A stretch of DNA of 64,000 nucleotides from Pseudomonas phage PhiPA3: the sequence record HQ630627.1, one strand, 5' to 3'. Positions 1 to 64,000 of this stretch are shown here, piece after piece. Position numbers and translations under genes: made by a program. Below the pieces are notes generated by a model. That model was given only the letters and a program-made list of their open reading frames with translations. It did no database searches and had not been told where the DNA came from. How positions within the stretch are numbered: the first letter of the stretch is position 1; every line of letters starts with the position of its first letter.

Positions 1-2191
1 GGCTGCTGCTGAAGTTGAAGAAGGCGCTACCGACATTAATGGCAATGGCATCACGGAAGATCAAGCCGAATCCAATTCCAACGCAGAGGCCCTGACAGCA
101 GAAGCTGAAGCCGAAGCGGTACAGGCCGAGGAGACCCCGGTCGAAGTCGAAGGTGCTGATGATGCAGAAAGCGGCAACACTGAAGCCGAGGCCAGTGGAG
201 ATGACGACGCCCCTACAACTGACGAAAATACAGATAGTGGGAGCGATGATCTCAGCGGTGATACTGATGTTGACCTTGGTGGGTCTGGCGACAATGTTGC
301 CGCTACTGATGATACCGGTATTACTGAAACGGGGCCCGAAACTGAAGTGGGGGAACTGGGTGCAGGTGAAGGTGAATCCGACGACACTGATGTAGTCGAA
401 GAAGCCGAAACAGAGCTAGAGAGCAACGATGAGTCTGATCTCTCTGAAGAAATCCCCGCTACCGACAGTGAACCTGTGGTAGAAGAAGTCGTAGAAGAAA
501 ATGCTCCGACTGAAACCGAAGCACTCGTCAATAACGAGGGGGAAACCGAAGAAGAGGTAAATATTCCTCCAGAAGCCGAAGAGATTCCGGCTGAGGAACT
601 CCCCGAGGGTGGTGATGTTGTTGAGACACCTGAAGAAATTGAGGAAGCTGCTGAAACAGCTGAAGATGTTTCTGATGATGTCGAAGAAGTTGAAGCTGCC
701 AAAGCCGAAGCTGAAACCAATGCCCCCACCGAGATCGTTGATGAAATCGCTGAAGCGGCTGAGACAGTAGAAGAAGAGACTGGCGTTGACCCGCTGGATA
801 CTCAAGCTTCTTTCGACGCAGTCGACGAAGCTGCTGCTGCTGAAAACAAAGATGAACCGGTCGTCGAGGAAGTCGAAGAACCGGCCATCGACGTAGAGGC
901 TGGTGAAATCGAAGAGACTGATGAAGAAGCAGATCTCGATGAAGGCGAACTGGACATTCCAGACGTTGACACTGACACCACCGAAGAAGACGTGGCTGAG
1001 GCAGAAGCGGAAGCTGATGACATCGAACTGGAAGCAGATGAAGACGAGGCAAAAGCTATTGATGCGTCTCGCACTATTGCTGATCTGCAAAAGGAACAAA
1101 CTACGGTAGAAGAGTTCATCGAGCTTCTGAAGTTCGGTCTGGAAAGCGAGCAGTTCTCTATCCAAACTGTGATCCTTGCTCAAGATAAGCTTGACAAACT
1201 ACATGACGCCTTCGGTAAATATTCTCCGGGTATTCCTTCCATGGAAGACTATGGTAAGGATGATCTGGATAAGTATTACATGACGTCTCTGGAAAGCTTC
1301 CGAGGTTTCATCTCCAAGATCAATAACCTGCAACGGTCACTGCATGAGAAGGTTGAGCGTTGGTGGCATGGCGGCATCGTCACTAAAATCGATGCCCGTT
1401 CTAAAGCCATCAACAAAGATATCGACCTGGTTCTAACCAAACTCTCGGGTGCGTCTATCCAGGGTAAGGTATCGCTCAGCGGTTTGAACTCTGACCTGGC
1501 CACCCGTGACGGTGATCTGGTTAAAGCTGTCGCTGGCGATCTGCGTGTTATTTCGGAGATTGCTATCAAGGGTCTGAAAGACTCCGAACGGCTGCAAGCC
1601 AATATCATCGATATCCTGAACAAGACCGTTACTGAGGGTGGTGGTGATAAAACTACTAATCTGCTGCAACGTGCTCTGGCTATCAAACCTGCTCAGTTCC
1701 TGCCGATCGCATTCACGGCTGGTTCCATGTTGGGGGGCTGGGTTCTGGAATCGCGTGGGGTTATTGAAGGTGATTCCACAGGCAAGAAACTGCGTTCACT
1801 GGGTGATGTTGGTGTACCGGCCGTCAAGCGTACCAAAGTAGCTGACAAGGTTACTAAAGTAGAGCTTAGCAAAGCTGAACTGGCGCGCCTGCTGACTCTG
1901 GCTAAAGCATACGCTGCACTAGCTCAGAAACTGGCAGCCAGCGCTGGTATGAAGGCGGTTGATAGCTTTACCGAGAACCGCATCGTTCGTAACCGTGCAT
2001 TGGATACTGGCGCGCACGGTGGTGACGTAGTTACTCGTGCTTCGACTTGGAGTGACATCGGTGATATCGACGAACTTGCTGGAGCTCTGCTGAAGGTTTG
2101 TGCGTCGCACATTGAGGTCTACAAGTTCATTACGCAGCACTCTCTTGACGTAGCCTCCGGCATTGTCAAGCTGGCTCGTAAGGCCCTGTAA
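1..2191 (+). CDS. 5'-truncated hyper-acidic protein (Glu/Asp/Ala/Thr-rich ~1 kb low-complexity N-part followed by an ordered ~380-aa C-terminal domain); possibly a head/inner-body protein with an acidic propeptide
   Basis: The frame of annotated ORF 347..2191 is open, with no stop, from position 2 to the window edge, so the gene starts upstream of the window. Its composition is extremely acidic, with many S/A/G-x-E sites. The stop TAA 2189-2191 is followed by a hairpin. Confidence 0.55.
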   Translation, partial: AAAEVEEGATDINGNGITEDQAESNSNAEALTAEAEAEAVQAEETPVEVEGADDAESGNTEAEASGDDDAPTTDENTDSGSDDLSGDTDVDLGGSGDNVAATDDTGITETGPETEVGELGAGEGESDDTDVVEEAETELESNDESDLSEEIPATDSEPVVEEVVEENAPTETEALVNNEGETEEEVNIPPEAEEIPAEELPEGGDVVETPEEIEEAAETAEDVSDDVEEVEAAKAEAETNAPTEIVDEIAEAAETVEEETGVDPLDTQASFDAVDEAAAAENKDEPVVEEVEEPAIDVEAGEIEETDEEADLDEGELDIPDVDTDTTEEDVAEAEAEADDIELEADEDEAKAIDASRTIADLQKEQTTVEEFIELLKFGLESEQFSIQTVILAQDKLDKLHDAFGKYSPGIPSMEDYGKDDLDKYYMTSLESFRGFISKINNLQRSLHEKVERWWHGGIVTKIDARSKAINKDIDLVLTKLSGASIQGKVSLSGLNSDLATRDGDLVKAVAGDLRVISEIAIKGLKDSERLQANIIDILNKTVTEGGGDKTTNLLQRALAIKPAQFLPIAFTAGSMLGGWVLESRGVIEGDSTGKKLRSLGDVGVPAVKRTKVADKVTKVELSKAELARLLTLAKAYAALAQKLAASAGMKAVDSFTENRIVRNRALDTGAHGGDVVTRASTWSDIGDIDELAGALLKVCASHIEVYKFITQHSLDVASGIVKLARKAL

Positions 2192-2202
2192 GACAACATA
2201 AT

Positions 2203-2225
2203 AGCCTCTCCGTAATGGAGAGGCT
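2203..2225 (+). terminator. hairpin agcctctcc-gtaat-ggagaggct followed by TTATGCCG
   Basis: A 9-bp GC-rich stem sits directly after the stop of the acidic protein gene. The same loop and core (tccgtaatggag) recur at 33791. Confidence 0.5.
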
Positions 2226-2267
2226 ATTATGCCGGATCTTATGATCTTAGAACTTGAGGTATATCTC

Positions 2268-3911
2268 ATGCCCTCAGCAACAGTCCCATTGCCGGACGTA
2301 TATGAAACAATTACCCGTAAGGTGGCTGTTGACGTCGTAAGGCAAGTCGCGCAGTACATGACCTTGCCGGAACAGACTGAAGTCTATTTACCGGGTCGCT
2401 CGGATACCGTTCCTATGAACGATGGCATGTTTGGTAATTGCTGTGATACAGCTAACGCCGTGCATTTCGATCCAGAGGAACGAGTTACTATTACTTACGA
2501 TGAAGTCGCTGAAGAGAACTTTACACTTTCTACAGCTGTAATGAACAACGAGAATTTCCCGGTGTTCTACGACGAAACTCGTGATGTTATTATGCGTCCA
2601 ATTCGTCGCTTCGTTGACTTTCGTATTGACTTTGAATATCAAGCTCCAAACGTAGTATTGGCTCAACGCTGGTTAGACGATCAACGCATTCGTTTAAGTT
2701 CGGGTGTGGGAGATCTGACGATGTCGTTGACCTACCATTACAACGTACCACCCGCTTTATTGGGATTGATGAAGGGTCTGTACGACACCATGCAGAACTC
2801 CTGCTGGCCGACAGAGTGGACCTTCCGCGAATGGATGGAAAAATATTGGGCCCAACCCCAAACCGAGATGACCACTTTGATCGGTACGCACCCCACTCTG
2901 ACCATTTATGAGCGTCAAGTGGATGTAGTGGGTCACTTTGACTTTATCAACTCTCCTGAGACTCCTCAGCAATCTAGTGATAAAGCTGGTGGCTACACAG
3001 TTAACTTCAGTTACATCTGTCGTTACGAGCGTCCAACGCATATTCGGGTTACTTACCCGATGATTATGCATCAATGTCCGATTCCGAAAGTCTTCCGTCC
3101 TAAACCGATTTATGAAAACTACCAGCAAGCTGATCGCAAGGTAACCAATCTACGGGGTTCACTGGAGAAAGCTCTGATTTTGATGCGCAGCCGCGGCGTG
3201 GATTACATCCAACATCCAGATACTGACGATTGGCATACCGATGATAAACCCATTCAACGCTTTACATTTTTTAATGGATTGCTTTGTTTGGATAAAGATG
3301 ATCCCACACAGCTACTGGATCTTTCTAAGCTAGGACGATTCACATTTACTGGTTGGTGGTTAGAGTTCTTCAAACAAGAAGGGGCACACGCAATCGCCGA
3401 TGGTTCGTTCTTTGAGTTTAGACTCTACCAGAACAACCAGAGAATTCGTGTACCTCTAACTATTGATCCGGGTACGTTGATTGTGCGTTCGACAATGCCT
3501 CTGGATCCACATCGGTATTATCACATACAGATCTCATTGGTGAAGAACCTCTACGCTATCAACGATAGATATTGGCGTTGTATTTCTCGTTACCCAACTT
3601 GCTGTTGGCAACTCTTCCATCTCTTTAACCTAGGGATTGGTAAGAGACCAATTGAGCAGATGGAACTTCTTGGTTTGTCTGGTCCTCGTCCTCCCGAAGG
3701 GGATTGTGGTGAGGAAGGTAAGACAGAATACGTGAAGGACATACCACATTTCCCACGCGGGATTGTGAAATGGGGCGATATCGCAGAGGCTCGTGATGAG
3801 CAGGATAAGAACATCATCGGTGGTCCTGGTGAATCGGGTTATGTAAACCAGAACACCTTTGGTCCAACTAATGTTCTATTTGCAAATATCATCTCTGAGC
3901 GTAAAAGTTAA
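2268..3911 (+). CDS. hypothetical protein (547 aa), probably virion-associated
   Basis: Long ORF. I chose the start at ATG 2268 (GAGG about 10 nt upstream), not ATG 2229, because 2229 lies inside the recurrent post-hairpin TTATGCCG element. Confidence 0.5.
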   Translation: MPSATVPLPDVYETITRKVAVDVVRQVAQYMTLPEQTEVYLPGRSDTVPMNDGMFGNCCDTANAVHFDPEERVTITYDEVAEENFTLSTAVMNNENFPVFYDETRDVIMRPIRRFVDFRIDFEYQAPNVVLAQRWLDDQRIRLSSGVGDLTMSLTYHYNVPPALLGLMKGLYDTMQNSCWPTEWTFREWMEKYWAQPQTEMTTLIGTHPTLTIYERQVDVVGHFDFINSPETPQQSSDKAGGYTVNFSYICRYERPTHIRVTYPMIMHQCPIPKVFRPKPIYENYQQADRKVTNLRGSLEKALILMRSRGVDYIQHPDTDDWHTDDKPIQRFTFFNGLLCLDKDDPTQLLDLSKLGRFTFTGWWLEFFKQEGAHAIADGSFFEFRLYQNNQRIRVPLTIDPGTLIVRSTMPLDPHRYYHIQISLVKNLYAINDRYWRCISRYPTCCWQLFHLFNLGIGKRPIEQMELLGLSGPRPPEGDCGEEGKTEYVKDIPHFPRGIVKWGDIAEARDEQDKNIIGGPGESGYVNQNTFGPTNVLFANIISERKS

Positions 3912-3929
3912 TAAGGAATAGGTGATTCA

Positions 3930-5348
3930 ATGTCACTCTTTGTTGAAGAGGAAGAACCACTTCCTAAGAACCCCGAAGTTGATCCGGTGGTACCTAAAGC
4001 CAGGCCAGATACTTTCCGTGGTATTGCGGTTGATACCAAGTTTATTCCACGCAGCTCTATGCTCAGGTGGATTAACGGTGCGAACTGGACCGGTACGTAC
4101 TTTGCACAGAAGCTTGACGAAACACAAGAGCCAACTCCATTGGCTCTACATCGTCAGCCTCCATACCAACAGTACATTCGAATCAACGGCATCAACATCA
4201 AGGTCAACCAGACGCTGGATATTTCCCAAGACGAGCGCATTCGCACATTCTCCGTTACGGCCACTGGTCACACCTATCCTGGTCTGACTGCTAACTACGG
4301 GGATATGTGGGTAGCCGATGTGGGAGATGGTCGGATTGGTTTATTCACTGTTACTTCTGCTCGTCGAGAAACATTCCTACGAGATTCAACTTACGCCATT
4401 GAACTGAAGATGGTCAGTTTCCTGACTCCACAACAAATGGAGGATTTGGAAAGGAAAACCATTCTAACGTATTACTGGTCGGCAAGTGCCCTAGGGGCCG
4501 GTTGTAATCCCTATGTAACTGAGCAGCAACAAGAAGACAGTAAGAACTTTGCCGCACTGCGTTCCGAAATCATTCGTCGATATATCACTGATTTCTACTC
4601 CAAGGAACACAGTACATTTCTGGTGCCCGATCAACTAGCTAAAACCTACGATCACTTTGTCACCAAGGCCATGCTAATGATGGTTGATACGCAGACTGAT
4701 GGTCGCATGCGTTTGGTGAAACTGTTGAACGTAATGTCGGAACCGGTGATGTCGCAACCTACTGTTTGGGATGCACTGGTGCGTCAGGATTCTGGTCGCT
4801 TCTGTGATAATACCGAACGTGCACATCTTGTGAATACGCGTATTTCCAGATGGCGTCCTGAATTACAGGCAATTGGTTTCTCGGGGATTGCTCGATTTGT
4901 ATTCCCAATTGATGCTCCGACAGATGTAGATTCGCAATACGACGGTGAAGACCGTGCACGACCAGAAGGTATTCCTTTCCATGAAGGACGTCCTCGTAGA
5001 CCTGAACCAGGTCCATGGCGTTCTCAGGAAGAACGTGATCTAGAATGGTTCAAACGTAAGCCACAACAATTGGTTGACGTAGCAACTGCCTGGAAGACAC
5101 CCTCCGACATTAAGCCTGTCGTAGTGGATGACTACTATGTATTCTCGCAATCATTCTACTACCAAACTCCAGTTACCCAATCTAAATTGGAACAGCTGGC
5201 TTGGCAGATGATCAACAATGAGCCTTTAAACGTTGACTCGCTTCGTGCAGTCACTAAATGTTGTTTGGGTTGGGATAACCTTGAAAGGTTCTATTACCAC
5301 CCGGTTTTGATTGCATTGCTGAAATACGCAGTGAGGATTGGTACATGA
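3930..5348 (+). CDS. hypothetical protein (472 aa)
   Basis: Long ORF with an AGGAATAGG ribosome-binding site and tight spacing to the next gene. Confidence 0.5.
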   Translation: MSLFVEEEEPLPKNPEVDPVVPKARPDTFRGIAVDTKFIPRSSMLRWINGANWTGTYFAQKLDETQEPTPLALHRQPPYQQYIRINGINIKVNQTLDISQDERIRTFSVTATGHTYPGLTANYGDMWVADVGDGRIGLFTVTSARRETFLRDSTYAIELKMVSFLTPQQMEDLERKTILTYYWSASALGAGCNPYVTEQQQEDSKNFAALRSEIIRRYITDFYSKEHSTFLVPDQLAKTYDHFVTKAMLMMVDTQTDGRMRLVKLLNVMSEPVMSQPTVWDALVRQDSGRFCDNTERAHLVNTRISRWRPELQAIGFSGIARFVFPIDAPTDVDSQYDGEDRARPEGIPFHEGRPRRPEPGPWRSQEERDLEWFKRKPQQLVDVATAWKTPSDIKPVVVDDYYVFSQSFYYQTPVTQSKLEQLAWQMINNEPLNVDSLRAVTKCCLGWDNLERFYYHPVLIALLKYAVRIGT

Positions 5349-5932
5349 ATATCAAGCTCTGTGATCGCCGAACTGCTGCATGGCGTCTATTTCATCTACA
5401 GTTTCCTGCCGTGGCTCCGTACATGGCAGGATTCTCAGCTGAGTACCTGCGTGACAACGCTATCAACGGTACGGGTGATAAATATGTAGACCGAGATAGG
5501 CAGAACGAACTCGTTCGTACAAGCCTAACAGCCGCGGCTATGGCCATGTTGATGGGTCAAGGTTACACCATTGGTTTGTTGAATTTCCAGGATTGCGTAC
5601 AAATTTACCATGACATCCAGCAGCACTTCGCTGACTGGCGTGATCAATGTGTATTTGGTGCGCATCCCAGTGGATTCCCGCCGATTGAAGACCTCCGTCT
5701 ATTTGAAGATCTGGCTTTAGAGGTCCATGGCCTGGCCAAAAAACTCGAACCAGCAGGGCGTAATTCCAGTCATGTCTTCGATAGCCTTTTGATGATGGCT
5801 CGCAAACGAAACCTCACTGCAACCAACCGATACTTCGATGGACTCCAAAAGAACGATGGGCAACTCAAGCCATACGTTTCTATAGTGGACGATATTGAAC
5901 GGTACGTAGTGGAGTCGCAAGATGTCCGTTGA
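5345..5932 (+). CDS. hypothetical protein (195 aa)
   Basis: ORF with an ATGA stop/start overlap with the upstream gene. Confidence 0.5.
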   Translation: MNIKLCDRRTAAWRLFHLQFPAVAPYMAGFSAEYLRDNAINGTGDKYVDRDRQNELVRTSLTAAAMAMLMGQGYTIGLLNFQDCVQIYHDIQQHFADWRDQCVFGAHPSGFPPIEDLRLFEDLALEVHGLAKKLEPAGRNSSHVFDSLLMMARKRNLTATNRYFDGLQKNDGQLKPYVSIVDDIERYVVESQDVR

Positions 5933-7307
5933 TAAAACGCTACTCATGCGTGAAGTGAATAATGTTATTCAGTCTGGTGATGGACATTACAACTTCCGCA
6001 TGGAGATAAAGATCCTTGCTAATAAGAAATGGATCACTCCAGTTCGGTTGGATCATTATCGCCTAGTGCGTGACTATTCATCTGGACAAGTGGGTGATGA
6101 TCGTACAGTAGAGTTCCTGATGAACTACGGGGACTTTGCCTACGACATCCTACCTTATCGTGATAACCTCATTGTGGAGTACACTGAAGTTCCGTTACGG
6201 GAAGTAAATTCTGCGCGGGACTGGGACAAGCGTTCGACTACGAAACGCTATCGGGGTATCCTCAACATGAGTGGTCAATCAAACCCTGCGTTATCTTCTA
6301 AGAACTCATTGCTGCAATCACGTGAAGCATTGAATCAGATCTCGATGATCCCCATTCAGATGCAGCTCGTAGATGAATTGACTTACCGTGTTATGATGGC
6401 GTCGTATGGCAACACATTTGTGAACATGACGACTAAAGACATGGTAATCGCATCACATCACGAGGTCTTTGCGGCATTGGGTGGCACGGATGATCAACGT
6501 TTATTGGGTTGGGATATTGCCGATGGCTGGAATCCAGATGTTCATTACCAGATCGGTTTGCCAGATGGTATCCGCTTAGCTGATATCCCTCGATTTCTAC
6601 AGAACGATGAAGGTGGAATTTACCCCACTGGGATGGGTCGATATATTCAGAATCAGATCTTCTACATGTATCCGTTGTTTGATACAACTAGATTCAATAA
6701 GAAGACTAGGGTTCTGAACCTGATCAATATTCCCAGTGACCGTTACGAAGGCGCTGAGAAGACGTATAAGAGCACTGACCGACATGTGACGGTGATAGCC
6801 ACCGGTAATGCATCTTCGCTCGATGACGGGCTTGCTACGGTCTTACAACAGGGTAATGGTGTTCGCTTTGGTAATGCTAACAACCTGTTGACAGATCAAG
6901 CTGTCACCAAAGACAACAAGATGTTAATGGACCGGGCATCTAACTTGTATGAAGTCAATATTGGAAATCTCCAAACTGGCTTTAACAACACCCGATGGGC
7001 AAATGAGCGGGTAACCGCCAACCCTTATAAACAGTATTCGATTATGGCACAACGCCAAGGCCAGCAATTGGATCTGGAATGGGTTAACGGTAATCCCGAT
7101 GAATTGTACCCTGGAATGCCAGTGAAGTTTTTTACCATATCTGGCGACACTGTAAAAATTTACCACGGTACCCTATTAGGTGTAGGTGAACAACGAACCG
7201 CTTCTGATGCGTCTCCAGTAGTCAATCGGCATGTCAGTAAGTGTCAGTTGTCCGTCTTTGTCAACCGGTTTGAAATCGTAGATGACACTATAAGCCCCAC
7301 CCCTTAA
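5922..7307 (+). CDS. hypothetical protein (461 aa)
   Basis: Long ORF overlapping the previous stop. Its stop codon lies in the loop of terminator hairpin 7295-7317. Confidence 0.5.
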   Translation: MSVDKTLLMREVNNVIQSGDGHYNFRMEIKILANKKWITPVRLDHYRLVRDYSSGQVGDDRTVEFLMNYGDFAYDILPYRDNLIVEYTEVPLREVNSARDWDKRSTTKRYRGILNMSGQSNPALSSKNSLLQSREALNQISMIPIQMQLVDELTYRVMMASYGNTFVNMTTKDMVIASHHEVFAALGGTDDQRLLGWDIADGWNPDVHYQIGLPDGIRLADIPRFLQNDEGGIYPTGMGRYIQNQIFYMYPLFDTTRFNKKTRVLNLINIPSDRYEGAEKTYKSTDRHVTVIATGNASSLDDGLATVLQQGNGVRFGNANNLLTDQAVTKDNKMLMDRASNLYEVNIGNLQTGFNNTRWANERVTANPYKQYSIMAQRQGQQLDLEWVNGNPDELYPGMPVKFFTISGDTVKIYHGTLLGVGEQRTASDASPVVNRHVSKCQLSVFVNRFEIVDDTISPTP

Positions 7308-7322
7308 GTGGGGTGGGTTTAT
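7294..7322 (+). terminator. hairpin ccccacccc-ttaa-gtggggtggg + TTTAT
   Basis: A 9-10 bp GC stem followed by a U-rich tract. Confidence 0.6.
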
Positions 7323-7336
7323 ACCAGGTGACCACA

Positions 7337-7768
7337 ATGACAAACATTTATATAGCAATCGACCCGGCGTGGTCCTATGGGTTCCTAAGCGCGATATCTA
7401 ATCACATTACGTTAGATTTTAGCACGCAGAGCCGTCTCTACGAGCACGCGATGGATTTCATTCGTCTACGCCATAACTTCAACTGGAATCATGACGCTAT
7501 TGCTTTTAATACTGGTTATAACAGTATCATGATGGCGTTGCAAGAATATCCAATTGCTACGTCGTTCTTTGAGGGCATGTATCGGCAACTCTTCAATAAT
7601 TACCATCTTGCATTAAATAGCTTGGGTGGAGAGATTGCAAAGATAACAACCATTACCGATAGTGAAGGGCTGATTACCGGCATCGTCTGTCAGGTAGTGG
7701 AAACAATTCCACATATTCAAAGTGTTTTTAACCCTATATCACAGATGGGAATTAACTCCACCTGTTGA
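7337..7768 (+). CDS. hypothetical protein (143 aa)
   Basis: I chose ATG 7337 (AGGTGA 8 nt upstream). The GTG at 7313 reported in the ORF track lies inside the terminator stem. Confidence 0.45.
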   Translation: MTNIYIAIDPAWSYGFLSAISNHITLDFSTQSRLYEHAMDFIRLRHNFNWNHDAIAFNTGYNSIMMALQEYPIATSFFEGMYRQLFNNYHLALNSLGGEIAKITTITDSEGLITGIVCQVVETIPHIQSVFNPISQMGINSTC

Positions 7769-7778
7769 GGTATAAGGG

Positions 7779-7919
7779 ATGCAAAAGGTACAGCAAACTG
7801 AAGAACTGCTTCCTCGTGAACAGAAGCCTCAGGTGCCCAAGAGCCTCATCGACTTACCGCACCTGGTTGTAATCTTCGTGGTGGCTCTTGCGGTCACTAT
7901 CTATCACAACGGCTTTTGA
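7779..7919 (+). CDS. 46-aa single-TM microprotein
   Basis: ATG with an AAGGG ribosome-binding site. It has a hydrophobic C-terminal segment LVVIFVVALAVTIY. It is below the ORF-track size cutoff. Confidence 0.35.
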   Translation: MQKVQQTEELLPREQKPQVPKSLIDLPHLVVIFVVALAVTIYHNGF

Positions 7920-7928
7920 GGTAGCAAT

Positions 7929-8099
7929 ATGTTCAACTTCTGGGATGATTCCAAAACCGAAGCAGAAAACGATCAGGCATCGAAGAAAGCTCGACATAAT
8001 AAGGATATCCTTCAGTTCCTGACCGCAGGCGTGGCGCTGGTGACAGGCGTTATTACCTGTGCTGTAGCGAGCAAAAAGTTGTTTGATGAAATGACTTAA
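7929..8099 (+). CDS. 56-aa single-TM microprotein
   Basis: GAGG ribosome-binding site and a hydrophobic segment FLTAGVALVTGVITCAVA. Confidence 0.35.
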   Translation: MFNFWDDSKTEAENDQASKKARHNKDILQFLTAGVALVTGVITCAVASKKLFDEMT

Positions 8100-8112
8100 T
8101 TTGGCGCTCAAT

Positions 8113-8145
8113 CTAATGAGTGGGTGATGTCCGCTCACTCATTAG
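8113..8145 (+). other. AT-rich 10-bp stem hairpin ctaatgagtg-N13-cactcattag (no U-run)
   Basis: A perfect inverted repeat lies between the microprotein genes and the macrodomain gene. Confidence 0.35.
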
Positions 8146-8167
8146 ACAAGTTTAAGGAGCCATTTAA

Positions 8168-8650
8168 ATGGCTGAATTCATAATCGGTAAGGATATCTTC
8201 CAGGAGCCCGGAGATCTTTACGTCATAACCGTCAACACCGTTGGCGTGATGGGTGCCGGCGTTGCCAAAGCCTTTAGAGAGCGTCACCCTGACCTCTTTC
8301 AAAGGTACAAACATGATTGCAAGATGAAGATCATCCAGATCGGTCATCCTGTCATCTACAAAGGAGATGACAATAAACATTACATGATGTTCCCCACTAA
8401 GGAACGATGGCAAGATCCGTCTCTACCTTCTTACATATCTGCTGGTTTACAGTGGATGGTCGACAATATCGACGAGAATGCAGACGATGATTTCATCGAT
8501 TCCAAGTGGAAGATCGTCATGCCACCCTTAGGGTGTGGACATGGAAAACTACACTTCCCAGATGTCAGGGCAATGATTGAAGAGTTCTCTCAACACATTC
8601 CTAATCAACTGGTTGTGGTCTATCCTCCCTGGATGGAGTCCGTTGAGTAA
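8168..8650 (+). CDS. macrodomain protein, TARG1/DarG-like ADP-ribosyl hydrolase family (160 aa)
   Basis: The motifs VNTVGVMGAGVAKAF and MPPLGCGHGKLHFPDVRAMIEEF match, from memory, the TARG1 motifs MGAGIA..F and MPRIGCGLDRL..V.AMIEE.F. It has an AGGAG ribosome-binding site and sits in the early region. Confidence 0.8.
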   Translation: MAEFIIGKDIFQEPGDLYVITVNTVGVMGAGVAKAFRERHPDLFQRYKHDCKMKIIQIGHPVIYKGDDNKHYMMFPTKERWQDPSLPSYISAGLQWMVDNIDENADDDFIDSKWKIVMPPLGCGHGKLHFPDVRAMIEEFSQHIPNQLVVVYPPWMESVE

Positions 8651-8662
8651 TGCAACATAATG

Positions 8663-8681
8663 CCCCACCTAACGGGTGGGG
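8663..8681 (+). terminator. hairpin ccccacc-taac-gggtgggg followed by ATTATGCCG
   Basis: GC stem after the stop of the macrodomain gene. Confidence 0.6.
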
Positions 8682-8732
8682 ATTATGCCGCTATTGGCTG
8701 AGCAGATTCGTATATTCAAAACATTTTAAACA

Positions 8733-8754
8733 CTATATTACAAATGTGATATTA
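8733..8754 (+). promoter_or_regulatory. early-promoter-like dyad motif CTATATTACAAATGTGATATTA
   Basis: One of four near-identical motifs. Each sits about 40 nt downstream of a terminator and 26-33 nt upstream of an ATG. It resembles the AT-rich TATATTAC-type early promoters of phiKZ-like phages, as I recall them. Confidence 0.45.
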
Positions 8755-8781
8755 GCCTAGTTAATCAACGGAGTAATCCCC

Positions 8782-8889
8782 ATGGGCATTGCTAAGTTCT
8801 GCTTTAAACTCGGTCTGGCAGTCGTGATCATTAACGCAGCCTGGTGGGCCGTTGATACCATCTTCGAAGAGGAAACCACAGATGTCTGA
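8782..8889 (+). CDS. 35-aa TM microprotein
   Basis: GGAG ribosome-binding site and the hydrophobic segment LGLAVVIINAAWWAV. Confidence 0.3.
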   Translation: MGIAKFCFKLGLAVVIINAAWWAVDTIFEEETTDV

Positions 8890-8986
8890 CTACATCAAGT
8901 TCAACCTGAAAGTAGTACTGGGCATAGTAGCCTGTTACTATGCTTTGAAAACCACCAACTTCATCGTAGAAGAAATCATCGGTTAA
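8882..8986 (+). CDS. 34-aa TM microprotein
   Basis: ATGTCTGA stop/start overlap with the upstream microprotein gene, and the hydrophobic segment VVLGIVACYYAL. Confidence 0.3.
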   Translation: MSDYIKFNLKVVLGIVACYYALKTTNFIVEEIIG

Positions 8987-8991
8987 GTGTC

Positions 8992-9321
8992 ATGAACTGG
9001 TACTTCAAATCAGTTCTGGCACTTACAGGGGTTATGACCGTTTTGGGTGCAGGCATAGGCCTTCTCGCCTGGCGACATATCTCTACGATCAACAAATTGT
9101 ATTCCCAAGGTTGGGAGTACCTCAACAAGATCCATGACCAACTTCTGAGTGATGGGTACTACCATCATTCGCACTGGCAACGCCGCAAGAGTCTCTTGTG
9201 GCAAGAAGCAGCAGCTGGAATCGAAGAGATTTTAGCTGCGTACCCCGCGAGCATAAAAGACCATGTTCGCGAACACCTACGCTACGATTCACGTCGGATC
9301 GTTAACTGTGATACTCACTGA
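8992..9321 (+). CDS. hypothetical membrane protein (109 aa)
   Basis: ORF with an N-terminal TM segment. Confidence 0.45.
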   Translation: MNWYFKSVLALTGVMTVLGAGIGLLAWRHISTINKLYSQGWEYLNKIHDQLLSDGYYHHSHWQRRKSLLWQEAAAGIEEILAAYPASIKDHVREHLRYDSRRIVNCDTH

Positions 9322-9336
9322 AAAGGAAACTGCACC

Positions 9337-9492
9337 ATGAAACAAGCTCTCATCATCGCTGGTATCGTTACCTCCATCGGCGCTGCTGCCTTCGCCGGCT
9401 ACAAGTACTTCACCGGCAACGACGCCGACTCGGCGGGCGACACCCCGGCAGCTCCCGAAGCCGCCACTGAAGAAACCCCCGCTACTGAATAA
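9337..9492 (+). CDS. 51-aa TM microprotein with acidic tail
   Basis: AAAAGGAAAC ribosome-binding site. The N-terminal segment ALIIAGIVTSIGAAAFAGY is hydrophobic. Confidence 0.35.
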   Translation: MKQALIIAGIVTSIGAAAFAGYKYFTGNDADSAGDTPAAPEAATEETPATE

Positions 9493-9535
9493 GTAGCGGT
9501 TCACCTTCCACACCATTTCAAGTAAGGAAAGCAAT

Positions 9536-9838
9536 ATGTTCGGTTCTCTCGTAAAAGGTGCTCTGCTGATGGTCGTCGGAGCGGCTGGTCTGACTGCCAT
9601 GATGGTGTGGTCGGATGACGCTATCTCGAATGAGCTCCTGCGTGAGTTCAACGATTACGTCAAGTCTCTACCCGAAGATCTCGTCGGTGAAGAGCGTAAC
9701 AAAACCATCCATAGCTATGTCGAGCGTCGCATGAAAGAAATCCGCAGCGCTCTCAGCATGGCTCGTAACCTGTGTGAATTGGAGGAAAAGGTACAAGCCT
9801 TCCTCCAGAAGAACATCACTCCGGTTCCGGCAGAGTAA
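9536..9838 (+). CDS. hypothetical protein (100 aa) with N-terminal TM
   Basis: ORF with a ribosome-binding site. Confidence 0.45.
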   Translation: MFGSLVKGALLMVVGAAGLTAMMVWSDDAISNELLREFNDYVKSLPEDLVGEERNKTIHSYVERRMKEIRSALSMARNLCELEEKVQAFLQKNITPVPAE

Positions 9839-9845
9839 CCCCTAG

Positions 9846-9866
9846 GGGGCCTTCGGGCCCCCATCT
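9846..9866 (+). terminator. hairpin gggggcc-ttcg-ggccccc
   Basis: GC stem with a UUCG loop. Confidence 0.55.
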
Positions 9867-9892
9867 CCTTTGTAATGTATCTTTTCTGAAGG

Positions 9893-9914
9893 CTATATTA
9901 CAAAAGTGATATTA
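9893..9914 (+). promoter_or_regulatory. early-promoter-like dyad motif CTATATTACAAAAGTGATATTA
   Basis: Second copy of the motif, about 30 nt after terminator 9846 and 25 nt before ATG 9939. Confidence 0.45.
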
Positions 9915-9938
9915 CCCAATTCAATCGAGGATTTAATC

Positions 9939-10091
9939 ATGAAAGCAATTGCCCTGGTATTCGTAGGTATGGTTCTTGGCGGCCTGTTCGTTAACGCTAA
10001 GTACGATACCCCCAAAGCATCTGAAGAGCAAGTTGTACTCGGTACCCGGATCGGTTCTCTGGGTCAAGAGATCTTGGTTGTTAAGAACTAA
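9939..10091 (+). CDS. 50-aa TM microprotein
   Basis: I preferred ATG 9939 over 9906, because the 9906 start overlaps the promoter motif. It has a GAGG ribosome-binding site and the hydrophobic segment IALVFVGMVLGGLFV. Confidence 0.35.
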   Translation: MKAIALVFVGMVLGGLFVNAKYDTPKASEEQVVLGTRIGSLGQEILVVKN

Positions 10092-10130
10092 GTAATACCC
10101 CCTTCAAATAAACAATAGGAAAATACAATC

Positions 10131-10487
10131 ATGGCTCGCTCCCTCTCTGACTACGTCGTAGAAGAAATCGTTTATCCGACCGTCATCGGTCTGTCTATCG
10201 CCGGCGTTCTGATCGGCATCAATGAGGCTGTCAAATGGTGGAACCGTCCCACCGATAAGGACATCGTCGAAGAATACTGTATCAAGATCGATGAGATCGT
10301 TCAGCGCCACAAGAACCGTGTCGTCGCTCGCGAGGGGGATCGCATCATCGCCGTCAACACCGCTTACCGTGCCCTGATGCTTCGCCTCGCCGTGGAATAC
10401 CAGGGTAACGAACTGGAAGAAGTTCGTAAGACCATCCGTGCACATTACGAAATGCGTGCGAAAGAAAACGGTTGGGAAATCAACTAA
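10131..10487 (+). CDS. hypothetical early protein (118 aa)
   Basis: ORF preceded by the AATAGGAAAA translation-initiation motif. Confidence 0.5.
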   Translation: MARSLSDYVVEEIVYPTVIGLSIAGVLIGINEAVKWWNRPTDKDIVEEYCIKIDEIVQRHKNRVVAREGDRIIAVNTAYRALMLRLAVEYQGNELEEVRKTIRAHYEMRAKENGWEIN

Positions 10488-10552
10488 GCGCGATGGGGTA
10501 GGCGAAAGCTTACCCCCTGTTATACCTTCAATTTTTAATAGGAATCTTCAAA

Positions 10553-10933
10553 ATGAAAACAGTCTCGATCGTGGCCATCACTATTTCAGCTGTAGTCGCT
10601 GTTGGTTTCACCGCAGCGGCTATCTATACCCACAACCGTAACGAAGCTCGCATCGAAAAACGCGATGCATTCATCGACAGCATTTGCGGCGATCTCGCCG
10701 AAGCAGTTGCTAAGTACAAGCGTACCGCTGACTACGACAAACTCGTGGACAGTCTGCGTGAAGACGGTCTCTCTCCGGAAGACCTCGTCAATCGCGTGCG
10801 CTTTGCTGTAGCCGCCAAACTGCTTCCGCGGTTCGAGAAGCGTTTGGAAAAGAACAAGGATGAATACTCCGAAGAAGACTTCGGTATCATCCTGTCCCGT
10901 CTCCACACCTTCACCAAGCGAGTTATCTACTAA
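10553..10933 (+). CDS. hypothetical early protein (126 aa), N-terminal TM
   Basis: ORF preceded by AATAGGAATC. Confidence 0.5.
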   Translation: MKTVSIVAITISAVVAVGFTAAAIYTHNRNEARIEKRDAFIDSICGDLAEAVAKYKRTADYDKLVDSLREDGLSPEDLVNRVRFAVAAKLLPRFEKRLEKNKDEYSEEDFGIILSRLHTFTKRVIY

Positions 10934-11115
10934 TGAAATACCTCACTCAAGCCCTCGTTGTAATCTTCCTCGGTGCCAGCGTTGCTGTGGGTAACGCTTA
11001 CGTCGATCTGACCAAGCCGGAAGGCAAAGTCAGTAAAGAAACCCAAGCACTCTGCGACAAGCGTGACCAGAAGTGTCAGCAGTTTGTGATCGTCTTCCAG
11101 GAGAAGTTCAAGTGA
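10933..11115 (+). CDS. hypothetical protein (60 aa), signal/TM N-terminus
   Basis: ORF with a TAATG overlap with the upstream gene. Confidence 0.4.
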   Translation: MKYLTQALVVIFLGASVAVGNAYVDLTKPEGKVSKETQALCDKRDQKCQQFVIVFQEKFK

Positions 11116-11531
11116 TCCAACAACCTTACCGTCGCACAGCGGCCGAGTTCTCCATCAATCAAGGAACTGAACAGAAACAAGCTGCCGGTTTCACCAGCGC
11201 CTATTATGTCTTCGCTGACATTAAAGGCGACACCATGCTGGACTGGATCGAATACCAGATGAACCGTCTGATGCCTCTGGAGGTCCGTAACCATAACCAC
11301 AGCTACAAGGACATGTTCTGGATGTTCCATGACCAGGGCTTGTTCAAAGAGCCGGTAAACGCTGAGTTCTTCTATCGGATCATCCCGATCCACAAGCGCC
11401 GTTTCCGCAAGCTGCTGCGCCGCGTAGCCGGCGCCTGTCGTATCAAGGGTGGCGGTTACAAGGGCGTGGATTGCATGGTGGTTCCTGATGCAGTGGTCGA
11501 CACCATGAACGCCTGGGTCAATGAAGGCTAA
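11112..11531 (+). CDS. hypothetical protein (139 aa)
   Basis: I preferred the GTG start at 11112, which has an AGGAG ribosome-binding site, over ATG 11073. Confidence 0.4.
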   Translation: MIQQPYRRTAAEFSINQGTEQKQAAGFTSAYYVFADIKGDTMLDWIEYQMNRLMPLEVRNHNHSYKDMFWMFHDQGLFKEPVNAEFFYRIIPIHKRRFRKLLRRVAGACRIKGGGYKGVDCMVVPDAVVDTMNAWVNEG

Positions 11532-11565
11532 ACGTCCGCAGATCTACCGAAGGAAATCCGTAACA

Positions 11566-11859
11566 ATGACCGATAAATACGAATCTCCGGTTAGCACACC
11601 GGATAAGCTTTACATCAACGGCTACAACGTCACCGCCCTGACGGACCTGATCGAACAAATACGCGATCACTTCGGGGATGAAACGTTCCTGGAACAGATC
11701 TCCATCGATACCGAGCAGGTTCAAGTCGCCGGTTGCAGCTGTTGCCCTGGTGGTGCTGTCTACAACACCTACTACGTTATCACCCGTGAGCCTGTGGGGG
11801 ATAACGTACGTAACTCGGCTACCATGCTGGGTGGTATCCTTCAGGAAACTGACGGATGA
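11566..11859 (+). CDS. hypothetical protein (97 aa)
   Basis: ATG 11566 with an AAGGAAAT ribosome-binding site, in frame with track ORF 11521. Confidence 0.4.
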   Translation: MTDKYESPVSTPDKLYINGYNVTALTDLIEQIRDHFGDETFLEQISIDTEQVQVAGCSCCPGGAVYNTYYVITREPVGDNVRNSATMLGGILQETDG

Positions 11860-12083
11860 GTTACCGTTTCCGTCAGATAACCTCGACAGAGGCACGTGAG
11901 CTCCCTAACGGTGAGTATGACACGTGCCCACTACATGGCCCTCAGGTGTACATGCCTGAGCGTCGTGTACGGGTGAAGAATGGTTCTGTGCGGTTACTGG
12001 CGTACATCGATGATGACATGCTGGCATTCAGTGCACCGTTCTTCTTTGAAGTCAACGTTTTAGTGGAGAAGCAAGATGGGTAA
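11856..12083 (+). CDS. hypothetical protein (75 aa)
   Basis: ORF with an ATGA overlap. Confidence 0.4.
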   Translation: MSYRFRQITSTEARELPNGEYDTCPLHGPQVYMPERRVRVKNGSVRLLAYIDDDMLAFSAPFFFEVNVLVEKQDG

Positions 12084-12243
12084 GAAATTATTCGACCATG
12101 TCCGCAGTCAATGGTTAATGGCCACCTGCTTCGCTGTAGCTGATTCGGTTCTGTATGGTGATGCTTTCGCACGGAATAGCATCAAAGAAGCAGAAGACAA
12201 CCTTCGGGAAACGGCGGCTAAGATCATTGCAGGTGACTACTGA
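12076..12243 (+). CDS. hypothetical protein (55 aa)
   Basis: Small ORF that fills a gap, with a TGATG overlap to the next gene. Confidence 0.3.
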   Translation: MGKKLFDHVRSQWLMATCFAVADSVLYGDAFARNSIKEAEDNLRETAAKIIAGDY

Positions 12244-12428
12244 TGGCTTCGCGTATTTCCAAAGGTAAACGTCGGTACCTGATGCAGTTGGTTAAGTCGG
12301 GTGCTATGCGTTATAAAAGTATCTGGCAGGCTGCTTGCGGTATGTACGGCCTCAATATGCATCTCGAAGGCACGTCAGAATCGCGTGAAGCCATCTACCG
12401 TCGATTCCTGGAAGAGGAAGAGCAATGA
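12243..12428 (+). CDS. hypothetical basic protein (61 aa)
   Basis: ORF. Confidence 0.4.
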   Translation: MASRISKGKRRYLMQLVKSGAMRYKSIWQAACGMYGLNMHLEGTSESREAIYRRFLEEEEQ

Positions 12429-12658
12429 GCCTCAACTACAGCGGCTACAGCGTTACCTTTAACGTTACGCACAACGGTGTCCAAAAAGCGTTCACTGGGT
12501 TCACTGAACCGACTGGTGATGCTGAGGAGGACAAGAAGATCGCTACTCGTAAAGCCATGGAGCAATTCATGGCCTCCGAGCAGTTCGGTCAGATGACCTA
12601 TGGCTTGATGGACGAGTTCAACATCAAGGTCACCACGCTGGTACACACCAGCATGTAA
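12425..12658 (+). CDS. hypothetical protein (77 aa)
   Basis: ORF with an ATGA overlap, followed by hairpin actcgtatc-N8-gatacgagt. Confidence 0.45.
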   Translation: MSLNYSGYSVTFNVTHNGVQKAFTGFTEPTGDAEEDKKIATRKAMEQFMASEQFGQMTYGLMDEFNIKVTTLVHTSM

Positions 12659-12725
12659 AGAGTAATATACGTGTACTCGTATCCTAAACAGATACGAGTG
12701 CATTATTTTATTCCGTGAGGTAGGT

Positions 12726-12962
12726 ATGTTTATTAATGTGATCGCTCAAATCCAGGGTCAGAGTAGAACGGTGGATGTAATCGTCAGTGAGCCTAATAGC
12801 CTCGTTGAACTATTGACGATTTATCAGAAGTCGGATAAGGTTAAAGCTTATCGGGTTATTCCACAAGACTGCCCACCAGTAAAGAACTTCTATACCGATT
12901 TCGGTTGGGGTAACGCGTATTTTGATAAGAACCAACCTGATAAATTTGATTGGACCGATTAA
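12726..12962 (+). CDS. hypothetical protein (78 aa)
   Basis: ORF with a GAGG ribosome-binding site. Confidence 0.4.
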   Translation: MFINVIAQIQGQSRTVDVIVSEPNSLVELLTIYQKSDKVKAYRVIPQDCPPVKNFYTDFGWGNAYFDKNQPDKFDWTD

Positions 12963-13006
12963 CATGTCTAAAGAGGAAGGGCTGACCTACGTCGTCCCGC
13001 CGTACG

Positions 13007-13240
13007 ATGAACTCTGACAAGCTACGGGGAATACTGGCTAACCACGGTATACTCCCTACACTGTTCGTTGAGAGTTCAGATATACGTATTGCCAACTTCC
13101 GGTTCCAACGGCATAAAACTCAGGTTCTCAAACCTGGTGGACCTGGTTATCGGAAATGGATTGACGTGGATTCACTGGACTGGGTAGAAGTCGAGTTCCA
13201 CCTCAACAAATTCCTCAAGGAGAATGGTCTCGATGGATGA
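13007..13240 (+). CDS. hypothetical protein (77 aa)
   Basis: ORF. Confidence 0.4.
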   Translation: MNSDKLRGILANHGILPTLFVESSDIRIANFRFQRHKTQVLKPGGPGYRKWIDVDSLDWVEVEFHLNKFLKENGLDG

Positions 13241-13688
13241 CCTCATGATCAACCACAACTACGGAAAACCCATGAACGAAACGCCAGCTATACGGATCTC
13301 GGATCTGCCAGTACTGGACGATCGCCAGATCAATCAGGCGATTGCCAATCTGGATACATTGGCCATTCCGTCTGCTGAACAGGTCATTAAAACGATCGAT
13401 GAGCAGGAGCGTATCCGTCAGACACCGCTGTTTGACACCTTCGTCAAGGACATGGTAGCCAAGCTCAATGATCCGGTGTTTCTACATCGTGAGAAACACC
13501 ATTTCTCCTCGGGTAAGGGCTACGTCTTCGAGTACAAGGATAACATGCCCGCCCCGTTGTTCGAATACCTTTGCAGTCAGTTTGGCAAAGCCGGCTGGGC
13601 GGCGGTTACCAGGACCAATGGTAACGAGCGCGCGGCAACTGGCCGAACGACTTCCATCTACGTCATCTACGATGATTGCGACGAGTAA
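13224..13688 (+). CDS. hypothetical protein (154 aa)
   Basis: ORF. Confidence 0.5.
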   Translation: MVSMDDLMINHNYGKPMNETPAIRISDLPVLDDRQINQAIANLDTLAIPSAEQVIKTIDEQERIRQTPLFDTFVKDMVAKLNDPVFLHREKHHFSSGKGYVFEYKDNMPAPLFEYLCSQFGKAGWAAVTRTNGNERAATGRTTSIYVIYDDCDE

Positions 13689-13696
13689 GTGCAACC

Positions 13697-13909
13697 ATGA
13701 TTGATAAAGAAGCGGTTTTCAAGACCGAGGAAGAAATCCTCATGAAAGGCGATCTCGTGATGTGCCGCGAGTATGGCCTGTCACCCAACGGCAATCCCCT
13801 CAATGGGGTCTGGGTGATCCGCAACCGCAAGACTGGTCAGTACATCGACCATGACCGCTACAGCAATGACCTCAAAGAGCGTCACGACTTCCACCCCAAC
13901 GTGAGTTAA
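13697..13909 (+). CDS. hypothetical protein (70 aa)
   Basis: ATG 13697, in frame with track ORF 13676. Confidence 0.4.
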   Translation: MIDKEAVFKTEEEILMKGDLVMCREYGLSPNGNPLNGVWVIRNRKTGQYIDHDRYSNDLKERHDFHPNVS

Positions 13910-13920
13910 AGGAGTAATAC

Positions 13921-14181
13921 ATGGGTACTCATATTTCCGGTGACTACACCGAAATCAATTTCCTGGAGTTCCACAACCGTAAAAAGCAACTCCCCAGTGG
14001 CATCTACCTCGTGGTTGAACACGATGGTAGTCACAACGTCGCTCGTGTTACCAGCAACGGTCTCTGGAATGAGATCGACTGGTTCTCGGTACAAGAGTGG
14101 GAAGATCTGCAACAACGTGAGCATCAAGCACGTATGGATGATGCTGCGCTCGACGCCATCATGCGTTTCGATCCCCTTTAA
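13921..14181 (+). CDS. hypothetical protein (86 aa)
   Basis: ORF with an AAGGAG ribosome-binding site. Confidence 0.45.
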   Translation: MGTHISGDYTEINFLEFHNRKKQLPSGIYLVVEHDGSHNVARVTSNGLWNEIDWFSVQEWEDLQQREHQARMDDAALDAIMRFDPL

Positions 14182-14217
14182 CAACCGTCATTCAATTAGT
14201 AATAGGAAAATTTAATC

Positions 14218-15033
14218 ATGACTCATCGTCCGACTCAAGAACAACTGCAACATTTTCGTAGCATGCGTGAAGCTCGTCGTGTTCGCTTCAATCCGGCTCA
14301 CCTCCCCCAGGGCACCGTAGTCGAAGCTGAGCTCCCCACCCTGAAGAACTACGACAACCCGGAACAAATGGTGATCCTGCCGGGTGACGTATACCCACGC
14401 GGTCAGTTCACCGTGGATTACTGCGGTCGTAACGGCGCTGACAGCTGGTACGTCGTGTGCTTCGAAGAAGATGAAGGCCTGGGCATCAAGCGTGGGTTCA
14501 ACATCTCCTGGGTGCGCAAGATCATCTCCCGTGGTACTGGTCCGGTTCTGACCGATGACCCGAACCGCGATACCACTTACCGACCCAACATGCACCCGCC
14601 GCGTTACCGCAGCTTCCCCAAGCCCAAGAACGCGTACTACATGGAAAGCCTGCGCATGGGTGTACATGGTATCCTGCAAAGCCATCCAGCGTTCAAAGAT
14701 CGTTGCCGCGATCACCTCTACGATCTGGAGAAGATCACCGCATGGCTCGAAAATCACCCGACCATTCAGGCCGGTGCTCATAAGACCACCTACATTCACT
14801 TCTACGTCATCAATAAGCGTAAGTTCCTCAAGCTACTGGAGCAAGCCATGACTTACGCCAAGACCAGCCGCCGCAAGGAACAAGAACGCAACAACCGTCT
14901 GGACTACGAGGCCAGCATGCGTGACCTCGATTCGTGCTTCGACGATGATGACGACATCCCGGTAGTTACCGATGAGGATACCACCTGGGAAACCCACTAT
15001 GATCCATCCGCTGAGGATTGGGTTGGTAATTAA
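14218..15033 (+). CDS. hypothetical protein (271 aa) with acidic C-terminal tail
   Basis: ORF preceded by AATAGGAAAA and followed by a strong terminator. Confidence 0.55.
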   Translation: MTHRPTQEQLQHFRSMREARRVRFNPAHLPQGTVVEAELPTLKNYDNPEQMVILPGDVYPRGQFTVDYCGRNGADSWYVVCFEEDEGLGIKRGFNISWVRKIISRGTGPVLTDDPNRDTTYRPNMHPPRYRSFPKPKNAYYMESLRMGVHGILQSHPAFKDRCRDHLYDLEKITAWLENHPTIQAGAHKTTYIHFYVINKRKFLKLLEQAMTYAKTSRRKEQERNNRLDYEASMRDLDSCFDDDDDIPVVTDEDTTWETHYDPSAEDWVGN

Positions 15034-15059
15034 TTCGTTGGTAACAACGCTTATACCCA

Positions 15060-15090
15060 GGGGCTCTTTGGAGCCCCATCTTTTTTTATT
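15060..15090 (+). terminator. intrinsic terminator ggggctc-tttg-gagcccc + T7
   Basis: GC stem followed by a run of seven or more T. Confidence 0.75.
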
Positions 15091-15150
15091 TCCACAAACG
15101 GCAGTACTTTTTATAACTAGACTTGCGTGTCGTTTTAGAGGGACTGAGAA

Positions 15151-15495
15151 ATGCCTGTACATCAACTCAATAGCCAATTGCTGATTAAGCACTCCCCTCA
15201 GTTCACCTATGACGATTCTGGTGTCCTGTTCAGTGCACGTAGCTACAAAGACCAGAATGACCAACCGAAGATCCATTGGGACGTATACAAGGGTAATGAT
15301 TACCACGGAGCTTTCGTACGCGTGGGTCATCCGAGTCTTCCGAACAAACTCCACTTCATCCAGTTGGAAATCTTCAAACGGTATTCACAATACACTAATC
15401 TGTGCAATCTGTACCAACTCGAACCAGTGATCAAGGAAGAGTACGATCTCCTGATCGCTAAACTCAACAAGCTGTATCACCTCAACATCGTCTAA
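15151..15495 (+). CDS. hypothetical protein (114 aa)
   Basis: ORF with a GAGGGA ribosome-binding site. Confidence 0.5.
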   Translation: MPVHQLNSQLLIKHSPQFTYDDSGVLFSARSYKDQNDQPKIHWDVYKGNDYHGAFVRVGHPSLPNKLHFIQLEIFKRYSQYTNLCNLYQLEPVIKEEYDLLIAKLNKLYHLNIV

Positions 15496-15509
15496 AAGGA
15501 AACTACAAG

Positions 15510-16580
15510 ATGATTCGTCTCCCTTCCACCGTTACCAACGTGTTCAGCCGTTCCGTCAACAACATCAACCAGTGGATGGACAAGAATGTAGGTTCAGTTT
15601 ACGCTGGTTTCCCCACGGCTGTCCTGGAATCCCCGGAAGCTGGTCACTGGCGTGAACTCGAAGCCGCTCCCCAGAACCATGTCTACATGGACATGCTCTG
15701 GGCTGAGGTAGCTCGTATCGGTCTGCGCATCTGCAACACCATTGATCGGGTCGACGTACGTCTGTACGTTGGTCTGTGTCGTCGGGATTGGTTCGACAAC
15801 GGTAACAGCGAACTGATCGAGATCTTTACCGAGCTCTATGACGGCGATCAGTGGTTCCGTACCGGTGAGCAGTACCTGCCGGTTGAGAAAGCCAATCAGA
15901 TCCCGGTGGTGCTGAACGCGCGGATCGCCTGTGGTTACTGGGACACCATCTGTCAACATGAAGTATACCTCGGGGGGTTGTATGATCCCAGTCGTATCGA
16001 CTGGCATTGGGACAATCCCTTCGTTACCCTGGCTAATCTCGAAATCCGCAGTACCTTCGTAGTACCCACCCTACTGCGTATGGTGAAACGCCTCGGCGTT
16101 ACTTCGCAGTTCCGTGGTATTGCTGACGACGCAAGTGTTGTGTTGGCGATCGACGGTATCGACGAAGCCGCCGCAATGCATGCCTCTGAACGCACCCGTG
16201 AGCACGAGGACATGGTAGTCCTCAAGCTGCGTGATGCGATCATGCGTTACATTCTCACCAGTGGCGGCTTCCAGGTACACTACCCGAACGGTAATCGCCT
16301 GCACTGCGGGCTGACCACTGGTAAATACTGGATCGATAATGACGAACGGAAATTGACTCACGTTACCATGACTCTCTACACGCCGGAACATGTTCACGGT
16401 ATCAATGGCGACCAACTGGAAGAGGTCTACTACTCCAACATGTCGGAAAACTTCGCTCCCGAAGACTACGACACCATCCTGAAAGCCCTCGATAAACGAC
16501 TGCGGGAACAGAACGATGTATCTGGTCTGGGTAGCCGTGTGGTCGACCTGTGGCGTGCAACTCAGATGTTCCCGGTATGA
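15510..16580 (+). CDS. hypothetical protein (356 aa)
   Basis: ORF with an AAGGAAAC ribosome-binding site. Confidence 0.55.
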   Translation: MIRLPSTVTNVFSRSVNNINQWMDKNVGSVYAGFPTAVLESPEAGHWRELEAAPQNHVYMDMLWAEVARIGLRICNTIDRVDVRLYVGLCRRDWFDNGNSELIEIFTELYDGDQWFRTGEQYLPVEKANQIPVVLNARIACGYWDTICQHEVYLGGLYDPSRIDWHWDNPFVTLANLEIRSTFVVPTLLRMVKRLGVTSQFRGIADDASVVLAIDGIDEAAAMHASERTREHEDMVVLKLRDAIMRYILTSGGFQVHYPNGNRLHCGLTTGKYWIDNDERKLTHVTMTLYTPEHVHGINGDQLEEVYYSNMSENFAPEDYDTILKALDKRLREQNDVSGLGSRVVDLWRATQMFPV

Positions 16581-16810
16581 ATTGCGGTGTAACGGATTTC
16601 GATGTCTACTTGACCATCGTGTTCTTTTTCATTGCAGGTGCGATGTGGCTCTGGTATATTCTTGGAATGTACCTACCTACTGAGGTCTACAAGAACGAAC
16701 CCGACCACAAGAAGGATGAGTACTTCCAGAAAATGCTGTACGTAGCCTTGGGTGCCTCAGGCCTGGCTGTCGCTCAATACCTCTTCCTAAAAGGACTTTC
16801 CAATGTCTAA
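16550..16810 (+). CDS. hypothetical 2-TM membrane protein (77-86 aa; start 16550 or ATG 16577)
   Basis: ORF with two hydrophobic segments. Confidence 0.4.
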   Translation: MACNSDVPGMNCGVTDFDVYLTIVFFFIAGAMWLWYILGMYLPTEVYKNEPDHKKDEYFQKMLYVALGASGLAVAQYLFLKGLSNV

Positions 16811-17072
16811 CAAGCTTGGTAAGAAACACCCGAACTACAGCAATCAAAGTGAAGCCATGGCTAAGCTGATCGCCCGTAAGGATAAATTCGGGCGCCCCAT
16901 GGTTCGTCGTTATACCCCACACATCCTGGATGCGTGGTCGAAACTGCGTGACAAGCTCATGCATCCCTTCCAGGACCAGTACGAGGAGTCCCGCATCTCT
17001 CCGGCGAAACGGGCATACTACCTCAAGCTGGACAAGTACTACAACCGCTCCATTAACGGTAAGGACATCTGA
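16803..17072 (+). CDS. hypothetical basic protein (89 aa)
   Basis: ORF. Confidence 0.45.
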   Translation: MSNKLGKKHPNYSNQSEAMAKLIARKDKFGRPMVRRYTPHILDAWSKLRDKLMHPFQDQYEESRISPAKRAYYLKLDKYYNRSINGKDI

Positions 17073-17209
17073 TGGACGAGCGCTACCAGGAATACCGCAC
17101 CATGTTCACCGACCCGTTCGCGGGTCAAACTCGTAACCAACGGAGGGTTGCCAAGAAGCTTGCCGAGAAGGAAACGCGCAAGCTCCTCCAGCGCACCCGC
17201 CAGAAGTAA
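17072..17209 (+). CDS. hypothetical basic protein (45 aa)
   Basis: Small ORF between track ORFs, with a TGATG overlap, ending at a terminator. Confidence 0.3.
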   Translation: MDERYQEYRTMFTDPFAGQTRNQRRVAKKLAEKETRKLLQRTRQK

Positions 17210-17218
17210 TGACATAAA

Positions 17219-17240
17219 GCCCCTCCCTTCGGGGAGGGGT
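17219..17240 (+). terminator. hairpin gcccctccc-ttcg-gggaggggt
   Basis: GC stem with a UUCG loop. Confidence 0.6.
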
Positions 17241-17270
17241 GTTCTATTTAATTTTTAACAGGGAAATCCA

Positions 17271-17600
17271 ATGGAAGACTTCTACGAAATCAATCTGTTC
17301 CAGGTCGAACGTGTAAAGACCACTATCGGTGACGAGATGGTTGTCGTCGTTCAGGTTGTTACCATGGACAAACGCAAAGCATATGGCGTGCTGGCCGTTG
17401 AAGGTGCTCTGTCCGCTAATGGGGTGATCAAGTTCACTGAGGACCGCCAGTATGCGCGTTACTTCTTCACCGGGTCAGTGGCTAAGGTTTACGCTGAAGC
17501 CTATGCCAATTACCTGCGCTACAACATGGACGAACAAGATTACCTCGACATGAACAGCGGTTACAACTATTCCGAATTCATGAATCTGGTAACCCGCTGA
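17271..17600 (+). CDS. hypothetical protein (109 aa)
   Basis: ORF with a GGGAAAT ribosome-binding site. Confidence 0.5.
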   Translation: MEDFYEINLFQVERVKTTIGDEMVVVVQVVTMDKRKAYGVLAVEGALSANGVIKFTEDRQYARYFFTGSVAKVYAEAYANYLRYNMDEQDYLDMNSGYNYSEFMNLVTR

Positions 17601-17607
17601 GGTAGCT

Positions 17608-18027
17608 ATGGAAAAGATGTTAGAATCGTTCAAGTTCCACAACAAGCATGTTGTGGTGAACTTCGAATATGATGTAAAGAACGACATCTGGCGCCGTGTT
17701 AAGCCCATCGTTCCTATTGGCACTGGTACCGGTAGCATTCCCATTGAAGATCCTGTCGGTGAGCTACTGAACATTCGCTGGGTAGACTGGCAGAAAGCGT
17801 GGCGCGGTGGCGAACAAAAACAATTGTTGGAAGATCGGGTTATCGAACTGAATCCCGAACTAGTCGAAGCTATCCTCGACACTGAATATCTCCAGGAGGA
17901 CTACAATCGCGATGAAGGTCTGGTACAAGTTCGTTACCAGATCTCGAACGATTATCATAATCGTGAGTTCGCTCGCGATTCCGTTAAACGTATCATCGAA
18001 GCCTACAACAAACTCAAGGTGTACTAA
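17608..18027 (+). CDS. hypothetical protein (139 aa)
   Basis: ORF with a GAGG ribosome-binding site. Confidence 0.5.
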   Translation: MEKMLESFKFHNKHVVVNFEYDVKNDIWRRVKPIVPIGTGTGSIPIEDPVGELLNIRWVDWQKAWRGGEQKQLLEDRVIELNPELVEAILDTEYLQEDYNRDEGLVQVRYQISNDYHNREFARDSVKRIIEAYNKLKVY

Positions 18028-18452
18028 TGAGTCTGGAAAAAAGAGATGAAGCGGTAATTTACACCCATGTTGAAACCGGTGGATTGTACTACCGTAACGG
18101 TATTGCCGAAGGTGGTCATGGAAGACAAGTGGTGTTCACCAGCTACTTCGGCGGTAATGTGATGTACATGAGCGAGGCTGATTTCCAAACGGTAATGAAA
18201 CCAGCTAAAACATACGGCTTACGATTCGCTCGGACCTGGGCACCAGCCAAGTGGATAATGGTTATGTTCGCTGGTCTCATCGTTAGTCTTACCTACTATT
18301 CGATTTCTGGTAAGGTGGTCAGTGTCAATAAGTACGCAGAAGCGCTGACACTCATCATCGTAATTTCCAGTATCATGCGTTATCCGATCACATGGCTGTA
18401 TTTCTGGAAATACAATGGGCGTGAGAAAGGTATCGCTTTCTTCAAAGACTAG
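18027..18452 (+). CDS. hypothetical membrane protein (141 aa)
   Basis: ORF with a TAATG overlap and multiple hydrophobic segments. It is the last gene of the + strand early island. Confidence 0.5.
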   Translation: MSLEKRDEAVIYTHVETGGLYYRNGIAEGGHGRQVVFTSYFGGNVMYMSEADFQTVMKPAKTYGLRFARTWAPAKWIMVMFAGLIVSLTYYSISGKVVSVNKYAEALTLIIVISSIMRYPITWLYFWKYNGREKGIAFFKD

Positions 18453-18539
18453 GGGAATTCGACGCTGATGGTTCTCGCGTTATTCATGGACGTCCTGCGT
18501 TAATTCGGTCCGGTTTCACCGGGTCTGTAACCTCCAACT

Positions 18540-18592
18540 GGGAGCCCTTCGGGGCTCCCTTTTATTTCCTTCTTTTTTTTTTGTTTTAGGCT
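18540..18592 (+). terminator. intrinsic terminator gggagccc-ttcg-gggctccc + long T tract
   Basis: An 8-bp GC stem followed by TTTTATTTCCTTCTTTTTTTTTTTG. Confidence 0.75.
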
Positions 18593-18607
18593 AAGACGAC
18601 ATAAAGG

Positions 18608-18645
18608 ATAGGGAGAAGCGGTACGTCATGTCCGCTTCTCCCTAT
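18608..18645. other. perfect 14-bp-stem hairpin atagggagaagcgg-N10-ccgcttctccctat
   Basis: Perfect inverted repeat inside the ORF-free region, with no adjacent U-run. Confidence 0.5.
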
Positions 18646-19238
18646 TGCAGCTCCCACGGCCTGATAGGAACCACATAATAACCGGCATCAGATATCTTGA
18701 GCTTCATTTGTGGATGCTCCTCTTGAGCTTAGCATTTTTCACTTCCAGATCTCCAATAACCACAATTGTTCGGCTTACAGGTTTCCAGTCAGGTAGATTA
18801 CCAGCAGTAGGGTATCTAACTTAAAGGAAATCGCAGCTTTGTCTTCACGTAGTATTACTACAGCTGAGTATATTTTTTAATCAATGTCTATTGAGTATTG
18901 TTTTAATAGAGGTTTTTGAAGATTATACTGGGGTTAGTTATGATTCTGTAGACGAAGGAAAAGGATCCTCCGGAGGAGGGGGGTTTTATTTAATAATAAA
19001 CAGAGTTACGTTAGTAACTCATTCCTTATTCTTCTCTTATAAAGTCCTTAGTCTGTTAAACTAAAATCCTTATTCCTAAGCGTAAGCTAAATATACTACA
19101 AGCCTCCCCTCAAAGGGAGGCGTTTATGTTGTATTATATTTTTGTTTAAGTTATTATAAATGTCGACGCTAAGGCCTCTATTTTGCGTTTCTATGCATTA
19201 TCTCCATTAAAGGGTACCGATGGCCATTACGGCATAAA

Positions 19239-19254
19239 GCTCCCCGTAGGGAGC
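19239..19254 (-). terminator. hairpin (minus strand gggagc...gctccc read as ggctccc-tacg-gggagc + TTTATGCCG)
   Basis: GC stem just downstream of the stop of minus-strand gene 19261..19671. Confidence 0.5.
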
Positions 19255-19260
19255 CGTATG

Positions 19261-19671
19261 TTAAACTACACCAAATACTAGGTCGTAACCACGTTTAGCA
19301 CCATTGCTGGTAATAGCACGGGCATCACTGAGGGTGTAGGACTGTGGAGTGGTAGCGTCTTCGTTAGTAGCGAAGTCGATAATGTAGCCAGCTTGGAACG
19401 CATGTCCCCAACCACTACGAACTTCACCGTTTATTGCAGTACCGAAAACTTTCTGCCATTCTTCACTGGTAACGCGCATGACGTCCAGTAGAACCCATTG
19501 ACGAGCTACTACGAGAATATTGATCGGCTCAGCCTTAATGAACGCTTTGGCAATAACGGTACGCAGTTCTTCCAGCATCGCTTTAACACGATCACGGTAT
19601 TGTTGACGTTCTTTATCTACTTTAGCCATCTGGTCCAGTTCATCAACACTGGGGTATACGTCACAGAGCAT
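19261..19671 (-). CDS. hypothetical protein (136 aa)
   Basis: ORF, the last gene of the minus-strand cassette. Confidence 0.5.
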   Translation of the reverse strand: MLCDVYPSVDELDQMAKVDKERQQYRDRVKAMLEELRTVIAKAFIKAEPINILVVARQWVLLDVMRVTSEEWQKVFGTAINGEVRSGWGHAFQAGYIIDFATNEDATTPQSYTLSDARAITSNGAKRGYDLVFGVV

Positions 19672-19746
19672 CTTGAGACCTCCTTTTCTCTTGTTCTACC
19701 ATGACCATTACAGCACGACATAGCGCCTGCATGTCTCTTACTTGAC

Positions 19747-20130
19747 TCATACATCCCCCAACGCTAAACGAACTAGGTCGTCGACGTCTAAATCCCAAAA
19801 GATACGGTTAAACCCAACACAGTCACACCACGCATAATCTCCATCGGGCATTGGCCAAGGTTTCTGGAAGACTTCAACCAGTACATTGTAACGCAGGTAC
19901 AGTTCATGAATCAGACCTTCACGACGCTCATTAACTTCAGCTTCAGAGATCTGATCGATTGGCCACGGGAATCCATTAGAGAGTTCAAACGAAACACTAG
20001 CAATCAGATTACGGATTGCAATAAGGTTCTGACTCGTTGAGTAAATCCGGATGGCCGTAGGACGCCTTTCCCTGGCGTTAAAAAGAATGTAGTTCTTGAT
20101 GCCTGACATCAAGCTGTCGATTGCCGCCAT
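19747..20130 (-). CDS. hypothetical protein (127 aa)
   Basis: ORF. Confidence 0.5.
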   Translation of the reverse strand: MAAIDSLMSGIKNYILFNARERRPTAIRIYSTSQNLIAIRNLIASVSFELSNGFPWPIDQISEAEVNERREGLIHELYLRYNVLVEVFQKPWPMPDGDYAWCDCVGFNRIFWDLDVDDLVRLALGDV

Positions 20131-20160
20131 TTATTCTTACCTTGTAAGGGATTGAATAAA

Positions 20161-20178
20161 GCCTCCCCGAAGGGAGGC
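20161..20178 (-). terminator. hairpin gcctcccc-gaag-ggaggc
   Basis: GC stem immediately after the stop of helicase exon 2. Confidence 0.5.
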
Positions 20179-20185
20179 CCTACTA

Positions 20186-20563
20186 TTAATTAGACCAAGC
20201 GTCATCGTCCATACCACCGATAATGCTACCCGGAACAATTTTGAGCGAGTAGTCTTCTTCTTTATCGATGTCCCATGGGATAATGCCACACGAACTGAAC
20301 GGCAGAAGAACATATTGGTCTTCTTCAGACGTCACAGTGTTCCGGTGCTTACCCCGTTGGATGGCGAGATACGATTTGCCTTTCACTTTGATGATGTGGT
20401 GGAACAGTTCTAGGTCAGGTTCCTGACCCAGTCGACGGCAACCGTCATAATAGCCTTTGTTGGCTACAACCTTCACGAAGTCTTCGGTGTTCTCCCGCAT
20501 GAGCTGGAGGGCATCAGAGCCGAGCTGGTGAGGACTGATAAACGTGATACCTCTCGATGTGTT
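20186..20563 (-). CDS. DnaB-family helicase, exon 2 (C-terminal 125 aa: H3 and H4 motifs)
   Basis: The reading frame is open without a start codon from about 20575. The motifs ITFISPHQL (compare SQLNR) and LAIQRGKHRNTV (compare KQRNGptGtV) occur with DnaB-like spacing. The stop is at 20186-20188. Confidence 0.6.
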   Translation of the reverse strand, partial: NTSRGITFISPHQLGSDALQLMRENTEDFVKVVANKGYYDGCRRLGQEPDLELFHHIIKVKGKSYLAIQRGKHRNTVTSEEDQYVLLPFSSCGIIPWDIDKEEDYSLKIVPGSIIGGMDDDAWSN

Positions 20564-22353
20564 CAGTAAGGTTCGTTACACCTTACCCGCGCCATTATGC
20601 GCAGCTCCAGGCTTTCCCTGGATGTCCAGACTATATCTTCACCCTCGGTTTCCCGATAGGGTGCTTCCCACTTCGAGTTCACTTGAACTCTACTCCCCAC
20701 TACGGGATAGTCGTTGAACCTTCTCCGTGCCTTTCGGTTTAGGAGCTTGGCTGCTGATTGTCCAATTTCTACACTTGTTAAACCTTCATAGACTCCTTTC
20801 GGGTCTATTGTGGTAGTAGAACTCTGAAGGAGTTTCCAGCAATTCAGGAAGTACTCGTAAAGCATTACGGCTTTACGGCCCTAAATAAGTAACCCTTAGT
20901 TTCCTTATTAGTGCTCAGATTTAATCGAATTGTTTTCTCGTTTAGACCGGTTAGACGAGCTGCTTCTTTAATAGAAGCAACCTCAGTTATAACACCGGTA
21001 TTCACGCAGGTAACCAGAATGGCTTTAGCTTGTATTGGCTTGTCGATATACGCCGAATTATCGTACTTATTCGAATCCGTGCGGATTATCCAACGCTTAG
21101 CGTAGATGTATTTCAATCCACGACTTAGGTCGACTTGCAACTCCGCTTTAGATCTCCCACAGTGATTCGCTATCTCCTGTAAAGTAGCGAAGACATGGAG
21201 AGTATTCGTTTCTAGATCACTTACGTAGTAAGGTCCAGACAGATTATTCCTACTGTAATGAATTTCACAGTGCGGAACATGCTCTTTAAAACGAATGACG
21301 AAGTTGTCGATGGTTTCGAACCGATATGGTATTCCATACGCTGTCGCAATCTGTTTTACACGATTGAACTTCCGGCTCTGTCCAGTCCGCGTATCGAAAA
21401 CCGTTATGGTGAATATCGATTTACCAACTTTAAAATCGTTTATATCAACTGTTTCGTAATGCCATGGTGTTAAGTCATCCATGGTTTTTATTTCATACCG
21501 CTTGCCCCAAAGATAACCAGGCAGTTTAGTTTGAAAACTTACAGTTGAGTTACCTACACCAATACCGAGACTTCTGTTCATCTCGCTAATGGACCTGTAC
21601 GCAGTAACTTCTCCAGTTAGGACATCCCTAACCTTCGTACCAATAGGTGTTCCATTAAGACCGACTTCCAATGCATGCTGTGCATTTTCCGAAGCATCAC
21701 ACCATTCTAGGTTAGATACGTCGTTATTGGTCTTAACTCCATCAATATGGTTAACGAGCGGTCTTTTTACGAAACATTCGTTTGGAACCCATGCCAAAGC
21801 TACTAACCGATGAAATTTTACGGTACGATTGCAATTTCGATCGGGTACTCTGATATAACACGTGTAGTAACCTTTATCATCGAGTTTCACATCCGTGATA
21901 ATCGAATTCGTTTTGGTATCTAGCACATGCCCATTGGTATCAATAGCGTATCTTGGGTAGTTTGGTATATGCCTGAACCCATCGCAGTAGTAAATCGGTT
22001 CTGCGAATGTCATTATCTTTCCGCACCTTATTCTCAAAAGCGTGTTGTCCACGTCTTTGAAAATTATTTTGTCAAGGTGTTGGGATAGATTGGGAATGTC
22101 TTCACATTCGTACCAAGCAAGTAGACTGAGCCACTCGACTGTGACTGTATACTTTTTACCAAATAGAACGATATTAACTAATCCATTCTCTTCCGGTAGG
22201 GAAACATGTTTCCCCAATCGGTCAAATATTTGACCGTTTAAATCAATTCGGTATTCTGAACTACCAGGAATCTTTTTAATCACAGCCACACCCCAAGTTA
22301 AAAAATCAACTATAGGATATCTGTAATTAAAGGTAGGTAATTTAAGGAGTGGT
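20564..22353 (-). mobile_element. group I intron (~1.79 kb) with embedded HNH homing endonuclease ORF
   Basis: The minus-strand core elements are P AATTGCTGGAAAC (~20848-20836), Q AATCAGCAGCC (~20759-20749), R GTTCAACGACTATC (20719-20706) and S GAAGATATAGTC (20640-20629). A candidate internal guide sequence ATAGTT pairs with the exon sequence AACTAT. A gtaagg-N9-ccttac hairpin sits just before the 3' splice site, which follows a G. Confidence 0.65.
20865..22289 (-). CDS. HNH homing endonuclease (474 aa) with C-terminal NUMOD/IENR-type DNA-binding helix-turn-helix
   Basis: NUMOD4-like N-terminus IKKIPGSSEYRIDLNGQIF. The HNH core is HRLVALAWVPN...VNHIDGVKTNNDVSNLEWCDASEN. The C-terminus reads IKEAARLTGLNEKTIRLNL. 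It starts with GTG 50 nt after the exon-1 stop. Confidence 0.85.
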   Translation of the reverse strand: MAVIKKIPGSSEYRIDLNGQIFDRLGKHVSLPEENGLVNIVLFGKKYTVTVEWLSLLAWYECEDIPNLSQHLDKIIFKDVDNTLLRIRCGKIMTFAEPIYYCDGFRHIPNYPRYAIDTNGHVLDTKTNSIITDVKLDDKGYYTCYIRVPDRNCNRTVKFHRLVALAWVPNECFVKRPLVNHIDGVKTNNDVSNLEWCDASENAQHALEVGLNGTPIGTKVRDVLTGEVTAYRSISEMNRSLGIGVGNSTVSFQTKLPGYLWGKRYEIKTMDDLTPWHYETVDINDFKVGKSIFTITVFDTRTGQSRKFNRVKQIATAYGIPYRFETIDNFVIRFKEHVPHCEIHYSRNNLSGPYYVSDLETNTLHVFATLQEIANHCGRSKAELQVDLSRGLKYIYAKRWIIRTDSNKYDNSAYIDKPIQAKAILVTCVNTGVITEVASIKEAARLTGLNEKTIRLNLSTNKETKGYLFRAVKP

Positions 22354-23511
22354 ATAGTTCCTCATGCGACGGAACAGCAGACGAATATCATCACCTGCTA
22401 CTTTCGCATCCAGACCAGTCTTTGGTAGCATGTTCAGGTAGTCAACCATCAGCATCTGGATTTCGTAACCCTGGGACTGGAGACCATCAAGGTAGTTGGT
22501 GAAACCACCAATGGTAAATTCAGTCGGGTCAAAACGGATCATCTTAACGTTGAAACCGTTCTCTTGCAGACGTGCACAGACATAAGCCGCAGCTTCTCGT
22601 TTGTCGATGTCAGCAACAATGATCTCTTCACCCGTTTCATTCTCACGGATATACTTGTAAATAGTTAGCAAGTTATCAGAGATTTCGTTTTCCAACGTAA
22701 CAAACAGCAACAGAGGCTTCTTCGTCTTGTCACGCATGAACGGACGGTTAAACAGAGCGATGTGCGAGAACAGCAACATTAGCATGTATGACTTGAAGTT
22801 GTGTTGCAGAGCCGCAGTGGTGATAAACTCGCCTCGACGAAATGCCCCCAAGCTACCCAGGATACGGTTAAATCCTTTCCAACCTGTTTTGAATGCACCG
22901 TCAGCAGACAGAGTAGTCTGTACCTGCTCAAAGAAATCTTCTACTGCTTCAGGCTCACTGAAGTCCAAGCAACCCATTTCAGCTGGGTGTCTACTTTCAG
23001 CACGCGCTTTGACATACGGATCGAGCTTAGCGCCCATCTCGTTAATAGCACCAGCGATATCGCCACTACCGCCACGGTTGAAAAGAAGCTTCTGCGAATA
23101 CTCTCGAACGATCTGCTTGATCTTTTCATCATTGAGGTGTGCGTTCAGCGCACTGCGACGAGAGTTGATAGCCCGCATAATGGACATCCCGTCAGGGAAA
23201 TCCTCTTTTACGCCATTGACTACCGCTTCGTACAGATAGTTTTCTTCCCGGCAACTCACTTGTACGGCTTGTAGAACTTCCGCCAAACTCGGGAAATCGT
23301 GCTTTGCTTTACTGTTCAGATCACCGACGAGCTTACGTAGTTCTAAGAACGTTTGCCGACCATGGTCGTGGTCAACAGTGGTATCACGGACTTCCAGTGT
23401 ATTGATGATTTCCGATATCAGTTCAGTTGATGGTGCAGCAGGAGAATCTTCACGGTGTTCCAAGCACAGCAGGGTAACACACTGTACGAGCAGTTGTTTC
23501 GGGGAGGACAT
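22354..23511 (-). CDS. DnaB-family helicase, exon 1 (N-terminal domain plus RecA-like core through Walker B)
   Basis: The ORF carries LLLFVTLENE (H1a-like) and IQMLMVDYLNML (Walker B). It terminates 30 aa after Walker B, which is where the intron begins. The Walker A region is degenerate (TAALQHNFKS). Confidence 0.65.
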
Positions 23512-23645
23512 TTACAGCATCCTTGAGTGTGAATTTTTTAATGATGTACCGTGTACCATTTTGTTTCTAGGTAATTTGTCGCTAAAAATAATGCATATTC
23601 CTATGTAGACTGTTTTTAAGCCTTGGTCCACTATAGGTCTTACCG

Positions 23646-24188
23646 ATGATCAAGTTACTCGTTATCCCTGAAGCTGTCTTCGATCAGTATAAAGCTGATG
23701 GCGTGGACTTTAGCAAATTGCTGTGTCCCAACTATATAGCTTCCGTAAGTTCGGTAAACGACCTTGCGGAGATTGATGCGGTTATCAACGAATTTCAGTT
23801 CCCGTTCTGCTCTGCCACTCCGATCGAGAAGGCAGAGAGTCCGGTGGTTGGGATTGCCATTAAGGCGAACTCAGATTGTGATGAACAATTCAAGATGCAA
23901 GAATTGCACAATCGTTTAGAGGAACGAATTGCCACCTTGGCACTCCGGAAAGGTAATGAACCACCTTTTGTAGGCGTTTATTACCTTTATCCTGTAGATG
24001 AGAATCTTTGGGTTGCGGTGCAGAAGAGTCTGCATACAAACAATGTCGATCCTAACCGGCTCTCTCTTAAGGCTAACCATAGCTTCTTCGATAGTATGGT
24101 TAATGAGCTGACGGCGCTACCTGGTTTCAAGTTTGAGCAGGCCGCCAACACCAATCTCTTCACTTATTATCTGGAATCACAAGGCTAA
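23646..24188 (+). CDS. hypothetical protein (180 aa)
   Basis: ORF divergent from the helicase gene, upstream of the major capsid protein gene. Confidence 0.5.
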   Translation: MIKLLVIPEAVFDQYKADGVDFSKLLCPNYIASVSSVNDLAEIDAVINEFQFPFCSATPIEKAESPVVGIAIKANSDCDEQFKMQELHNRLEERIATLALRKGNEPPFVGVYYLYPVDENLWVAVQKSLHTNNVDPNRLSLKANHSFFDSMVNELTALPGFKFEQAANTNLFTYYLESQG

Positions 24189-24265
24189 CATCCGGATCAT
24201 TCCTAGCCTTGTAATTGAAAGATATTTGCTAAACCAATACCCATCCTGCGTAGGAAACAACAGAA

Positions 24266-26509
24266 ATGAAACAACTCAAAGACCTGTTCAAGGTTAATGG
24301 TGATTCCAGCCGTACTACCTTTGGCCTGGAAGAATTCGTTGGTCACCTGACCAAAGAAGTAGACTTCGCTGACAGCATCTTCGACGCTGGCACTGGCCTG
24401 GTCAAGTCGATCGGTAACGAAGCTTTCGGTGAAAATGCTGAAGAGCAATCCGCTGCTTCTAGCCTCTACAAGCGCCTGCAAAGCATGGCCAGCAACTACG
24501 GCTTCGAAGCCTTCCAAGCTGACCCGAGTCTGAGCCAAGCTCAGATCCGCGAACAAATCCGTGTTACTGGCAACCAGCTCGCTGCCGGTACCCTCGCTGC
24601 CATCGCTTGCACCGACCAGACCGCTTACATCAAAGCTCTGCGTAAGGTCTCGGTTGAAAGCGTTTCCAACGACAAGAACGTCGTTAACGTTCAACATCGC
24701 TTCGACGGTCCTGCTGGTTCCCTGCAAGTCTTCGAAAACGGCGTTGGCCTGGAAAACTACAACGAGAAATCTCAGCGCGACTTCCGCGTTGTGACCGTTG
24801 GCTACAACCTGGCTGCTTCCCGTCAGGACGAGTTCGCTGAGCGCATCTACCCGACCACCGTTATCAACCCGATCGAGGGTGGCGTGGTTCAGGTTCTGCC
24901 GTACATCGCCGTGATGAAAGACGTTTATCACGCTGTATCGGGCCAGAAGCTTCAGAACGAAGAAGTCAACATGGTAGAAGCCTACCGTGATCCGTCCATC
25001 CTGGACGACGAGTGCACCGCTCTGATCCCGTCGATCGATCCGGCCGGCACCAACCTGAAGTTCTTCATCGACCCGACTCTGGTTGCTCCGACCACCGTCG
25101 TTAACGAACAGAACATGTCCGTCGAGACTGCTCCGCTGAAGCCGGGCATCAAGATCGATCTGATCGGTAACTCCAACGCTAGCCTGCTGATCAACAAAGG
25201 CATGCTGGACATTTCCGACACCATCGACCCCGCTGGTCGTCTGAAAGCTCTGTACGTTAAGTTCCAGGGCAAAGTGATCAAGTTCGCTGTGGATCGCCTG
25301 CCGCGTGCTGTGTTCCAACCGGATCTGGTTGGTGATACCCGTGGTGCCAAGATCGACTTCTGGTCTGACGACCTGACTGTTAGCGCCATCACCCGTACCG
25401 TTGACCAAACTCAAACCGCAGCAATGCAAGAGCTGGAACAGCGTAAGTGGGTTCTGCGTCTGAGCATGCAGTTCAGCGGTCACATCTCCACCAGCCGTGG
25501 CGACAGCCGCTTCACCGTTGGCGAAGTTTCTGTTGATCGCATCACCGACGAAGACCGTCGCAATGTTTCCCTGGAAACTGGCGCTGGTAAGACTCTGGTT
25601 GACAGCATCACTGATCTGGAGATCGTAGGTTTCGACCTGGATACTCGCTTCACCAACACCAACCGTCGTCAGCGTGGCCACCTGCTGCAAACTCGTGCCC
25701 TGCAATTCCGTCACCCGATCCCCATGCACGCTCCGGTTACTCTGCCGCTGAGCACCATGGACGAAGAAGGTCCGGGCGAAGTTGTGAAGGCACTGACCGT
25801 CAACACCAACATCCGTAACAGCAACAACGCTGTTAAACGTCTGCTGAACTACCTGGCTCAGCTGAAAGAAGTTACTGCCAATGGTTTCGACCGTCCGCAG
25901 TTCGGTGCTGTTGAAGGCGCTCTGTCGGCCGTAATGCGTCCGACCTATCGTTACAAAGAGCTGCACTTGCCCGACGTGATCGACACCCTGAAGTCGCAAG
26001 ACCGCTGGGAAGACGTCTGCTCGGCAATCCTGAACGCTGTTAAAGGTGAACTGTTCCCGGCTTACCGTGAATCGAACATCGAAGCTGCGTTCCGCGTGAT
26101 CTCGGGTAACCAAGACGAGCGTCCGATGTTCCTGTTCTGCTCGGACAAAGAGATCGCCAACTACCTGATGACCAAAGGTGATGACCGTACCCTCGGTGCT
26201 TACCTGGAATACGATCTGGTATCGACCAACAACGAACTGTTCGACAGCAAGCTGGTGGTGATCCCGACTCGTAAGAACCCGCAAGAGAACGATATCCTCT
26301 CCTTCGGTCAGTTCTTCTACGTTTCCACCGTCATCGCTGACCTGCCGATCACCCGTGGTGGTCAGCAAGTTACTCGCGAAATCGCGGCCATCCCGTTCAA
26401 CCTGCACGTGAACAACATTCCGTTCGCACTTGAGTTCAAGATCACTGGCTTCCAAGAAGTGATGGGCGAATCTCAGTGGAACAAGACTGTTGCTAGCCTG
26501 AAGCCTTGA
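24266..26509 (+). CDS. major capsid protein, phiKZ gp120-like (747 aa)
   Basis: It is the longest abundant-looking ORF in the head block. Its length is identical to the recalled length of phiKZ gp120 (747 aa). It has an AGGAAACAACAGAA ribosome-binding site and a strong terminator downstream. No motif-level proof is possible by eye. Confidence 0.55.
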   Translation: MKQLKDLFKVNGDSSRTTFGLEEFVGHLTKEVDFADSIFDAGTGLVKSIGNEAFGENAEEQSAASSLYKRLQSMASNYGFEAFQADPSLSQAQIREQIRVTGNQLAAGTLAAIACTDQTAYIKALRKVSVESVSNDKNVVNVQHRFDGPAGSLQVFENGVGLENYNEKSQRDFRVVTVGYNLAASRQDEFAERIYPTTVINPIEGGVVQVLPYIAVMKDVYHAVSGQKLQNEEVNMVEAYRDPSILDDECTALIPSIDPAGTNLKFFIDPTLVAPTTVVNEQNMSVETAPLKPGIKIDLIGNSNASLLINKGMLDISDTIDPAGRLKALYVKFQGKVIKFAVDRLPRAVFQPDLVGDTRGAKIDFWSDDLTVSAITRTVDQTQTAAMQELEQRKWVLRLSMQFSGHISTSRGDSRFTVGEVSVDRITDEDRRNVSLETGAGKTLVDSITDLEIVGFDLDTRFTNTNRRQRGHLLQTRALQFRHPIPMHAPVTLPLSTMDEEGPGEVVKALTVNTNIRNSNNAVKRLLNYLAQLKEVTANGFDRPQFGAVEGALSAVMRPTYRYKELHLPDVIDTLKSQDRWEDVCSAILNAVKGELFPAYRESNIEAAFRVISGNQDERPMFLFCSDKEIANYLMTKGDDRTLGAYLEYDLVSTNNELFDSKLVVIPTRKNPQENDILSFGQFFYVSTVIADLPITRGGQQVTREIAAIPFNLHVNNIPFALEFKITGFQEVMGESQWNKTVASLKP

Positions 26510-26622
26510 GCTGGAAAGGGAACACTCCGATACATGGAGAATGGCAACGTCCGTTATCTTGAAGACGGAGTGGCCCGCCGCTTAGACACTCCCGTGATCT
26601 AACGCGGTAAAAGAACGCATAG

Positions 26623-26644
26623 GCCCGCCCCGAAAGGAGCGGGC
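26623..26644 (+). terminator. hairpin gcccgcccc-gaaa-ggagcgggc followed by TTTATGCCG
   Basis: GC stem after the major capsid protein gene. Confidence 0.55.
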
Positions 26645-26680
26645 TTTATGCCGTCAAGGCCAGTGTAAAAAATCTCACAT

Positions 26681-26700
26681 CTATATTACGTTGGTGATAA
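26681..26700 (+). promoter_or_regulatory. early-promoter-like motif CTATATTACGTTGGTGATAA
   Basis: Third copy of the motif, 37 nt after the terminator and 33 nt before ATG 26733. Confidence 0.4.
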
Positions 26701-26732
26701 GCGTTTTAAATATTTAAATACGGAGTTAAATC

Positions 26733-27266
26733 ATGGGCTTCTTTAGCCGATACGGTCAATGCGTAGAACGGGCTTTGCATGAGGCCCAGTGTAACCCAGG
26801 TGATATCATTATTAAATTACCTGAAACTGAAATGGAGGATGCCATTAAGAACCTGATAGACCAATCACAGAAAGAAACTACTGAGGCGTGTAATGGGATG
26901 CAAGCCCAAAAACCCCAACCTCAACAAGCACACAACCATCCACCGAAGGGTGGGTATATGCCCCCTAAAACAGATCCGTTTGAGTTGCAGATGATAGCTG
27001 CATTCGGCGGTCGTTTTCAAGAGGAGTACCCTCATGGAAAACAGCCAAAGCGCAGCCCCGGACAAAAAGTACGTGGAGCTGCGCGTGATGGGGAAGAGTA
27101 TCGGAACGTTCGAGGTCCGAGCAAAAAAGAAAAGAAATCCCAACGTCGAACCGCCAAAAGAAACTGCGAGTCCAACTCAGCAGTAACAAATAAAGGACGA
27201 GTTGTTGGGATGGTTCTGGAAGGGGTAGTATTCAATGGTGAGTATCAACCGTTCGAACGCCGCTAG
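26733..27266 (+). CDS. hypothetical protein (177 aa; extent uncertain, overlapping alternative frames)
   Basis: The N-terminal ~100 aa look protein-like. The C-terminal basic low-complexity part overlaps an alternative 50-aa ORF (27034..27186) and the start of the next gene. Confidence 0.35.
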   Translation: MGFFSRYGQCVERALHEAQCNPGDIIIKLPETEMEDAIKNLIDQSQKETTEACNGMQAQKPQPQQAHNHPPKGGYMPPKTDPFELQMIAAFGGRFQEEYPHGKQPKRSPGQKVRGAARDGEEYRNVRGPSKKEKKSQRRTAKRNCESNSAVTNKGRVVGMVLEGVVFNGEYQPFERR

Positions 27267-28275
27267 ACTGGCAGAGAACGCTAGTACTGATAGCCCATTT
27301 GACCAGAGTTATTTTAGTTATGGTCAGACTAATCCTAACCAAAGCTTCCGTTTCGGCGAAGGTGAGGTTGAACGTAAGGTGCGGTTTATCAATGAGTCGT
27401 TCCATGATCTTAGTATTATTGACGGAACTGGTATGACTCTAGATTTGCCCGCTTCGCGTACAGCCGGATCTCGCCTGGTTGTATGCGTTTCTTACCGATG
27501 GGGCCATCAGGTACAGTTTAATCCAGCCGCCATGCTGAAGCATGCTCCACAGGCAGATGAATTGTACGTTCGTAAAATCACCAGTCTAATCCGTAATACA
27601 GATAACAATAGCCCTAGAGAGCTGGATCTGTATTACGTGGTCGACCTGGGGAGTCTTGATAAGGATCCTTATGGGATCTGGATTGAGCCGTTAAACGTTC
27701 AGGTCGTTATGACCCGTTATTCCAAAACCACGACGTTCTTCACTCAGGATTGTTTCTTCAATCGGAATGATGAACTCTACGAGATGGAAGAACGCGTGTG
27801 GGCAACGACGGTTACTCTAGCTTACTTTGTGGATGACGCTAAGATTGTAGAGAAGGCATATGTGCCTATCGGATCGGACTTGCTCGAAGTCTCTCCAGTC
27901 TATCGTCCGGATGTTCCTCGTGGAATCTATATCAACCTTCGGGGAGATGTAAGTTTTGCGGCAAGCAAAAGTAATCGCCGTTGTCTGCACGTTAAACCAG
28001 AAGAGTTTCAAAAGTACGGCATTTATCGCACGTGCCGGGATTGGGAAGAAGCAGTGAAAGCCAGTGCGAAGGGGCTTAGTAAAGATGGCGTTAAGGCAAT
28101 CATGGATGTCTTCCAGGAAGTCCACGGAATCAAACCTGAGGAAGATAAACCGAAGGCTGCGAGTATCCGTGACATTGTGATCGTCGGGGAATACACGATT
28201 GGTAGTGTACTAGACTTCATGGGCGAATTGGCCAAAGCAGACTCCATACTCGAAAAGCTATTTAAGAAAAGGTAG
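27235..28275 (+). CDS. hypothetical protein (346 aa)
   Basis: Long ORF. Confidence 0.5.
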   Translation: MVSINRSNAARLAENASTDSPFDQSYFSYGQTNPNQSFRFGEGEVERKVRFINESFHDLSIIDGTGMTLDLPASRTAGSRLVVCVSYRWGHQVQFNPAAMLKHAPQADELYVRKITSLIRNTDNNSPRELDLYYVVDLGSLDKDPYGIWIEPLNVQVVMTRYSKTTTFFTQDCFFNRNDELYEMEERVWATTVTLAYFVDDAKIVEKAYVPIGSDLLEVSPVYRPDVPRGIYINLRGDVSFAASKSNRRCLHVKPEEFQKYGIYRTCRDWEEAVKASAKGLSKDGVKAIMDVFQEVHGIKPEEDKPKAASIRDIVIVGEYTIGSVLDFMGELAKADSILEKLFKKR

Positions 28276-28286
28276 GTAGGACCAAG

Positions 28287-29909
28287 ATGGATCCGTTTCT
28301 CAACCAGAGAATCAAAGAAAGGACCCCAGAGTTCAATAAGACCCTTGCCAACGGTCTTGCGATTGAGCACATGATGGGCCTCAATGAGGCTGGGATCAAC
28401 AACACCCGAGCGCTGATTGATAACCTGTTCCAGATCAACTCCGCGCTCTTTCCGGAGGGTTTTAAGTATCACGGTAACGTTGTTGTACGGGCTGAGAAAC
28501 ACTTCGAAGAGATCACACGGGAATACGGTTCGCGGCGCGTTGCCAACATCGCGCCATCGAATCTGTACATGATCGCTTTGAAGACCAGCTTTAAGGGCGA
28601 AGAACTCTTCGATCGCCACATGTTGATACCTTTCGTTGAACAAGGTGGTACGACTGTATTGAACGGGGCGCGTTACGGGATCGCCCCTGTTCTAACTGAT
28701 GTGGGTTACTCAGTTCTGAACAACAGCATCTTCATTCCGTTCCGGCGGGCGAAGTTGACATTCAAACAGAAAGACCACCATTATTTGTGCAACGGTGATT
28801 TGCAGATCATGTACGTGATCTGGTCACAGATCCACAACGAGATGTCGAAGCGAACCAAGCGAGATCTGGACAATCGCCAATACATCGAGTCGTGCCTGGC
28901 ACATTACTTCTTCTGTGAATTCGGTCTGATTGAGACCTTCAAACGTTGGGGTAATGCAGATCTGCAAATCGGGTATCTCAAGGATTTCCCTGAGAGCCAA
29001 TACCCACGTGACCAATGGTGCGTCTACGAGTCAGCGTTCCTGACGGGTAAACATCCCACTGGTGACATGGTTCTGGTTATCCCACGTCATCAGGAAACTG
29101 ATTTCGTGAAACGCTTGGTAGCTGGTTTCTGGTATGTGGTCGACACGTTCCCCAGTCGGTTCTATGAGCCGAGCTATCTGGATAACAAATCGATCTGGCG
29201 TATCATCCTCGGCTTGATGATCTTTGGTGACTTTGAACACCAGGGTAAACTGGCTGAGAACATTGATAACCATCTGGATAGTTTTAACAACTCACTGGAT
29301 GAGATGACCATCGAGGAGCTTCGCTCGGTGGATGTCAATGTCAGCACTATCTGGGAACTGTTGTATGCCATCATGACGCACTTGGCACATCACCTGTATG
29401 CCACGGATATCGATGAAACCAGTATGTACAACAAGCGGTTGAGCATCCTGCGTTACGTAATGGATGAGTTCAACTATGCCGTAACCATGTTTGGTTTTAC
29501 GTTCCAAGCCAGACGTGATAAGGATTGGACTGCCCAGGAAATCAACGATGCCCTGAAACGTTCGTTCAAACTCAATACCTGTATTCGCAAACTCACCAGC
29601 GAACACGGGGAGATGGAGACGATCAGTATGCCTGGCGACAATAAGGCTATTAAGATCACCTCTATCTTGGTACCGCAAGATCGTGCTAAGACCAGCAAGG
29701 CGCACAATAAGTCTCTTATTGGCGACTCTACCAGGCTGATCCACGCATCGATTGCGGAGGTCGGCCAATATAAGAACCAACCGAAGAACAACCCGGATGG
29801 TCGTGGCCGACTCAATCTCTTCGTAGGTGTACGATACGATGGGATGATTGAACGGCGCGATGACGATCGGGAATTATTGGACGCCACCCAAAAGCGTTTC
29901 GCCCGTTAA
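28287..29909 (+). CDS. hypothetical protein (540 aa)
   Basis: Long ORF with an AGGTAGGACCAAG ribosome-binding site. Confidence 0.55.
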   Translation: MDPFLNQRIKERTPEFNKTLANGLAIEHMMGLNEAGINNTRALIDNLFQINSALFPEGFKYHGNVVVRAEKHFEEITREYGSRRVANIAPSNLYMIALKTSFKGEELFDRHMLIPFVEQGGTTVLNGARYGIAPVLTDVGYSVLNNSIFIPFRRAKLTFKQKDHHYLCNGDLQIMYVIWSQIHNEMSKRTKRDLDNRQYIESCLAHYFFCEFGLIETFKRWGNADLQIGYLKDFPESQYPRDQWCVYESAFLTGKHPTGDMVLVIPRHQETDFVKRLVAGFWYVVDTFPSRFYEPSYLDNKSIWRIILGLMIFGDFEHQGKLAENIDNHLDSFNNSLDEMTIEELRSVDVNVSTIWELLYAIMTHLAHHLYATDIDETSMYNKRLSILRYVMDEFNYAVTMFGFTFQARRDKDWTAQEINDALKRSFKLNTCIRKLTSEHGEMETISMPGDNKAIKITSILVPQDRAKTSKAHNKSLIGDSTRLIHASIAEVGQYKNQPKNNPDGRGRLNLFVGVRYDGMIERRDDDRELLDATQKRFAR

Positions 29910-29934
29910 CAATTAAGCAATAGGAATACACCAG

Positions 29935-30720
29935 ATGCAAAACATGAACCTTCCCCATTTCTCCCAACTCGGTCTGCCGGTACCATTTCACGGCGTCGAC
30001 CAGAATACCTTCAATGGTAATCTGCCAGCAATGAATGATAAGGTTCCTCCGGTACAACTGTCGCAGTTGATGATGCAGAATCAACAGGCAGTTTATCAAG
30101 TCATTGCGAAGTTTCGCCTCAACGCGCAGATGGCTGTAAACAAAGGCTATCTGCAAATGTTCTGCTACAACCTGTTGTCGCAGAATGGTTTTCAGAATCC
30201 GGTGTATCAACAATGGGCTCAAACTGCGGTGGACTTCTTTGAGTTCCTCGTAGTGGGTAAAGGGTATCAGCCTCAACAAGCGATTGATATGGCTGCACAA
30301 CGTGTCATGGAAGCTTTCATTGGCATGGCGTTCGCTACCTATCAACAGGGTCTGTCGCAGCTGGTGGAACCCTCCCGTATCCCCAGTCTGCAAACAGCAG
30401 TCCAAATCTATCATCAGATCACTGCGGATATCCAACGTTTCAAATCGGGTGGTGGCATGGCAATGAACATGGGGGGTGCTCCCATGGGTGGTGTCAGCAT
30501 GGGTACTCAGCTCCCCCCGATCAGCACTGTCGGCGGCACTCCGATGGGTGGTCTTAGCAATTTCGCTACCAGCAGCGCCCCTGCGTTCAGCAGTCCGCTC
30601 CACTCCATGTCCAACAACACGCCCGCCGCAACCAACACCAATAACACTGGTAGTGCCTTCTACGATGATCCTCCCCCCAGCGAAACCTCTTCAACCTGTA
30701 GAGGAATGGGGTTCTGGTAA
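29935..30720 (+). CDS. hypothetical protein (261 aa) with Q/N/G/M-rich disordered C-terminus
   Basis: ORF preceded by AATAGGAATAC. It may continue by frameshift into the next ORF. Confidence 0.5.
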   Translation: MQNMNLPHFSQLGLPVPFHGVDQNTFNGNLPAMNDKVPPVQLSQLMMQNQQAVYQVIAKFRLNAQMAVNKGYLQMFCYNLLSQNGFQNPVYQQWAQTAVDFFEFLVVGKGYQPQQAIDMAAQRVMEAFIGMAFATYQQGLSQLVEPSRIPSLQTAVQIYHQITADIQRFKSGGGMAMNMGGAPMGGVSMGTQLPPISTVGGTPMGGLSNFATSSAPAFSSPLHSMSNNTPAATNTNNTGSAFYDDPPPSETSSTCRGMGFW

Positions 30721-30766
30721 TCAAGCAGGTAACAACCAATACGGCACTTATTCGGAGCCCGCCACA

Positions 30767-32026
30767 ATGCAAAATCAACCCCCGCAACAACCGAATGCAC
30801 CTGTGGTAGAAGAAACGAACCTCCCGATCCCAACGACTGTGAAGGAAGTTCAAATCGATCCGTCGTATTACCAGCCCGCAGGTTCCAAACCGAACTTCGA
30901 GCGTCCGTACGATCTGATCTGGAATCCGGGTGGTATCGAAATTCGTCCGGCCCATCAGACCGATTGGGAACGCACCGTGGGTGATGATACTCCGTACTCG
31001 GAGCTGCATGACCCAGCTAAGTGGTGCCTGTTCTATGTGAAGTTCCCTGATGGCGCCATCAAAGAAGCTTTCAAAGAATGGAATCCTCAGATGGAATACC
31101 TGCGTCACGAACTGAACGATGATCTGCGTCGTCAAACCTATCGTCCCTCCGGCGTGGTCTATGCGAACGATACTCCGGTATCCACCGTTGGTGGTAACCC
31201 CAACAACATGGCAGAAGTTGAGTCCATGGTAAAAGATGGTACCCTGCCGGAAACGGGCGCACGTTCTCCTCTGATCCTTGATCGGAAGCTCTATTTGGGA
31301 GCAACTGAACTGGAAGTGGAGGCCATGGTACGAGCTGATGTTCGTGAAATCCTGGAAGTGGAAGATGTTAATGCTGAACTGCCTGCTTATGAGTACACCA
31401 CTCTGAACATGCACAGCATGGATATTTCTGACGAGCTGTACAATGAACTCGTTGGTATCCTGTCTTCCACTGACATGATTGAGGTGGCTACTCGTCTGAA
31501 GGAACTGGTGCTGCGTGGTAGCCTGTCTATCCGCTACTTCCGTTTCCTGAATGAGCGCCTGACCAAGTGCATCAACGACTACATGGCTGATTCCATGTCC
31601 ATGTCTATCGATATCACTGATTTCTGCCAAGACATCGGTGAGCTGCTCGATTACATCGCCCAGAAGAAAGGTCAGCAGATGCTGAAAATTCTGAAGGATG
31701 GTGGCGCAGCCATTATCGGTAAAGCAGCTACTATGGTTGAAGTCGATGGTGATCGTGGTGTTGCTGATCAACTCGTTACTTTCCAAACGGGCTGGACTCT
31801 GGAACAACTGTCCACTCTGAACATCCTGACTGAGAAAGCGGTGCTGGTTTCTGGCGGTACTCATCCGACCGTTCTGGAAATCCTGCGTGGTATGATCAGT
31901 CGTTCTACTCAACAAGAACGTCTGCTCACCCATCGTCTGCGCATTGCTACTCTGGATGGCGTGTATCTGGAAGTGATCAAAGGTCAGCTGGCTGAACGTG
32001 CTGTTCTGCTCAAGCGCCTGAAGTAA
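30767..32026 (+). CDS. hypothetical protein (419 aa; or C-terminal part of a frameshifted fusion with 29935..30720)
   Basis: ATG 30767 with a GGAG ribosome-binding site. The track ORF in the same frame is open from 30476. Confidence 0.5.
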   Translation: MQNQPPQQPNAPVVEETNLPIPTTVKEVQIDPSYYQPAGSKPNFERPYDLIWNPGGIEIRPAHQTDWERTVGDDTPYSELHDPAKWCLFYVKFPDGAIKEAFKEWNPQMEYLRHELNDDLRRQTYRPSGVVYANDTPVSTVGGNPNNMAEVESMVKDGTLPETGARSPLILDRKLYLGATELEVEAMVRADVREILEVEDVNAELPAYEYTTLNMHSMDISDELYNELVGILSSTDMIEVATRLKELVLRGSLSIRYFRFLNERLTKCINDYMADSMSMSIDITDFCQDIGELLDYIAQKKGQQMLKILKDGGAAIIGKAATMVEVDGDRGVADQLVTFQTGWTLEQLSTLNILTEKAVLVSGGTHPTVLEILRGMISRSTQQERLLTHRLRIATLDGVYLEVIKGQLAERAVLLKRLK

Positions 32027-32049
32027 TCCGCAATATTGCATCTGGTATT

Positions 32050-32078
32050 GCCCCACCTTCGGGTGGGGCTTCTTTTCG
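32050..32078 (+). terminator. hairpin gccccacc-ttcg-ggtggggc + TTCTTTTCG
   Basis: GC stem with a UUCG loop. Confidence 0.65.
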
Positions 32079-32090
32079 TCTGGGGGTTAA

Positions 32091-32600
32091 ATGAAACTGA
32101 TCAAACAGGAAGACGGTACGTTTAAGGCGATCGTCGAATGGGAAGTATTGAGACAACACATGGTGGAATCCCTGCGGTCCGATCCGTTCATTCCAGATGA
32201 ACTGAAAGACGCCATCGTGGAAAGGAATCGTCAGAAGAACTTGCTGACGATCTTCGAGAATTCCAGTTTGCGTAAACGAATTGATCTACAGTACATGCTC
32301 GCGGAGTTCAATACACCTGATCTCCAGCACTATTACAAAGCATACGAGCGAGCAGCTCGTCTGATGTACACGGATATCAATCGTGGCTGTGCCGCGGTGA
32401 CTGGTTATGAAATCATTAATAACAGTGCCCTGATGCTAGGTCCGCGTTTAGAGTTCAACCTGTCTGGGGCAGGCTTCATGGCTCGTGACATGTATCGTGT
32501 TTACGACCTGGGTGTTGAACTTAACCTTGATTTCCGCTTCATCCTCAACCAAGACTTCGATCTCTTCGACATCTATGGCGTTGACATACGCTTGGGCTAA
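32091..32600 (+). CDS. hypothetical protein (169 aa)
   Basis: ORF with a GGGGG ribosome-binding site. Confidence 0.5.
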   Translation: MKLIKQEDGTFKAIVEWEVLRQHMVESLRSDPFIPDELKDAIVERNRQKNLLTIFENSSLRKRIDLQYMLAEFNTPDLQHYYKAYERAARLMYTDINRGCAAVTGYEIINNSALMLGPRLEFNLSGAGFMARDMYRVYDLGVELNLDFRFILNQDFDLFDIYGVDIRLG

Positions 32601-32614
32601 CTAGGGTAATAACA

Positions 32615-33025
32615 ATGCTACAAACCGATTATGGAGTAAAAACGGAGTTTGTTACACTCGGTCGTTTACCCAAATGGATGCTTGATGCCGAGGGGATGGG
32701 TAAGGTAACTGATCAAATTCAAGCGGGTAAACTGCTATGTGAATTCGGCCATCCTGATATCGCAGGTTTGGATGACCATTCGATTGTTAAACGTTGCCGT
32801 GATATCAATTACAATCGCGTGTGTGCTCAGACCATCGGTATCACGCCGGTGTATGTGAATGCAACCTTGCAGGGATATAACGTCTCCGTACAGCCATGTG
32901 GTCCCATGCACTCTCTTTTGGAGACGGGGAATTATCGTCTGGGTGTTCGTGGGTTAAAACGAGAAGACGGAGAACTCGTGGAATTGATTACGTTCGACGT
33001 TTTACCGGTAAAGAATCGTAATTAA
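32615..33025 (+). CDS. hypothetical protein (136 aa)
   Basis: ORF. Confidence 0.5.
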   Translation: MLQTDYGVKTEFVTLGRLPKWMLDAEGMGKVTDQIQAGKLLCEFGHPDIAGLDDHSIVKRCRDINYNRVCAQTIGITPVYVNATLQGYNVSVQPCGPMHSLLETGNYRLGVRGLKREDGELVELITFDVLPVKNRN

Positions 33026-33038
33026 ACCGGTTTAAAGC

Positions 33039-33060
33039 CTACATTACAAATGAGATGTAG
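33039..33060 (+). promoter_or_regulatory. early-promoter-like motif CTACATTACAAATGAGATGTAG embedded in inverted repeat gcctacat...atgtaggc
   Basis: Fourth copy of the motif, 26 nt before ATG 33086. Confidence 0.4.
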
Positions 33061-33085
33061 GCTAACCCAATCTAATGATCAAAAG

Positions 33086-33766
33086 GATATTCTAATGCAA
33101 GCCATGATCAACGCTGTTCGTCGTATTCCGTTCTTCCGTTCGGTTGATAGCAATGCGATGGAACGTGAATTCTTTTCCACTATCCTCGATGACGATTATA
33201 GCGTCACTGTCATGGATAAGAAGGAGCCCATCATGAAAGAAGTATTCGCGATGGAAGATCTGCCTAGTGTAGGTGATCCCAGCCTCGTGTACAAGGTTAC
33301 CTCCACCTCGGACATGTTCCGTTGGGTTAACGGTCAATACGTCACCTACAACCCCTATCTGGATCCGAAGGAAATACATGATGAACGGGTCATGTTGATT
33401 GATCCATATGCTAACATGCCCTCGATCTCGGAAGACAAGCTCAAGGCCGGCGGCGACATGCGTTTGTCGATGATCTACAACGTGCAAGCTCTGCGTGAAG
33501 ATCTTCGCCGACTCAACGAACTGGGTGTAAACCTGGAAGTCTTGATTGATCGCAACCTGCGTCAATCTGGTTATGACACCCCGTCCACTTGGCTGATCCA
33601 GAACCATACCCTGCTCGTGCGCCAACTACGTTCCATCATGAAAGGCAAGAACAACTACGATAAGCATGTCGTAGAGGGACTGGCTTTGCAAGGCGTAGAT
33701 GTGTGGTATGACATCAAAACTCAACGTGTTGGTTTCCGTGATGGATTGTTTGTGGTAGCGGTATAA
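33086..33766 (+). CDS. hypothetical protein (226 aa)
   Basis: ATG 33086 with an AAAAGGA ribosome-binding site, in frame with track ORF 33050. Confidence 0.5.
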   Translation, partial: DILMQAMINAVRRIPFFRSVDSNAMEREFFSTILDDDYSVTVMDKKEPIMKEVFAMEDLPSVGDPSLVYKVTSTSDMFRWVNGQYVTYNPYLDPKEIHDERVMLIDPYANMPSISEDKLKAGGDMRLSMIYNVQALREDLRRLNELGVNLEVLIDRNLRQSGYDTPSTWLIQNHTLLVRQLRSIMKGKNNYDKHVVEGLALQGVDVWYDIKTQRVGFRDGLFVVAV

Positions 33767-33790
33767 GCCTAGTGATAATGACGACATAGA

Positions 33791-33833
33791 GCCCCTCCGT
33801 AATGGAGGGGCCTTATGCCGTTATTTTTTTTTA
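33791..33833. terminator. bidirectional hairpin agcccctcc-gtaat-ggaggggcc + CTTATGCCG + T9
   Basis: It lies between convergent genes, the + strand gene ending at 33766 and the minus-strand gene ending at 33831. Confidence 0.6.
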
Positions 33834-34313
33834 TGTTTCCGCAAACGTTAATGTAGCTGACGTTGTCGGTAGATATGCCATGGAGCGAGCTGATGGCTGT
33901 AGTGTTACAGTGTTCCCAGTGATCGGTACTTCAATATACTCATCAGGTTCCATTGGTATCCCAATGGTGTCACGCAATACACGAACAACGTCACGGTTCG
34001 TTGCGTATTGTCCACGCTTTCCCGGAATCTTAACCCCACGAAGGTCTTGCTCAATCGGACGACGATTAAAGTTGATAACTTGCGAACCAGTAAAATTCAA
34101 ACTGGTTGAAGTAGCTCGAATCGTTACCCGTGAATTACACTGCCCCTGTAACCAGATTTCAATATTATCCCACGTCACATCACTTAACGTGATGGGCGGG
34201 TTGATCCTGTTAGCTGCATTGAATTCATTGAGCAAAGCTTGACGAACATTCTTAACATGCATAGCCCACCTCAGTCGTAATGTATCAACAATTGCCCCAC
34301 CACATCCAAACAC
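33831..34313 (-). CDS. hypothetical protein (160 aa)
   Basis: ORF, part of a minus-strand island. Confidence 0.45.
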   Translation of the reverse strand: MFGCGGAIVDTLRLRWAMHVKNVRQALLNEFNAANRINPPITLSDVTWDNIEIWLQGQCNSRVTIRATSTSLNFTGSQVINFNRRPIEQDLRGVKIPGKRGQYATNRDVVRVLRDTIGIPMEPDEYIEVPITGNTVTLQPSARSMAYLPTTSATLTFAET

Positions 34314-35146
34314 TTGGTAGAACTAAGCTCTATAACGAGCACCATGCGTTTATCTTTGCGTGGGGTATACCGAGGTAGGGGGATGCCATGATAAACCACC
34401 TTGAAGCGTTGCTGGCCGTTTAAAACGTCATAGCACACATTGTGCGATACGGCTGATTCAGAAGTGGTCCATGGTTGTCCTGTGACTTTCTTCAAGATCG
34501 CTGCAAAGCGTTTGGTATCAGGGAAGAAATCCCCAACCTTAATGTTCTTCAAGTATTCACGATGAGGCGTGAAGTCATACCCGGTTACATAGTACGTACC
34601 AGAGATCTTAGTGCCATCGTTCCCTACTGGGAAACGGTTGGCGGTAGGAAACTCTAGTTGAGTAGAAAATGTACCTAGGTCTTTCTTCAGCGTATTCGAC
34701 AAACGAATTTTGAGAGAACCCACCCAACGTAGTGATTTAGGGTTTGCTTGAATAATGTATTCCTGCCCATATCGGTCCATCTCGAAATGCACAAGGTCAC
34801 TCACGTCGAAGACGATATCGTTCAGTTTTGCAATATCTGCCGCAAACTCTACAGTGGTGTAAGGTAGACGCTTTCCAGCGATGGTTTGTGTCCCAGACTG
34901 CCTAAAGAACGTAGCCAGATCTAAACGATCGTAGGTGTATTCAGTCAGTTCAACTTCCGGTAACATATTACCAGGACTGGTGCTACGATGGACACCAATC
35001 TTGATACGAGTCTTGGTACCGCCTAACGATTCGAACTCTTCCAACGTCGTGCTACCCGGAAACAACTGGGTTAAGCACGCCTCGTTGATCATGTCGATAA
35101 TGGCCGTCCAAGGAGAAGATTTAAGATAGTCCCTGGTGATGTACAT
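34271..35146 (-). CDS. hypothetical protein (291 aa)
   Basis: ORF. Confidence 0.5.
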   Translation of the reverse strand: MYITRDYLKSSPWTAIIDMINEACLTQLFPGSTTLEEFESLGGTKTRIKIGVHRSTSPGNMLPEVELTEYTYDRLDLATFFRQSGTQTIAGKRLPYTTVEFAADIAKLNDIVFDVSDLVHFEMDRYGQEYIIQANPKSLRWVGSLKIRLSNTLKKDLGTFSTQLEFPTANRFPVGNDGTKISGTYYVTGYDFTPHREYLKNIKVGDFFPDTKRFAAILKKVTGQPWTTSESAVSHNVCYDVLNGQQRFKVVYHGIPLPRYTPRKDKRMVLVIELSSTKCLDVVGQLLIHYD

Positions 35147-35149
35147 GTG

Positions 35150-37321
35150 TTACCCCGGTAATTTCGGCCAATTAGCATCGGTTGAGTTCTTATAATCGGG
35201 TAAATCACCCGTCTCGTTGGGATTATTCACCGGCTCAATCACTACGCTCCGTACTCCGATATCGCAACCACGGATATAATAGAGTGTGTCCTTAAAGCTG
35301 GTTTCTCGTACCTCAACGAATGGGTTAATTCGCCAACGATCTTCTTGGTCGTAACGATATCGAATATTAGGCGACAAAGCATCGTCGTAGATCCTCCACC
35401 GTTTACTCGATTCCGTGCGATAGGACCTCACATTGATGTTAGCTACAGGCGTAATCAGGTTACCATCCATTAGTGAGGTGATATCCCCTACTCGCGGCAC
35501 CACCATACCCAATACATGGAAATCGGTGAATGCTACGTTTCGCAGATACTGCAACGGGTAACTTGTCAATCTCCCCATCAATGCCAGCAACTCACGTTGA
35601 ATCTGACCTAGAGTAATCACTTCATGTAGGTTAGAACCCGTAGCAATATTGATCGTATCCTGACACAGTTGTTCCAGTTCCGATGTATCTAGATCCAGAA
35701 TGTCAAAAGCCGCTGCTCTGAAATAGGCTTCAAAAGTCATACCTATTTCGGGTACCAGGTCACACTTACGATTCATGTAGTGGTACTTAGTGAGTTGTTC
35801 ACAGTAAGCTCGACTACGTTGATGCTCTTGGAACGAATACATTTCCCATTGGCGCAGGTACTCTTGATGCAGTTTAGCGCAATCTAGATAGAACTGCTCG
35901 GTGGAGATATATTGCTTGAGTGGTGTATGCATGTCCTGAATCGCTTGAATCAGCTTGTCTGAGATCAGGCGTTTAGGTACTGCATTTCTCAACTCAGTAA
36001 AGGTTGGGAAACGATCACGTAGAACATCATAGGCGATCAAACGCGGAATGGTGGGCATGGGGATATCCCGTGCCTTGCAATACGTATAGACCGTTACAAT
36101 CAACGCTGCTCGAACAGACACTGTCATGTACTCACCCGTACGCGGGTTAGGTACCTGAATATAAGCCCGATAACGATCGCTAGTGGCTAGGTGTAACCAT
36201 TCGTTAAGTAATACGGACATTAAAGTCCTTACGTTGGAATTCGAACGGTCAATAACCTCAGAGTCAAAGACTTTGGTTTCCAGAATTGAATACTGGTCGC
36301 TACCCATCTGTTCGACAATTTCTTGCTCGGCATCAAATCGTACAATCGGGTTATCGCGTGCAAGATCATCTTCACGTTCCAGTAGATCAGCAACGGTGAC
36401 TTTCTCTTGACCAGGTTGGACAATCGGGAAGTTCACATCATGCTTCACCATATCTACAGCTGGACGAAGATCTTCTAACATGTCTTCGTTGTTCTGTTCG
36501 ATAGTGTACGAGATTAACGGAATACCCCGTGGCGTGAGAATATTGTCAACCAGACGTTGCCATGTATCTTGTTTGCCGGCGTTACGTTGTATGTAAGCAA
36601 TGTTCCGATATAACCACAATTTCTGACGAATATCCAAATAAGGCATGAACTCGTCAAGTCTACCATGGGAAGCCAGGTACTCGGTGATATGGTAGCTATG
36701 GGCTTTATTAGTCTTTGCGTTACGCAGTCGGATATTCATAATTGCCAGTGGTAATTGGCAATACATATTACCCAAAAACGTAGCCAGGTAAAGATCATCA
36801 GTTAAATTAAACTGACTATTGTACCAACGGTTGATGAAGGTAGTAACCCACTCCTGTAAAAGGAAAGCAAAATTGTCTTCTTGGTCTTCAACATAATCAG
36901 GATCATAGTACAAAATAGTACCATTATTTGAATTGATCGCCGTATTAATGTCGATGGGATAGAGGATTCCGTTGATCAATGGCGTCTGGTCAGGGTACTG
37001 AAGAGCCAGTGCGTTGTAAAGCTGTGAACCAGGATAATATTCCCGTGCAGTAGCACGGTGGAGCGCTAGATTTTCTTTTGTAAAATCTATCAACTCCAGG
37101 GTGTCAGCTGAACGTACTGTCATCATGACATCAGTGGAATGGTATTCCCCCGACATGTTCAGATAGTACTTCCAGGTTTCCGGATGCTCAGGATCGGATT
37201 CAACACCGATCTCTAAGAGTCGATCATTGATCTGCGTGGCGACATCGTCAAACTTAATGACGATAGATCTCGCCAATCTCATGACATCATCACGGTAAAC
37301 ACCAAAATACATGCTACTCAT
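35150..37321 (-). CDS. hypothetical large protein (723 aa)
   Basis: Long ORF divergent from the portal candidate. I found no P-loop or RNA polymerase motifs by eye. Confidence 0.55.
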   Translation of the reverse strand: MSSMYFGVYRDDVMRLARSIVIKFDDVATQINDRLLEIGVESDPEHPETWKYYLNMSGEYHSTDVMMTVRSADTLELIDFTKENLALHRATAREYYPGSQLYNALALQYPDQTPLINGILYPIDINTAINSNNGTILYYDPDYVEDQEDNFAFLLQEWVTTFINRWYNSQFNLTDDLYLATFLGNMYCQLPLAIMNIRLRNAKTNKAHSYHITEYLASHGRLDEFMPYLDIRQKLWLYRNIAYIQRNAGKQDTWQRLVDNILTPRGIPLISYTIEQNNEDMLEDLRPAVDMVKHDVNFPIVQPGQEKVTVADLLEREDDLARDNPIVRFDAEQEIVEQMGSDQYSILETKVFDSEVIDRSNSNVRTLMSVLLNEWLHLATSDRYRAYIQVPNPRTGEYMTVSVRAALIVTVYTYCKARDIPMPTIPRLIAYDVLRDRFPTFTELRNAVPKRLISDKLIQAIQDMHTPLKQYISTEQFYLDCAKLHQEYLRQWEMYSFQEHQRSRAYCEQLTKYHYMNRKCDLVPEIGMTFEAYFRAAAFDILDLDTSELEQLCQDTINIATGSNLHEVITLGQIQRELLALMGRLTSYPLQYLRNVAFTDFHVLGMVVPRVGDITSLMDGNLITPVANINVRSYRTESSKRWRIYDDALSPNIRYRYDQEDRWRINPFVEVRETSFKDTLYYIRGCDIGVRSVVIEPVNNPNETGDLPDYKNSTDANWPKLPG

Positions 37322-37356
37322 GGTAATTTACTCACTTGTTAAATTAGGGGCTTCAA

Positions 37357-40059
37357 ATGGCTCAACGTCAAGTTAATGAGGTGGCGTATCCGAAGCTACA
37401 GGCGATCCGCTTGGGATCAACTGCAACGCCGACGAACGCACTCCTCAACCTTCTGCGTAAGGATCCAAACGCATTGGGTACGGAAGCCGCGAAACCTCGG
37501 GTTAACGTAAATCGTTTCACCCTGGACAAGGTTTCGCGCGACACCTCACAAGAGATCATCGATAGCGACTCTATTATGCAGTTGCTCCCTGACCTTGAGT
37601 TGGTGGAGACTGTATATGTAGGTTCGATTATCGACCCGAAGGCATTGTCAGATACTGATTTGACCTTCTCTGTCGATCAGGCTATTTTCGACAGTGAACT
37701 CTCCAAACACCTGCTTGAGCCTGTTGAGAAGTATTTTAAACGAGACTATAAGATTGACGAGCGCTTGGACCTGATCCTACGCGATTGTTTGTTCCGTAAA
37801 GGCGCTTCGATCCTAGCCGTTCTTCCCGAGAACGTACTAGATAATCTTATTAATGGTCGTCGTCAGGTTTCTATGGAGACCTTCGAACAGATCCGTAATC
37901 GCGTAGAGAATACTACTACTGATAACCTCGGGTTTTTGGGGCATCCCACTGATCAAACTATCTCGTTGGAGGGTTACGCTAATAACGCTACCACCAACCG
38001 GATACGCGGTGACAAACATCTTACCGTCACCGATAACTTCAACGTTTTGAAAGTCCCTGGGATGTCCCGCCGTGTACGCGAGATGTCAATCGCGAAGAAA
38101 CTTCGCGGTAACCAGGTTTCTTTGGAAGCTGAGGTACATAACTTCGGCAACGATGAAATCGAGAAGCTGTATCAGAGTCGCTTAGGGGGTACGGAACATA
38201 CACAAGTTGTAACGTCTCCTCGTTACATGGACCGTCCTTCGGTTGGCCATCCGCTGATCCTACCGTTACCAATGGAATCGGTCGTACCGGTGTTTGTTCA
38301 AGGTCGTCCTCATGAACATATTGGTTATTTCCTGTTGGTGGACCAACATGGTTATCCTATTTCGAAAGATTCGACCCGCGACTTCTATGGTGAACTGCAA
38401 GCTGGTTGGAAAGGTGGTAAGAACTCAGATAACAACTCCGAAGTTCTGCGACTGACCCGCGAAGCATTGGGTAACAATACTAAGCGACAAGATTTTGAAA
38501 TTGATGAGATCCAACAAACGTACAACGCTATTATCGTGAACGATCTGAACAACCGTCTGCGTAATGGCATGTACGACCAAGAACTGGAAATTGGGATCAC
38601 TGAAGAAATTCAGCGGATCATGCTCTATCGTTCTTGGAAAGCTAAGAATACTCAACTGGTATTCATTCCAGCAGAACTACTCACCTACATTGCTTTTGAC
38701 TATAATGTCAATGGTATCGGTGAGACGTTGCTGTCTCGGTCAAAAATGATCGCCACTATGCGTTCGACTCTGCTCATGGCCGAGACCATCGGCGGGATGC
38801 GTAACGCGGTAGGTCGTAAACGAGTGAATATCACACTCGATCCAGATGACGTTGATCCGGAACAAACGATCTCAAATATTCAATCCAACATCATGGAATC
38901 TGCACATCGTAGTTTCCCGTTGGCCGCTCCAGACCCTACTCAGGCAATGGACCACCTAATCCGTTCTGGCTTTGATTTTGCCATCAATACCAATGGTGCT
39001 GATTATGCAGAGACCAAAGTTGAATACGATGATTACAACACATCGGTAAACGCAGGTAATCCAGACCTGCAAGACCGTCTGCGTCGTATGCATATTTCGG
39101 GTATGGGTGTACCACCTGAGAAAGTGGATCCGATGTCTTCACCGGACTTCGCAACATCGGTGGTACAAAACGACCTCGTAATGTCCCGTCGTGTACGCGA
39201 TAAACAGAAGACATTCTGTCAACATCTGTCTAAGTTCATCCGTTCGTTCGTTACTCACAGTTCCATCATCCGTGAAGAATTGAACAAGATTGTAACAGAC
39301 AATGCTAAGATGTTGATTTCCCCAGAATTCAAACACATGACCGTACAGGAAGTGGTGGATGAATTCATCCTGTCGATCGAAGTTTCCCTACCGACTCCTG
39401 ACAACACGCAACATGAGCGTCAGTCTGAAGCATTGGAGAACTATGATCGCCTGCTGACTACTGCATTGGAATCGTATATCACTCCGGAACTATTCCCGGA
39501 TGAACTGACTCAGATTCCTGGATTGACAGACCAAGTCATGAATCATGTGAAAGCAATGTTCAAACGCCAGTTCATGGCACAGAACAATATTCTGCCGGAA
39601 CTGAATATCTTGACTGAGATGGACGGTGATAAACCGGCATTTAGTCTGTTGGACTTCGCAGCACTGCAACAAGGTACAATGGCGAAAGCCTTCTTGGCCT
39701 TTGCCAAGCATACACAGGAATCCAAACTCCATCTGGAGAAACTCTATAAGAACGTTATCGAAGGTAACGACGAGAACGGAATTACTCCTGGTGGCGGTGG
39801 TGATTTTGGGGGTGGCAATGACTTCGGTGGTGGAGACGAGTTCTCTAACATCGATGAAGGTGGTGGTGATATGGACCTGGGTGTCGATGGTGGCACTGGG
39901 GACGGCAGCGAGCAATCCGATGATTTCGGTGCTCCTGAATCGGATGTACTTGATGAGGGTACAGAAACCGATGAAGACAAACCACAAACCGATGGACTCG
40001 AAGACCCAATGGCTGAGGCGGAAGCTGAAGAAAACGGGAAAGACGAGGACAAGTTGTAA
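37357..40059 (+). CDS. candidate portal protein (900 aa) with Gly/Asp-rich acidic C-terminal tail
   Basis: The assignment rests on size and position: it lies between the major capsid protein block and the fibre paralog array, as the phiKZ portal gp129 lies before gp131-135. No sequence-level proof is possible by eye. Confidence 0.35.
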   Translation: MAQRQVNEVAYPKLQAIRLGSTATPTNALLNLLRKDPNALGTEAAKPRVNVNRFTLDKVSRDTSQEIIDSDSIMQLLPDLELVETVYVGSIIDPKALSDTDLTFSVDQAIFDSELSKHLLEPVEKYFKRDYKIDERLDLILRDCLFRKGASILAVLPENVLDNLINGRRQVSMETFEQIRNRVENTTTDNLGFLGHPTDQTISLEGYANNATTNRIRGDKHLTVTDNFNVLKVPGMSRRVREMSIAKKLRGNQVSLEAEVHNFGNDEIEKLYQSRLGGTEHTQVVTSPRYMDRPSVGHPLILPLPMESVVPVFVQGRPHEHIGYFLLVDQHGYPISKDSTRDFYGELQAGWKGGKNSDNNSEVLRLTREALGNNTKRQDFEIDEIQQTYNAIIVNDLNNRLRNGMYDQELEIGITEEIQRIMLYRSWKAKNTQLVFIPAELLTYIAFDYNVNGIGETLLSRSKMIATMRSTLLMAETIGGMRNAVGRKRVNITLDPDDVDPEQTISNIQSNIMESAHRSFPLAAPDPTQAMDHLIRSGFDFAINTNGADYAETKVEYDDYNTSVNAGNPDLQDRLRRMHISGMGVPPEKVDPMSSPDFATSVVQNDLVMSRRVRDKQKTFCQHLSKFIRSFVTHSSIIREELNKIVTDNAKMLISPEFKHMTVQEVVDEFILSIEVSLPTPDNTQHERQSEALENYDRLLTTALESYITPELFPDELTQIPGLTDQVMNHVKAMFKRQFMAQNNILPELNILTEMDGDKPAFSLLDFAALQQGTMAKAFLAFAKHTQESKLHLEKLYKNVIEGNDENGITPGGGGDFGGGNDFGGGDEFSNIDEGGGDMDLGVDGGTGDGSEQSDDFGAPESDVLDEGTETDEDKPQTDGLEDPMAEAEAEENGKDEDKL

Positions 40060-40069
40060 CGACATAAAA

Positions 40070-40089
40070 GCCCCACCTTCGGGTGGGGC
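40070..40089. terminator. bidirectional hairpin gccccacc-ttcg-ggtggggc + TTTATGCTC
   Basis: It lies between convergent gene ends 40059 (+) and 40101 (-). Confidence 0.65.
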
Positions 40090-40100
40090 TTTATGCTCTC

Positions 40101-41405
40101 TTAACCTTCTACACCCATCACACGGAAAAATGCAGTCTCATCTCTAAAGGGATGAGCCGGATAACGACCACCATTAATGATTCCTTGCTGTGTCCAGTTC
40201 ATGTGTTCGGCATCGTAATCGTGACGAACATTACGGGTGGCACAGTACACGTACATGGGTTCTTTATCAGGTACCAAATACGTTTCATGGGGTTCATGAA
40301 TTGTGTGATAATCAAGCATCCGACCGTACGCGCCAACCATCGGTAGACGGTTGTATGTCTCGTCGATAAACCGACCCGGTAGATTCAGATATTCGACAGG
40401 CTCATATCCATGGAAGAAAGTCGGGCTATCCACAATAACAAAGAACGTCTGCGATAAAGTAAGGTATGCTCGAATAACGGCATCATTTTTGAGTTCGTTA
40501 ACTACAAACTCCGTAGGATCATTAGCATTGATGGTTAACCCTAAACTAGATAGATCCATACAGCGAGCCGATTCAATATAACGGTCTAGGAACATCATTT
40601 TACCGAAGCTGATTCGCCATGTCCGTTCTGCTACACGGGTATACACGTTAGACAAAACGTTTAAATAACCGCCTGTTACCAACAATACTGTTTTATTAGT
40701 CAGATCGACACCAGCTGGCATTGTCAGATATGCACCATCCCACAGTGGAGCAGTTTCACCTTGTGAGGTGATCATTTCATCAGTCACGGGGATGTATGTC
40801 AGCTTACCAATGGTCTCAAACGAATAGATTCCAATTTGGTTATCGTTCGAACGGCGCAGTGTAGTATTACCGTCAATGACTCGAACTCCAGCATCAGTCC
40901 AATCTGTCAGATGGAACATGCCGTTAACCGTCACCATGCTGTAATCACGTATCTTTTGTGGAGCATGCTTGGGATGGGTCAGCAGTAGATCTTGCTTCTC
41001 GAATTTAGAAATCTGTTGATCAACATGCCCATTGGTGGCGACCGGTTGAACATTATAGCCGCAGTGCCATGCTTGAGCATATTTCACTAATCGAACATCC
41101 TCGTTCGGTAGAGTAGCATCAAATGGCAGAGTTCGATTACCAAGGCTGGTCAACCATTGCTGAACAGTGACTGTCGTATCAACCTCGTTTAACCAGTTGA
41201 TGACATTATCCCAATGCAGTGCCTTTTGTACCGCACCACCAGTACCAGGATACTCGATATAAAGGTAGACATCACCGTATTTAGCGGAGAGAGTAGTCAC
41301 TAGCTCGTTGGCAAGATTCGCCTCAATCCAGCGTCCGGCGCGGCGATCAAGCCGATACCTTGCACGTACTAAAGTGTACATTTTGCCTCCGGATGAAAAG
41401 ATCAA
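40101..41405 (-). CDS. hypothetical protein (434 aa)
   Basis: Long ORF. Confidence 0.5.
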   Translation of the reverse strand: MIFSSGGKMYTLVRARYRLDRRAGRWIEANLANELVTTLSAKYGDVYLYIEYPGTGGAVQKALHWDNVINWLNEVDTTVTVQQWLTSLGNRTLPFDATLPNEDVRLVKYAQAWHCGYNVQPVATNGHVDQQISKFEKQDLLLTHPKHAPQKIRDYSMVTVNGMFHLTDWTDAGVRVIDGNTTLRRSNDNQIGIYSFETIGKLTYIPVTDEMITSQGETAPLWDGAYLTMPAGVDLTNKTVLLVTGGYLNVLSNVYTRVAERTWRISFGKMMFLDRYIESARCMDLSSLGLTINANDPTEFVVNELKNDAVIRAYLTLSQTFFVIVDSPTFFHGYEPVEYLNLPGRFIDETYNRLPMVGAYGRMLDYHTIHEPHETYLVPDKEPMYVYCATRNVRHDYDAEHMNWTQQGIINGGRYPAHPFRDETAFFRVMGVEG

Positions 41406-41414
41406 ACAATCTTA

Positions 41415-41427
41415 TGTGAATTTCACA
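41415..41427. promoter_or_regulatory. 13-bp perfect palindrome TGTGAATTTCACA in divergent intergenic region
   Basis: An operator-like dyad between the minus-strand 40101..41405 gene and the + strand fibre array. Confidence 0.35.
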
Positions 41428-41472
41428 TCATTACGCTAACAACCGCGCACTAGCGCTTCAAAGGAGGGCGCG

Positions 41473-43689
41473 ATGTCCACCGTTAGTACAACAGGCCTTT
41501 ATGATGAGGATCTGCACGGGACTAACCCCGCTAACCTCATTACTAATGAACTGCAAACTTTGCAGATTCCAGGCCCGAACGACTTCTACTTCATCATTCC
41601 GAAGGCCGCGCCGTTCTTTGTAGACTCTCTCGAAGTTTATAACGCTCAGACGGGCGTTAAATACGTAGAAGGCTCTGATTACATTGTCGGCCACCGTTTC
41701 GTAGAAGCGATGGAATCGATCGGTCGTCCGATCGCTGGTAGTATCCGTTTCATGAAACGGACTATTACTGGACAGGTAAGACTTAAATATCGGACGATTG
41801 GTGGTCAATGGGGCTTTAGTGACGCCGCTATTTTGGCCGAGCTGTCCCGTAAGCAATACAACCCACTCATTCGTAGTTGGGGTGATATTGACGTATTGCC
41901 GGCTTCATTCCCGGCATTGCAGCATGACCAATCTGTTGACAGTTTGGTGGGTTCGGAAGAAATTAATGCTTCCCTTAATCGGATTGCTGACATTCTGGAA
42001 GCAACTGCCTCTGGTACAACTGAAAGTCACTTGAAGGATTTTAATAACCCGCACCAAGTGACTAAGCAACAGGTACAGTTGGGTAACGTCCCGAACTACC
42101 TGATGGCTTCAGATCAACAACACATTGATGCTGCTCGTAACGATCTGTTTACCAACCCGCGTGGCGTGAAGCTGTCGATCCAAGAGTTTGCACTCAAACC
42201 TTTGAATGCTCACATTGCAGCAACTGGCAACGTGCATGGACTGACTACCAAGGATATTGGTCTGGAGAAGGTCCCGAACTATCCGGCTGCTACTGCACAA
42301 CAGGCTACGGATCCGACTAATAATGCAACGTTGATGACTCCGTACACAACGTCGCTATTAATCCAAGCACAACAGGCCGACCCGCGTTTAGATCAACTTA
42401 TTGCCGATTTCAACGCGCACTTGGCAGCAACCAACCCGCACAACATCGATCCACACATGATCGGTACTCTGTCAGAGGCTGAGATTCGTGCGCTGGTCCA
42501 ACAGGGTGGAGCTGGTGGTGATGCTACCACGTTCGGTGGAGAAACCCCTACTGACTGGGAAGCCAAATTCCCGGCAGTTGCCGACATTAATATAATTCTG
42601 GATGAACTGGCCACTACAGTTCAAGCAGGCGTTACGGCATTAACAGTCGTTGACGTAACCGATCCAGTTACCCCTGGTGATGAGACAGAGCACAAGATGC
42701 AACTGGCGACATGGGGCGAAGCTGGATATGGAGCGTATGCGATTTATAACGCCTTGGGTAACGTTCAGTATGTTGCATCCACTGACGCTGCTGGTTATCC
42801 AACAACGGTTCAATCACTGGGTCCGCTACAATGGGGTAGCACGCTCGATGCTAACTACATGTTGGACGCTCAAGGCGCATTGCGTTCTTGGGGTACTGCA
42901 AAAGTTGCTATTCCGACTGCGTATGCTTCGGGTAGTGGTTTCGTAGCGGCTAACAAAATGAATCAGATCTGGGTCACCAAAGGTGCAGTCTATGCTGTAT
43001 TGGCGAGTGCGGCCTCTGGTGCGATTGTCTTCCAAGGTGGTAACCCGTCTCCGGTTCTAGCGGGTCTGGTTATCACGGATATGTGGTTAGGACAGAGTAT
43101 CGTTGATACCCGTCGCATTGGTATTGCTGAGTCTGATGATGGCACCGATACACCGGTTTACACAGCTTTCGGTGATTCTTCTTTCGTCACAGCGATGACA
43201 GCACAACTCAATACCTTTAAATCACTCGGTAAGATCGAAGATATCCGTATCCTGGATAATTACATTGTGATTATAGGCACGAAGACTGGTTCGGCAGTGG
43301 GTAAGACGATGGTTGTTCTTCAAATCAACTACGGCGCCAACATTACACTGACCGATGTTACTACGACGTTTGATGTCTATAACCACCAGACCGGATTGAG
43401 CGTGAAGGCTAATACACTGAACCAGCTCGACGCCATCTCTGGTAATTATGGTCACGCTGTTATCACTCGCCAAATTGTTGGCACTGAGATCATGGAACTG
43501 TACAGCTTCGGTTCTAGTTCCAATGGTCAACGCTATATTCCGGGAACAGCTGGTCCGTTCTTGGCGGCTATGGCAGGCTTTGATTACACGGTGACTGTGG
43601 ATGCTACGAACTATGTGCAGTTCTGGGGTGACTCTCCTGATAACTCACTGCTCTGGCCTAACGGTCGTTACATTATTCCGGGAGGCTAA
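41473..43689 (+). CDS. fibre-like structural protein, paralog 1 (738 aa) with NNPHQ-TK-Q-LG and HIAATGNVHG repeat motifs
   Basis: It shares an N-terminal domain and H.xD.NNPH..TK..LGL..V.N...AT..QA repeats with the next three genes. It is in the phiKZ gp131-135-like position. Confidence 0.5.
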   Translation: MSTVSTTGLYDEDLHGTNPANLITNELQTLQIPGPNDFYFIIPKAAPFFVDSLEVYNAQTGVKYVEGSDYIVGHRFVEAMESIGRPIAGSIRFMKRTITGQVRLKYRTIGGQWGFSDAAILAELSRKQYNPLIRSWGDIDVLPASFPALQHDQSVDSLVGSEEINASLNRIADILEATASGTTESHLKDFNNPHQVTKQQVQLGNVPNYLMASDQQHIDAARNDLFTNPRGVKLSIQEFALKPLNAHIAATGNVHGLTTKDIGLEKVPNYPAATAQQATDPTNNATLMTPYTTSLLIQAQQADPRLDQLIADFNAHLAATNPHNIDPHMIGTLSEAEIRALVQQGGAGGDATTFGGETPTDWEAKFPAVADINIILDELATTVQAGVTALTVVDVTDPVTPGDETEHKMQLATWGEAGYGAYAIYNALGNVQYVASTDAAGYPTTVQSLGPLQWGSTLDANYMLDAQGALRSWGTAKVAIPTAYASGSGFVAANKMNQIWVTKGAVYAVLASAASGAIVFQGGNPSPVLAGLVITDMWLGQSIVDTRRIGIAESDDGTDTPVYTAFGDSSFVTAMTAQLNTFKSLGKIEDIRILDNYIVIIGTKTGSAVGKTMVVLQINYGANITLTDVTTTFDVYNHQTGLSVKANTLNQLDAISGNYGHAVITRQIVGTEIMELYSFGSSSNGQRYIPGTAGPFLAAMAGFDYTVTVDATNYVQFWGDSPDNSLLWPNGRYIIPGG

Positions 43690-43693
43690 ATAA

Positions 43694-44017
43694 ATGGCTA
43701 TTGCTGATTTTCGGGTCAAGCTGGAGTTCTTGAAAGGTGTTCTTTCTAACTACCAGAACTTGATCACTAATAAATTCGCAACGGTTCGTGATCGCCTTAA
43801 TGCACATACCAGTGCTACAGGTAATGTGCACGATATGGAAGCAGAAGACATTGGTTTGGGACAGGTACCCAACTATCCTCCTGCTACCACGCAGCAAGCC
43901 ACTGATGGAATCAGCAACAACTCGTTGATGACTCCTAAAAGGGTAGATGACTATGTTGCCACGAATATCTTCCAAGTGATCGAAACTGCGTTCAACGACG
44001 CTGCTGATCGATTGTAA
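43694..44017 (+). CDS. 107-aa mini-paralog carrying a single copy of the fibre repeat (LNAHTSATGNVHDMEAEDIGLGQVPNYPPATTQQATD)
   Basis: Its sequence is similar to the repeat unit of the neighbouring genes. Confidence 0.4.
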   Translation: MAIADFRVKLEFLKGVLSNYQNLITNKFATVRDRLNAHTSATGNVHDMEAEDIGLGQVPNYPPATTQQATDGISNNSLMTPKRVDDYVATNIFQVIETAFNDAADRL

Positions 44018-44043
44018 CTACCCTGGCAGCAGAAGGAGTCACT

Positions 44044-45462
44044 GTGGCTAACACGGTGATTCCTTCTGTTGTTATTTGTTCGGAGTCAATCATGACCGAT
44101 ACGTATGTTTCACTACCTCTAGACAAAACGGGTCGTGACCCGAATAACCTGATGGGTAGTGAAGAACACACCCTTGTAGCTACACCCAATTTTCCGTACA
44201 AAATTATCACCCTTTACCATGGCGGCTTTTACCTGAGAGATCTTCGTGTATACGACGCTCAGTACAAGCGCCTGGTTAAAGATGTCGACTACATTGTGAC
44301 CTACTACCATAAGGACGCAAGCGAATACATTGGTCTGGACATTTGTTCAGCGATTGTATTCTTGGACAAAACCCGCACGGGTAAAGTCTATACGTCTGCT
44401 CAAATGGTCGGTGGTGATCTGGCCTTTAGCTTTACAGTGGTTAACGATTACGTTCAGTTCTATCGTAGTAAACCAGCTAACTATATTCCGGTCAGTAAAG
44501 ACTACAACGGTAACGAACCGATCTGGAAACCCGGTGAACTGGAAGCTGAACGATGGCATTTGGATACCTATCAACCATTTAACAATGAGTTAGATCGGAT
44601 TGCAAGGGCTATTACTGGTTCTATCGGTGACTATGAGACCGATTACCATAACAACGTCGTATCAGCTTATAACCAGTTCATGGCACGGTTTGATAATCGT
44701 TTAGATAATCACATCAACGATAAAAACAACCCGCACCAAGATAATAAATCTCAGACTGAGATTGGATTACCGCGTCTTCAGAACTTCAAGGTCGCAACTC
44801 AAGCTGAAGCGAATGCCGCTGCATCAAATACACTGTACTTGACCCCAAAACTCTCTGCCGGTATCGTCACCACATTAGCCTTGACGCCTCTGAACAACCA
44901 CATCAATTCGACTGGGAACGTTCACCGAGTAACCCTGGCTCAGCTAAACACCCCTAGCAAAGATACTGTAGATGCTACAGTGAACACGAAGTACCTGCGT
45001 AACGAGACAGTGGAGGGGGCTAACTTAGGACTCTTCAATGGCGGTTATCGTGATTGGAACTACATGTCCACTGAGTTTCGTCGTAACATTCCAGCACAGA
45101 ACTTTGTAGCAGGTGGTGCGAATGGTTACATGCCTCCTAGACGTATCGGTAGGGGTAATCCTGATGGGAACTCAGCCATGCACTCGGATGGTAGTTGGTG
45201 GTCATGGCCAGCCATTTTCGCAAGGTATGGTACTACTACCCGATCAGCAGTGTACATTATGACCATGGGGAACGTTACACCAGCCCAAGCGCATGCTATC
45301 GCCACCAGTCAATCTTTTGCATATACCGCCCCTATCGGCTCTATCATCTTCTACAACCTCAACGAAACTCTAACATGGGGTCGTGGTAACGGTACATTCA
45401 CCGAGACTCACGTTCAGACGTTCGGTTCGATGAAAACTGCCAGTGGGTGGGTACAACTTTAA
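44044..45462 (+). CDS. fibre-like structural protein, paralog 2 (472 aa)
   Basis: Conserved N-terminal domain (LPLD.TG....N, GGFY, DY....Y, Q.VGG) and NNPHQ repeats. Confidence 0.5.
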   Translation: MANTVIPSVVICSESIMTDTYVSLPLDKTGRDPNNLMGSEEHTLVATPNFPYKIITLYHGGFYLRDLRVYDAQYKRLVKDVDYIVTYYHKDASEYIGLDICSAIVFLDKTRTGKVYTSAQMVGGDLAFSFTVVNDYVQFYRSKPANYIPVSKDYNGNEPIWKPGELEAERWHLDTYQPFNNELDRIARAITGSIGDYETDYHNNVVSAYNQFMARFDNRLDNHINDKNNPHQDNKSQTEIGLPRLQNFKVATQAEANAAASNTLYLTPKLSAGIVTTLALTPLNNHINSTGNVHRVTLAQLNTPSKDTVDATVNTKYLRNETVEGANLGLFNGGYRDWNYMSTEFRRNIPAQNFVAGGANGYMPPRRIGRGNPDGNSAMHSDGSWWSWPAIFARYGTTTRSAVYIMTMGNVTPAQAHAIATSQSFAYTAPIGSIIFYNLNETLTWGRGNGTFTETHVQTFGSMKTASGWVQL

Positions 45463-45472
45463 GGACTTCGTA

Positions 45473-46906
45473 ATGAACCCATTTCTTCACGCCCTACCTT
45501 ACGATCCAACGGGAACAGCCATCAATAACAGAACCCGTGGTGAGGTGCATGACCTGTCCGCTCAGCACGAATACCCGTACAAGGTAATCGTGATGGAGAA
45601 AGGGTACTTCTATACCAAGGACTTAGTCATTATCGACAAAACAGGTTACCGTCTTGTAGAGAACCAAGACTATCAATGCACCATGATGAATGCCGAGATT
45701 GCCAAGAAGACTGGTAAGACGGCATGTGCTGTAATTGTGGTATCCAGTAAGAAGATCAATCCGGTCGTACGAATTGATGCTCAAATGGTCGGCGGGGTGT
45801 ATTGTCAGCTTGCTCCAGCGATCGCTCAGCAAGCACGCGGCTTACTCAACAACACTCGTTCTGTTCATTGGAACAACATTATTGATAAGCCCAATACATT
45901 TAAACCCAATGGCCATTTCCATGCGTTGTGGGAGTTGTTCCGCTTCACTCCCCAGGTTCTGATTCTTAAACGAATTGAATCTATTCTGGAGCGACAAATC
46001 GAGCGCGATATGGATGACGTGTTGGCTGAGTTCCAACGCAAACTCGATCAGATTGGTGATAACCTTGGCGATATCGATGCCCGGCTAACTACGCACATTC
46101 AAGATACCCGTAACCCGCACAACACGACTAAAGCCAAACTCCAATTGGATAAAGTCCAAGACGGTGCGGTAGCAACCCTGGATCAGGCACGTACTACGTC
46201 AGGGACCATTCTTGATGCCTACGCCACACCACTGCGTGCGGCAGATTCCATCGCTGTAAATTTTACCCCGATGTTGCAAGCGCACATCACTGACTACAAC
46301 AACCCGCATAAAGAAACAGCCGCTAAACTGGGTACACTGACTGTTCAAGAACATTTGAATCTTGCAGCCCAGTATTACGACCGTGGATCAGTTGTAGCAA
46401 TGACCGATCGCTTAGAAGGAGAACTCTTCAGTTCCATCTACGATCGTGCACGTAAGAACGTTCCGATTAACCAACTCACATCTGGTATTTTCCCGTCAGA
46501 GCGATACTCAACTCACCAGACGGGTACACCCATGGTTGATTCTTTGTTGGTGCCAACCGGCGATCCAAATTGGGTTGCCAATGACGGATACTTCATGGGA
46601 TGGCTAGGTATTGATAAAATCTTCGAGACGTACGAGAAGAAAGGTAATCAAATTTTGTATATGAGTGGTACAGTGGGTTCAATGTCTAAAGGCAATAACG
46701 CCGCTGACACTATCACCACGCTACGCAATACCTTTGGTTACAACGTACCATCAGGGACAATGGCCGTTTGGAGATATCTCACTGATTGGATTATCAGTAC
46801 AGGTAACGGTGCGTACACTACTCATCTCAGTGCTATTGGCATGGCAGTATTCCTAAACGGAGACTGGCGCATTCCAGGTATGGCTAATGGTAACAGTCCA
46901 TGGTAA
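45473..46906 (+). CDS. fibre-like structural protein, paralog 3 (477 aa)
   Basis: ATG 45473 with an AAGGA ribosome-binding site. It carries the same N-terminal domain and two NPH repeats. Confidence 0.5.
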   Translation: MNPFLHALPYDPTGTAINNRTRGEVHDLSAQHEYPYKVIVMEKGYFYTKDLVIIDKTGYRLVENQDYQCTMMNAEIAKKTGKTACAVIVVSSKKINPVVRIDAQMVGGVYCQLAPAIAQQARGLLNNTRSVHWNNIIDKPNTFKPNGHFHALWELFRFTPQVLILKRIESILERQIERDMDDVLAEFQRKLDQIGDNLGDIDARLTTHIQDTRNPHNTTKAKLQLDKVQDGAVATLDQARTTSGTILDAYATPLRAADSIAVNFTPMLQAHITDYNNPHKETAAKLGTLTVQEHLNLAAQYYDRGSVVAMTDRLEGELFSSIYDRARKNVPINQLTSGIFPSERYSTHQTGTPMVDSLLVPTGDPNWVANDGYFMGWLGIDKIFETYEKKGNQILYMSGTVGSMSKGNNAADTITTLRNTFGYNVPSGTMAVWRYLTDWIISTGNGAYTTHLSAIGMAVFLNGDWRIPGMANGNSPW

Positions 46907-48312
46907 CTACAACTATTGAAAGTGGAATCACGTTCCTACCGCTGGATCTAACTGGAACAGCGGTTACAAACCGTATCGTGAATGAATCCCACACCCTGAC
47001 TAAAGTTCCAGGTAAAAATAATCGCGTTTTCGTTTGTACCCATGGGGGATACTACACCAATGGGTTTGAACTGCGAGATAACACTGGTCGTGCACTGATT
47101 AGAGGTCGTGATTATGTCATGACCTACCATTATCAACAGCTCACTGAAATGACGGGTAAGGGAGTGTACGGCCTGGTAGTTATTACAGATACCACCGCTG
47201 TATCTCCTGTAAGGGTGAGCTACCAAGCAGTGGGTGGTTTCTTTAGTGTTTCAGCTGATGAGCTTAAGGCACTGCTGGAAAAGCTGACTAACAGCGATGC
47301 CTTGAAGATCACGTGGGAACAGATCGTGGGTAAGCCAGATGCTTATGCACCGGCAGACCACCGACACGAACTTTGGCAGCTGTATGGCATGGAATCCATG
47401 GTCACCAACCTTGATCGGATTGGTGATGCTTGGGCACTTGGGCGTACAGCACTACTTAGTGAAGCCCGTTCGTACTACACCGGTTATCTTCAGCTTGCTC
47501 AACAAGCACTGGATAACTATATTGCACGAGTAAATGCTCACATCACAGACCAGAATAATCCACACCAGACGGATAAGGTTAAGATTGGGCTGAGCTTTAT
47601 CAATAACTGGCCAATGGCAACAGCTGCGCAAACCACGAACGTGAACCTGGATAACGTGTACATGCCCATTGGTGGTATTTACAACATGATCCAGTCTATG
47701 GTTATTCCAGCGTTGATAAACCACATCAGACGCCAGGACAACCCACACCAACTTAAACTCACGGATCTTAACCTATATAGCACCGCACAGATTAACGCCC
47801 TGTACGCAGCTAGATTGGCCAAAACCCAAGCGGCTTATAACTCGAAGTTGTTCGCGGGTAATAACAACTACACGTTGTACATGCAGCCTCGACTTTGGTT
47901 GGACATGGTAAACGTTGACCCAGGATCAATTTTCTCTCGGGATCGCTTTGCTCCGGATATCCCTGGTTGGGGCCCACGTGGATTACCGACCGACTTTGTT
48001 TGGAGTGGGGATAACGTATTCCGGTATTTTCCGACTGTGTTTGAACAATGGAACAACCAATCCAGTAATGTGTACTTCGTTGGTTCAAATAGCGCTACAT
48101 CAGGTCCATCGAACATTTACACCCGCCAAGGTGCTGAGTGGGCTATCCTTAATTCGAACCGCATCTATATCCAAGATATTCCCGTTGGCTCGCATTTTGT
48201 GGGTACCTACTTGCGTAACATGAACGGTGGGCGATATGTGCCACAGTTTGTTATCTGGCGTTATAATGGTGGTGACCGTACATCTTCCAACAGTTACACG
48301 GCCGTTCTATAG
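46900..48312 (+). CDS. fibre-like structural protein, paralog 4 (470 aa)
   Basis: Same architecture as the other three (LPLDLTGTAVTN, GGYY, NNPHQTDK, DNPHQLK). Confidence 0.5.
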   Translation: MVTTTIESGITFLPLDLTGTAVTNRIVNESHTLTKVPGKNNRVFVCTHGGYYTNGFELRDNTGRALIRGRDYVMTYHYQQLTEMTGKGVYGLVVITDTTAVSPVRVSYQAVGGFFSVSADELKALLEKLTNSDALKITWEQIVGKPDAYAPADHRHELWQLYGMESMVTNLDRIGDAWALGRTALLSEARSYYTGYLQLAQQALDNYIARVNAHITDQNNPHQTDKVKIGLSFINNWPMATAAQTTNVNLDNVYMPIGGIYNMIQSMVIPALINHIRRQDNPHQLKLTDLNLYSTAQINALYAARLAKTQAAYNSKLFAGNNNYTLYMQPRLWLDMVNVDPGSIFSRDRFAPDIPGWGPRGLPTDFVWSGDNVFRYFPTVFEQWNNQSSNVYFVGSNSATSGPSNIYTRQGAEWAILNSNRIYIQDIPVGSHFVGTYLRNMNGGRYVPQFVIWRYNGGDRTSSNSYTAVL

Positions 48313-48320
48313 AGGTTAAC

Positions 48321-48917
48321 ATGCATTACATTGCTGCTCACGTATCCGCTGAGTCCGAACGCGTTCCTTCAACCTTGTTGTTTAACAAGATCACAGGGAT
48401 GTTCATTGTTGCAGTCAGTATTCCTTTCGAAGAGTACGAAAATCAAGCGGATTTCTACATCGCCATTGGCGCTGACTTTAATCACGTTAACGACACCGTT
48501 GTCGGTGGTCTCATCATTAAAGAAGATGGGACCTATGTTGAAGACTTTAAAGTCATGTCACGGGATGAAGCCCCGCGGATGGTTTACGAATCTCAGCTGA
48601 ACGCTCAAGCTGAGTACAAAATCACAAAGAAATACTCCATCGTAGATCAGATCAACGTGTTGTCGCGTGCAATCCAAGCCATTGCAAAGAAAGCTGGAGT
48701 TGACGTCTCTGAACTGACAGAGATGCAAGACTACATTGATCTTTGCTTGCAGACTAACGCAACGCAGAAGGCATTCTATCGTGACAACCCCGACATCGTT
48801 TACGTCAGCGACGAACAAAAAGAAGCTGATGACGCCGCCCGATTGGAAGGCGGTCTCCATGAAGCACTTGGCCCAAGAACTGTTGGCGGTATCCGTATTT
48901 CCGGAACAACAGGCTAA
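48321..48917 (+). CDS. hypothetical protein (198 aa)
   Basis: ORF. Confidence 0.45.
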   Translation: MHYIAAHVSAESERVPSTLLFNKITGMFIVAVSIPFEEYENQADFYIAIGADFNHVNDTVVGGLIIKEDGTYVEDFKVMSRDEAPRMVYESQLNAQAEYKITKKYSIVDQINVLSRAIQAIAKKAGVDVSELTEMQDYIDLCLQTNATQKAFYRDNPDIVYVSDEQKEADDAARLEGGLHEALGPRTVGGIRISGTTG

Positions 48918-49341
48918 GGACATCGTCGAGTATTTAGACGGGATTAACCCAAGTTACTGGTTCCATCGATCTAAAATCAACAGTATCCCCACCAAAGGGG
49001 ACCCTACTGCGGATTACTATTTCATGGGTGACCGGCAACAACCTACTGAACTACGTAAGTTCCTGTATGACCTAGCCCCTATTATCGACGGGTGGAAACC
49101 TACTGAAATGTGCTTGAACAAGTACGAAGTAGGAAATGGCATGCCTGAACATATTGACCTTGCAATGTATCGCCACAACATGGTTATCGCCTTGTGTGAC
49201 CATGGTGATGGATTGCTAATCAATGGTGAGTTCTACGTGGATACTCCAGGGCAAGGTGTTATCTTACCCTTTAAGTCTCCACCACATGAGGTTCCTCCCG
49301 TCAAGACTAGGCGTTATGTGTTGATCTATCTTTACGAATAG
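48859..49341 (+). CDS. putative 2OG-Fe(II) oxygenase superfamily protein (160 aa)
   Basis: HxD...H...R arrangement (PEHID, PPHEV, RRYVLIY). I took the internal ATG 48859 (GGAAGG ribosome-binding site), which is in frame with track ORF 48736. Confidence 0.35.
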   Translation: MKHLAQELLAVSVFPEQQAKDIVEYLDGINPSYWFHRSKINSIPTKGDPTADYYFMGDRQQPTELRKFLYDLAPIIDGWKPTEMCLNKYEVGNGMPEHIDLAMYRHNMVIALCDHGDGLLINGEFYVDTPGQGVILPFKSPPHEVPPVKTRRYVLIYLYE

Positions 49342-49349
49342 GTACTGAT

Positions 49350-49835
49350 ATGTACAAGCATTACGACCCCTTGACCGAAGCTGAGCTGGAAACATTGTTA
49401 ACGTTGAAAGATCAAGTTCCGTTTAAGATTGCCACCAGTTATAAGCGTCGAATGGGCGAGAATGGAAATAAAGCACTGAGTATTTACAATTACTCGAAAT
49501 GGTTCGAGTGGACCAAACCACAGCGTGAGTTGTTCAAAGAAGGCTTCAGTAACGATGCCCTCGATAAAGCTGTTCAGGGTTGGTTCTTGGAACTGCCTGC
49601 TGGTAAAGGTTTTCTTGACCGTATGACCACCTGGGTTGACAAACCTGGTTCAGGTACGATCATTGCAACCGCTCTGAAAGATCAGGACATTCTTCTGGAT
49701 GATAAGTCTGTACACCTAAAGAAAGGCGAACAGATTGGATTCCATCTGAGTACGATCCACCAGATAGCCCCCAGTAAAGAGGGCCAGCTCTGGGCTTGCA
49801 TCATGGTTCGTGGCGACCACGAAAAGCTCACCTGA
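49350..49835 (+). CDS. hypothetical protein (161 aa)
   Basis: ORF. Confidence 0.45.
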   Translation: MYKHYDPLTEAELETLLTLKDQVPFKIATSYKRRMGENGNKALSIYNYSKWFEWTKPQRELFKEGFSNDALDKAVQGWFLELPAGKGFLDRMTTWVDKPGSGTIIATALKDQDILLDDKSVHLKKGEQIGFHLSTIHQIAPSKEGQLWACIMVRGDHEKLT

Positions 49836-49880
49836 AATTCCTGCACAATCTTACAGGTTTCGTATTCTTAAGGATTCATC

Positions 49881-50783
49881 ATGGCTGATTCGTCTAATCC
49901 CATCGATCAGCAGATTATCAACGTCGTACGCACATGCTACGCGTCTTATCTGCAAACGACCAAGTACCTGGGTCTTTCTCCGTTCCGCATGATTGCCAAC
50001 ACTACTCTTAATGAGAAGTTTGGTATTCAGCAGGGCGTTGCCCCTGCTGCCAGTGAAATGCCCAATGTCCGGTACATGGTTATCGGTAACATGGGTCACT
50101 ACACCGTTAAAGCAGCTGATGGTGCTGACGAGGTTGAACCGCGTATCCACCGGTCTAACCACGCAGCACTGTATAACCACATTCCATTCGTACTGCGTGA
50201 GATCACCAATGATCTTCCAGCCGGTGCTACCCGCGACAAATACTGTCTGCGTCGCCTGGAAACCTGGAACGGTAAACAGTACGTGGCTTACTACGGTCGC
50301 CGGATATCGGTAACTGGTGTACAACCCCAGCTGCTGCAAATCGAAATCATCAATGGTGTTGAGACTACCACACCGTACGTCCCAACAGTTGATGACCTGA
50401 ACCCTGTTCCGCCGGATATCTCCAACAATGGTACTGTAATTGGTTCTAACAAGACCATCTCGGCCTCAGCAATCGTCAAGGTTAGCCTTACTGCTGAAGA
50501 GATTCTGGAAATCACCAATGCTCATCGCATCCGTACTGGCTCTGCTCGTTCTCCGATCATTTCGGAAATTGGCCTGTGTTCGGGTGTAGATCGTCTGGTA
50601 GCTGGTCAAGGTTCTGCCGGTAGCTTCCAATACCAGGAAGTGCTGGCCTGCCAGGTCAACGTTCATATCGCAACCAACCATCCGATCGGCTACAGCTCTA
50701 ACGGGTTGAACCTGACCTTCGATATCGGCGGCGTAGAACCGACTCTGGGTGATAAAGCCGTCAACCAAGCAACCTTCGTGTAA
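49881..50783 (+). CDS. hypothetical protein (300 aa)
   Basis: ORF with an AAGGA ribosome-binding site. Confidence 0.5.
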
Positions 50784-50792
50784 GGATTTGCT

Positions 50793-51356
50793 ATGTTGTG
50801 GCTTCCAGATAGCATTGAACCCTTCCGACTGGCGTCATTCGACCCCGGTTCGAGTAATGTGGGATTGGCTCTCCTGGAAAATAGTTTAGATGGAAATGAC
50901 CCTGTGGTGCGCCAAGCTTTTACGGCGCACCTCAAGGACACCCATCCGGCATATTCTGAGATAACTGATTTGCACGGTTCCCGTACCGTTCGGTTGATGA
51001 TCTTAGCGGACATCGTAACAGATTTCTTGAGAACACATAGACCACATGCGGTCATTGTTGAATCGAACTATTTAGGTAAGTTTGCTAACAGCTTTGCAGC
51101 ACTTGTGGAATGCGTTATCGTCATTCGAAACGCCCTCTATAAGTACGATCCTTTTATTCCGCTTTACACCGTAGATCCTAGTACCGCGAAAATCAATGCG
51201 GGTATGGTTAAGGTGAAAGGCACGGATAAAGAGGACGTCCGCAAAGCACTTCGTAGCCGTACTGACCTTAAATGGGACATTGACATTGATAGTCTTGATG
51301 AACACGCAGTTGATGCGTGTGCCATTGGGTACTACTACATGTGTAAAGTTCTCTGA
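50793..51356 (+). CDS. RuvC-like Holliday junction resolvase (187 aa)
   Basis: SFDPGSSNVGLALL (RuvC motif I), VIVESNY (E), and HAVDACAIGYYY (the C-terminal catalytic Asp motif). Confidence 0.55.
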   Translation: MLWLPDSIEPFRLASFDPGSSNVGLALLENSLDGNDPVVRQAFTAHLKDTHPAYSEITDLHGSRTVRLMILADIVTDFLRTHRPHAVIVESNYLGKFANSFAALVECVIVIRNALYKYDPFIPLYTVDPSTAKINAGMVKVKGTDKEDVRKALRSRTDLKWDIDIDSLDEHAVDACAIGYYYMCKVL

Positions 51357-51366
51357 TGAGGTTTTT

Positions 51367-51870
51367 ATGTTCCAACTGTTAAAGAGTTCTCCACTACGGT
51401 GGGTACTCGTCGGCTTGGTAATAGCCGTCGTTGGTGGTCTTGTCTTTTTCTACAATGAGTATACTGACGCCGTTAGGACAAATGGAGAACTTGTCCAACA
51501 AAACGATAAGCTTGAAAGGATTATCGAGCGTAACAATCAATCAGCGGCCATCACTGATCAGATTGTGTCAGACACTCTAAAACAAACCGTCGATGCGCAG
51601 AAACAGCAGGAACAATCACGAATAGAGGTGATTGATGAGTACATTAACTTGTCCCATCAAACCGCAATTAAATGGCCGACTGCTCCAAAGGGTCCGCCAG
51701 TGGTTGAAATTGGGAATGAGTCGGTTTCGGGTCACGCCACCAAACCGTCCAGTAATGATGTTAGTGGTGATAGTAGGGCTCTCTACGTTCTTGTTACACG
51801 GATGCGCGAACAATACTGCAAAGCCGGAGGAGAGGCCACCTACTGCAATACCCAGTCCACTACTCATTAG
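51367..51870 (+). CDS. i-spanin (Rz-like; 167 aa)
   Basis: N-terminal TM segment WVLVGLVIAVVGGLVFFY followed by a charged coiled-coil periplasmic region. It has a GAGG ribosome-binding site and the o-spanin gene is embedded in its +1 frame. Confidence 0.55.
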   Translation: MFQLLKSSPLRWVLVGLVIAVVGGLVFFYNEYTDAVRTNGELVQQNDKLERIIERNNQSAAITDQIVSDTLKQTVDAQKQQEQSRIEVIDEYINLSHQTAIKWPTAPKGPPVVEIGNESVSGHATKPSSNDVSGDSRALYVLVTRMREQYCKAGGEATYCNTQSTTH

Positions 51871-52078
51871 GTGCGAACCAGATGAACCGCCTGATCCGTT
51901 GGTGCTCATCAATGCCCTGGATCGATATAAAGGGCAAGGCATAACCGATGTTTGGGAAGCACGCTTTCTGATCATGTCGGAAGCGTGGATGAAACAAACT
52001 GGTAATATTGGGTTATGCAATATCCGAATCGACAAGCTGCGTGATTGGAACACAAAGCAATTTGGTTTGGAGAAGTAA
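51755..52078 (+). CDS. o-spanin (Rz1-like lipoprotein; 107 aa), overlapped arrangement
   Basis: Signal peptide plus a lipobox-like sequence LLHGC, a Pro-rich mature part and a C-terminal Cys. It starts in the +1 frame inside the i-spanin gene and extends 208 nt past it. Confidence 0.5.
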   Translation: MMLVVIVGLSTFLLHGCANNTAKPEERPPTAIPSPLLIRCEPDEPPDPLVLINALDRYKGQGITDVWEARFLIMSEAWMKQTGNIGLCNIRIDKLRDWNTKQFGLEK

Positions 52079-52081
52079 GTC

Positions 52082-52489
52082 ATGACGTTAGAAGATACAC
52101 TGTCGAACATGGGTGCTGAACCCATTTCCGCCGCCGAGAACTTCAGGCAGATGATGGCTTTCCTGAACGGAAGTCTTATTCGTGCTGGTCAAGAGAAAGT
52201 TACAGAAGCAACACCTAGTGATCAGGTGTTGCAGGCAATTTACTCTATCCCAGATCAGGCACAGCGTGAAGCTATCCTGTTCCGGGAGTACAAAGAGATG
52301 CCAAAAAAAGATTCGTACAAATCGGTAGTGATTGGCGCAACCACCATTATCGCTGCGATTGTTATCGCTGCATTGGTTGGAATTGTAAAAGCGGAAGGAC
52401 CGATGGATGCTAATACAGCAGATTTGTTTAAATTGATTAGCCAAGGCTTGATCGAGTTACTCAAAGCCATCATTGGTTCCGGACAGTAG
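52082..52489 (+). CDS. hypothetical single-TM protein (135 aa); weak holin candidate
   Basis: C-terminal TM segment SVVIGATTIIAAIVIAALVGIV. It lies between the spanins and the endolysin. Confidence 0.3.
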   Translation: MTLEDTLSNMGAEPISAAENFRQMMAFLNGSLIRAGQEKVTEATPSDQVLQAIYSIPDQAQREAILFREYKEMPKKDSYKSVVIGATTIIAAIVIAALVGIVKAEGPMDANTADLFKLISQGLIELLKAIIGSGQ

Positions 52490-52507
52490 AAAATATAAAA
52501 CCTCCCT

Positions 52508-52536
52508 CGGTTCTCGGGGGAGGTTTTATAATGCTA
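52508..52536 (+). terminator. hairpin cctccctcgg...cgggggagg + TTTTATAAT
   Basis: GC stem followed by a U-rich tract. Confidence 0.5.
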
Positions 52537-52582
52537 TGTAGGCTGAGTAACTTTTTTCTTAAGCCCCATTAGAGGTTTTAGC

Positions 52583-53110
52583 ATGAGTGATCGTTTCCCA
52601 TACAACCTTCCTTCTAGGGAAGCGCTTGTACGCTTGATCCGAGAAACGTCCAAACATACTGGCATTCAATCGGACTACGTAAGTTTTGAGGACCTGTTCT
52701 ATTCTCCGACAGCGCAAGTTCCTGGTCGTACCTACATCGAAATGGAAGATCATATCGGTGCAGTGAAGGACTGGTTCGTTTTCCGCCGTTTGGATATGGC
52801 CACTGTTCTTGGTAACAACACAATTCTGCAACTGACTGAAGCACCGACTCCAGCGGCAGTTGCTACCGAGATTAACCGTTCCCGTAACATGCAGTTCGGG
52901 CCGGATGACCTGTCGTTCTCTACTGACGTAATCCCACATTCAGAGAACGAATTTATTTATACTGTCCGGGCAATGACTGGTTCGTACGCTTACTACGGTA
53001 GCGTTGACGTAACCATCCGTCTGGTTGGTGGTAGCCCCTATGCTCGGGTATTGGAAGACGGTACTTTCCGTTATACCGAAGATGGCAATCTCCGCGAGCT
53101 TGAACACTAA
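52583..53110 (+). CDS. hypothetical protein (175 aa)
   Basis: ORF with a GAGG ribosome-binding site. Confidence 0.45.
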   Translation: MSDRFPYNLPSREALVRLIRETSKHTGIQSDYVSFEDLFYSPTAQVPGRTYIEMEDHIGAVKDWFVFRRLDMATVLGNNTILQLTEAPTPAAVATEINRSRNMQFGPDDLSFSTDVIPHSENEFIYTVRAMTGSYAYYGSVDVTIRLVGGSPYARVLEDGTFRYTEDGNLRELEH

Positions 53111-53112
53111 AG

Positions 53113-53922
53113 GTGAGTAACATGACATTACTGAAGAAAGGCGACAAGGGTGACGCCGTAAAACAACTACAGCAGAAACTCAAAGACCTTGGGTATACCC
53201 TGGGTGTCGATGGCAACTTCGGTAATGGCACCGATACTGTCGTTCGTTCTTTCCAAACCAAAATGAAGCTTAGTGTTGATGGTGTGGTTGGTAATGGTAC
53301 TATGAGTACTATTGACTCTACTCTAGCAGGCATTAAAGCGTGGAAGACTAGTGTACCTTTCCCTGCGACGAACAAATCCCGAGCAATGGCAATGCCAACG
53401 TTGACTGAAATAGGTCGACTGACAAACGTTGATCCTAAATTGCTAGCGACATTCTGTTCTATCGAAAGCGCGTTTGATTACACAGCTAAACCCTACAAGC
53501 CCGATGGCACAGTGTACAGCTCCGCCGAAGGTTGGTTCCAGTTCCTGGATGCAACATGGGATGACGAAGTGCGTAAACACGGTAAGCAATATAGCTTCCC
53601 TGTTGATCCTGGTCGTTCTTTGCGTAAAGATCCACGGGCTAATGGCTTGATGGGCGCTGAGTTCCTCAAAGGGAATGCTGCTATTCTGCGGCCAGTACTG
53701 GGTCATGAACCGAGCGACACAGATCTTTATCTAGCCCATTTCATGGGAGCAGGTGGCGCAAAACAGTTCCTTATGGCCGATCAAAATAAATTGGCTGCCG
53801 AATTGTTCCCTGGTCCAGCTAAGGCTAATCCTAACATCTTCTATAAATCCGGAAATATTGCCCGCACTTTAGCAGAGGTCTATGCAGTCCTCGATGCTAA
53901 GGTAGCCAAGCATAGAGCTTAA
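53113..53922 (+). CDS. endolysin: N-terminal PG_binding_1 domain plus C-terminal lytic transglycosylase (269 aa), phiKZ gp144-like
   Basis: LKKGDKGDAVKQLQQKLKDLGYTLGVDGNFGNGTDTVVRSFQ...DGVVG is a classic PG-binding repeat. The SIESAFDY motif contains the catalytic-Glu ES pair. phiKZ gp144 has the same architecture and is about 260 aa. Confidence 0.85.
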   Translation: MSNMTLLKKGDKGDAVKQLQQKLKDLGYTLGVDGNFGNGTDTVVRSFQTKMKLSVDGVVGNGTMSTIDSTLAGIKAWKTSVPFPATNKSRAMAMPTLTEIGRLTNVDPKLLATFCSIESAFDYTAKPYKPDGTVYSSAEGWFQFLDATWDDEVRKHGKQYSFPVDPGRSLRKDPRANGLMGAEFLKGNAAILRPVLGHEPSDTDLYLAHFMGAGGAKQFLMADQNKLAAELFPGPAKANPNIFYKSGNIARTLAEVYAVLDAKVAKHRA

Positions 53923-53931
53923 GGAATAAAC

Positions 53932-54630
53932 ATGGCTAAGGCTACAAAAATCTCCGAATACGAAATTCTAACCGAGCTTACCGGTGACGAATACGTTGAG
54001 GTAATTGCACCCACCCCTGAAGGGGAACAACCTTTTAAAAACTACCGTGTATCGACGGCTAAGTTTGGTATGGGTAAATCCGCCTATGAACTGGCGGTTG
54101 AAGGTGGTTACACCGGCACTCAGGAAGAATGGCTGGCATCACTGCAAGGTGAATCAGCTTATCAAATCGCGGTTAAGTATGGCTATACCGGTTCCGAAGC
54201 CGAATGGAATGCCGTGTTTGATACCATCTACATTCGCGATGCATCTTCGGCCGGTAAGATCCTCGTAGTTGGTACGGCCGGTACACCGGAGTGGCAAGCT
54301 TTGACTAAGACCCGCGTTGGTCTGGATCAAGTGGATAATACTGCTGACGCCGATAAACCGATTTCCAACGCCGTAGCGGTAGCCCTGGCCAGTAAAGCGG
54401 ATCTGGGCGAAGACGGTAAGATTAATCCAGAACAACTCCCAGCTTCGACTGCCCCGGTTGCAGCCACTGTGGAAGAGGTTCTGGAAGGAGTAGATAATAC
54501 CAAGTTTATTACAGCTGAAACAGTATTTGCTCTGCTGGCTGAAATTGGTATTACAAAAGACGGCAGCGGTAATTGGACCATTGATAGTTCCAAGCTGAAC
54601 CCGCAACCTGAATTCCCAGTCGTGCCGTAA
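53932..54630 (+). CDS. tail-fibre-associated protein (232 aa) with SAYE(L/I)AV.GYTG.E.EW repeats
   Basis: Two repeat units are shared with the downstream fibre. It has an AAGGAATAAAC ribosome-binding site. Confidence 0.5.
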   Translation: MAKATKISEYEILTELTGDEYVEVIAPTPEGEQPFKNYRVSTAKFGMGKSAYELAVEGGYTGTQEEWLASLQGESAYQIAVKYGYTGSEAEWNAVFDTIYIRDASSAGKILVVGTAGTPEWQALTKTRVGLDQVDNTADADKPISNAVAVALASKADLGEDGKINPEQLPASTAPVAATVEEVLEGVDNTKFITAETVFALLAEIGITKDGSGNWTIDSSKLNPQPEFPVVP

Positions 54631-54639
54631 AAATATACT

Positions 54640-54659
54640 GGAGTCCCTTAGGGGACTCC
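54640..54659 (+). terminator. hairpin ggagtccc-ttag-gggactcc + TTTATG
   Basis: GC stem. Confidence 0.55.
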
Positions 54660-54757
54660 TTTATGTCGACTTTAAAATGCCTTACTGTATGAGTCTTATT
54701 TCTCTTAAGACGTGTAAGAAGTAGTTGAAAGACTCTCTTCACCCAAAGGAAGACACA

Positions 54758-57493
54758 ATGGCTGCTAATCCCAATCCGGGAATGATTTCCCAAATGCCCT
54801 CCCTCAACATCGTAACTGGTGAAGAGTTCCTGGAGGTCATCAAGCGTGAGACGGATGGTTCGTACAAGAACTATCGTCTCATGGTATCTAAGATCCGCAC
54901 AAATGAAGGCCTTTCCGCCTATGAAGTTGCCGTTAAGAACGGCTTCGTTGGTACAGAACAGGAATGGCTGGATTCCCTTCAGGGTAAGTCGATCTATCAA
55001 CTGGCTCTGGAACACGGCTTTGTCGGTTCTGAACAAGAGTACCTGGATTCGCTTAAAGGCGAAGCTGGTAAATCTGCTTATCAGACCGCAGTGGACGAAG
55101 GTTACACTGGTACGGAAGCTCAATGGCTCCAAACCCTCGTAGGTCAATCGGCTTACGACATTGCCGTCGAACAAGGGTTCGTTGGTGATAAAGACGCATG
55201 GCTGGCAAGCCTGAAAGGCGAGAAAGGTGACAAGGGCGATGATGCAGATCTCACTGCTGAGAAGCTGCAAGAACTCCTGAACCTGCATGGTTACACCATC
55301 GAACAATCTCTGCGTGTACTGGGTGATAACTCTGGTGTTATTGCTAACGCAGGCTTCTTCAACTTCCTGTTCCTGTTTGACAAGCGTTTGAATAACCGGG
55401 CTAACGACGATGTCGATAAAGTACCGCAGCGCATGGTCGAAATGGGTCGCATGGAAGCAGAAGGTTATTCCTATTGGAAAAACGAACCTGCTAGTACAGA
55501 TGACCCGTCAGGTCCTCTGCCGGCTGTACCAGATTCTGAACTGCGTCTGTTTGATGACGGTAAGTTCCAAATCGGTAGCCTTAACGATTACATTGAATTC
55601 GGCGATGGCTCTAAGGTAAGTATCGTTGTTGGCGGTTCTGCTGTTACTTACGATCTGGCTGAGGCAACTCAAGGTAAAGACGGTAAGTCTGCTTATGAAA
55701 TTGCAGTAGAACACGGCTATACGGGTACCGAGCAAGAATGGCTTACGTCTCTGCGTGGTCCGGCTGGCGCGTCCGCTTATGACGTTGCGGTAGAGCAGGG
55801 GTACACCGGTACCGAAACTGAGTGGGTAGCTAGCCTGCAAGGCACCGATGGTAAATCGGCATATGAGTCAGCAGTTGATGGCGGCTTCACGGGTACTGAA
55901 GAAGAATTCAATACTTCTCTTGCCCAACCAAAAGGAAAGAGTGGCGGTGTATTCATTACCGACATCACTCCCCAATCGGTAAGTGAAAACGTTGGTAACA
56001 AAGTCATGTCGGCCGATGGCTTCTCATTGGTCAGTGCGTCGTCGACTACTAAAGCCGTTACTGTGGCTGTGACTGCAATCACCGGACATACTAACTATCG
56101 TCCAGTGGTTAAGGTAAACGGCGTGACGGTTACCCTGACTGCTAAAGCAGATGCACCTCTGTGGACTGGTACAGCTAATATCACTTTGGCTGATCCTGCT
56201 GAAGGTGAAACCAATGTGGTTATCACCGCAGAACACGAAGATGGCGCTTCGGCTACCAGTACTGTAGCAATGGATACCCCGGCTGTAGTTCTGACTGGCG
56301 TATTCACCGGTAACTATCCGGGTACTCAGACTGAGCTTAAAGCTGGCGATACCATGTCGATTGCTATCACTACCGATCAACCGGTGGTGGCTTATGAGAT
56401 CGAGAACTCGGGTGCATTTGCTGCCAAGAGCGGCACTCTGACATCCGGTACTACGCACACCATCACGGGTGTAGCTATCGCTGATCGCGGTAATACCGCC
56501 GCTATGCATGGTTTCCGTGTACGTGTACGTAAGGCCTCTGGTTCTTGGTCGAACTGGTTCGATAGCTCTACCGTAGGTTCCACTGAGAAGACCCATGTCG
56601 TTAAGTTGAACAACCTGAAGCCAACCGTTACTATTGGTGCAGTAACGTATCCGGCTGGTCAAGGCGCGATTAAGGGTGGTGAATCGGCCCAAGTAGCTAA
56701 CACCCTGGCCAACTTCGACACAGTGTCTTATACCTCAGGTAATGGACAACTGACGGTAGCTAACCCGACTCAATCCGAAGCCAATAAGGTAGTTACTTAT
56801 CTGGCTGGCACATATAACGATTCCACTAACAACTTCACCATCACTGCCAATCGTGCAGCCAACGGTTCTAGCACTACAGCTAGTACTGTGGTGAAGATTG
56901 CTAACGTGGATGTTGCTGCTACTATTACTTACGCAGCACCGCGTCTGCGTTCTGGTGGTAATAATGGTACAGTTGCCCAGCAGCACACTATCACACTCAC
57001 CGCTACTCAAGCACTGACCGATCCGCCGAGCATGAACGTGCCGTCGGGTACCTGGGAAACAGCTGCGTGGCAACCGGACGCCGCTCGTAAAGTCTGGACC
57101 CGTAAACTCATTGTCCATGACAATGATTCCAAAGGTCAGTTTGATTACAACAACGTCGTCCTGAAAGGCCTGAGTGGTCGTGTAGTCTCTACTCTGGCAG
57201 GTGGCGGCACCTATGTAATCGGTGGCTTCGTATTCCGTACTCTGACTGTACCGGCCTATCCGAACCGTTCCACTGAAATTGGTACCGTCGTTGCCGACAC
57301 CAGCAAACTGCGTTGCTCTAACCTCTCGAAGGGAGCTAGTGGTAGTCTGAACTTTACTTATCAGGCAGCTACTACTGACGCGGTTGATCGTTACTCGATC
57401 ACTGGTGGTGACACTTGGTATAACTGCGACGCTGCTAACGCCGTATCTAACACATCCGGTCTGATGCAGATTGAACTTGAGGAAGTCGTATAA
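54758..57493 (+). CDS. tail fibre protein (911 aa; track ORF from TTG 54725 = 922 aa) with at least 7 SAY..AV..GF.GTE.EWL.SL.G repeats
   Basis: Repeats typical of phage tail fibres plus a short GEKGDKGDD tract. I preferred ATG 54758, which has an AAAGGAAG ribosome-binding site. Confidence 0.55.
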   Translation: MAANPNPGMISQMPSLNIVTGEEFLEVIKRETDGSYKNYRLMVSKIRTNEGLSAYEVAVKNGFVGTEQEWLDSLQGKSIYQLALEHGFVGSEQEYLDSLKGEAGKSAYQTAVDEGYTGTEAQWLQTLVGQSAYDIAVEQGFVGDKDAWLASLKGEKGDKGDDADLTAEKLQELLNLHGYTIEQSLRVLGDNSGVIANAGFFNFLFLFDKRLNNRANDDVDKVPQRMVEMGRMEAEGYSYWKNEPASTDDPSGPLPAVPDSELRLFDDGKFQIGSLNDYIEFGDGSKVSIVVGGSAVTYDLAEATQGKDGKSAYEIAVEHGYTGTEQEWLTSLRGPAGASAYDVAVEQGYTGTETEWVASLQGTDGKSAYESAVDGGFTGTEEEFNTSLAQPKGKSGGVFITDITPQSVSENVGNKVMSADGFSLVSASSTTKAVTVAVTAITGHTNYRPVVKVNGVTVTLTAKADAPLWTGTANITLADPAEGETNVVITAEHEDGASATSTVAMDTPAVVLTGVFTGNYPGTQTELKAGDTMSIAITTDQPVVAYEIENSGAFAAKSGTLTSGTTHTITGVAIADRGNTAAMHGFRVRVRKASGSWSNWFDSSTVGSTEKTHVVKLNNLKPTVTIGAVTYPAGQGAIKGGESAQVANTLANFDTVSYTSGNGQLTVANPTQSEANKVVTYLAGTYNDSTNNFTITANRAANGSSTTASTVVKIANVDVAATITYAAPRLRSGGNNGTVAQQHTITLTATQALTDPPSMNVPSGTWETAAWQPDAARKVWTRKLIVHDNDSKGQFDYNNVVLKGLSGRVVSTLAGGGTYVIGGFVFRTLTVPAYPNRSTEIGTVVADTSKLRCSNLSKGASGSLNFTYQAATTDAVDRYSITGGDTWYNCDAANAVSNTSGLMQIELEEVV

Positions 57494-60400
57494 TGGCATC
57501 TCCATTTGAGAACTTCGTTAACGGCGAATTGCCGAAGCGTATCGGTACCGAAGACGATCCTCTCAGTGTGCAACAAGGTCATGTCCCGGTAGCTACCGGG
57601 ACTGGCCTTAGCATTGAGTTTAAGGACCCCCAGGAGATTCCTGGTCTGAAAGGTGACGATGGTGCACCGGGTAAATCCGCTTATGAAATCGCCGTTGAAA
57701 GTGGTTTCCAGGGTACTGAACCCGAGTGGGTTGAATCCCTTAAAGGCGATAAAGGGGAAGACGGCACCCAGGGTCAACCTGGTCCGCCTCTGAAGATTAT
57801 CGCAGCTGTAACGCAAGATGACTTTGAAGCGAACATCGAACCGGAAGACACCTGGGATATTGGTGATTCGTGGTGGGTAATGTCGCAAACTGCAACGGTT
57901 CTGAAGATTTGGGGTTACCCGGATCCAGAAGTTCCTGGTCAGAAAGGCCAATGGATTACCACTGACGACATGCGTGGTCCAGCGGGTACTGGCCTGGTTA
58001 TTCGTGGTGAATGGCCTGACAACACCGAATTACCGACCCCTGCTCTGAAAGGTGATACCTACGGTTGGAAACACGCTCTGTGGACTTACATGCTCCGTGC
58101 GGGTATGGAAGATCTCCCAGAGAACTATGCCTATATCCAAGTCGTTCCTGAAGGCCCGGTAGGTCCCAAAGGTGATCAGGGTATTCAAGGCCTGAAAGGT
58201 GATAAGGGCGATAAAGGGGATACGGGTGCAGCAGCACGTCCGTTCTCAGTGGTTGATCAGCTCGCCGACCCATCAGAACTCCCCGATGTTGGTGTATCTA
58301 AACCTGAAGAAGCTTACTCTGTAACCGTAGATGGCGTTGCCCACCTGTACATCTTCTCCGTTACCAATAACCAGTGGATGGACTTGGGTGTTTGGCAGGG
58401 TCCACGCGGTGAAGCCGGCCTGAAAGGCGATAAGGGTGACAAAGGCGATAAAGGTGATTCCGGTGTAGCCGGTACCGATGGTCGTAACGTTACTATCGTT
58501 CAGGTCTTTGCAACCTATGATCTTCTGATTAGTAACCTGATTGGATTGGAACAGGACAAAGCGTACGCTGTTCAAGAAACCAACACAGTTTACTACGCTC
58601 CGGTTACCAGCCCGACAGAAGAACAACTCCTGAACCTGGGTTCCTTCCGTGGACCTCAAGGGGTGAAGGGCGATAAGGGTGACAAAGGCGATAAGGGAGA
58701 CAAAGGTGAGAAAGGTGATACCGGCGACGGTGGTAAGAACCTGACTATCCTGGGTACTCAAGCTGACCTCACCGCGATCGAAGCTCTGCCGACTCCAGTA
58801 GAACAAGATGCGTGGGTTGCTCTTGACAATCTTCATCTTTACATGTACATTGATGGTGCATGGGTTGACCTTGGTACGCACCAAGGGGCTAAAGGTGATA
58901 AGGGCGACAAGGGGGATAAGGGTGATCAAGGTATTCAGGGCCTGAAAGGCGATAAGGGTGACAAAGGTGACACCGGCGAACAAGGTAGATCCTTGGACAT
59001 TATCGCCATCGTTGATGCTGTAGATCAACTTCCTGCGCCAGCTCCTTCTAACCAATACAAAACCGCCATCGTTCGTGGCGGCAACATGTACTACAACCAA
59101 GACGGTTCCGCTTGGGTAGACATGGGTCCTGCTGGTGTTAAAGGTGACAAAGGCGATAACGGTGTTGGCGTTCGTATTCAGGGTGAAGTGGATACAGCTG
59201 CCGATCTGCCGGTACTGACTGATCCTGCTAACGATGAACTGGTGGATGGTGACGCTTTCATCGCTACCTACCAGAAAGATGGCGCTGACGCCAAAGGCCT
59301 CTACATCGTCAACCGCTCCACCAATACCTACGATGGTCCGTTCGACATCCAAGGTCCCGAAGGTCAACAAGGTCCTAAGGGTGACACCGGTCCTCGTGGT
59401 GACGTAGGTCAAGGGATCAAGATTGTTGGTGATTACCCTGACTACGCTGCACTGACCGCCGCACACCCGACGTCAAATATTGGCGACGCCTACTCAGTGG
59501 GTGCCGTTGGTTCCAAATCGCTGTACGTGTGGGCAGTTGATGGCGCTGACGCTACTGAAAAATACCTGAACCTGGGTTCTTTCACCGTAGGTGTGAAGGG
59601 TGACAAAGGCGATAAGGGTGACACCGGCGATACGGGTCCTCGTGGTCCAACCGGTCAGAAAGGCCCTGCTGGTTCCCGGTGGGTTATTCTTCCGGCTAAC
59701 ATGACTACTCCTAACAACACAGTCGGTGTTGAGAACGACTGGTGTCTGGATAAGTCAGGTCAGGTATGGTACCGCGATAGTTCTGGCTGGAAAGAGTTCA
59801 TCCAACTTATGGATGTACCGGTTCCGGAAGTAGATACTGCTGGTCAGAATACCCACATGGTCCGTTACCAAATGGGCTGGGTACCTCTGCCGGGTGGTGT
59901 TGTAGCTAACCCTGTGGATGGCGTACAGTATGTTCAAGAAGGCCAACCTGACGGCTCTACTCAATGGGTAGAACTGCAACTGCCGGGTGAACCGATCAAC
60001 GACATTCCAGGTGATGATCCTGATGCTGCCAAAGCCCATATCCGTGTACGCGGTGAATGGAAACTGGGTGCACCGACTGTCGTAGGTCTGGATTCGACCA
60101 AAACCTACCTGATGAAAACTACAGGTTGGGTACTGGCGGATGTCTACACCGAAGCGCCTAAAGCAGCTGGTGTGTACTATGGCCGTGTGAACGGTGCTTG
60201 GGGTGAGGTTCCTGGTGAGGCACCTACTGACTCTAAGCTGTATGGTCGTCAAGGCAAAGCTTGGGTAGAAGTACCTGCTGCCATCATCTCTTCCGATGCC
60301 CCCGATGCTAAGACCTATGCCCGTAAACAAGGCTCTTGGGTTGAGATCAAAGTCATCGCAGAACCGACCAACGATGGTAAGACCTATGGTCGTACTACGA

Positions 60401-60774
60401 CCGCAGGTAACGTATCGAGCTGGGTGGAAATCACCAAGACCTTTGATACTTACAACCTGAAGTCTTCCACCGTGACAGCTAACGTTACGGTTGACTACGC
60501 TACGCAGCAATGCTACGTGGTTGACGCAAGCGCATCGCGTCAGGTAACACTGAACGCAGGTCCGACTGGCAGGATGGTTACTTCGGTAATCGTTCTCAAA
60601 GGTAACGCTGCGACCAACAAACCGACATTCGTCGCTGGTACTGGTGCACCCACCATTGCCTTCAACGACGGCGTGACTGCTGCTGACATCAAATACGGTG
60701 CCAATAAGACAGTCATGGCGGCTCTGTGGGATGGTGAAACTACGTGGATCATCGCACGCGGTGCTGCGTATTAA
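57493..60774 (+). CDS. collagen-like tail fibre protein (1093 aa)
   Basis: Many G-x-y tracts (KGDKGDKGDKGDKGEKGDTGDGG and similar, at least 8 blocks), an N-terminal anchor motif FVNGELPKRIGTEDDPL, and a C-terminal domain homologous to the C-terminus of 62420..63619. Confidence 0.6.
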   Translation: MASPFENFVNGELPKRIGTEDDPLSVQQGHVPVATGTGLSIEFKDPQEIPGLKGDDGAPGKSAYEIAVESGFQGTEPEWVESLKGDKGEDGTQGQPGPPLKIIAAVTQDDFEANIEPEDTWDIGDSWWVMSQTATVLKIWGYPDPEVPGQKGQWITTDDMRGPAGTGLVIRGEWPDNTELPTPALKGDTYGWKHALWTYMLRAGMEDLPENYAYIQVVPEGPVGPKGDQGIQGLKGDKGDKGDTGAAARPFSVVDQLADPSELPDVGVSKPEEAYSVTVDGVAHLYIFSVTNNQWMDLGVWQGPRGEAGLKGDKGDKGDKGDSGVAGTDGRNVTIVQVFATYDLLISNLIGLEQDKAYAVQETNTVYYAPVTSPTEEQLLNLGSFRGPQGVKGDKGDKGDKGDKGEKGDTGDGGKNLTILGTQADLTAIEALPTPVEQDAWVALDNLHLYMYIDGAWVDLGTHQGAKGDKGDKGDKGDQGIQGLKGDKGDKGDTGEQGRSLDIIAIVDAVDQLPAPAPSNQYKTAIVRGGNMYYNQDGSAWVDMGPAGVKGDKGDNGVGVRIQGEVDTAADLPVLTDPANDELVDGDAFIATYQKDGADAKGLYIVNRSTNTYDGPFDIQGPEGQQGPKGDTGPRGDVGQGIKIVGDYPDYAALTAAHPTSNIGDAYSVGAVGSKSLYVWAVDGADATEKYLNLGSFTVGVKGDKGDKGDTGDTGPRGPTGQKGPAGSRWVILPANMTTPNNTVGVENDWCLDKSGQVWYRDSSGWKEFIQLMDVPVPEVDTAGQNTHMVRYQMGWVPLPGGVVANPVDGVQYVQEGQPDGSTQWVELQLPGEPINDIPGDDPDAAKAHIRVRGEWKLGAPTVVGLDSTKTYLMKTTGWVLADVYTEAPKAAGVYYGRVNGAWGEVPGEAPTDSKLYGRQGKAWVEVPAAIISSDAPDAKTYARKQGSWVEIKVIAEPTNDGKTYGRTTTAGNVSSWVEITKTFDTYNLKSSTVTANVTVDYATQQCYVVDASASRQVTLNAGPTGRMVTSVIVLKGNAATNKPTFVAGTGAPTIAFNDGVTAADIKYGANKTVMAALWDGETTWIIARGAAY

Positions 60775-60783
60775 CCCTTAAAA

Positions 60784-60812
60784 ATGGCCTCCGTTTGGAG
60801 GCCATTTTATTT
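60784..60812 (+). terminator. hairpin aatggcctcc-gttt-ggaggccatt + TTTATTTCG
   Basis: GC stem followed by a U-run. Confidence 0.6.
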
Positions 60813-60869
60813 CGTCTTATTTATCAGAGAAATAATATATTGGGGCCCAGTTAAAATTCAGGAAGCGAT

Positions 60870-61274
60870 ATGGACGGCATCGATAGCTTCACTAGCTTCG
60901 TCAATTCGGAATTACCTAAACGTATTGGTACTGAAGTTGATCCCTTAAAAGTCGGGCAGGATAAAATCGCTGTAAGCACCGGCGTAGGTCTTAGCGTTAA
61001 ATTCGTAGATCCGTTGGAAATCCTACCTAATCAGGGTCTGATAACTGCGGAAAAACTCCCATTACAAGAAGACGGTACGGCGATACTCCCGCAACCGCCT
61101 AAAGGCGGTATTCTTTTGAATCTCGCTATTATTCACTTGAACGATGGTTCAGTGATTGAAGTGACTGGTGTGCACGTCAGGGATGATGTAATTCTGGTTA
61201 TCCCCACGGAAGATTTTGCAACGCTCCAGGATACTGCCGTTTCAGTGACAGTATCCTTCATTGGGGACCTGTGA
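60870..61274 (+). CDS. fibre N-terminal-anchor-domain protein (134 aa)
   Basis: Its N-terminus FVNSELPKRIGTEVDPLKVGQ..VSTGVGLSVKF is homologous to the first ~50 aa of 57493..60774. Confidence 0.45.
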   Translation: MDGIDSFTSFVNSELPKRIGTEVDPLKVGQDKIAVSTGVGLSVKFVDPLEILPNQGLITAEKLPLQEDGTAILPQPPKGGILLNLAIIHLNDGSVIEVTGVHVRDDVILVIPTEDFATLQDTAVSVTVSFIGDL

Positions 61275-61335
61275 TAGGTCTGGATTTGATGTACTTTAAA
61301 ACGATCGTTGTAAACCCTTGAATAGGTGTTAGAAC

Positions 61336-62373
61336 ATGGCTATTCTTAAACGCGCACAATCTTCCATCCAAGGCCTACCGGCCGCACTGACTAGTCTGCA
61401 AGACAATATCGACGCTGAAGCTCAGGCTCGTGCAGACGCTGATGGTATACTGTCCACTCTGGTTACCACCAACAAACAAAACTTGGTATTAGCCATTAAC
61501 GAAGTTTTCTCGACTGCTGCTGAAGGTCGTGACAACGCTACTATCGCCAGACAGGAAGTTTCTGATCTGGACGCAGTTACTCTGAAGGCAGCTAGTAATT
61601 TGTCCGATCTGGCTGACATTGCAGTAGCTCGTGGCAACCTCCAGACCCTGTCTGAAACTGAAATCGAAGCCCTGATCGATGCTGCTAAACTGGCAGGTGG
61701 TGTTAGCTACGATGTAGCCACTATTGCTGCACGTGATGCACTCACTGGACTCACCACTGCTGATCGCGTGTGGGTAGCTGACGACGGCGATACCAAGTGG
61801 GCTATCTATAAACCCACTGCGGTTGATGGGACGGGTAAAGGTACAGCTTGGCTGAAGCTGTACGACGAAGACGCCCTGACCAATTCGCTGACCGCCGCTG
61901 GTATCAAAGCTGCTTACGAGAGCAATGATGATACCAATGCCTTCACCGATGCTGAGAAAGCCAAACTGGCCTACATCACTGTCGCCGCTGCGGTTGATCT
62001 GGCTGCGCTGGCTAAATCCAGCGATGTGGTCGCTAAAGCCAGTCTGGTACAAGACCTTGAAGGTGGTACTGCTACTGATGCCGCTCCGTCTGTTAAAGCG
62101 GTGGTTGATTATGTAGCTGCTCATGCAGGCTCTGGTGGTGTACAAGCTGCATTGGAAAACGTTGTAGTCACCGATGGTCAGATCACTCTGGCAAATGCTC
62201 CGGCAGGTGGCCTGGCTGGCGTACTTAACTTCGCTACCGTTCGGTATATCACTGGTGGTGTTGCTTATGATGCTCCGGTTGTTGCTACTGCCGACCCGAA
62301 AGTGTTCGATGTATCCACTGATACTGCCAACCAGTGGGATGGTAACACTGTACAAGTTCAGTATGTGTACTAA
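61336..62373 (+). CDS. tail-fibre-like protein (345 aa), Ala/Thr/Asp-rich
   Basis: ORF with fibre-like composition. Confidence 0.45.
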   Translation: MAILKRAQSSIQGLPAALTSLQDNIDAEAQARADADGILSTLVTTNKQNLVLAINEVFSTAAEGRDNATIARQEVSDLDAVTLKAASNLSDLADIAVARGNLQTLSETEIEALIDAAKLAGGVSYDVATIAARDALTGLTTADRVWVADDGDTKWAIYKPTAVDGTGKGTAWLKLYDEDALTNSLTAAGIKAAYESNDDTNAFTDAEKAKLAYITVAAAVDLAALAKSSDVVAKASLVQDLEGGTATDAAPSVKAVVDYVAAHAGSGGVQAALENVVVTDGQITLANAPAGGLAGVLNFATVRYITGGVAYDAPVVATADPKVFDVSTDTANQWDGNTVQVQYVY

Positions 62374-62385
62374 TCTGTAACAGGA

Positions 62386-62416
62386 TAGAGCGTGGGCCTA
62401 GTGCCCACGCTCTATT
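62386..62416 (+). terminator. hairpin atagagcgtgggc-ctagt-gcccacgctctat
   Basis: Perfect 13-bp stem followed by TTTAAG. Confidence 0.55.
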
Positions 62417-62419
62417 TAA

Positions 62420-63619
62420 GTGGTGAAAATTATGGGTATTCTTGTTGCTAATGACGGTGATGTGGTAGTAGCCTCTATTGCGGCTCGTGATGAGATCGCG
62501 ATTAAGCGCCCACAAATGCTCGTCCTGGTAGAAGATGCAACTGCTGACCCTGTCTTCGGTGGTGGGTCCGTCCAGTATATTTGGGATCATGTTGCGTTGG
62601 GCTGGTCTCCAATCTGGTCTTCTCGTAAACCTAACCTTACGTTTGTAACCGAAGAGAAAGTTATTACGGGTGGTCAAGTTACTGCTGACCATGTCGTTAA
62701 AGATAATGTCGTGTTGTCGGCTATCATTCTGGATACCGACAATACAATCCTAAGTGATGCTGTTCCAACTGTAAGTGGTACTGCGATCAATTTAGGGACT
62801 AACACGTACGACGGTAAGAGACTACATTACACGTATGCGTATGGTAGCCTCACTCAACTCATCGAAAATATTTGGGAAACCAAAGCTGACCTGACTTACG
62901 TCAATACGAACTTTGCTAGTCAGCAATATGTTCAGGATGCAATAGGTGCAGGGAATTTCCTAACCGCAGCCGACTTGGATGGTTATGCCACTGAAACCTG
63001 GGTAACCAATCAGGAATATCAGACCAGTACTGACGTTGATAGTAAAATCACCGCTGCGCTCTCTGGGTATGCGACAGTAGCGTTTGTTAATGGTAAAGGT
63101 TATCAAACGGCTTCTGATGTTACAACATACGTAACGAGTCTTGGTTATCAAACGAGTAATCAAGTTGATTCTAAGATCTCCGCAGCCCTTAACGGTTATG
63201 CAACACAGAGCTATGTAACTTCACGTGGTTACATTACCGATGCCGCTAATGACGGTAAGAAATACATCCGCACTAACCAAGGTTGGGCGGAATTGACGGT
63301 TAGTTTCGATACATATTCTCTGTTGTCGAGTACTTCTGCTTCTGGGGATTATGTAGTTAACGCTACCAACCAACAGTCGGTTGCTTTAACAGCGACGGTT
63401 ACACGTAATGTAAGCTTTACCAATGGACCGGCTAACCGTACGATCACAACAGCATTAATCATGGTGGGTGCTAAGGCACCCAATGTCACCGGTTCCAATG
63501 TTAAATGGCAGGCCAATACTGCACTGACCGATGCAGATATGGGCGCAACCAAAACAGTTATCGTGGCGTTCTGGGATGGCATCGACACTTGGATCCTGAC
63601 CAAAGGTCCTTATTACTAA
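62420..63619 (+). CDS. tail fibre protein (399 aa) with Y.T..DVD.KI.AAL.GYAT repeats and a C-terminal tip domain paralogous to that of 57493..60774
   Basis: The C-terminus TVSFDTYSLLSSTSA....WDGIDTWILTKGPYY matches KTFDTYNLKSSTVTA....WDGETTWIIARGAAY of the collagen-like fibre. The start is 62420 or ATG 62432. Confidence 0.5.
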   Translation: MVKIMGILVANDGDVVVASIAARDEIAIKRPQMLVLVEDATADPVFGGGSVQYIWDHVALGWSPIWSSRKPNLTFVTEEKVITGGQVTADHVVKDNVVLSAIILDTDNTILSDAVPTVSGTAINLGTNTYDGKRLHYTYAYGSLTQLIENIWETKADLTYVNTNFASQQYVQDAIGAGNFLTAADLDGYATETWVTNQEYQTSTDVDSKITAALSGYATVAFVNGKGYQTASDVTTYVTSLGYQTSNQVDSKISAALNGYATQSYVTSRGYITDAANDGKKYIRTNQGWAELTVSFDTYSLLSSTSASGDYVVNATNQQSVALTATVTRNVSFTNGPANRTITTALIMVGAKAPNVTGSNVKWQANTALTDADMGATKTVIVAFWDGIDTWILTKGPYY

Positions 63620-63630
63620 AAGACGGCATA

Positions 63631-63655
63631 TCGCCCCACCCGAAAAGGTGGGGCT
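63631..63655. terminator. bidirectional hairpin cgccccacc-cgaaaa-ggtggggc + TTTATGTTG
   Basis: It lies between convergent gene ends 63619 (+) and 63664 (-). Confidence 0.6.
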
Positions 63656-63663
63656 TTATGTTG

Positions 63664-64000
63664 TTATGCACGGAACATACTGAAGTACATAGCGTCGATA
63701 AATTCGAAGTCCATGTGAATCAGCTTCTCCATGCGAAATCGCCAGAGCGTATACTTCTTAGCTTCGACATTAATGTTTGATACGTCGTGCTCAAAGATCT
63801 TAGGTCCAATGAAATTGAAACAGTTCATTTTGACCTTACCCAGCTCTTCTGCATGATACTTTACCCACGGAATAAAATCGTAAGTAATGTACATAGCAAA
63901 TAAGGCGTCCATAAAGAACGGGGACAGTTCTTCCATGGAGTGTTTAACGATCTCGACGGTGGTAGATTGCCCATAGAGCTCTTTGATGATCTCTACGAGT
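63664..64000 (-). CDS. hypothetical protein, 5'-truncated at window end
   Basis: The minus-strand frame is open, with no stop, from 64000 through the track ORF 63664..63936. Confidence 0.45.
   Translation of the reverse strand, partial: LVEIIKELYGQSTTVEIVKHSMEELSPFFMDALFAMYITYDFIPWVKYHAEELGKVKMNCFNFIGPKIFEHDVSNINVEAKKYTLWRFRMEKLIHMDFEFIDAMYFSMFRA

Follow-up and report, generated by a model that had tools for sequence, protein, structure and literature searches.

We asked what function a long gene-free gap may serve in the gene-dense genome of Pseudomonas phage PhiPA3. In the 64,000-nucleotide stretch of DNA that was analysed (sequence record HQ630627.1; hereafter the window), neither strand of positions 18453–19260 holds an open reading frame (ORF) of at least 60 aa, as the preliminary description had reported, and these 808 nucleotides make up the longest gap of this kind, the next two being of 341 and 223 nucleotides. 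Since random sequence of the same composition yielded a longest ORF-free gap of 1923 nucleotides on average, that is, above 808, the signal lies in the contrast with a gene-dense genome and not in the absence of ORFs. The gap is the meeting point of the plus-strand early operon and the minus-strand helicase operon of PhiPA3. On its left lies the PHIKZ023 homologue (18027–18452, plus strand), the last early gene, and on its right a 117.4-like gene and a DnaB-like helicase, with a 136-aa ORFan (19261–19671) directly adjoining that end. Of the roles proposed beforehand, a small RNA was the best supported, on the basis of conservation without coding constraint, covariation of hairpins and a northern-validated non-coding RNA (ncRNA) from the syntenic gap of phiKZ; the signs for a replication origin were mixed, and no evidence was found for a packaging site. 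Most of the hairpin richness of the gap is termination, and we consider the chances about evenly balanced that the gap as a whole is a terminator/insulator zone with small non-coding transcription units.

All the hairpins and repeats listed earlier for the gap were located (Table 1). The strong terminator was recovered by the terminator scan as a hairpin at 18540–18559 followed by a T-run, and the GC hairpins at 19102–19121 and 19239–19254 are present as described. The 10-nucleotide direct repeat is TCTTGAGCTT, at exact positions 18695–18704 and 18721–18730, the only 2 occurrences in the whole window (0.18 expected), and the palindrome CCTCCGGAGG lies at 18967–18976, followed by A, G6 and T4. 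The AT-rich stretches include the most AT-rich 40-, 60-, 100-, 200- and 400-nucleotide segments of the window, and the GC contents of 19122–19161 (12%) and 18869–18908 (15%) are the two lowest values in 64 kb. Compared with 500 local dinucleotide shuffles, the gap is enriched in TTTATKYYGT (3 copies, 0.04 expected) and TCCTTATTCT (3 copies, 0.16 expected), counts that no shuffle reached, as well as in AAWATATACT (3 copies, 0.29 expected), whose count was reached twice.

Table 1. Features located in the PhiPA3 gap and the evidence on which each assignment is based.
Feature	Position	Strand	Basis
T1, early-operon intrinsic terminator	18540..18590	+	terminator scan
T5, phiKZ-type terminator	18596..18645	-	inverted repeat; tail-motif enrichment
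Predicted lineage-specific RNA of ~250 nt, P2 to T5	18598..18847	-	predicted ends; fold z = -3.6
Candidate small ORF, 21 aa, MKLKISDAGYYVVPIRPWELQ	18642..18707	-	ATG start, Shine-Dalgarno
P2, AAAATATACT box, candidate phage middle-type promoter (A-rich run + TACT)	18867..18876	-	motif enrichment
Block A, conserved island	18914..19002		83% identity to PA1C
H1/T2, terminator hairpin CCTCC-GGA-GGAGG within TCCTCCGGAGGAGGGGGG, then TTTTATTT	18966..18991	+	terminator scan
Conserved 18-mer TTTTATTTAATAATAAAC	18984..19001		unique in window
H2, hairpin GAGTTAC-GTTA-GTAACTC	19003..19020	-	terminator scan, relatives' alignment
Three TCCTTATTCT-like copies (at 19023, 19045 and 19067)	19023..19076		exact 22-nt spacing
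H3/T3, canonical terminator in PhiPA3	19102..19132	+	terminator scan, tail-motif enrichment
P1, candidate promoter or DNA-unwinding element	19122..19161	-	12% GC, the window's lowest for 40 nt
T4 (block B), helicase-operon terminator	19229..19254	-	tail motif, inverted repeat

Intrinsic terminators of the phiKZ type account for five of the hairpins, T1, H1/T2 and H3/T3 on the plus strand and T4 and T5 on the minus strand. In the window the motif TTTATKYYGT was counted 10 times (1.48 expected), a number reached by none of 100 shuffles, and a strong hairpin directly precedes 8–9 of the 10 copies; the motif agrees with the terminator consensus published for phiKZ, BCCYCCCCHWWDGGGRRGGBYTTATKYYGT (Putzeys et al., 2024; PMC10914365). 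The three copies inside the gap (18605–18596 and 19238–19229 on the minus strand, 19123–19132 on the plus strand) are each preceded by a hairpin, with energies of −17 to −27 kcal/mol. As in the phiKZ terminators, T3, T4 and T5 consist of a G+C-rich hairpin directly followed by this motif, T1 and H1 carry the variant tail TTTTATTT, and their predicted placement is at operon ends. T1, formed by the hairpin GGGAGCCC-TTCG-GGGCTCCC and the tail TTTTATTTCC with a long T-run, lies 88 nucleotides past the stop codon of the PHIKZ023 homologue, and T4 (GCTCCC-TACG-GGGAGC and TTTATGCCGT) begins 7 nucleotides past that of the 136-aa ORF, while no annotated gene directly precedes T3 or T5. T3 has a 7-bp stem and a 6-nucleotide loop (GCCTCCC-CTCAAA-GGGAGGC) and runs into TTTATGTTGT. 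The hairpin of T5 had been described as a perfect 14-bp stem with no U-run; the stem is indeed a perfect inverted repeat (18608–18621/18632–18645) with a 10-nucleotide loop, but the second part of that description was wrong, as the tail is on the minus strand, where the hairpin (18645–18608, −26.9 kcal/mol) is followed by TTTATGTCGT.

The arrangement of these terminators differs from that of the phiKZ type in that the five are crowded within 720 nucleotides and that H1 and H2 face each other over a shared, highly conserved tail of 18 nucleotides. This 18-mer is made up of two terminator tails that oppose each other, that of H1 on the plus strand (TTTTATTT) and that of H2 on the minus strand (GTTTATTA), and it can form a 6-bp A-U palindrome; over the three lineages compared it is invariant except for 2 positions within its central 4 nucleotides, which fall in the 4-nucleotide loop. 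H1/T2 is potentially a bidirectional terminator, given the A-rich run upstream of it. On the minus strand H2 runs into TGTTTATTA, and in the relatives its site is occupied by ATACC-GAA-GGTAT instead. A further difference concerns H3, whose tail is on the plus strand in PhiPA3 and on the minus strand in HPP-Temi, where the same hairpin acts as a minus-strand terminator.

The right half of the gap (~18865–19260) is a non-coding module common to PhiPA3, Pawinskivirus and phiKZ, with 83–95% identity. Measuring ~350–400 nucleotides, it always sits where the helicase operon has its 3' end, in PhiPA3 as well as in Pawinskivirus and Phikzvirus. Conservation without coding constraint in related phages, on which the preliminary description had made its proposal depend, was found in two other genera. 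When positions 10000–20150 of the window were compared with the 49-kb syntenic region of PA1C, only 18914–19002 (83%) and 19227–19263 (94.6%) aligned; core genes align with PA1C at 64–79%, and early-gene DNA gave no alignment. The conserved core is the strongest non-coding conservation signal in the 64 kb, exceeding the capsid and helicase genes. phiKZ and Pawinskivirus have in common a 58-nucleotide core of ~90% identity, and an nhmmer profile of the core matched all three lineages with E values of 1e-19 to 1e-27. Block A contains a TACT at 18926–18929, the purine tract AGACGAAGGAAAAGGA (18950–18965), H1 and the 18-mer, and the TACT stands at a fixed distance of 41–42 nucleotides upstream of H1 in the three lineages. 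The TCCTTATTCT-like motif, which reads AGAATAAGGA on the minus strand, is present in 2 copies in the relatives, at conserved offsets of +33 and +61/+63 from the 18-mer; the spacing is 22 nucleotides for the 3 copies of PhiPA3, 28 for the 2 of Pawinskivirus and 27–30 for the ~2 of phiKZ.

Within this core, the unpaired linkers and the TCCTTATTCT repeat are conserved in sequence while the hairpin stems covary. For H3, compared among PhiPA3, phiKZ, PA1C and HPP-Temi, pairing holds in 28 of 28 cells and each of the 7 positions covaries, including a compensatory pair within Pawinskivirus; these pairs were counted on positional alignments, because MAFFT misaligned the H3 hairpins. H1 reads GCCCC-GTA-GGGGC followed by TTTTATTT in phiKZ, with two of the five pairs changed on both sides (15/15 cells paired). 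H1 and H4 also covary, and so does the T4 stem when compared with phiKZ. The folds were better than those of shuffled sequences (z of −2.5 to −3.8). As only three independent lineages are involved, the covariation rests on few events, and independent replacement of a terminator at a fixed site could mimic it. In addition, stacked terminators could account for part of the conservation, since the polymerase constrains their tails.

The module was found only in P. aeruginosa phiKZ-like phages. The core was absent from the helicase neighbourhood in Phabio, Psa21, Viktualia, Noxifer and one IMG/VR relative, all with the same replication proteins, and phages of P. fluorescens and P. syringae whose helicases are closer were without it. 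A search of IMG/VR with the core pattern returned phage PA7 as the sole match, and none was obtained there with the block A hairpin pattern or, for the core pattern, in metagenome contigs and GTDB genomes. In helicase-anchored loci from metagenomes and IMG/VR the core was missing or the locus was too short for the test. The neighbouring 136-aa ORF retrieved no loci from IMG/VR, and no exact-match contig was found for the PHIKZ023 homologue.

At the same syntenic place phiKZ has a gene-free gap of ~685 nucleotides, from which a minus-strand ncRNA confirmed by northern blot, 5'UTR_p40, is produced (Gerovac et al., 2021; PMC8545117). Northern probe JVO-18831 of that Grad-seq study detected RNA species of ~180 and ~880 nucleotides, and it maps to positions 3357–3385 of the phiKZ locus (L008) on the plus strand, so the RNA detected is from the minus strand. 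The same RNA was found again by ONT-cappable-seq as a species of 196 nucleotides (Putzeys et al., 2024; PMC10914365). From the TACT box at 3446–3434 of L008 a transcription start site (TSS) at ~3417 is predicted, and 196 nucleotides further on a strong hairpin ends.

The body of the published phiKZ ncRNA lies to the left of the conserved core. When the left halves of both gaps were aligned locally, the score was 25 (shuffle mean of 19.2; reached in 15 of 300 shuffles), and only the neighbourhood of the promoter box aligned; as the RNA bodies gave no significant alignment, the PhiPA3 and phiKZ units correspond in position and architecture and not in demonstrable sequence. In both phages the gene-free gap is located just 3' of the terminator of the helicase/117.4 operon, the RNA, detected in phiKZ and predicted in PhiPA3, is on the helicase strand, an A-rich TACT box stands at the corresponding position, the structure is strong (z = −5.7 for phiKZ and −3.6 for the predicted PhiPA3 RNA) and the H1/H2/repeat/H3 core is immediately upstream. 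The phiKZ RNA runs into the tiny ORFs p40 and p39, whereas that of PhiPA3 would stop after ~250 nucleotides at T5 and includes only an unconserved 21-aa ORF. We infer from this layout that the ~250-nucleotide minus-strand RNA would be the positional counterpart of the phiKZ operon-50 leader, of which the initial 180–196 nucleotides accumulate in phiKZ as the 5'UTR_p40 ncRNA.

TSS positions and RNA lengths in PhiPA3 are predictions from a loosely defined rule that centres TACT at −22, which places the start for P2 at ~18847. The P2 box, whose TACT-type motif has been described (PMC8244752), has equivalents at the same relative place in phiKZ (AATAATATACT) and PA1C (AAAAATAAACT). Another copy of the box is found in the 94-nucleotide gap upstream of gene 54725. 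P1 carries AAAATATAAT (19142–19133) and TTAAAC...TATAATACAA, similar to the PhiPA3 early promoter, and its element ATTATATTTTT..TTAA is conserved with phiKZ, where a TSS at this position would yield the published ~880-nucleotide transcript. The early-promoter motif TATATTAC, allowing at most 1 mismatch, had 41 matches in the scan against 44 expected and did not discriminate. [quoted passage not shown]

In the terminator/insulator zone that we propose, two layers would operate. T1, T2 and T3 on the plus strand and T4 and T5 on the minus strand would block read-through between both operons, and non-coding transcription would arise from a module with H1, H2, H3 and 2–3 copies of a 10-nucleotide single-stranded motif. 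Phage RNA polymerases would start at AT-rich boxes of the phage's own type (P2 leftward, the TACT box rightward and P1 leftward) and produce short ncRNAs ending at internal terminators. The predicted products are a minus-strand RNA of ~250 nucleotides from P2 to T5 and one or two small core RNAs, namely a plus-strand RNA of ~43 or 185 nucleotides that begins at the TACT box and ends at H1 or H3, and/or a minus-strand RNA of ~130 nucleotides from P1 to H2. Indications for use of the plus strand of the core are the G.U asymmetry in a predicted long-range helix, the fixed TACT distance and the canonical plus-strand tails at H1 and H3; the minus strand is suggested by the phiKZ transcripts, by P1 and P2, by T5 and by the role of H3 in HPP-Temi. 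The long-range helix itself, between the purine tract and R1, was not established, as both arms are conserved in sequence and two pairs are broken in phiKZ, and it gives a weak strand hint only.

Known RNA families gave no alternative assignment. The earlier statement that the gap has no tRNA agrees with the ARAGORN tRNA/tmRNA scan, which found 0 genes in the whole window. At the Rfam gathering threshold the gap had no match, the only one in the window being a group I intron at 20607–20900, and a search of 18400–19320 at E <= 10 returned nothing credible (best score of 26 bits against a threshold of 50).

That small protein genes lie hidden in the gap, such as the 21-aa ORF or the block A frame annotated in HPP-Temi, is in our judgement highly improbable. 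The 21-aa ORF does have an ATG start, a stop codon that abuts T5 and a good Shine-Dalgarno sequence (AGAGGAG at 18723–18717, 9-nucleotide spacing), and the TCTTGAGCTT repeat flanks both its start codon and its ribosome-binding site, but its region is unconserved in any relative. Its candidacy as a homologue of phiKZ p40 was rejected, as the similarity was not significant and scored below the shuffle mean. Over block A, HPP-Temi and HHBS36_1 annotate CDSs of 29–50 aa and the frame retains an ungapped match of ~40 aa with 52% identity; however, this frame has a TTG start and no ribosome-binding site, crosses a terminator hairpin and has no matching frame in phiKZ. A PHROG search of all seven small ORFs gave no match, and the conservation is at the nucleotide level, with covarying stems. 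Inside the gap, no remnants were found of Pawinskivirus ORF024-like or HPP-Temi extra genes, nor of phiKZ 024.1, 024.2, p39, p40 and p41. An unlikely reading is that the gap serves termination only, being a fail-safe terminator stack for convergent operons plus a spacer left by gene loss or rearrangement, with the conservation due to polymerase tail requirements and either slow decay or recent recombination among phages of one host. It is consistent with the five canonical terminators, with the two opposed tails that explain the 18-mer and with block B, a terminator plus its tail. The place is also a hotspot where genes come and go (PhiPA3 has the 136-aa ORFan there, Pawinskivirus an ORF024-like gene, phiKZ p39/p40 and HPP-Temi a virion gene), and the restriction to P. 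aeruginosa phages suits exchange by co-infection. Termination alone leaves unexplained why the TCCTTATTCT copies keep fixed offsets and the TACT its 41–42 nucleotides from H1, and why the purine tract GA.GGAA..GGATC, AGCGTWAGCTAA before H3, the H3 loop and the AT-rich boxes are conserved; besides, T5 lies 630 nucleotides past T4, which is hard to justify unless transcription begins between them, and discrete RNAs do come from the phiKZ gap.

A different view takes the conserved core as a DNA element, a replication origin either of the iteron type or of the T4 oriF/oriG type, in which the hairpins would serve as ssDNA or cruciform signals; we regard it as very unlikely. T4 oriF/oriG combine a promoter with an unwinding element and are primed by an R-loop, and the lambda ori is an iteron origin. 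Like these, the PhiPA3 core has AT-rich, unwinding-type stretches adjoining candidate phage promoters, the 12% GC of P1 being part of the most AT-rich 40- to 400-nucleotide stretches of the 64 kb, short direct repeats about two helical turns apart (three at exactly 22 nucleotides, next to an AT-rich element) and replication genes nearby. It also has palindromes, among them TTTATT-N4-AATAAA, and in three genera the replicative-helicase operon always has it at the 3' end, though the left neighbour differs; moreover, a literature search found no origin for phiKZ-like phages. Unlike the T4 and lambda origins, the element comes without a known initiator protein or binding specificity, and its repeats vary between lineages (2 repeats 27–30 nucleotides apart in the relatives), which breaks the helical phasing expected of iterons. 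It is missing near the helicase in the close relatives with the same replisome named above, and HPP-Temi, a viable phage, has lost the P1 AT-rich patch through a gene insertion. The strict Watson-Crick covariation of the stems suits RNA at least as well as DNA. GC skew was discarded as an origin signal, since its sign change at ~19 kb coincides exactly with the coding-strand switch and is uninformative. It is clearly unlikely, too, that the core (H1, the 18-mer, H2, the TCCTTATTCT repeats, H3 and the AT-rich boxes) serves nucleus-forming P. aeruginosa jumbo phages as a functional element of their own, either an R-loop-type origin beside the helicase gene or a structured decoy RNA, or else that it is a sense/antisense pair, in which both core strands would be convergently transcribed into small RNAs ending face to face. 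A decoy RNA would engage, through its repeated UCCUUA (plus strand) or UAAGGA (minus strand) motifs, Shine-Dalgarno/anti-Shine-Dalgarno pairing or RNA-binding proteins of the host, for instance Hfq or RsmA. RsmY/RsmZ/CsrB and CrcZ are RNAs of the protein-sponge or decoy kind, in which a short single-stranded motif recurs. The PhiPA3 core resembles them in that a short motif recurs in the linkers that separate its hairpins, with a GGA- and A-rich reading on the minus strand (AGAAUAAGGA), and in its host-restricted distribution; on the plus strand the motif is UCCUUA, which we take to be the same as the 3' end of 16S rRNA. It differs from them in having only 2–3 copies, with GGA motifs outside the hairpin loops, and in that the putative core RNA has no Rfam match at E <= 10.

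PhiPA3 and phiKZ are the main models of the phage nucleus and candidates for therapy, and to our knowledge their non-coding functions are almost unexplored, with no mapped origin and few ncRNA candidates. Through the terminator/insulator zone proposed here, a phiKZ ncRNA that had so far been an orphan is connected with a module common to three genera, and the zone offers a target set of ~350 nucleotides for experiments, with promoter boxes, face-to-face terminators and a repeated 10-mer. The hairpin followed by TTTATKYYGT is a terminator signature that can be used for the annotation of PhiPA3. Even if the locus is an insulator only, it would still document how early transcription is separated from replication transcription in these phages.

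The 808-nt span of PhiPA3 at 18453-19260 that the preliminary description had reported as free of ORFs (the gap) is real, being the longest span without an ORF of at least 60 aa in the 64 kb, with the next two measuring 341 and 223 nt. Since shuffled sequence yields longer ORF-free gaps, it is an anomaly only relative to a gene-dense genome. The hairpins, repeats, palindrome and AT-rich stretches listed for it were all located, and a tRNA scan agreed with the reported absence of tRNAs. At all scales from 40 to 400 nt, AT content in the window peaks within the gap. An Rfam search, as had been proposed, found no family in the gap at the gathering threshold and none at E ≤ 10. The description of the flanks as early (+) versus replication (-) cassettes is reasonable, because PhiPA3 early-promoter repeats, CTATATTACAAATG, are carried by the + block on the left and the helicase lies on the - side. 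Repeated elements of ~40-55 nt with CTATATTACAAATGnGAT (8724-8778, 9884-9938 and 33030-33084; also 26682, +, and 12662, -) are probably the PhiPA3 counterpart of the early promoter used by the virion RNA polymerase in phiKZ.

Features of the gap and its flanks (T1-T5, terminators; H1-H3, hairpins of the conserved module; P1 and P2, promoter-like boxes; numbers in parentheses, order within the module)
Feature	Position	Strand	Remarks
PHIKZ023 homologue	18027-18452	+	left of gap; 25-32% identity to relatives
T1	18540-18559 and T-run	+	terminator scan
T5	tail after 14-bp hairpin	-	TTTATKYYGT copy
P2 (1)	18876-18867	-	A-rich box with TACT
TACT (2)	18926-18929	+	41, 41 and 42 nt 5' of H1 in PhiPA3, PA1C and phiKZ
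Purine tract (3)	between TACT and H1		GA.GGAA..GGATC
H1 (4)	18966-18983, then TTTTATTT	+	terminator scan
18-mer (5)	between H1 and H2		TTTTATTTAATAATAAAC
H2 (6)	19020-19003	-	after 18-mer
Repeats (7)	between H2 and ATACT box		TCCTTATTCT-type
ATACT box (8)	between repeats and H3
H3 (9)	after ATACT box
T3	after hairpin H3 (19102-19121)	+	TTTATKYYGT copy
P1 (10)	after H3	-	AT-rich patch with AAAATATAAT
T4 (11)	after hairpin 19254-19239	-	right end of module; TTTATKYYGT copy; 7 nt past stop of last - strand gene
136-aa ORF (AVT69_gp128 / protein 129)	19261-19671	-	right of gap; 100% identity
PHIKZ117.4-like gene	19747-20130		right of gap
DnaB-like helicase	20186-23511	-	right of gap

The locus is a hotspot of gene gain and loss. 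The 136-aa ORF is an ORFan: it matched only itself among 5.8 billion proteins, and neither Pfam nor PHROG gave it a family. It is an insertion that separates the 117.4-like gene from T4, in a slot empty in Pawinskivirus and phiKZ. In HPP-Temi the helicase operon and H3 are separated by an additional, inserted - strand gene for a 'virion structural protein' (2698-3714 of the HPP-Temi locus sequence, L004), which takes the place of the AT-rich patch and T4, H3 being the terminator there. The helicase gene of PhiPA3 (exon 1, 22342-23511; exon 2, 20186-20500) is interrupted by a group I intron of ~1.8 kb (Rfam RF00028, 20607-20900, 83 bits), with the junction at 20551|22345 by comparison with the uninterrupted PA1C helicase. 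The HNH_3, NUMOD1 and I-HmuI-like NUMOD domains of the intron ORF (20865-22289) mark it as a putative homing endonuclease.

Comparison genomes were from other genera of phiKZ-like (Chimalliviridae) phages. When the window was aligned with 49 kb of syntenic sequence from PA1C (Pawinskivirus, like HPP-Temi) by sensitive blastn, only 18914-19002 (83%) and 19227-19263 (94.6%) aligned within 10000-20150, and the capsid, helicase and virion genes reached just 64-79%; short islands at 7715-7756 and 8710-8757 align to several PA1C places too. phiKZ, whose helicase is 62.5% identical to that of PhiPA3 in protein sequence, has a syntenic gene-free gap of ~685 nt between gp117.3 and gp117.2, and shares with Pawinskivirus a 58-nt core of ~90% identity. 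A profile of this core matched the window and every Phikzvirus and Pawinskivirus locus (E = 1e-19 to 1e-27), which bears out the conservation without coding constraint that the preliminary description had wanted checked. In Phabio, Psa21, Noxifer, Viktualia and an IMG/VR relative, where the convergent junctions are tight, the profile matched nothing up to 5-6 kb from the helicase, and scanning IMG/VR, metagenomes and GTDB genomes for sequence patterns brought in phage PA7 alone. Since the Phabio helicase (75%) is nearer to that of PhiPA3 than the phiKZ helicase is, yet Phabio lacks the core near it, the element appears to follow the host, P. aeruginosa, and not helicase phylogeny. No description of the core was found in the literature searched.

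The phiKZ terminator consensus is a hairpin followed by YTTATKYYGT (Putzeys et al., PMC10914365). TTTATKYYGT occurs 10 times in the window against 1.48 expected (10 reached in 0 of 100 shuffles), directly preceded by a strong hairpin in 8-9 of the 10 copies, and the gap has three copies where the local expectation is 0.04 (three reached in 0 of 500 shuffles); outside the gap, further copies of the hairpin-plus-tail signature have tail motifs starting at 12707, 13108, 26645, 40059, 60806 and 63655. The 14-bp hairpin, earlier described as lacking a U-run, does have a terminator tail when read on the - strand. The gap hairpins thus seem to be mostly phage-type terminators serving both strands, three on + and two on -, packed in 720 nt. 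The conserved 18-mer, present once in the window, can be read as a pair of tails of opposite direction, TTTTATTT belonging to H1 (+) and GTTTATTA to H2 (-), so that H1 and H2 would form a face-to-face terminator pair.

Within the conserved module, the right half of the gap (~18865-19260), hairpin stem sequences vary among lineages with pairing retained, and the unpaired linkers are the most conserved part. H3 keeps a 7-bp stem and a 6-nt loop in all four lineages, with 28 of 28 cells paired and all 7 positions double-changed, including a compensatory T-A to G-C pair between PA1C and HPP-Temi; H1 has 15 of 15 cells paired and two double changes, and hairpin H4 also two. The repeats number three in PhiPA3, spaced exactly 22 nt apart, and two in relatives, with conserved offsets from the 18-mer. 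Variable paired stems with conserved linkers are typical of structured RNA, and are compatible with ssDNA or cruciform elements too.

As to the strand of the core, + is favoured by the constant spacing of TACT and H1, by canonical + tails (at H1 in every lineage, at H3 in PhiPA3), by a helix predicted to join the purine tract and the first repeat, which holds via G.U on + but meets C.A on -, and by the consensus folding energy (-15.3 versus -7.0 kcal/mol), whereas the phiKZ transcripts, P1, P2, T5, the tail following H2 and the action of H3 as - strand terminator of the inserted HPP-Temi gene favour -. Single sequences of the core fold better than shuffles on both strands alike, and convergent transcription of both is possible.

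Previous work has described a phiKZ ncRNA of ~180 nt, "the first 180 nt of the 5' UTR of p40", and an ~880-nt transcript (Gerovac et al., PMC8545117); the same RNA was seen again as a 196-nt species (Putzeys et al., PMC10914365). PHIKZ_p40 is gp117.2, the - strand gene bordering the phiKZ gap on the left. The northern probe of the former study corresponds to the + strand of the phiKZ locus sequence (L008) at 3357-3385, which puts the ncRNA on the helicase strand, within the gap and left of the core. The phiKZ box AATAATATACT has the features described for middle promoters (an A-rich run, then TACT with its centre at -22; PMC8244752), from which we infer a start near L008 3417; 196 nt from there end exactly past a strong hairpin, and the segment folds with z = -5.7. 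A start just 3' of the P1-like box (~L008 3655) would give ~880 nt to the terminator after gp117.1. Just left of the phiKZ core lies a hairpin, ACCAGTAT-[CATTGAGTA]-ATACTGGT (L008 3452-3476; also L010, L011 and L012), whose loop is reverse-complemented (TACTCAATG) in FBPa36 and PA7 relative to phiKZ and ANB1, apparently by flip-flop inversion between the 8-bp inverted repeats.

In PhiPA3 the matching box, AAAATATACT (P2), predicts a start near 18847, and T5 is the next canonical - strand terminator; the predicted RNA of ~250 nt folds with z = -3.6. The left halves of the phiKZ and PhiPA3 gaps do not align apart from the box neighbourhood, and no remnants of p39, p40 or p41 were found in PhiPA3. 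With three occurrences in the gap where 0.29 are expected, and one more in the 94-nt space 5' of gene 54725, AAWATATACT is supported as a candidate promoter box. That gene belongs to a region of extensive in-frame repeats (54072-59665; + strand ORFs 53932-54630, 54725-57493 and 57493-60774), with 75/84-nt repeats at 54072-57749, mostly in two adjacent very large ORFs and with first copies (54072-54198) in ORF 53932-54630, and 9-nt periodic GGN-NNN-NNN arrays (Gly-X-Y, collagen-like) chiefly at 58168-59665.

We give about even credence to a gap that is a terminator/insulator zone and also harbours a conserved module of non-coding sequence, together with a unit that corresponds in position to the validated phiKZ ncRNA unit. 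Termination only is unlikely, as it accounts for neither T5 nor the boxes nor the conserved linkers. A replication origin, to which AT-richness, phased repeats and linkage to the helicase would point, is quite improbable given that repeat spacing is not conserved, the element is absent from close relatives and the AT-rich patch is lost in HPP-Temi. Hidden small proteins are very improbable; the left half of the gap offers no more than a 21-aa ORF that has a good Shine-Dalgarno sequence, no significant similarity to p40 and no family match.

The locus belongs among phage non-coding RNA and terminator loci, and the signature of a hairpin followed by TTTATKYYGT is usable as a rule for annotating PhiPA3 terminators.

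Follow-up and report, generated by a model that had tools for sequence, protein, structure and literature searches.

The 64,000-nucleotide stretch of DNA analyzed in the current study (the window) most probably, at roughly 90%, carries a mobile group I intron of the subgroup IA type, 1790 nt long, within the gene for a divergent DnaB-like replicative helicase of a phiKZ-related (Chimalliviridae-type), Pseudomonas-like jumbo phage. This reading is carried by the ribozyme family, both splice sites, covariation in P1, P2, P9.0 and the core, the continuity of the spliced protein, the conserved catalytic residues of the endonuclease encoded in the intron, and a presence/absence polymorphism among related phages. 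The initial annotation had described a gene for a DnaB-family helicase, interrupted by a group I intron with an HNH endonuclease, and every test run supported this description.

The helicase gene and the distribution of its intron

The minus-strand ORF 22342..23511 (389 aa) is present in the sequence, and further along the same strand the frame 20575..20186 is open, with no ATG, GTG or TTG before 20500. The features of the split gene are as follows.

23570..23577, minus strand: phiKZ middle-promoter-like motif AAATTACC, 59-66 nt upstream of the helicase start codon
22345..23511, minus strand: helicase exon 1, 389 codons from the ATG at 23511 to the last exon base U22345 (from the divDNAB match and the alignment to intron-less helicases)
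End of exon 1, minus strand: ...AAC UAU ACC ACU CCU, read from the sequence as N-Y-T-T-P
20555..22344, minus strand: predicted group I intron, starting with UAA (an in-frame stop directly after the 5' splice site) and ending with the omega-G, G20555
20186..20554, minus strand: helicase exon 2, 122 codons plus stop, beginning AGA GGU AUC (R-G-I)

The Pfam family divDNAB (PF20307) matched the first part at profile positions 1-239 (E 7e-98) and the second at positions 238-350 (E 1e-48), a continuity over the gap which, judged from the sequence, is far beyond chance. The spliced protein matched the same profile in a single stretch (503.5 bits, positions 12-350 of 356). The gene is accordingly assigned to the divergent DnaB-like replicative helicases and is predicted to be cut in two by a group I intron, the break falling between Walker B and motif H3, within the RecA core.

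Exon 1 aligned with the intron-less helicases of HPP-Temi, RVTF4, phiHQ, phiKZ and 201phi2-1, in all of which the helicase is a single uninterrupted gene in the same synteny. The comparative set consisted of 13 complete homologous introns (1773-1863 nt) from uncultivated phiKZ-like metagenomic contigs, and all 13 lie in divDNAB genes adjoining the phiKZ-type major capsid gene. In each of these loci exon 1 ends in ..NCU followed by UAA, and a conserved HQ follows 8 codons after the start of exon 2. The intron was found at the identical codon boundary in 13 or more metagenomic contigs, keeping one site although the helicases are only 30-42% identical. The closest isolates, phiHQ and PS119XW (86% aa identity) and HPP-Temi (84%), lack it. 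The 303 phage records with the helicase gave no sign of an interruption the size of an intron: in 302 the match lies in one place, and 60 of 60 rows sampled across the ranking were single-piece. The intron-less phiHQ gene reads AACTACACTACTCCT/CGTGGTATCACT at the insertion site, and the exon sequence at the junction has been kept identical to that of the intron-less relatives. By these alignments, homologous genes differ in whether they have the intron at this one precise site (presence/absence polymorphism).

A second copy of AAATTACC lies at intron positions +2..+9 (22343-22336). The published phiKZ middle-promoter motif is AAanTTACc, at about -24 (PMC4666361); the two copies, of weak statistical support, may serve as a lead to phiKZ-type middle promoters. 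A terminator-like stem-loop, GCCUCCC-UUCG-GGGAGGC followed by UUUAUU, was read from the sequence at 20155..20178 (minus strand), 8 nt past the helicase stop codon; a simple terminator scan did not flag it.

The endonuclease and its leader

Two features were assigned to the endonuclease.

20865..22283, minus strand: HNH homing endonuclease ORF (I-HmuI-like), 472 aa from GUG 22283
22276..22330, minus strand: leader hairpin, burying the Shine-Dalgarno sequence GGGGUG (22294-22289) and the start codon GUG 22283, and including ATAGTT

The mechanical ORF call, 20865..22289 (474 aa), begins two codons earlier at GTG 22289, and the start at GUG 22283 was placed by the conserved N-terminus M-[IF]-K-K-I-P-G. 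The HNH endonuclease called here by the initial annotation was confirmed by Pfam scores above the cutoffs for NUMOD1 (39.5 bits, cutoff 22.8) and HNH_3 (26.0 bits, cutoff 24.8), while an I-HmuI_NUMOD-like domain at residues 431-470 scored below its cutoff (21.5 bits against 27). The sole PDB sequence match was a weak one to I-HmuI, 1U3E (E 0.006, residues 113-210), covering the HNH region of that enzyme. The protein belongs to a separate family of ~470 aa found almost only in metagenomes, with 58 near-full-length metagenomic homologs, and H160, N180, H181, N193, N202 and H205 were invariant in 31 homologs at 27-67% identity. The product is accordingly an I-HmuI-like HNH enzyme, most likely a nickase.

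The leader hairpin has an MFE of -22 kcal/mol (z -4.7, matched by 0 of 200 shuffles), and an equivalent start-codon hairpin was found in 12 of 13 homologous introns, built from unrelated sequences (z -2.1 to -5.2). This suggests that the hairpin masks the ribosome-binding site and start of the endonuclease on the read-through transcript.

PhiPA3 gp210 is the HNH nicking endonuclease of a group I intron that interrupts a chimallivirus gene for a virion RNA polymerase beta subunit (Birkholz et al. 2024, PMC11620839). It is possible, if doubtful, that the endonuclease in the window is likewise retained chiefly for attack on co-infecting relatives without the intron (interference competition), acting only where it is imported into the phage nucleus of the rival. 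Such a role has precedent within the same virus family (PMC11620839, PMC12908238), and the element persists at its one site across helicases of 30-42% identity. The invariance of the catalytic residues (down to 27% identity in the 31 homologs) while the host genes diverged to about 35% identity would suggest a weapon more than passage through homing cycles. A weapon is nevertheless compatible with homing, and ordinary homing cycles would account just as well for the presence/absence pattern.

Ribozyme structure and splice sites

Rfam Intron_gpI (RF00028), the covariance model proposed as a check by the initial annotation, matched 20900..20607 on the minus strand over its complete length (model 1-253) with 83.1 bits (E 1.3e-19), against a gathering score of 50 bits. 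The P, Q, R and S elements listed earlier are located exactly where this model aligns. The ORF 20563..20865 had been dismissed as spurious, correctly so: the ribozyme encloses it completely, Pfam gave no match for it, and the homologous loci have no gene call at this place. The structural elements are as follows.

22341..22347, minus strand: P1 5' strand, exon CCU (22347-22345) plus intron UAAA (22344-22341), pairing with 20885-20879
20879..20885, minus strand: internal guide sequence UUUAGGG (P1 3' strand), contained in the Phe-Arg-Ala codons of the endonuclease ORF and identified by covariation with the exon
20856..20877, minus strand: P2 hairpin (CGUAAAGC / GCUUUACG), its loop holding the endonuclease stop codon
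20607..20900, minus strand: catalytic core P3-P9 with P7.1/P7.2 (Rfam RF00028, RNAalifold and an explicit model)
20851-20845/20670-20664, minus strand: P3 (core model)
20841-20836/20757-20752, minus strand: P4 (core model)
20712-20708/20633-20629, minus strand: P7 (core model)
20663-20659/20644-20640, minus strand: P8 (core model)
20621-20617/20611-20607, minus strand: P9 (core model)
20555..20606, minus strand: 3' tail with P9.1, P9.2, the P9.0 3' strand and the omega-G, G20555
20604-20599/20592-20587, minus strand: P9.1 (3' tail model)
20586-20581/20571-20566, minus strand: P9.2 (gtaagg/ccttac), ending 10 nt before the omega-G
U20557-C20556, minus strand: P9.0 3' strand, pairing with A20625 and G20626 (G20626-C20556, A20625-U20557)

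No variation was seen in P7 or in much of P4 across the 13 homologous loci, and compensatory changes preserve the pairing of most other helices. RNAalifold independently recovered P2-P9.1, with 41 of 65 pairs compensatory. The explicit structure model (67 of 94 pairs compensatory) had 82.5% of cells paired over the 13 sequences, compared with 68.5+-0.8 in shuffles and 37-45% when slid; these shuffle controls overstate independence because the 13 sequences are related by descent, and the independent compensatory events are fewer than the cell counts (at least four at exon position -3 and at least four at P9.0). P3, P4, P5, P6, P7, P8 and P9 were supported across the set. P2 showed compensatory changes at 8 of 8 pairs (97% of cells paired). 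P7 (GACUA/UAGUC) and the flanking J6/7 and J8/7 are invariant in 13/13, an invariance that would fit a guanosine-binding site in P7 but yields no covariation signal. P5b, P6b and P8a are each capped by a GAAA tetraloop.

Introns of subgroup IA in the Michel-Westhof classification have the extra hairpins P7.1 and P7.2 between P7 and P3'. Both were found here, P7.1 with 4 pairs (96% paired) and P7.2 with 6 (84-90% paired), all of them compensatory, and the intron is therefore assigned, at subgroup level, to the IA type.

This conservation of the core argues against the view, itself very unlikely, that the intron is a decayed, non-splicing relic, the helicase being made as two assembling polypeptides (389 aa and about 104-122 aa) or its function being lost. 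In the metagenomic loci gene callers do report divDNAB as two separate pieces, and exon 1 does stop at the codon directly after the splice site. However, core elements conserved over 13 loci with compensatory changes imply selection for folding; the 5' end of exon 2 lacks both a start codon and a ribosome-binding site, and 18 codons pass before a start appears in frame (20500); the split falls inside the RecA core; and the exon sequence at the junction is the same as in intron-less relatives.

The 5' splice site of group I introns is defined by a U.G wobble between the splice-site U and the guide. This wobble (here U22345.G20881) occurs in 13/13 homologous introns, as does a C(-2)-G pair. Exon position -3 is paired with the guide in all 13 through five pair types (CG 6, UA 3, GC 2, AU 1, GU 1), a covariation matched by 0 of 200000 permutations. 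L010 has GUU at the same guide position of its RNAP-gene intron, and the exon there ends in AAU. With 3 pairs in the exon and 3-4 in the intron, the resulting P1 is short for the loop of ~1.45 kb that it must close, which is unusual, and it may need help from other structure or proteins. The guide can also be paired with CUGAA close to the 3' end, an alternative that counts against the model.

The guide, together with the 5' strand and loop of P2, is encoded within the final codons of the endonuclease ORF (Phe-Arg-Ala-Val-Lys-Pro-stop), whose stop codon UAA (20867-20865) falls inside that loop. The ORF thus occupies the P1 loop, and does not lie between P1 and P3 as had been proposed. A further consequence is that a ribosome finishing the ORF and a folded ribozyme would be mutually exclusive on one RNA. 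The same guide/P2 layout was found in RNAP-gene introns of the phiKZ-like phages fnug, phiKp_32 and L010.

A guide upstream of the ORF (GGGGUGUGG, 22294-22286, on exon CCACUCCU, with a U.G wobble) would instead put the ORF between P1 and P2. In the window 7 of 8 pairs plus the wobble can be drawn, extending to 15 bp with the first intron bases, but the suggestion is scarcely credible: its G-rich run is the Shine-Dalgarno sequence of the endonuclease and is paired within the masking hairpin in the MFE structure, the other 12 loci, with differing exon ends, have no complementary counterpart, and the downstream guide covaries perfectly.

At the 3' end a G precedes exon 2 in 13/13 loci. P9.0 pairs the two bases before the omega-G in all 13 with five covarying combinations, matched by 0 of 100000 permutations. 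P10 is weak, with 3 purine:U pairs and position +1 unpaired. The intron-less relatives read RNYT[TA]P/RGITF, which requires that U22345 be joined to A20554, and the product spliced at U22345/G20555 (...RNYTTP/RGITF...) is identical to phiHQ at 24/24 residues spanning the junction. From the intron-less homologs and the covariation of P1 and P9.0, the intron is placed at 22344..20555 (minus strand, 1790 nt), and the predicted ligated junction reads ...ACCACUCCU/AGAGGUAUC...

The initial annotation had placed the splice at 22354/20563 (intron 22353..20564; RNY/NTSRG, cDNA AACUAU/AACACAUCG), with ATAGTT (22313-22308) as guide. ATAGTT is a perfect complement to exon AACTAT in the window, a G precedes 20563, the frame stays intact, and the Pfam score is only 3.2 bits lower than for U22345/G20555; the placement preferred here rests mainly on homolog identity and covariation. 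The product of about 511 aa that the initial annotation predicted was borne out, both junctions coincidentally giving this length. Comparison of the 13 introns and the intron-less relatives nevertheless refuted the earlier placement, with both sites 9 bases off: ATAGTT would pair the splice-site U with A in place of the U.G wobble, has no conserved complementary hexamer in the relatives and is part of the stem that makes up the conserved masking hairpin; in 6/13 introns the exon base at the equivalent position is C and not the obligatory U; the 3' site has P9.0 in 0/13 loci, against 13/13 for G20555; and the alignment to intron-less homologs, proposed at the same time, did reveal a single uninterrupted gene, but with TTP/RG at the junction and not NY/NTS. 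The gtaagg-N9-ccttac hairpin is likewise present (20586-20566), but it is P9.2 and does not directly abut the splice site.

Proposed mechanism and comparison with known systems

In the proposed mechanism, a pre-mRNA would run through both exons and self-splice. P1 would form by pairing of the guide UUUAGGG with exon CCU and intron UAAA. Its U22345.G20881 wobble would mark the 5' splice site, where an exogenous guanosine, bound in P7, would attack. P9.0 and the weak P10 would then bring omega-G20555 into the site, and exon ligation would yield one 511-aa helicase (...RNYTTP-RGITF...). On the read-through transcript the conserved hairpin would hide the ribosome-binding site and start codon of the ORF. 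The endonuclease would most likely cut intron-less helicase alleles of co-infecting relatives near ...ACTCCT/CGTGGT..., after which repair would copy the intron in (homing), or the competitor would be damaged.

The PhiPA3 gp210 intron belongs to the same virus group, likewise interrupts an essential conserved nucleic-acid enzyme gene and carries an I-HmuI-like HNH ORF; this likeness is at the gene level, as the RNA architecture of that intron is not described in PMC11620839. The ribozyme core in the window has about 70-75% nucleotide identity to cores in RNAP genes of phiKZ-group phages. Unlike the gp210 intron, the one in the window lies in a DnaB-like helicase gene and not an RNAP gene, and its endonuclease is much longer (472 aa) and of a separate family.

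The DNA-polymerase intron of the Bacillus phages SPO1/SP82 (I-HmuI, PDB 1U3E) also lies in a replication gene, and its endonuclease shares the N-terminal sheet plus HNH and the NUMOD-type modules. The host gene and insertion site differ, and I-HmuI has 174 aa, whereas the protein in the window is longer by about 110 residues at the N-terminus and extends much further at the C-terminus. The T4 td intron belongs to subgroup IA, and the ribosome-binding site of its endonuclease, I-TevI, is sequestered in a hairpin on read-through transcripts, comparable to the start hairpin in the window and in 12/13 relatives. I-TevI is of the GIY-YIG type and its ORF loops out from P6, in contrast to the ORF described here, which is set in the P1 loop and shares sequence with the guide and P2. 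The window gives no more than a hint of an internal promoter by which the endonuclease start could be unmasked. As cited in PMC5526547, helicase-gene group I introns are on record in the Staphylococcus myoviruses Romulus, Remus, K and G1; these too interrupt a phage helicase gene, but in an unrelated phage group (Herelleviridae).

A group I intron with an HNH endonuclease is a selfish element of a known kind, and it is the insertion site that is newly described. A more speculative view, which we consider unlikely, is that these introns form a distinct lineage adapted to nucleus-forming jumbo phages, in which the ORF fills the P1 loop, its last codons serve as guide and P2, and the endonuclease is kept as a weapon against intron-less competitors. 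The conflict on one RNA between translating the ORF and folding the ribozyme could then be tolerated, because splicing would take place in the ribosome-free nucleus and translation in the cytoplasm.

A helicase gene divided by an intron

Two minus-strand stretches, the ORF 22342..23511 (389 aa) and an open frame at 20575..20186, were found to be pieces of a single gene. The Pfam profile for divergent DnaB-like ATPases (divDNAB, PF20307) matched the first piece with its positions 1-239 (E 7e-98) and the second with its positions 238-350 (E 1e-48). Between the pieces lies a 474-aa ORF (20865..22289) with HNH_3 and NUMOD1 domains scoring above the Pfam cutoffs. The Rfam model Intron_gpI gave a full-length match at 20900..20607 with 83.1 bits (gathering score 50; E 1.3e-19), the sole Rfam match across the 64-kb window, and the P, Q, R and S elements noted in the initial annotation coincided exactly with the matching consensus blocks of the Rfam alignment. 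The continuity of the Pfam profile and the Rfam match bear out the main claim of that annotation, a helicase gene split by a group I intron with an HNH endonuclease, while its splice junction, guide sequence and ORF position were corrected by homologs and covariation.

The nearest deposited relatives by helicase amino acid identity are the Pseudomonas jumbo phages phiHQ and PS119XW (both 86%), HPP-Temi (84%) and RVTF4 (66%) of the phiKZ group, which share their gene order with the window: the 747-aa phiKZ-type major capsid protein and a gp119-like virion protein are encoded next to the helicase. In each of these intron-less phages the helicase is encoded by a single unbroken gene of 510-512 aa. 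A tblastn search with the spliced helicase matched 303 phage records, 302 of them in one place, and the helicase was in a single piece in all 60 rows sampled across the ranking. Only Aeromonas phage AP1 (MT713136; locus L081, 221040-222666) was matched in two places. It was rejected as an intron carrier, as its two ORFs abut without an intron-sized gap, and the double match probably reflects frameshift(s) or mis-annotation rather than an intron. The AP1 ORFs are annotated 'virion structural protein' and 'hypothetical protein', their neighbours are split ribonucleotide reductase beta fragments, and the record with this phiKZ-type helicase-like match is classified in Straboviridae. In the window, a 750-aa minus-strand ORF (24203-26455) lies antisense to nearly all of the 747-aa major capsid gene on the plus strand (24266-26509). 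The ORF translates into a low-complexity sequence with many V, G, D and Q residues and is almost certainly a shadow ORF.

In the intron-less relatives, the sequence around the junction is ...LLFRRMRNYTTP RGITFISPHQL.... Joining U22345 to A20554 produces RNY-TTP-RG, with identity to phiHQ at 24 of 24 residues across the junction, whereas the junction proposed initially, 22354|20563 (...AACUAU|AACACAUCG...), gives RNY-NTS-RG. Comparison with intron-less homologs, a check suggested by the initial annotation, thus fixes the junction at U22345|A20554, and the predicted ligated-exon cDNA is ...CGCAUGAGGAACUAUACCACUCCU|AGAGGUAUCACGUUUAUC.... A protein of 511 aa results from either junction, in line with the predicted length of about 511 aa; this accounts for the way the motif spacings misled. 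The Pfam profile favoured the TTP junction by only 3.2 bits, a margin in the correct direction that is not decisive alone, and independent RNA evidence was therefore sought.

Splice sites and fold of the homologous introns

The endonuclease has 58 near-full-length homologs (~470 aa, 28-68% identity), nearly all from metagenome assemblies. All those with fetched context, down to 34% identity, lie inside a divDNAB gene adjoining a phiKZ-type capsid gene, in the order exon 1, ORF, about 300 nt, exon 2, and Rfam detected the intron core in every complete locus. An IMG/VR scan with the single endonuclease protein found none; a scan with the family alignment yielded further loci. The comparative set comprised 13 complete introns (1773-1863 nt), with host helicases only 30-42% identical to that of the window (75% for locus L077), endonucleases 34-65% identical and intron cores of 54-68% nucleotide identity, and it provided unusually clean covariation for P1 and P9.0. 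Two loci, L018 and L019 (IMG/VR 3300014815_000002 and 3300011985_000047), were excluded from the covariation set. Their exon 1 ends ...RNFCSS, followed by WKLK before a stop, the intron starts with UGGAAAUUAAAAUAA and not UAA, and a search of 600 nt from the ORF end found no HQ-based exon-2 start; this intron may be longer or rearranged. On another phiKZ-like contig (L012; JGI 3300029892, Ga0246235_100570), a 401-aa IS605 OrfB/TnpB-type gene (6472-7677; Pfam OrfB_IS605 and Cas12f1-like_TNB) was located ~350 nt downstream of the intron-containing helicase gene, on the opposite strand.

At the 5' splice site, exon 1 ends in NCU and is followed by UAA in 13/13 loci. The sequence UUAGGN lies directly 5' of the strongly covarying P2 hairpin. 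In all 13 loci, the splice-site U is paired to the first G of UUAGGN, and exon C(-2) to the second. The third guide position also pairs with exon position -3 in every locus (CG in six, UA in three, GC in two, AU and GU in one each), which was reproduced by 0 of 200000 permutations. In the RNAP-gene relative on contig L010, the exon ends AAU and the guide position is GUU. The P1 pairs of the window are as follows.

P1 pairing in the window
U22345.G20881, C22346-G20880, C22347-G20879; minus strand; exon pairs
U22344-A20882, A22343-U20883, A22342-U20884, A22341-U20885; minus strand; intron pairs

At the 5' site proposed initially, the exon base is C in 6 of the 13 loci, and the guide assigned to it, ATAGTT, is without a conserved counterpart in the homologous loci and forms one strand of the leader hairpin. 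A second upstream guide, GGGGUGUGG (22294-22286), was also rejected; it is not conserved, and corresponds to the endonuclease Shine-Dalgarno sequence, buried in the hairpin.

At the 3' splice site, the base immediately before exon 2 is G in all 13 loci, and the distance from there to the conserved HQ is always 8 codons. In every locus, the third and fourth J7/9 nucleotides after AUAGUC pair with the two nucleotides preceding this G. Five combinations were observed (GA/UC in the window; GU/AC, UU/AA, CU/AG and AG/CU elsewhere), and 0 of 100000 permutations reached this result. The pairing is P9.0 (G20626-C20556 and A20625-U20557), and G20555 is the omega-G; the position equivalent to the earlier 3' site scored 0/13 for P9.0. 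P10 was weak, with exon-2 purines +2, +3 and +4 pairing with the guide U-run in 10/13, 10/13 and 13/13 loci, respectively. On these comparative sequence grounds, both predicted splice sites are fixed by covariation. RNAalifold also paired the guide-side UUUAG (20881-20885) with a conserved CUGAA/CUGGA (20562-20566, minus strand) located 7-11 nt upstream of the omega-G. This pairing was seen in 12/13 loci, via one-sided U-A/U.G changes only, and cannot coexist with the intron half of P1. The RNA could rearrange in this way once the first step of splicing is complete, or two segments under separate constraints may match by chance.

From an alignment of ORF-deleted mini-introns (A3), RNAalifold independently recovered P2, P3, P4, P5, P6, P7.1, P7.2, P8, P9 and P9.1, and 41 of the 65 pairs were compensatory. 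In an explicit P1-P9.2 model including the P7 pseudoknot, 82.5% of cells were paired and 67 of 94 pairs had changes on both sides. Column shuffles gave 68.5±0.8% (0/500 reached the observed value), a control that overstates independence because the sequences are related by descent; slid partners gave 37-45%, and this control and the distinct pair-type counts are unaffected by relatedness. P7 and its flanks were invariant across the set. Both P7.1 and P7.2 were present and covarying, which places the intron in subgroup IA.

An ORF within the P1 loop and its leader

Since the guide lies downstream of the ORF body, the ORF is inside the P1 loop and not between P1 and P3, where it had been placed initially. 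The homologs share the N-terminus M-[IF]-K-K-I-P-G, which puts the ORF start at GUG 22283 and its length at 472 aa. The ORF ends with the codons UUU-AGG-GCC-GUA-AAG-CCG-UAA (F-R-A-V-K-P-stop), which at the same time supply the guide and the P2 5' strand; the stop codon (20867-20865) lies in the P2 loop. The residue after the conserved Phe-Arg is Ala, Pro, Ser or Thr and tracks the guide nucleotide opposite exon -3 exactly, indicating that a base pair with the host exon dictates one endonuclease amino acid. The same ORF-then-core layout was found in RNAP-gene introns of phages fnug and phiKp_32 and of contig L010, where the Rfam match begins ~30 nt before the ORF stop. The literature search yielded no paper settling the rarity of P1-loop ORFs.

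The locus of Pseudomonas phage fnug, a phiKZ-species phage (L003; MT133560, 2616-5648), contains two HNH ORFs (fnug_68 and fnug_69) and adjacent Intron_gpI matches at 3451-3746 (87.5 bits) and 3899-4203 (74.8 bits). A 71-aa fragment with the annotation non-virion RNAP beta' lies just downstream of them, and the record has no intron annotation here. The most distant full-length endonuclease relatives (29-32% identity) are those of Klebsiella phage phiKp_32 (L004; LC768500, 1622-5558), where every part is annotated 'hypothetical protein', and of L010 (ENA NODE_6_length_240734, 2720-6719), the downstream part of which matches RNA_pol_Rpb2_6. Both sit in other split genes and keep the layout.

The leader, 61 nt from the 5' splice site to the ORF start, folds as a hairpin (22330-22276; -22 kcal/mol, z -4.7) in which both the Shine-Dalgarno sequence GGGGUG and the start codon GUG are base-paired. 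An equivalent start-codon hairpin of unrelated sequence was present in 12/13 loci (z -2.1 to -5.2). By analogy with the translational masking of I-TevI in T4, the hairpin likely serves to mask translation on a read-through transcript.

A scan of 19900-23800 for sigma-70 promoters and terminators gave results at or below background; the sigma-70 scan is uninformative, as phiKZ-type phages use their own polymerases. The sequence AAATTACC, which matches the phiKZ middle-promoter motif AAanTTACc (PMC4666361), has six occurrences in the window.

Occurrences of AAATTACC
22336-22343; minus strand; intron +2..+9
23570-23577; minus strand; 59-66 nt upstream of the helicase ATG
18053-18060, 26814-26821, 35157-35164 and 37322-37329; further copies in the window

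As a putative middle promoter, the motif is a lead only. Its enrichment over 14 intron leaders was weak (79 of 2000 shuffles), with only the leader of the window standing out (P 0.026). AAATTACC also occurs where the RNAP-gene intron of L010 starts, and in three loci (L008, L016 and L078) the masking hairpin has CAAATTAC at its 5' base. If transcription starts inside the hairpin, the endonuclease ribosome-binding site would be unmasked.

Relation to known mobile introns

The only solved structure found by sequence was I-HmuI (1U3E, E 0.006), whose sheet and HNH region are both covered by the match. Among 31 members of the family (27-67% identity), the HNH residues, H160 among them, do not vary, indicating that the endonuclease gene is under selection and is not decaying; it is expected to nick intron-less helicase alleles. 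In chimalliviruses, group I introns carrying HNH endonucleases are already well documented, those described lying in RNAP genes. PhiPA3 gp210 nicks the phiKZ gene and provides a competitive advantage (PMC11620839, PMC12908238), and an intron endonuclease of this virus group has been shown to determine how co-infections end. The core in the window is ~70-75% identical to the cores in RNAP genes of phiKZ-group phages. Introns in helicase genes are on record for Staphylococcus myoviruses (PMC5526547). The literature search found no description of a helicase intron, or of this helicase site, in chimalliviruses or phiKZ-like phages, nor of intron RNA architecture in PhiPA3.

The element is a mobile group I intron, ordinary in kind, at a newly described site, and we infer its splicing, the activity of its endonuclease and its regulation. 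Gene callers break this essential helicase into two or three bogus genes, in the window and in the examined phiKZ-like uncultivated contigs; with the exact junction, U22345|A20554, the 511-aa protein is recovered. Nucleus-forming phages separate transcription from translation; should the placement of the ORF in the P1 loop be connected with this, it would illustrate, directly though on a small scale, that intron architecture can follow cell biology. The replicative helicase forms a second target-gene class beside the known RNA-polymerase introns in chimalliviruses.
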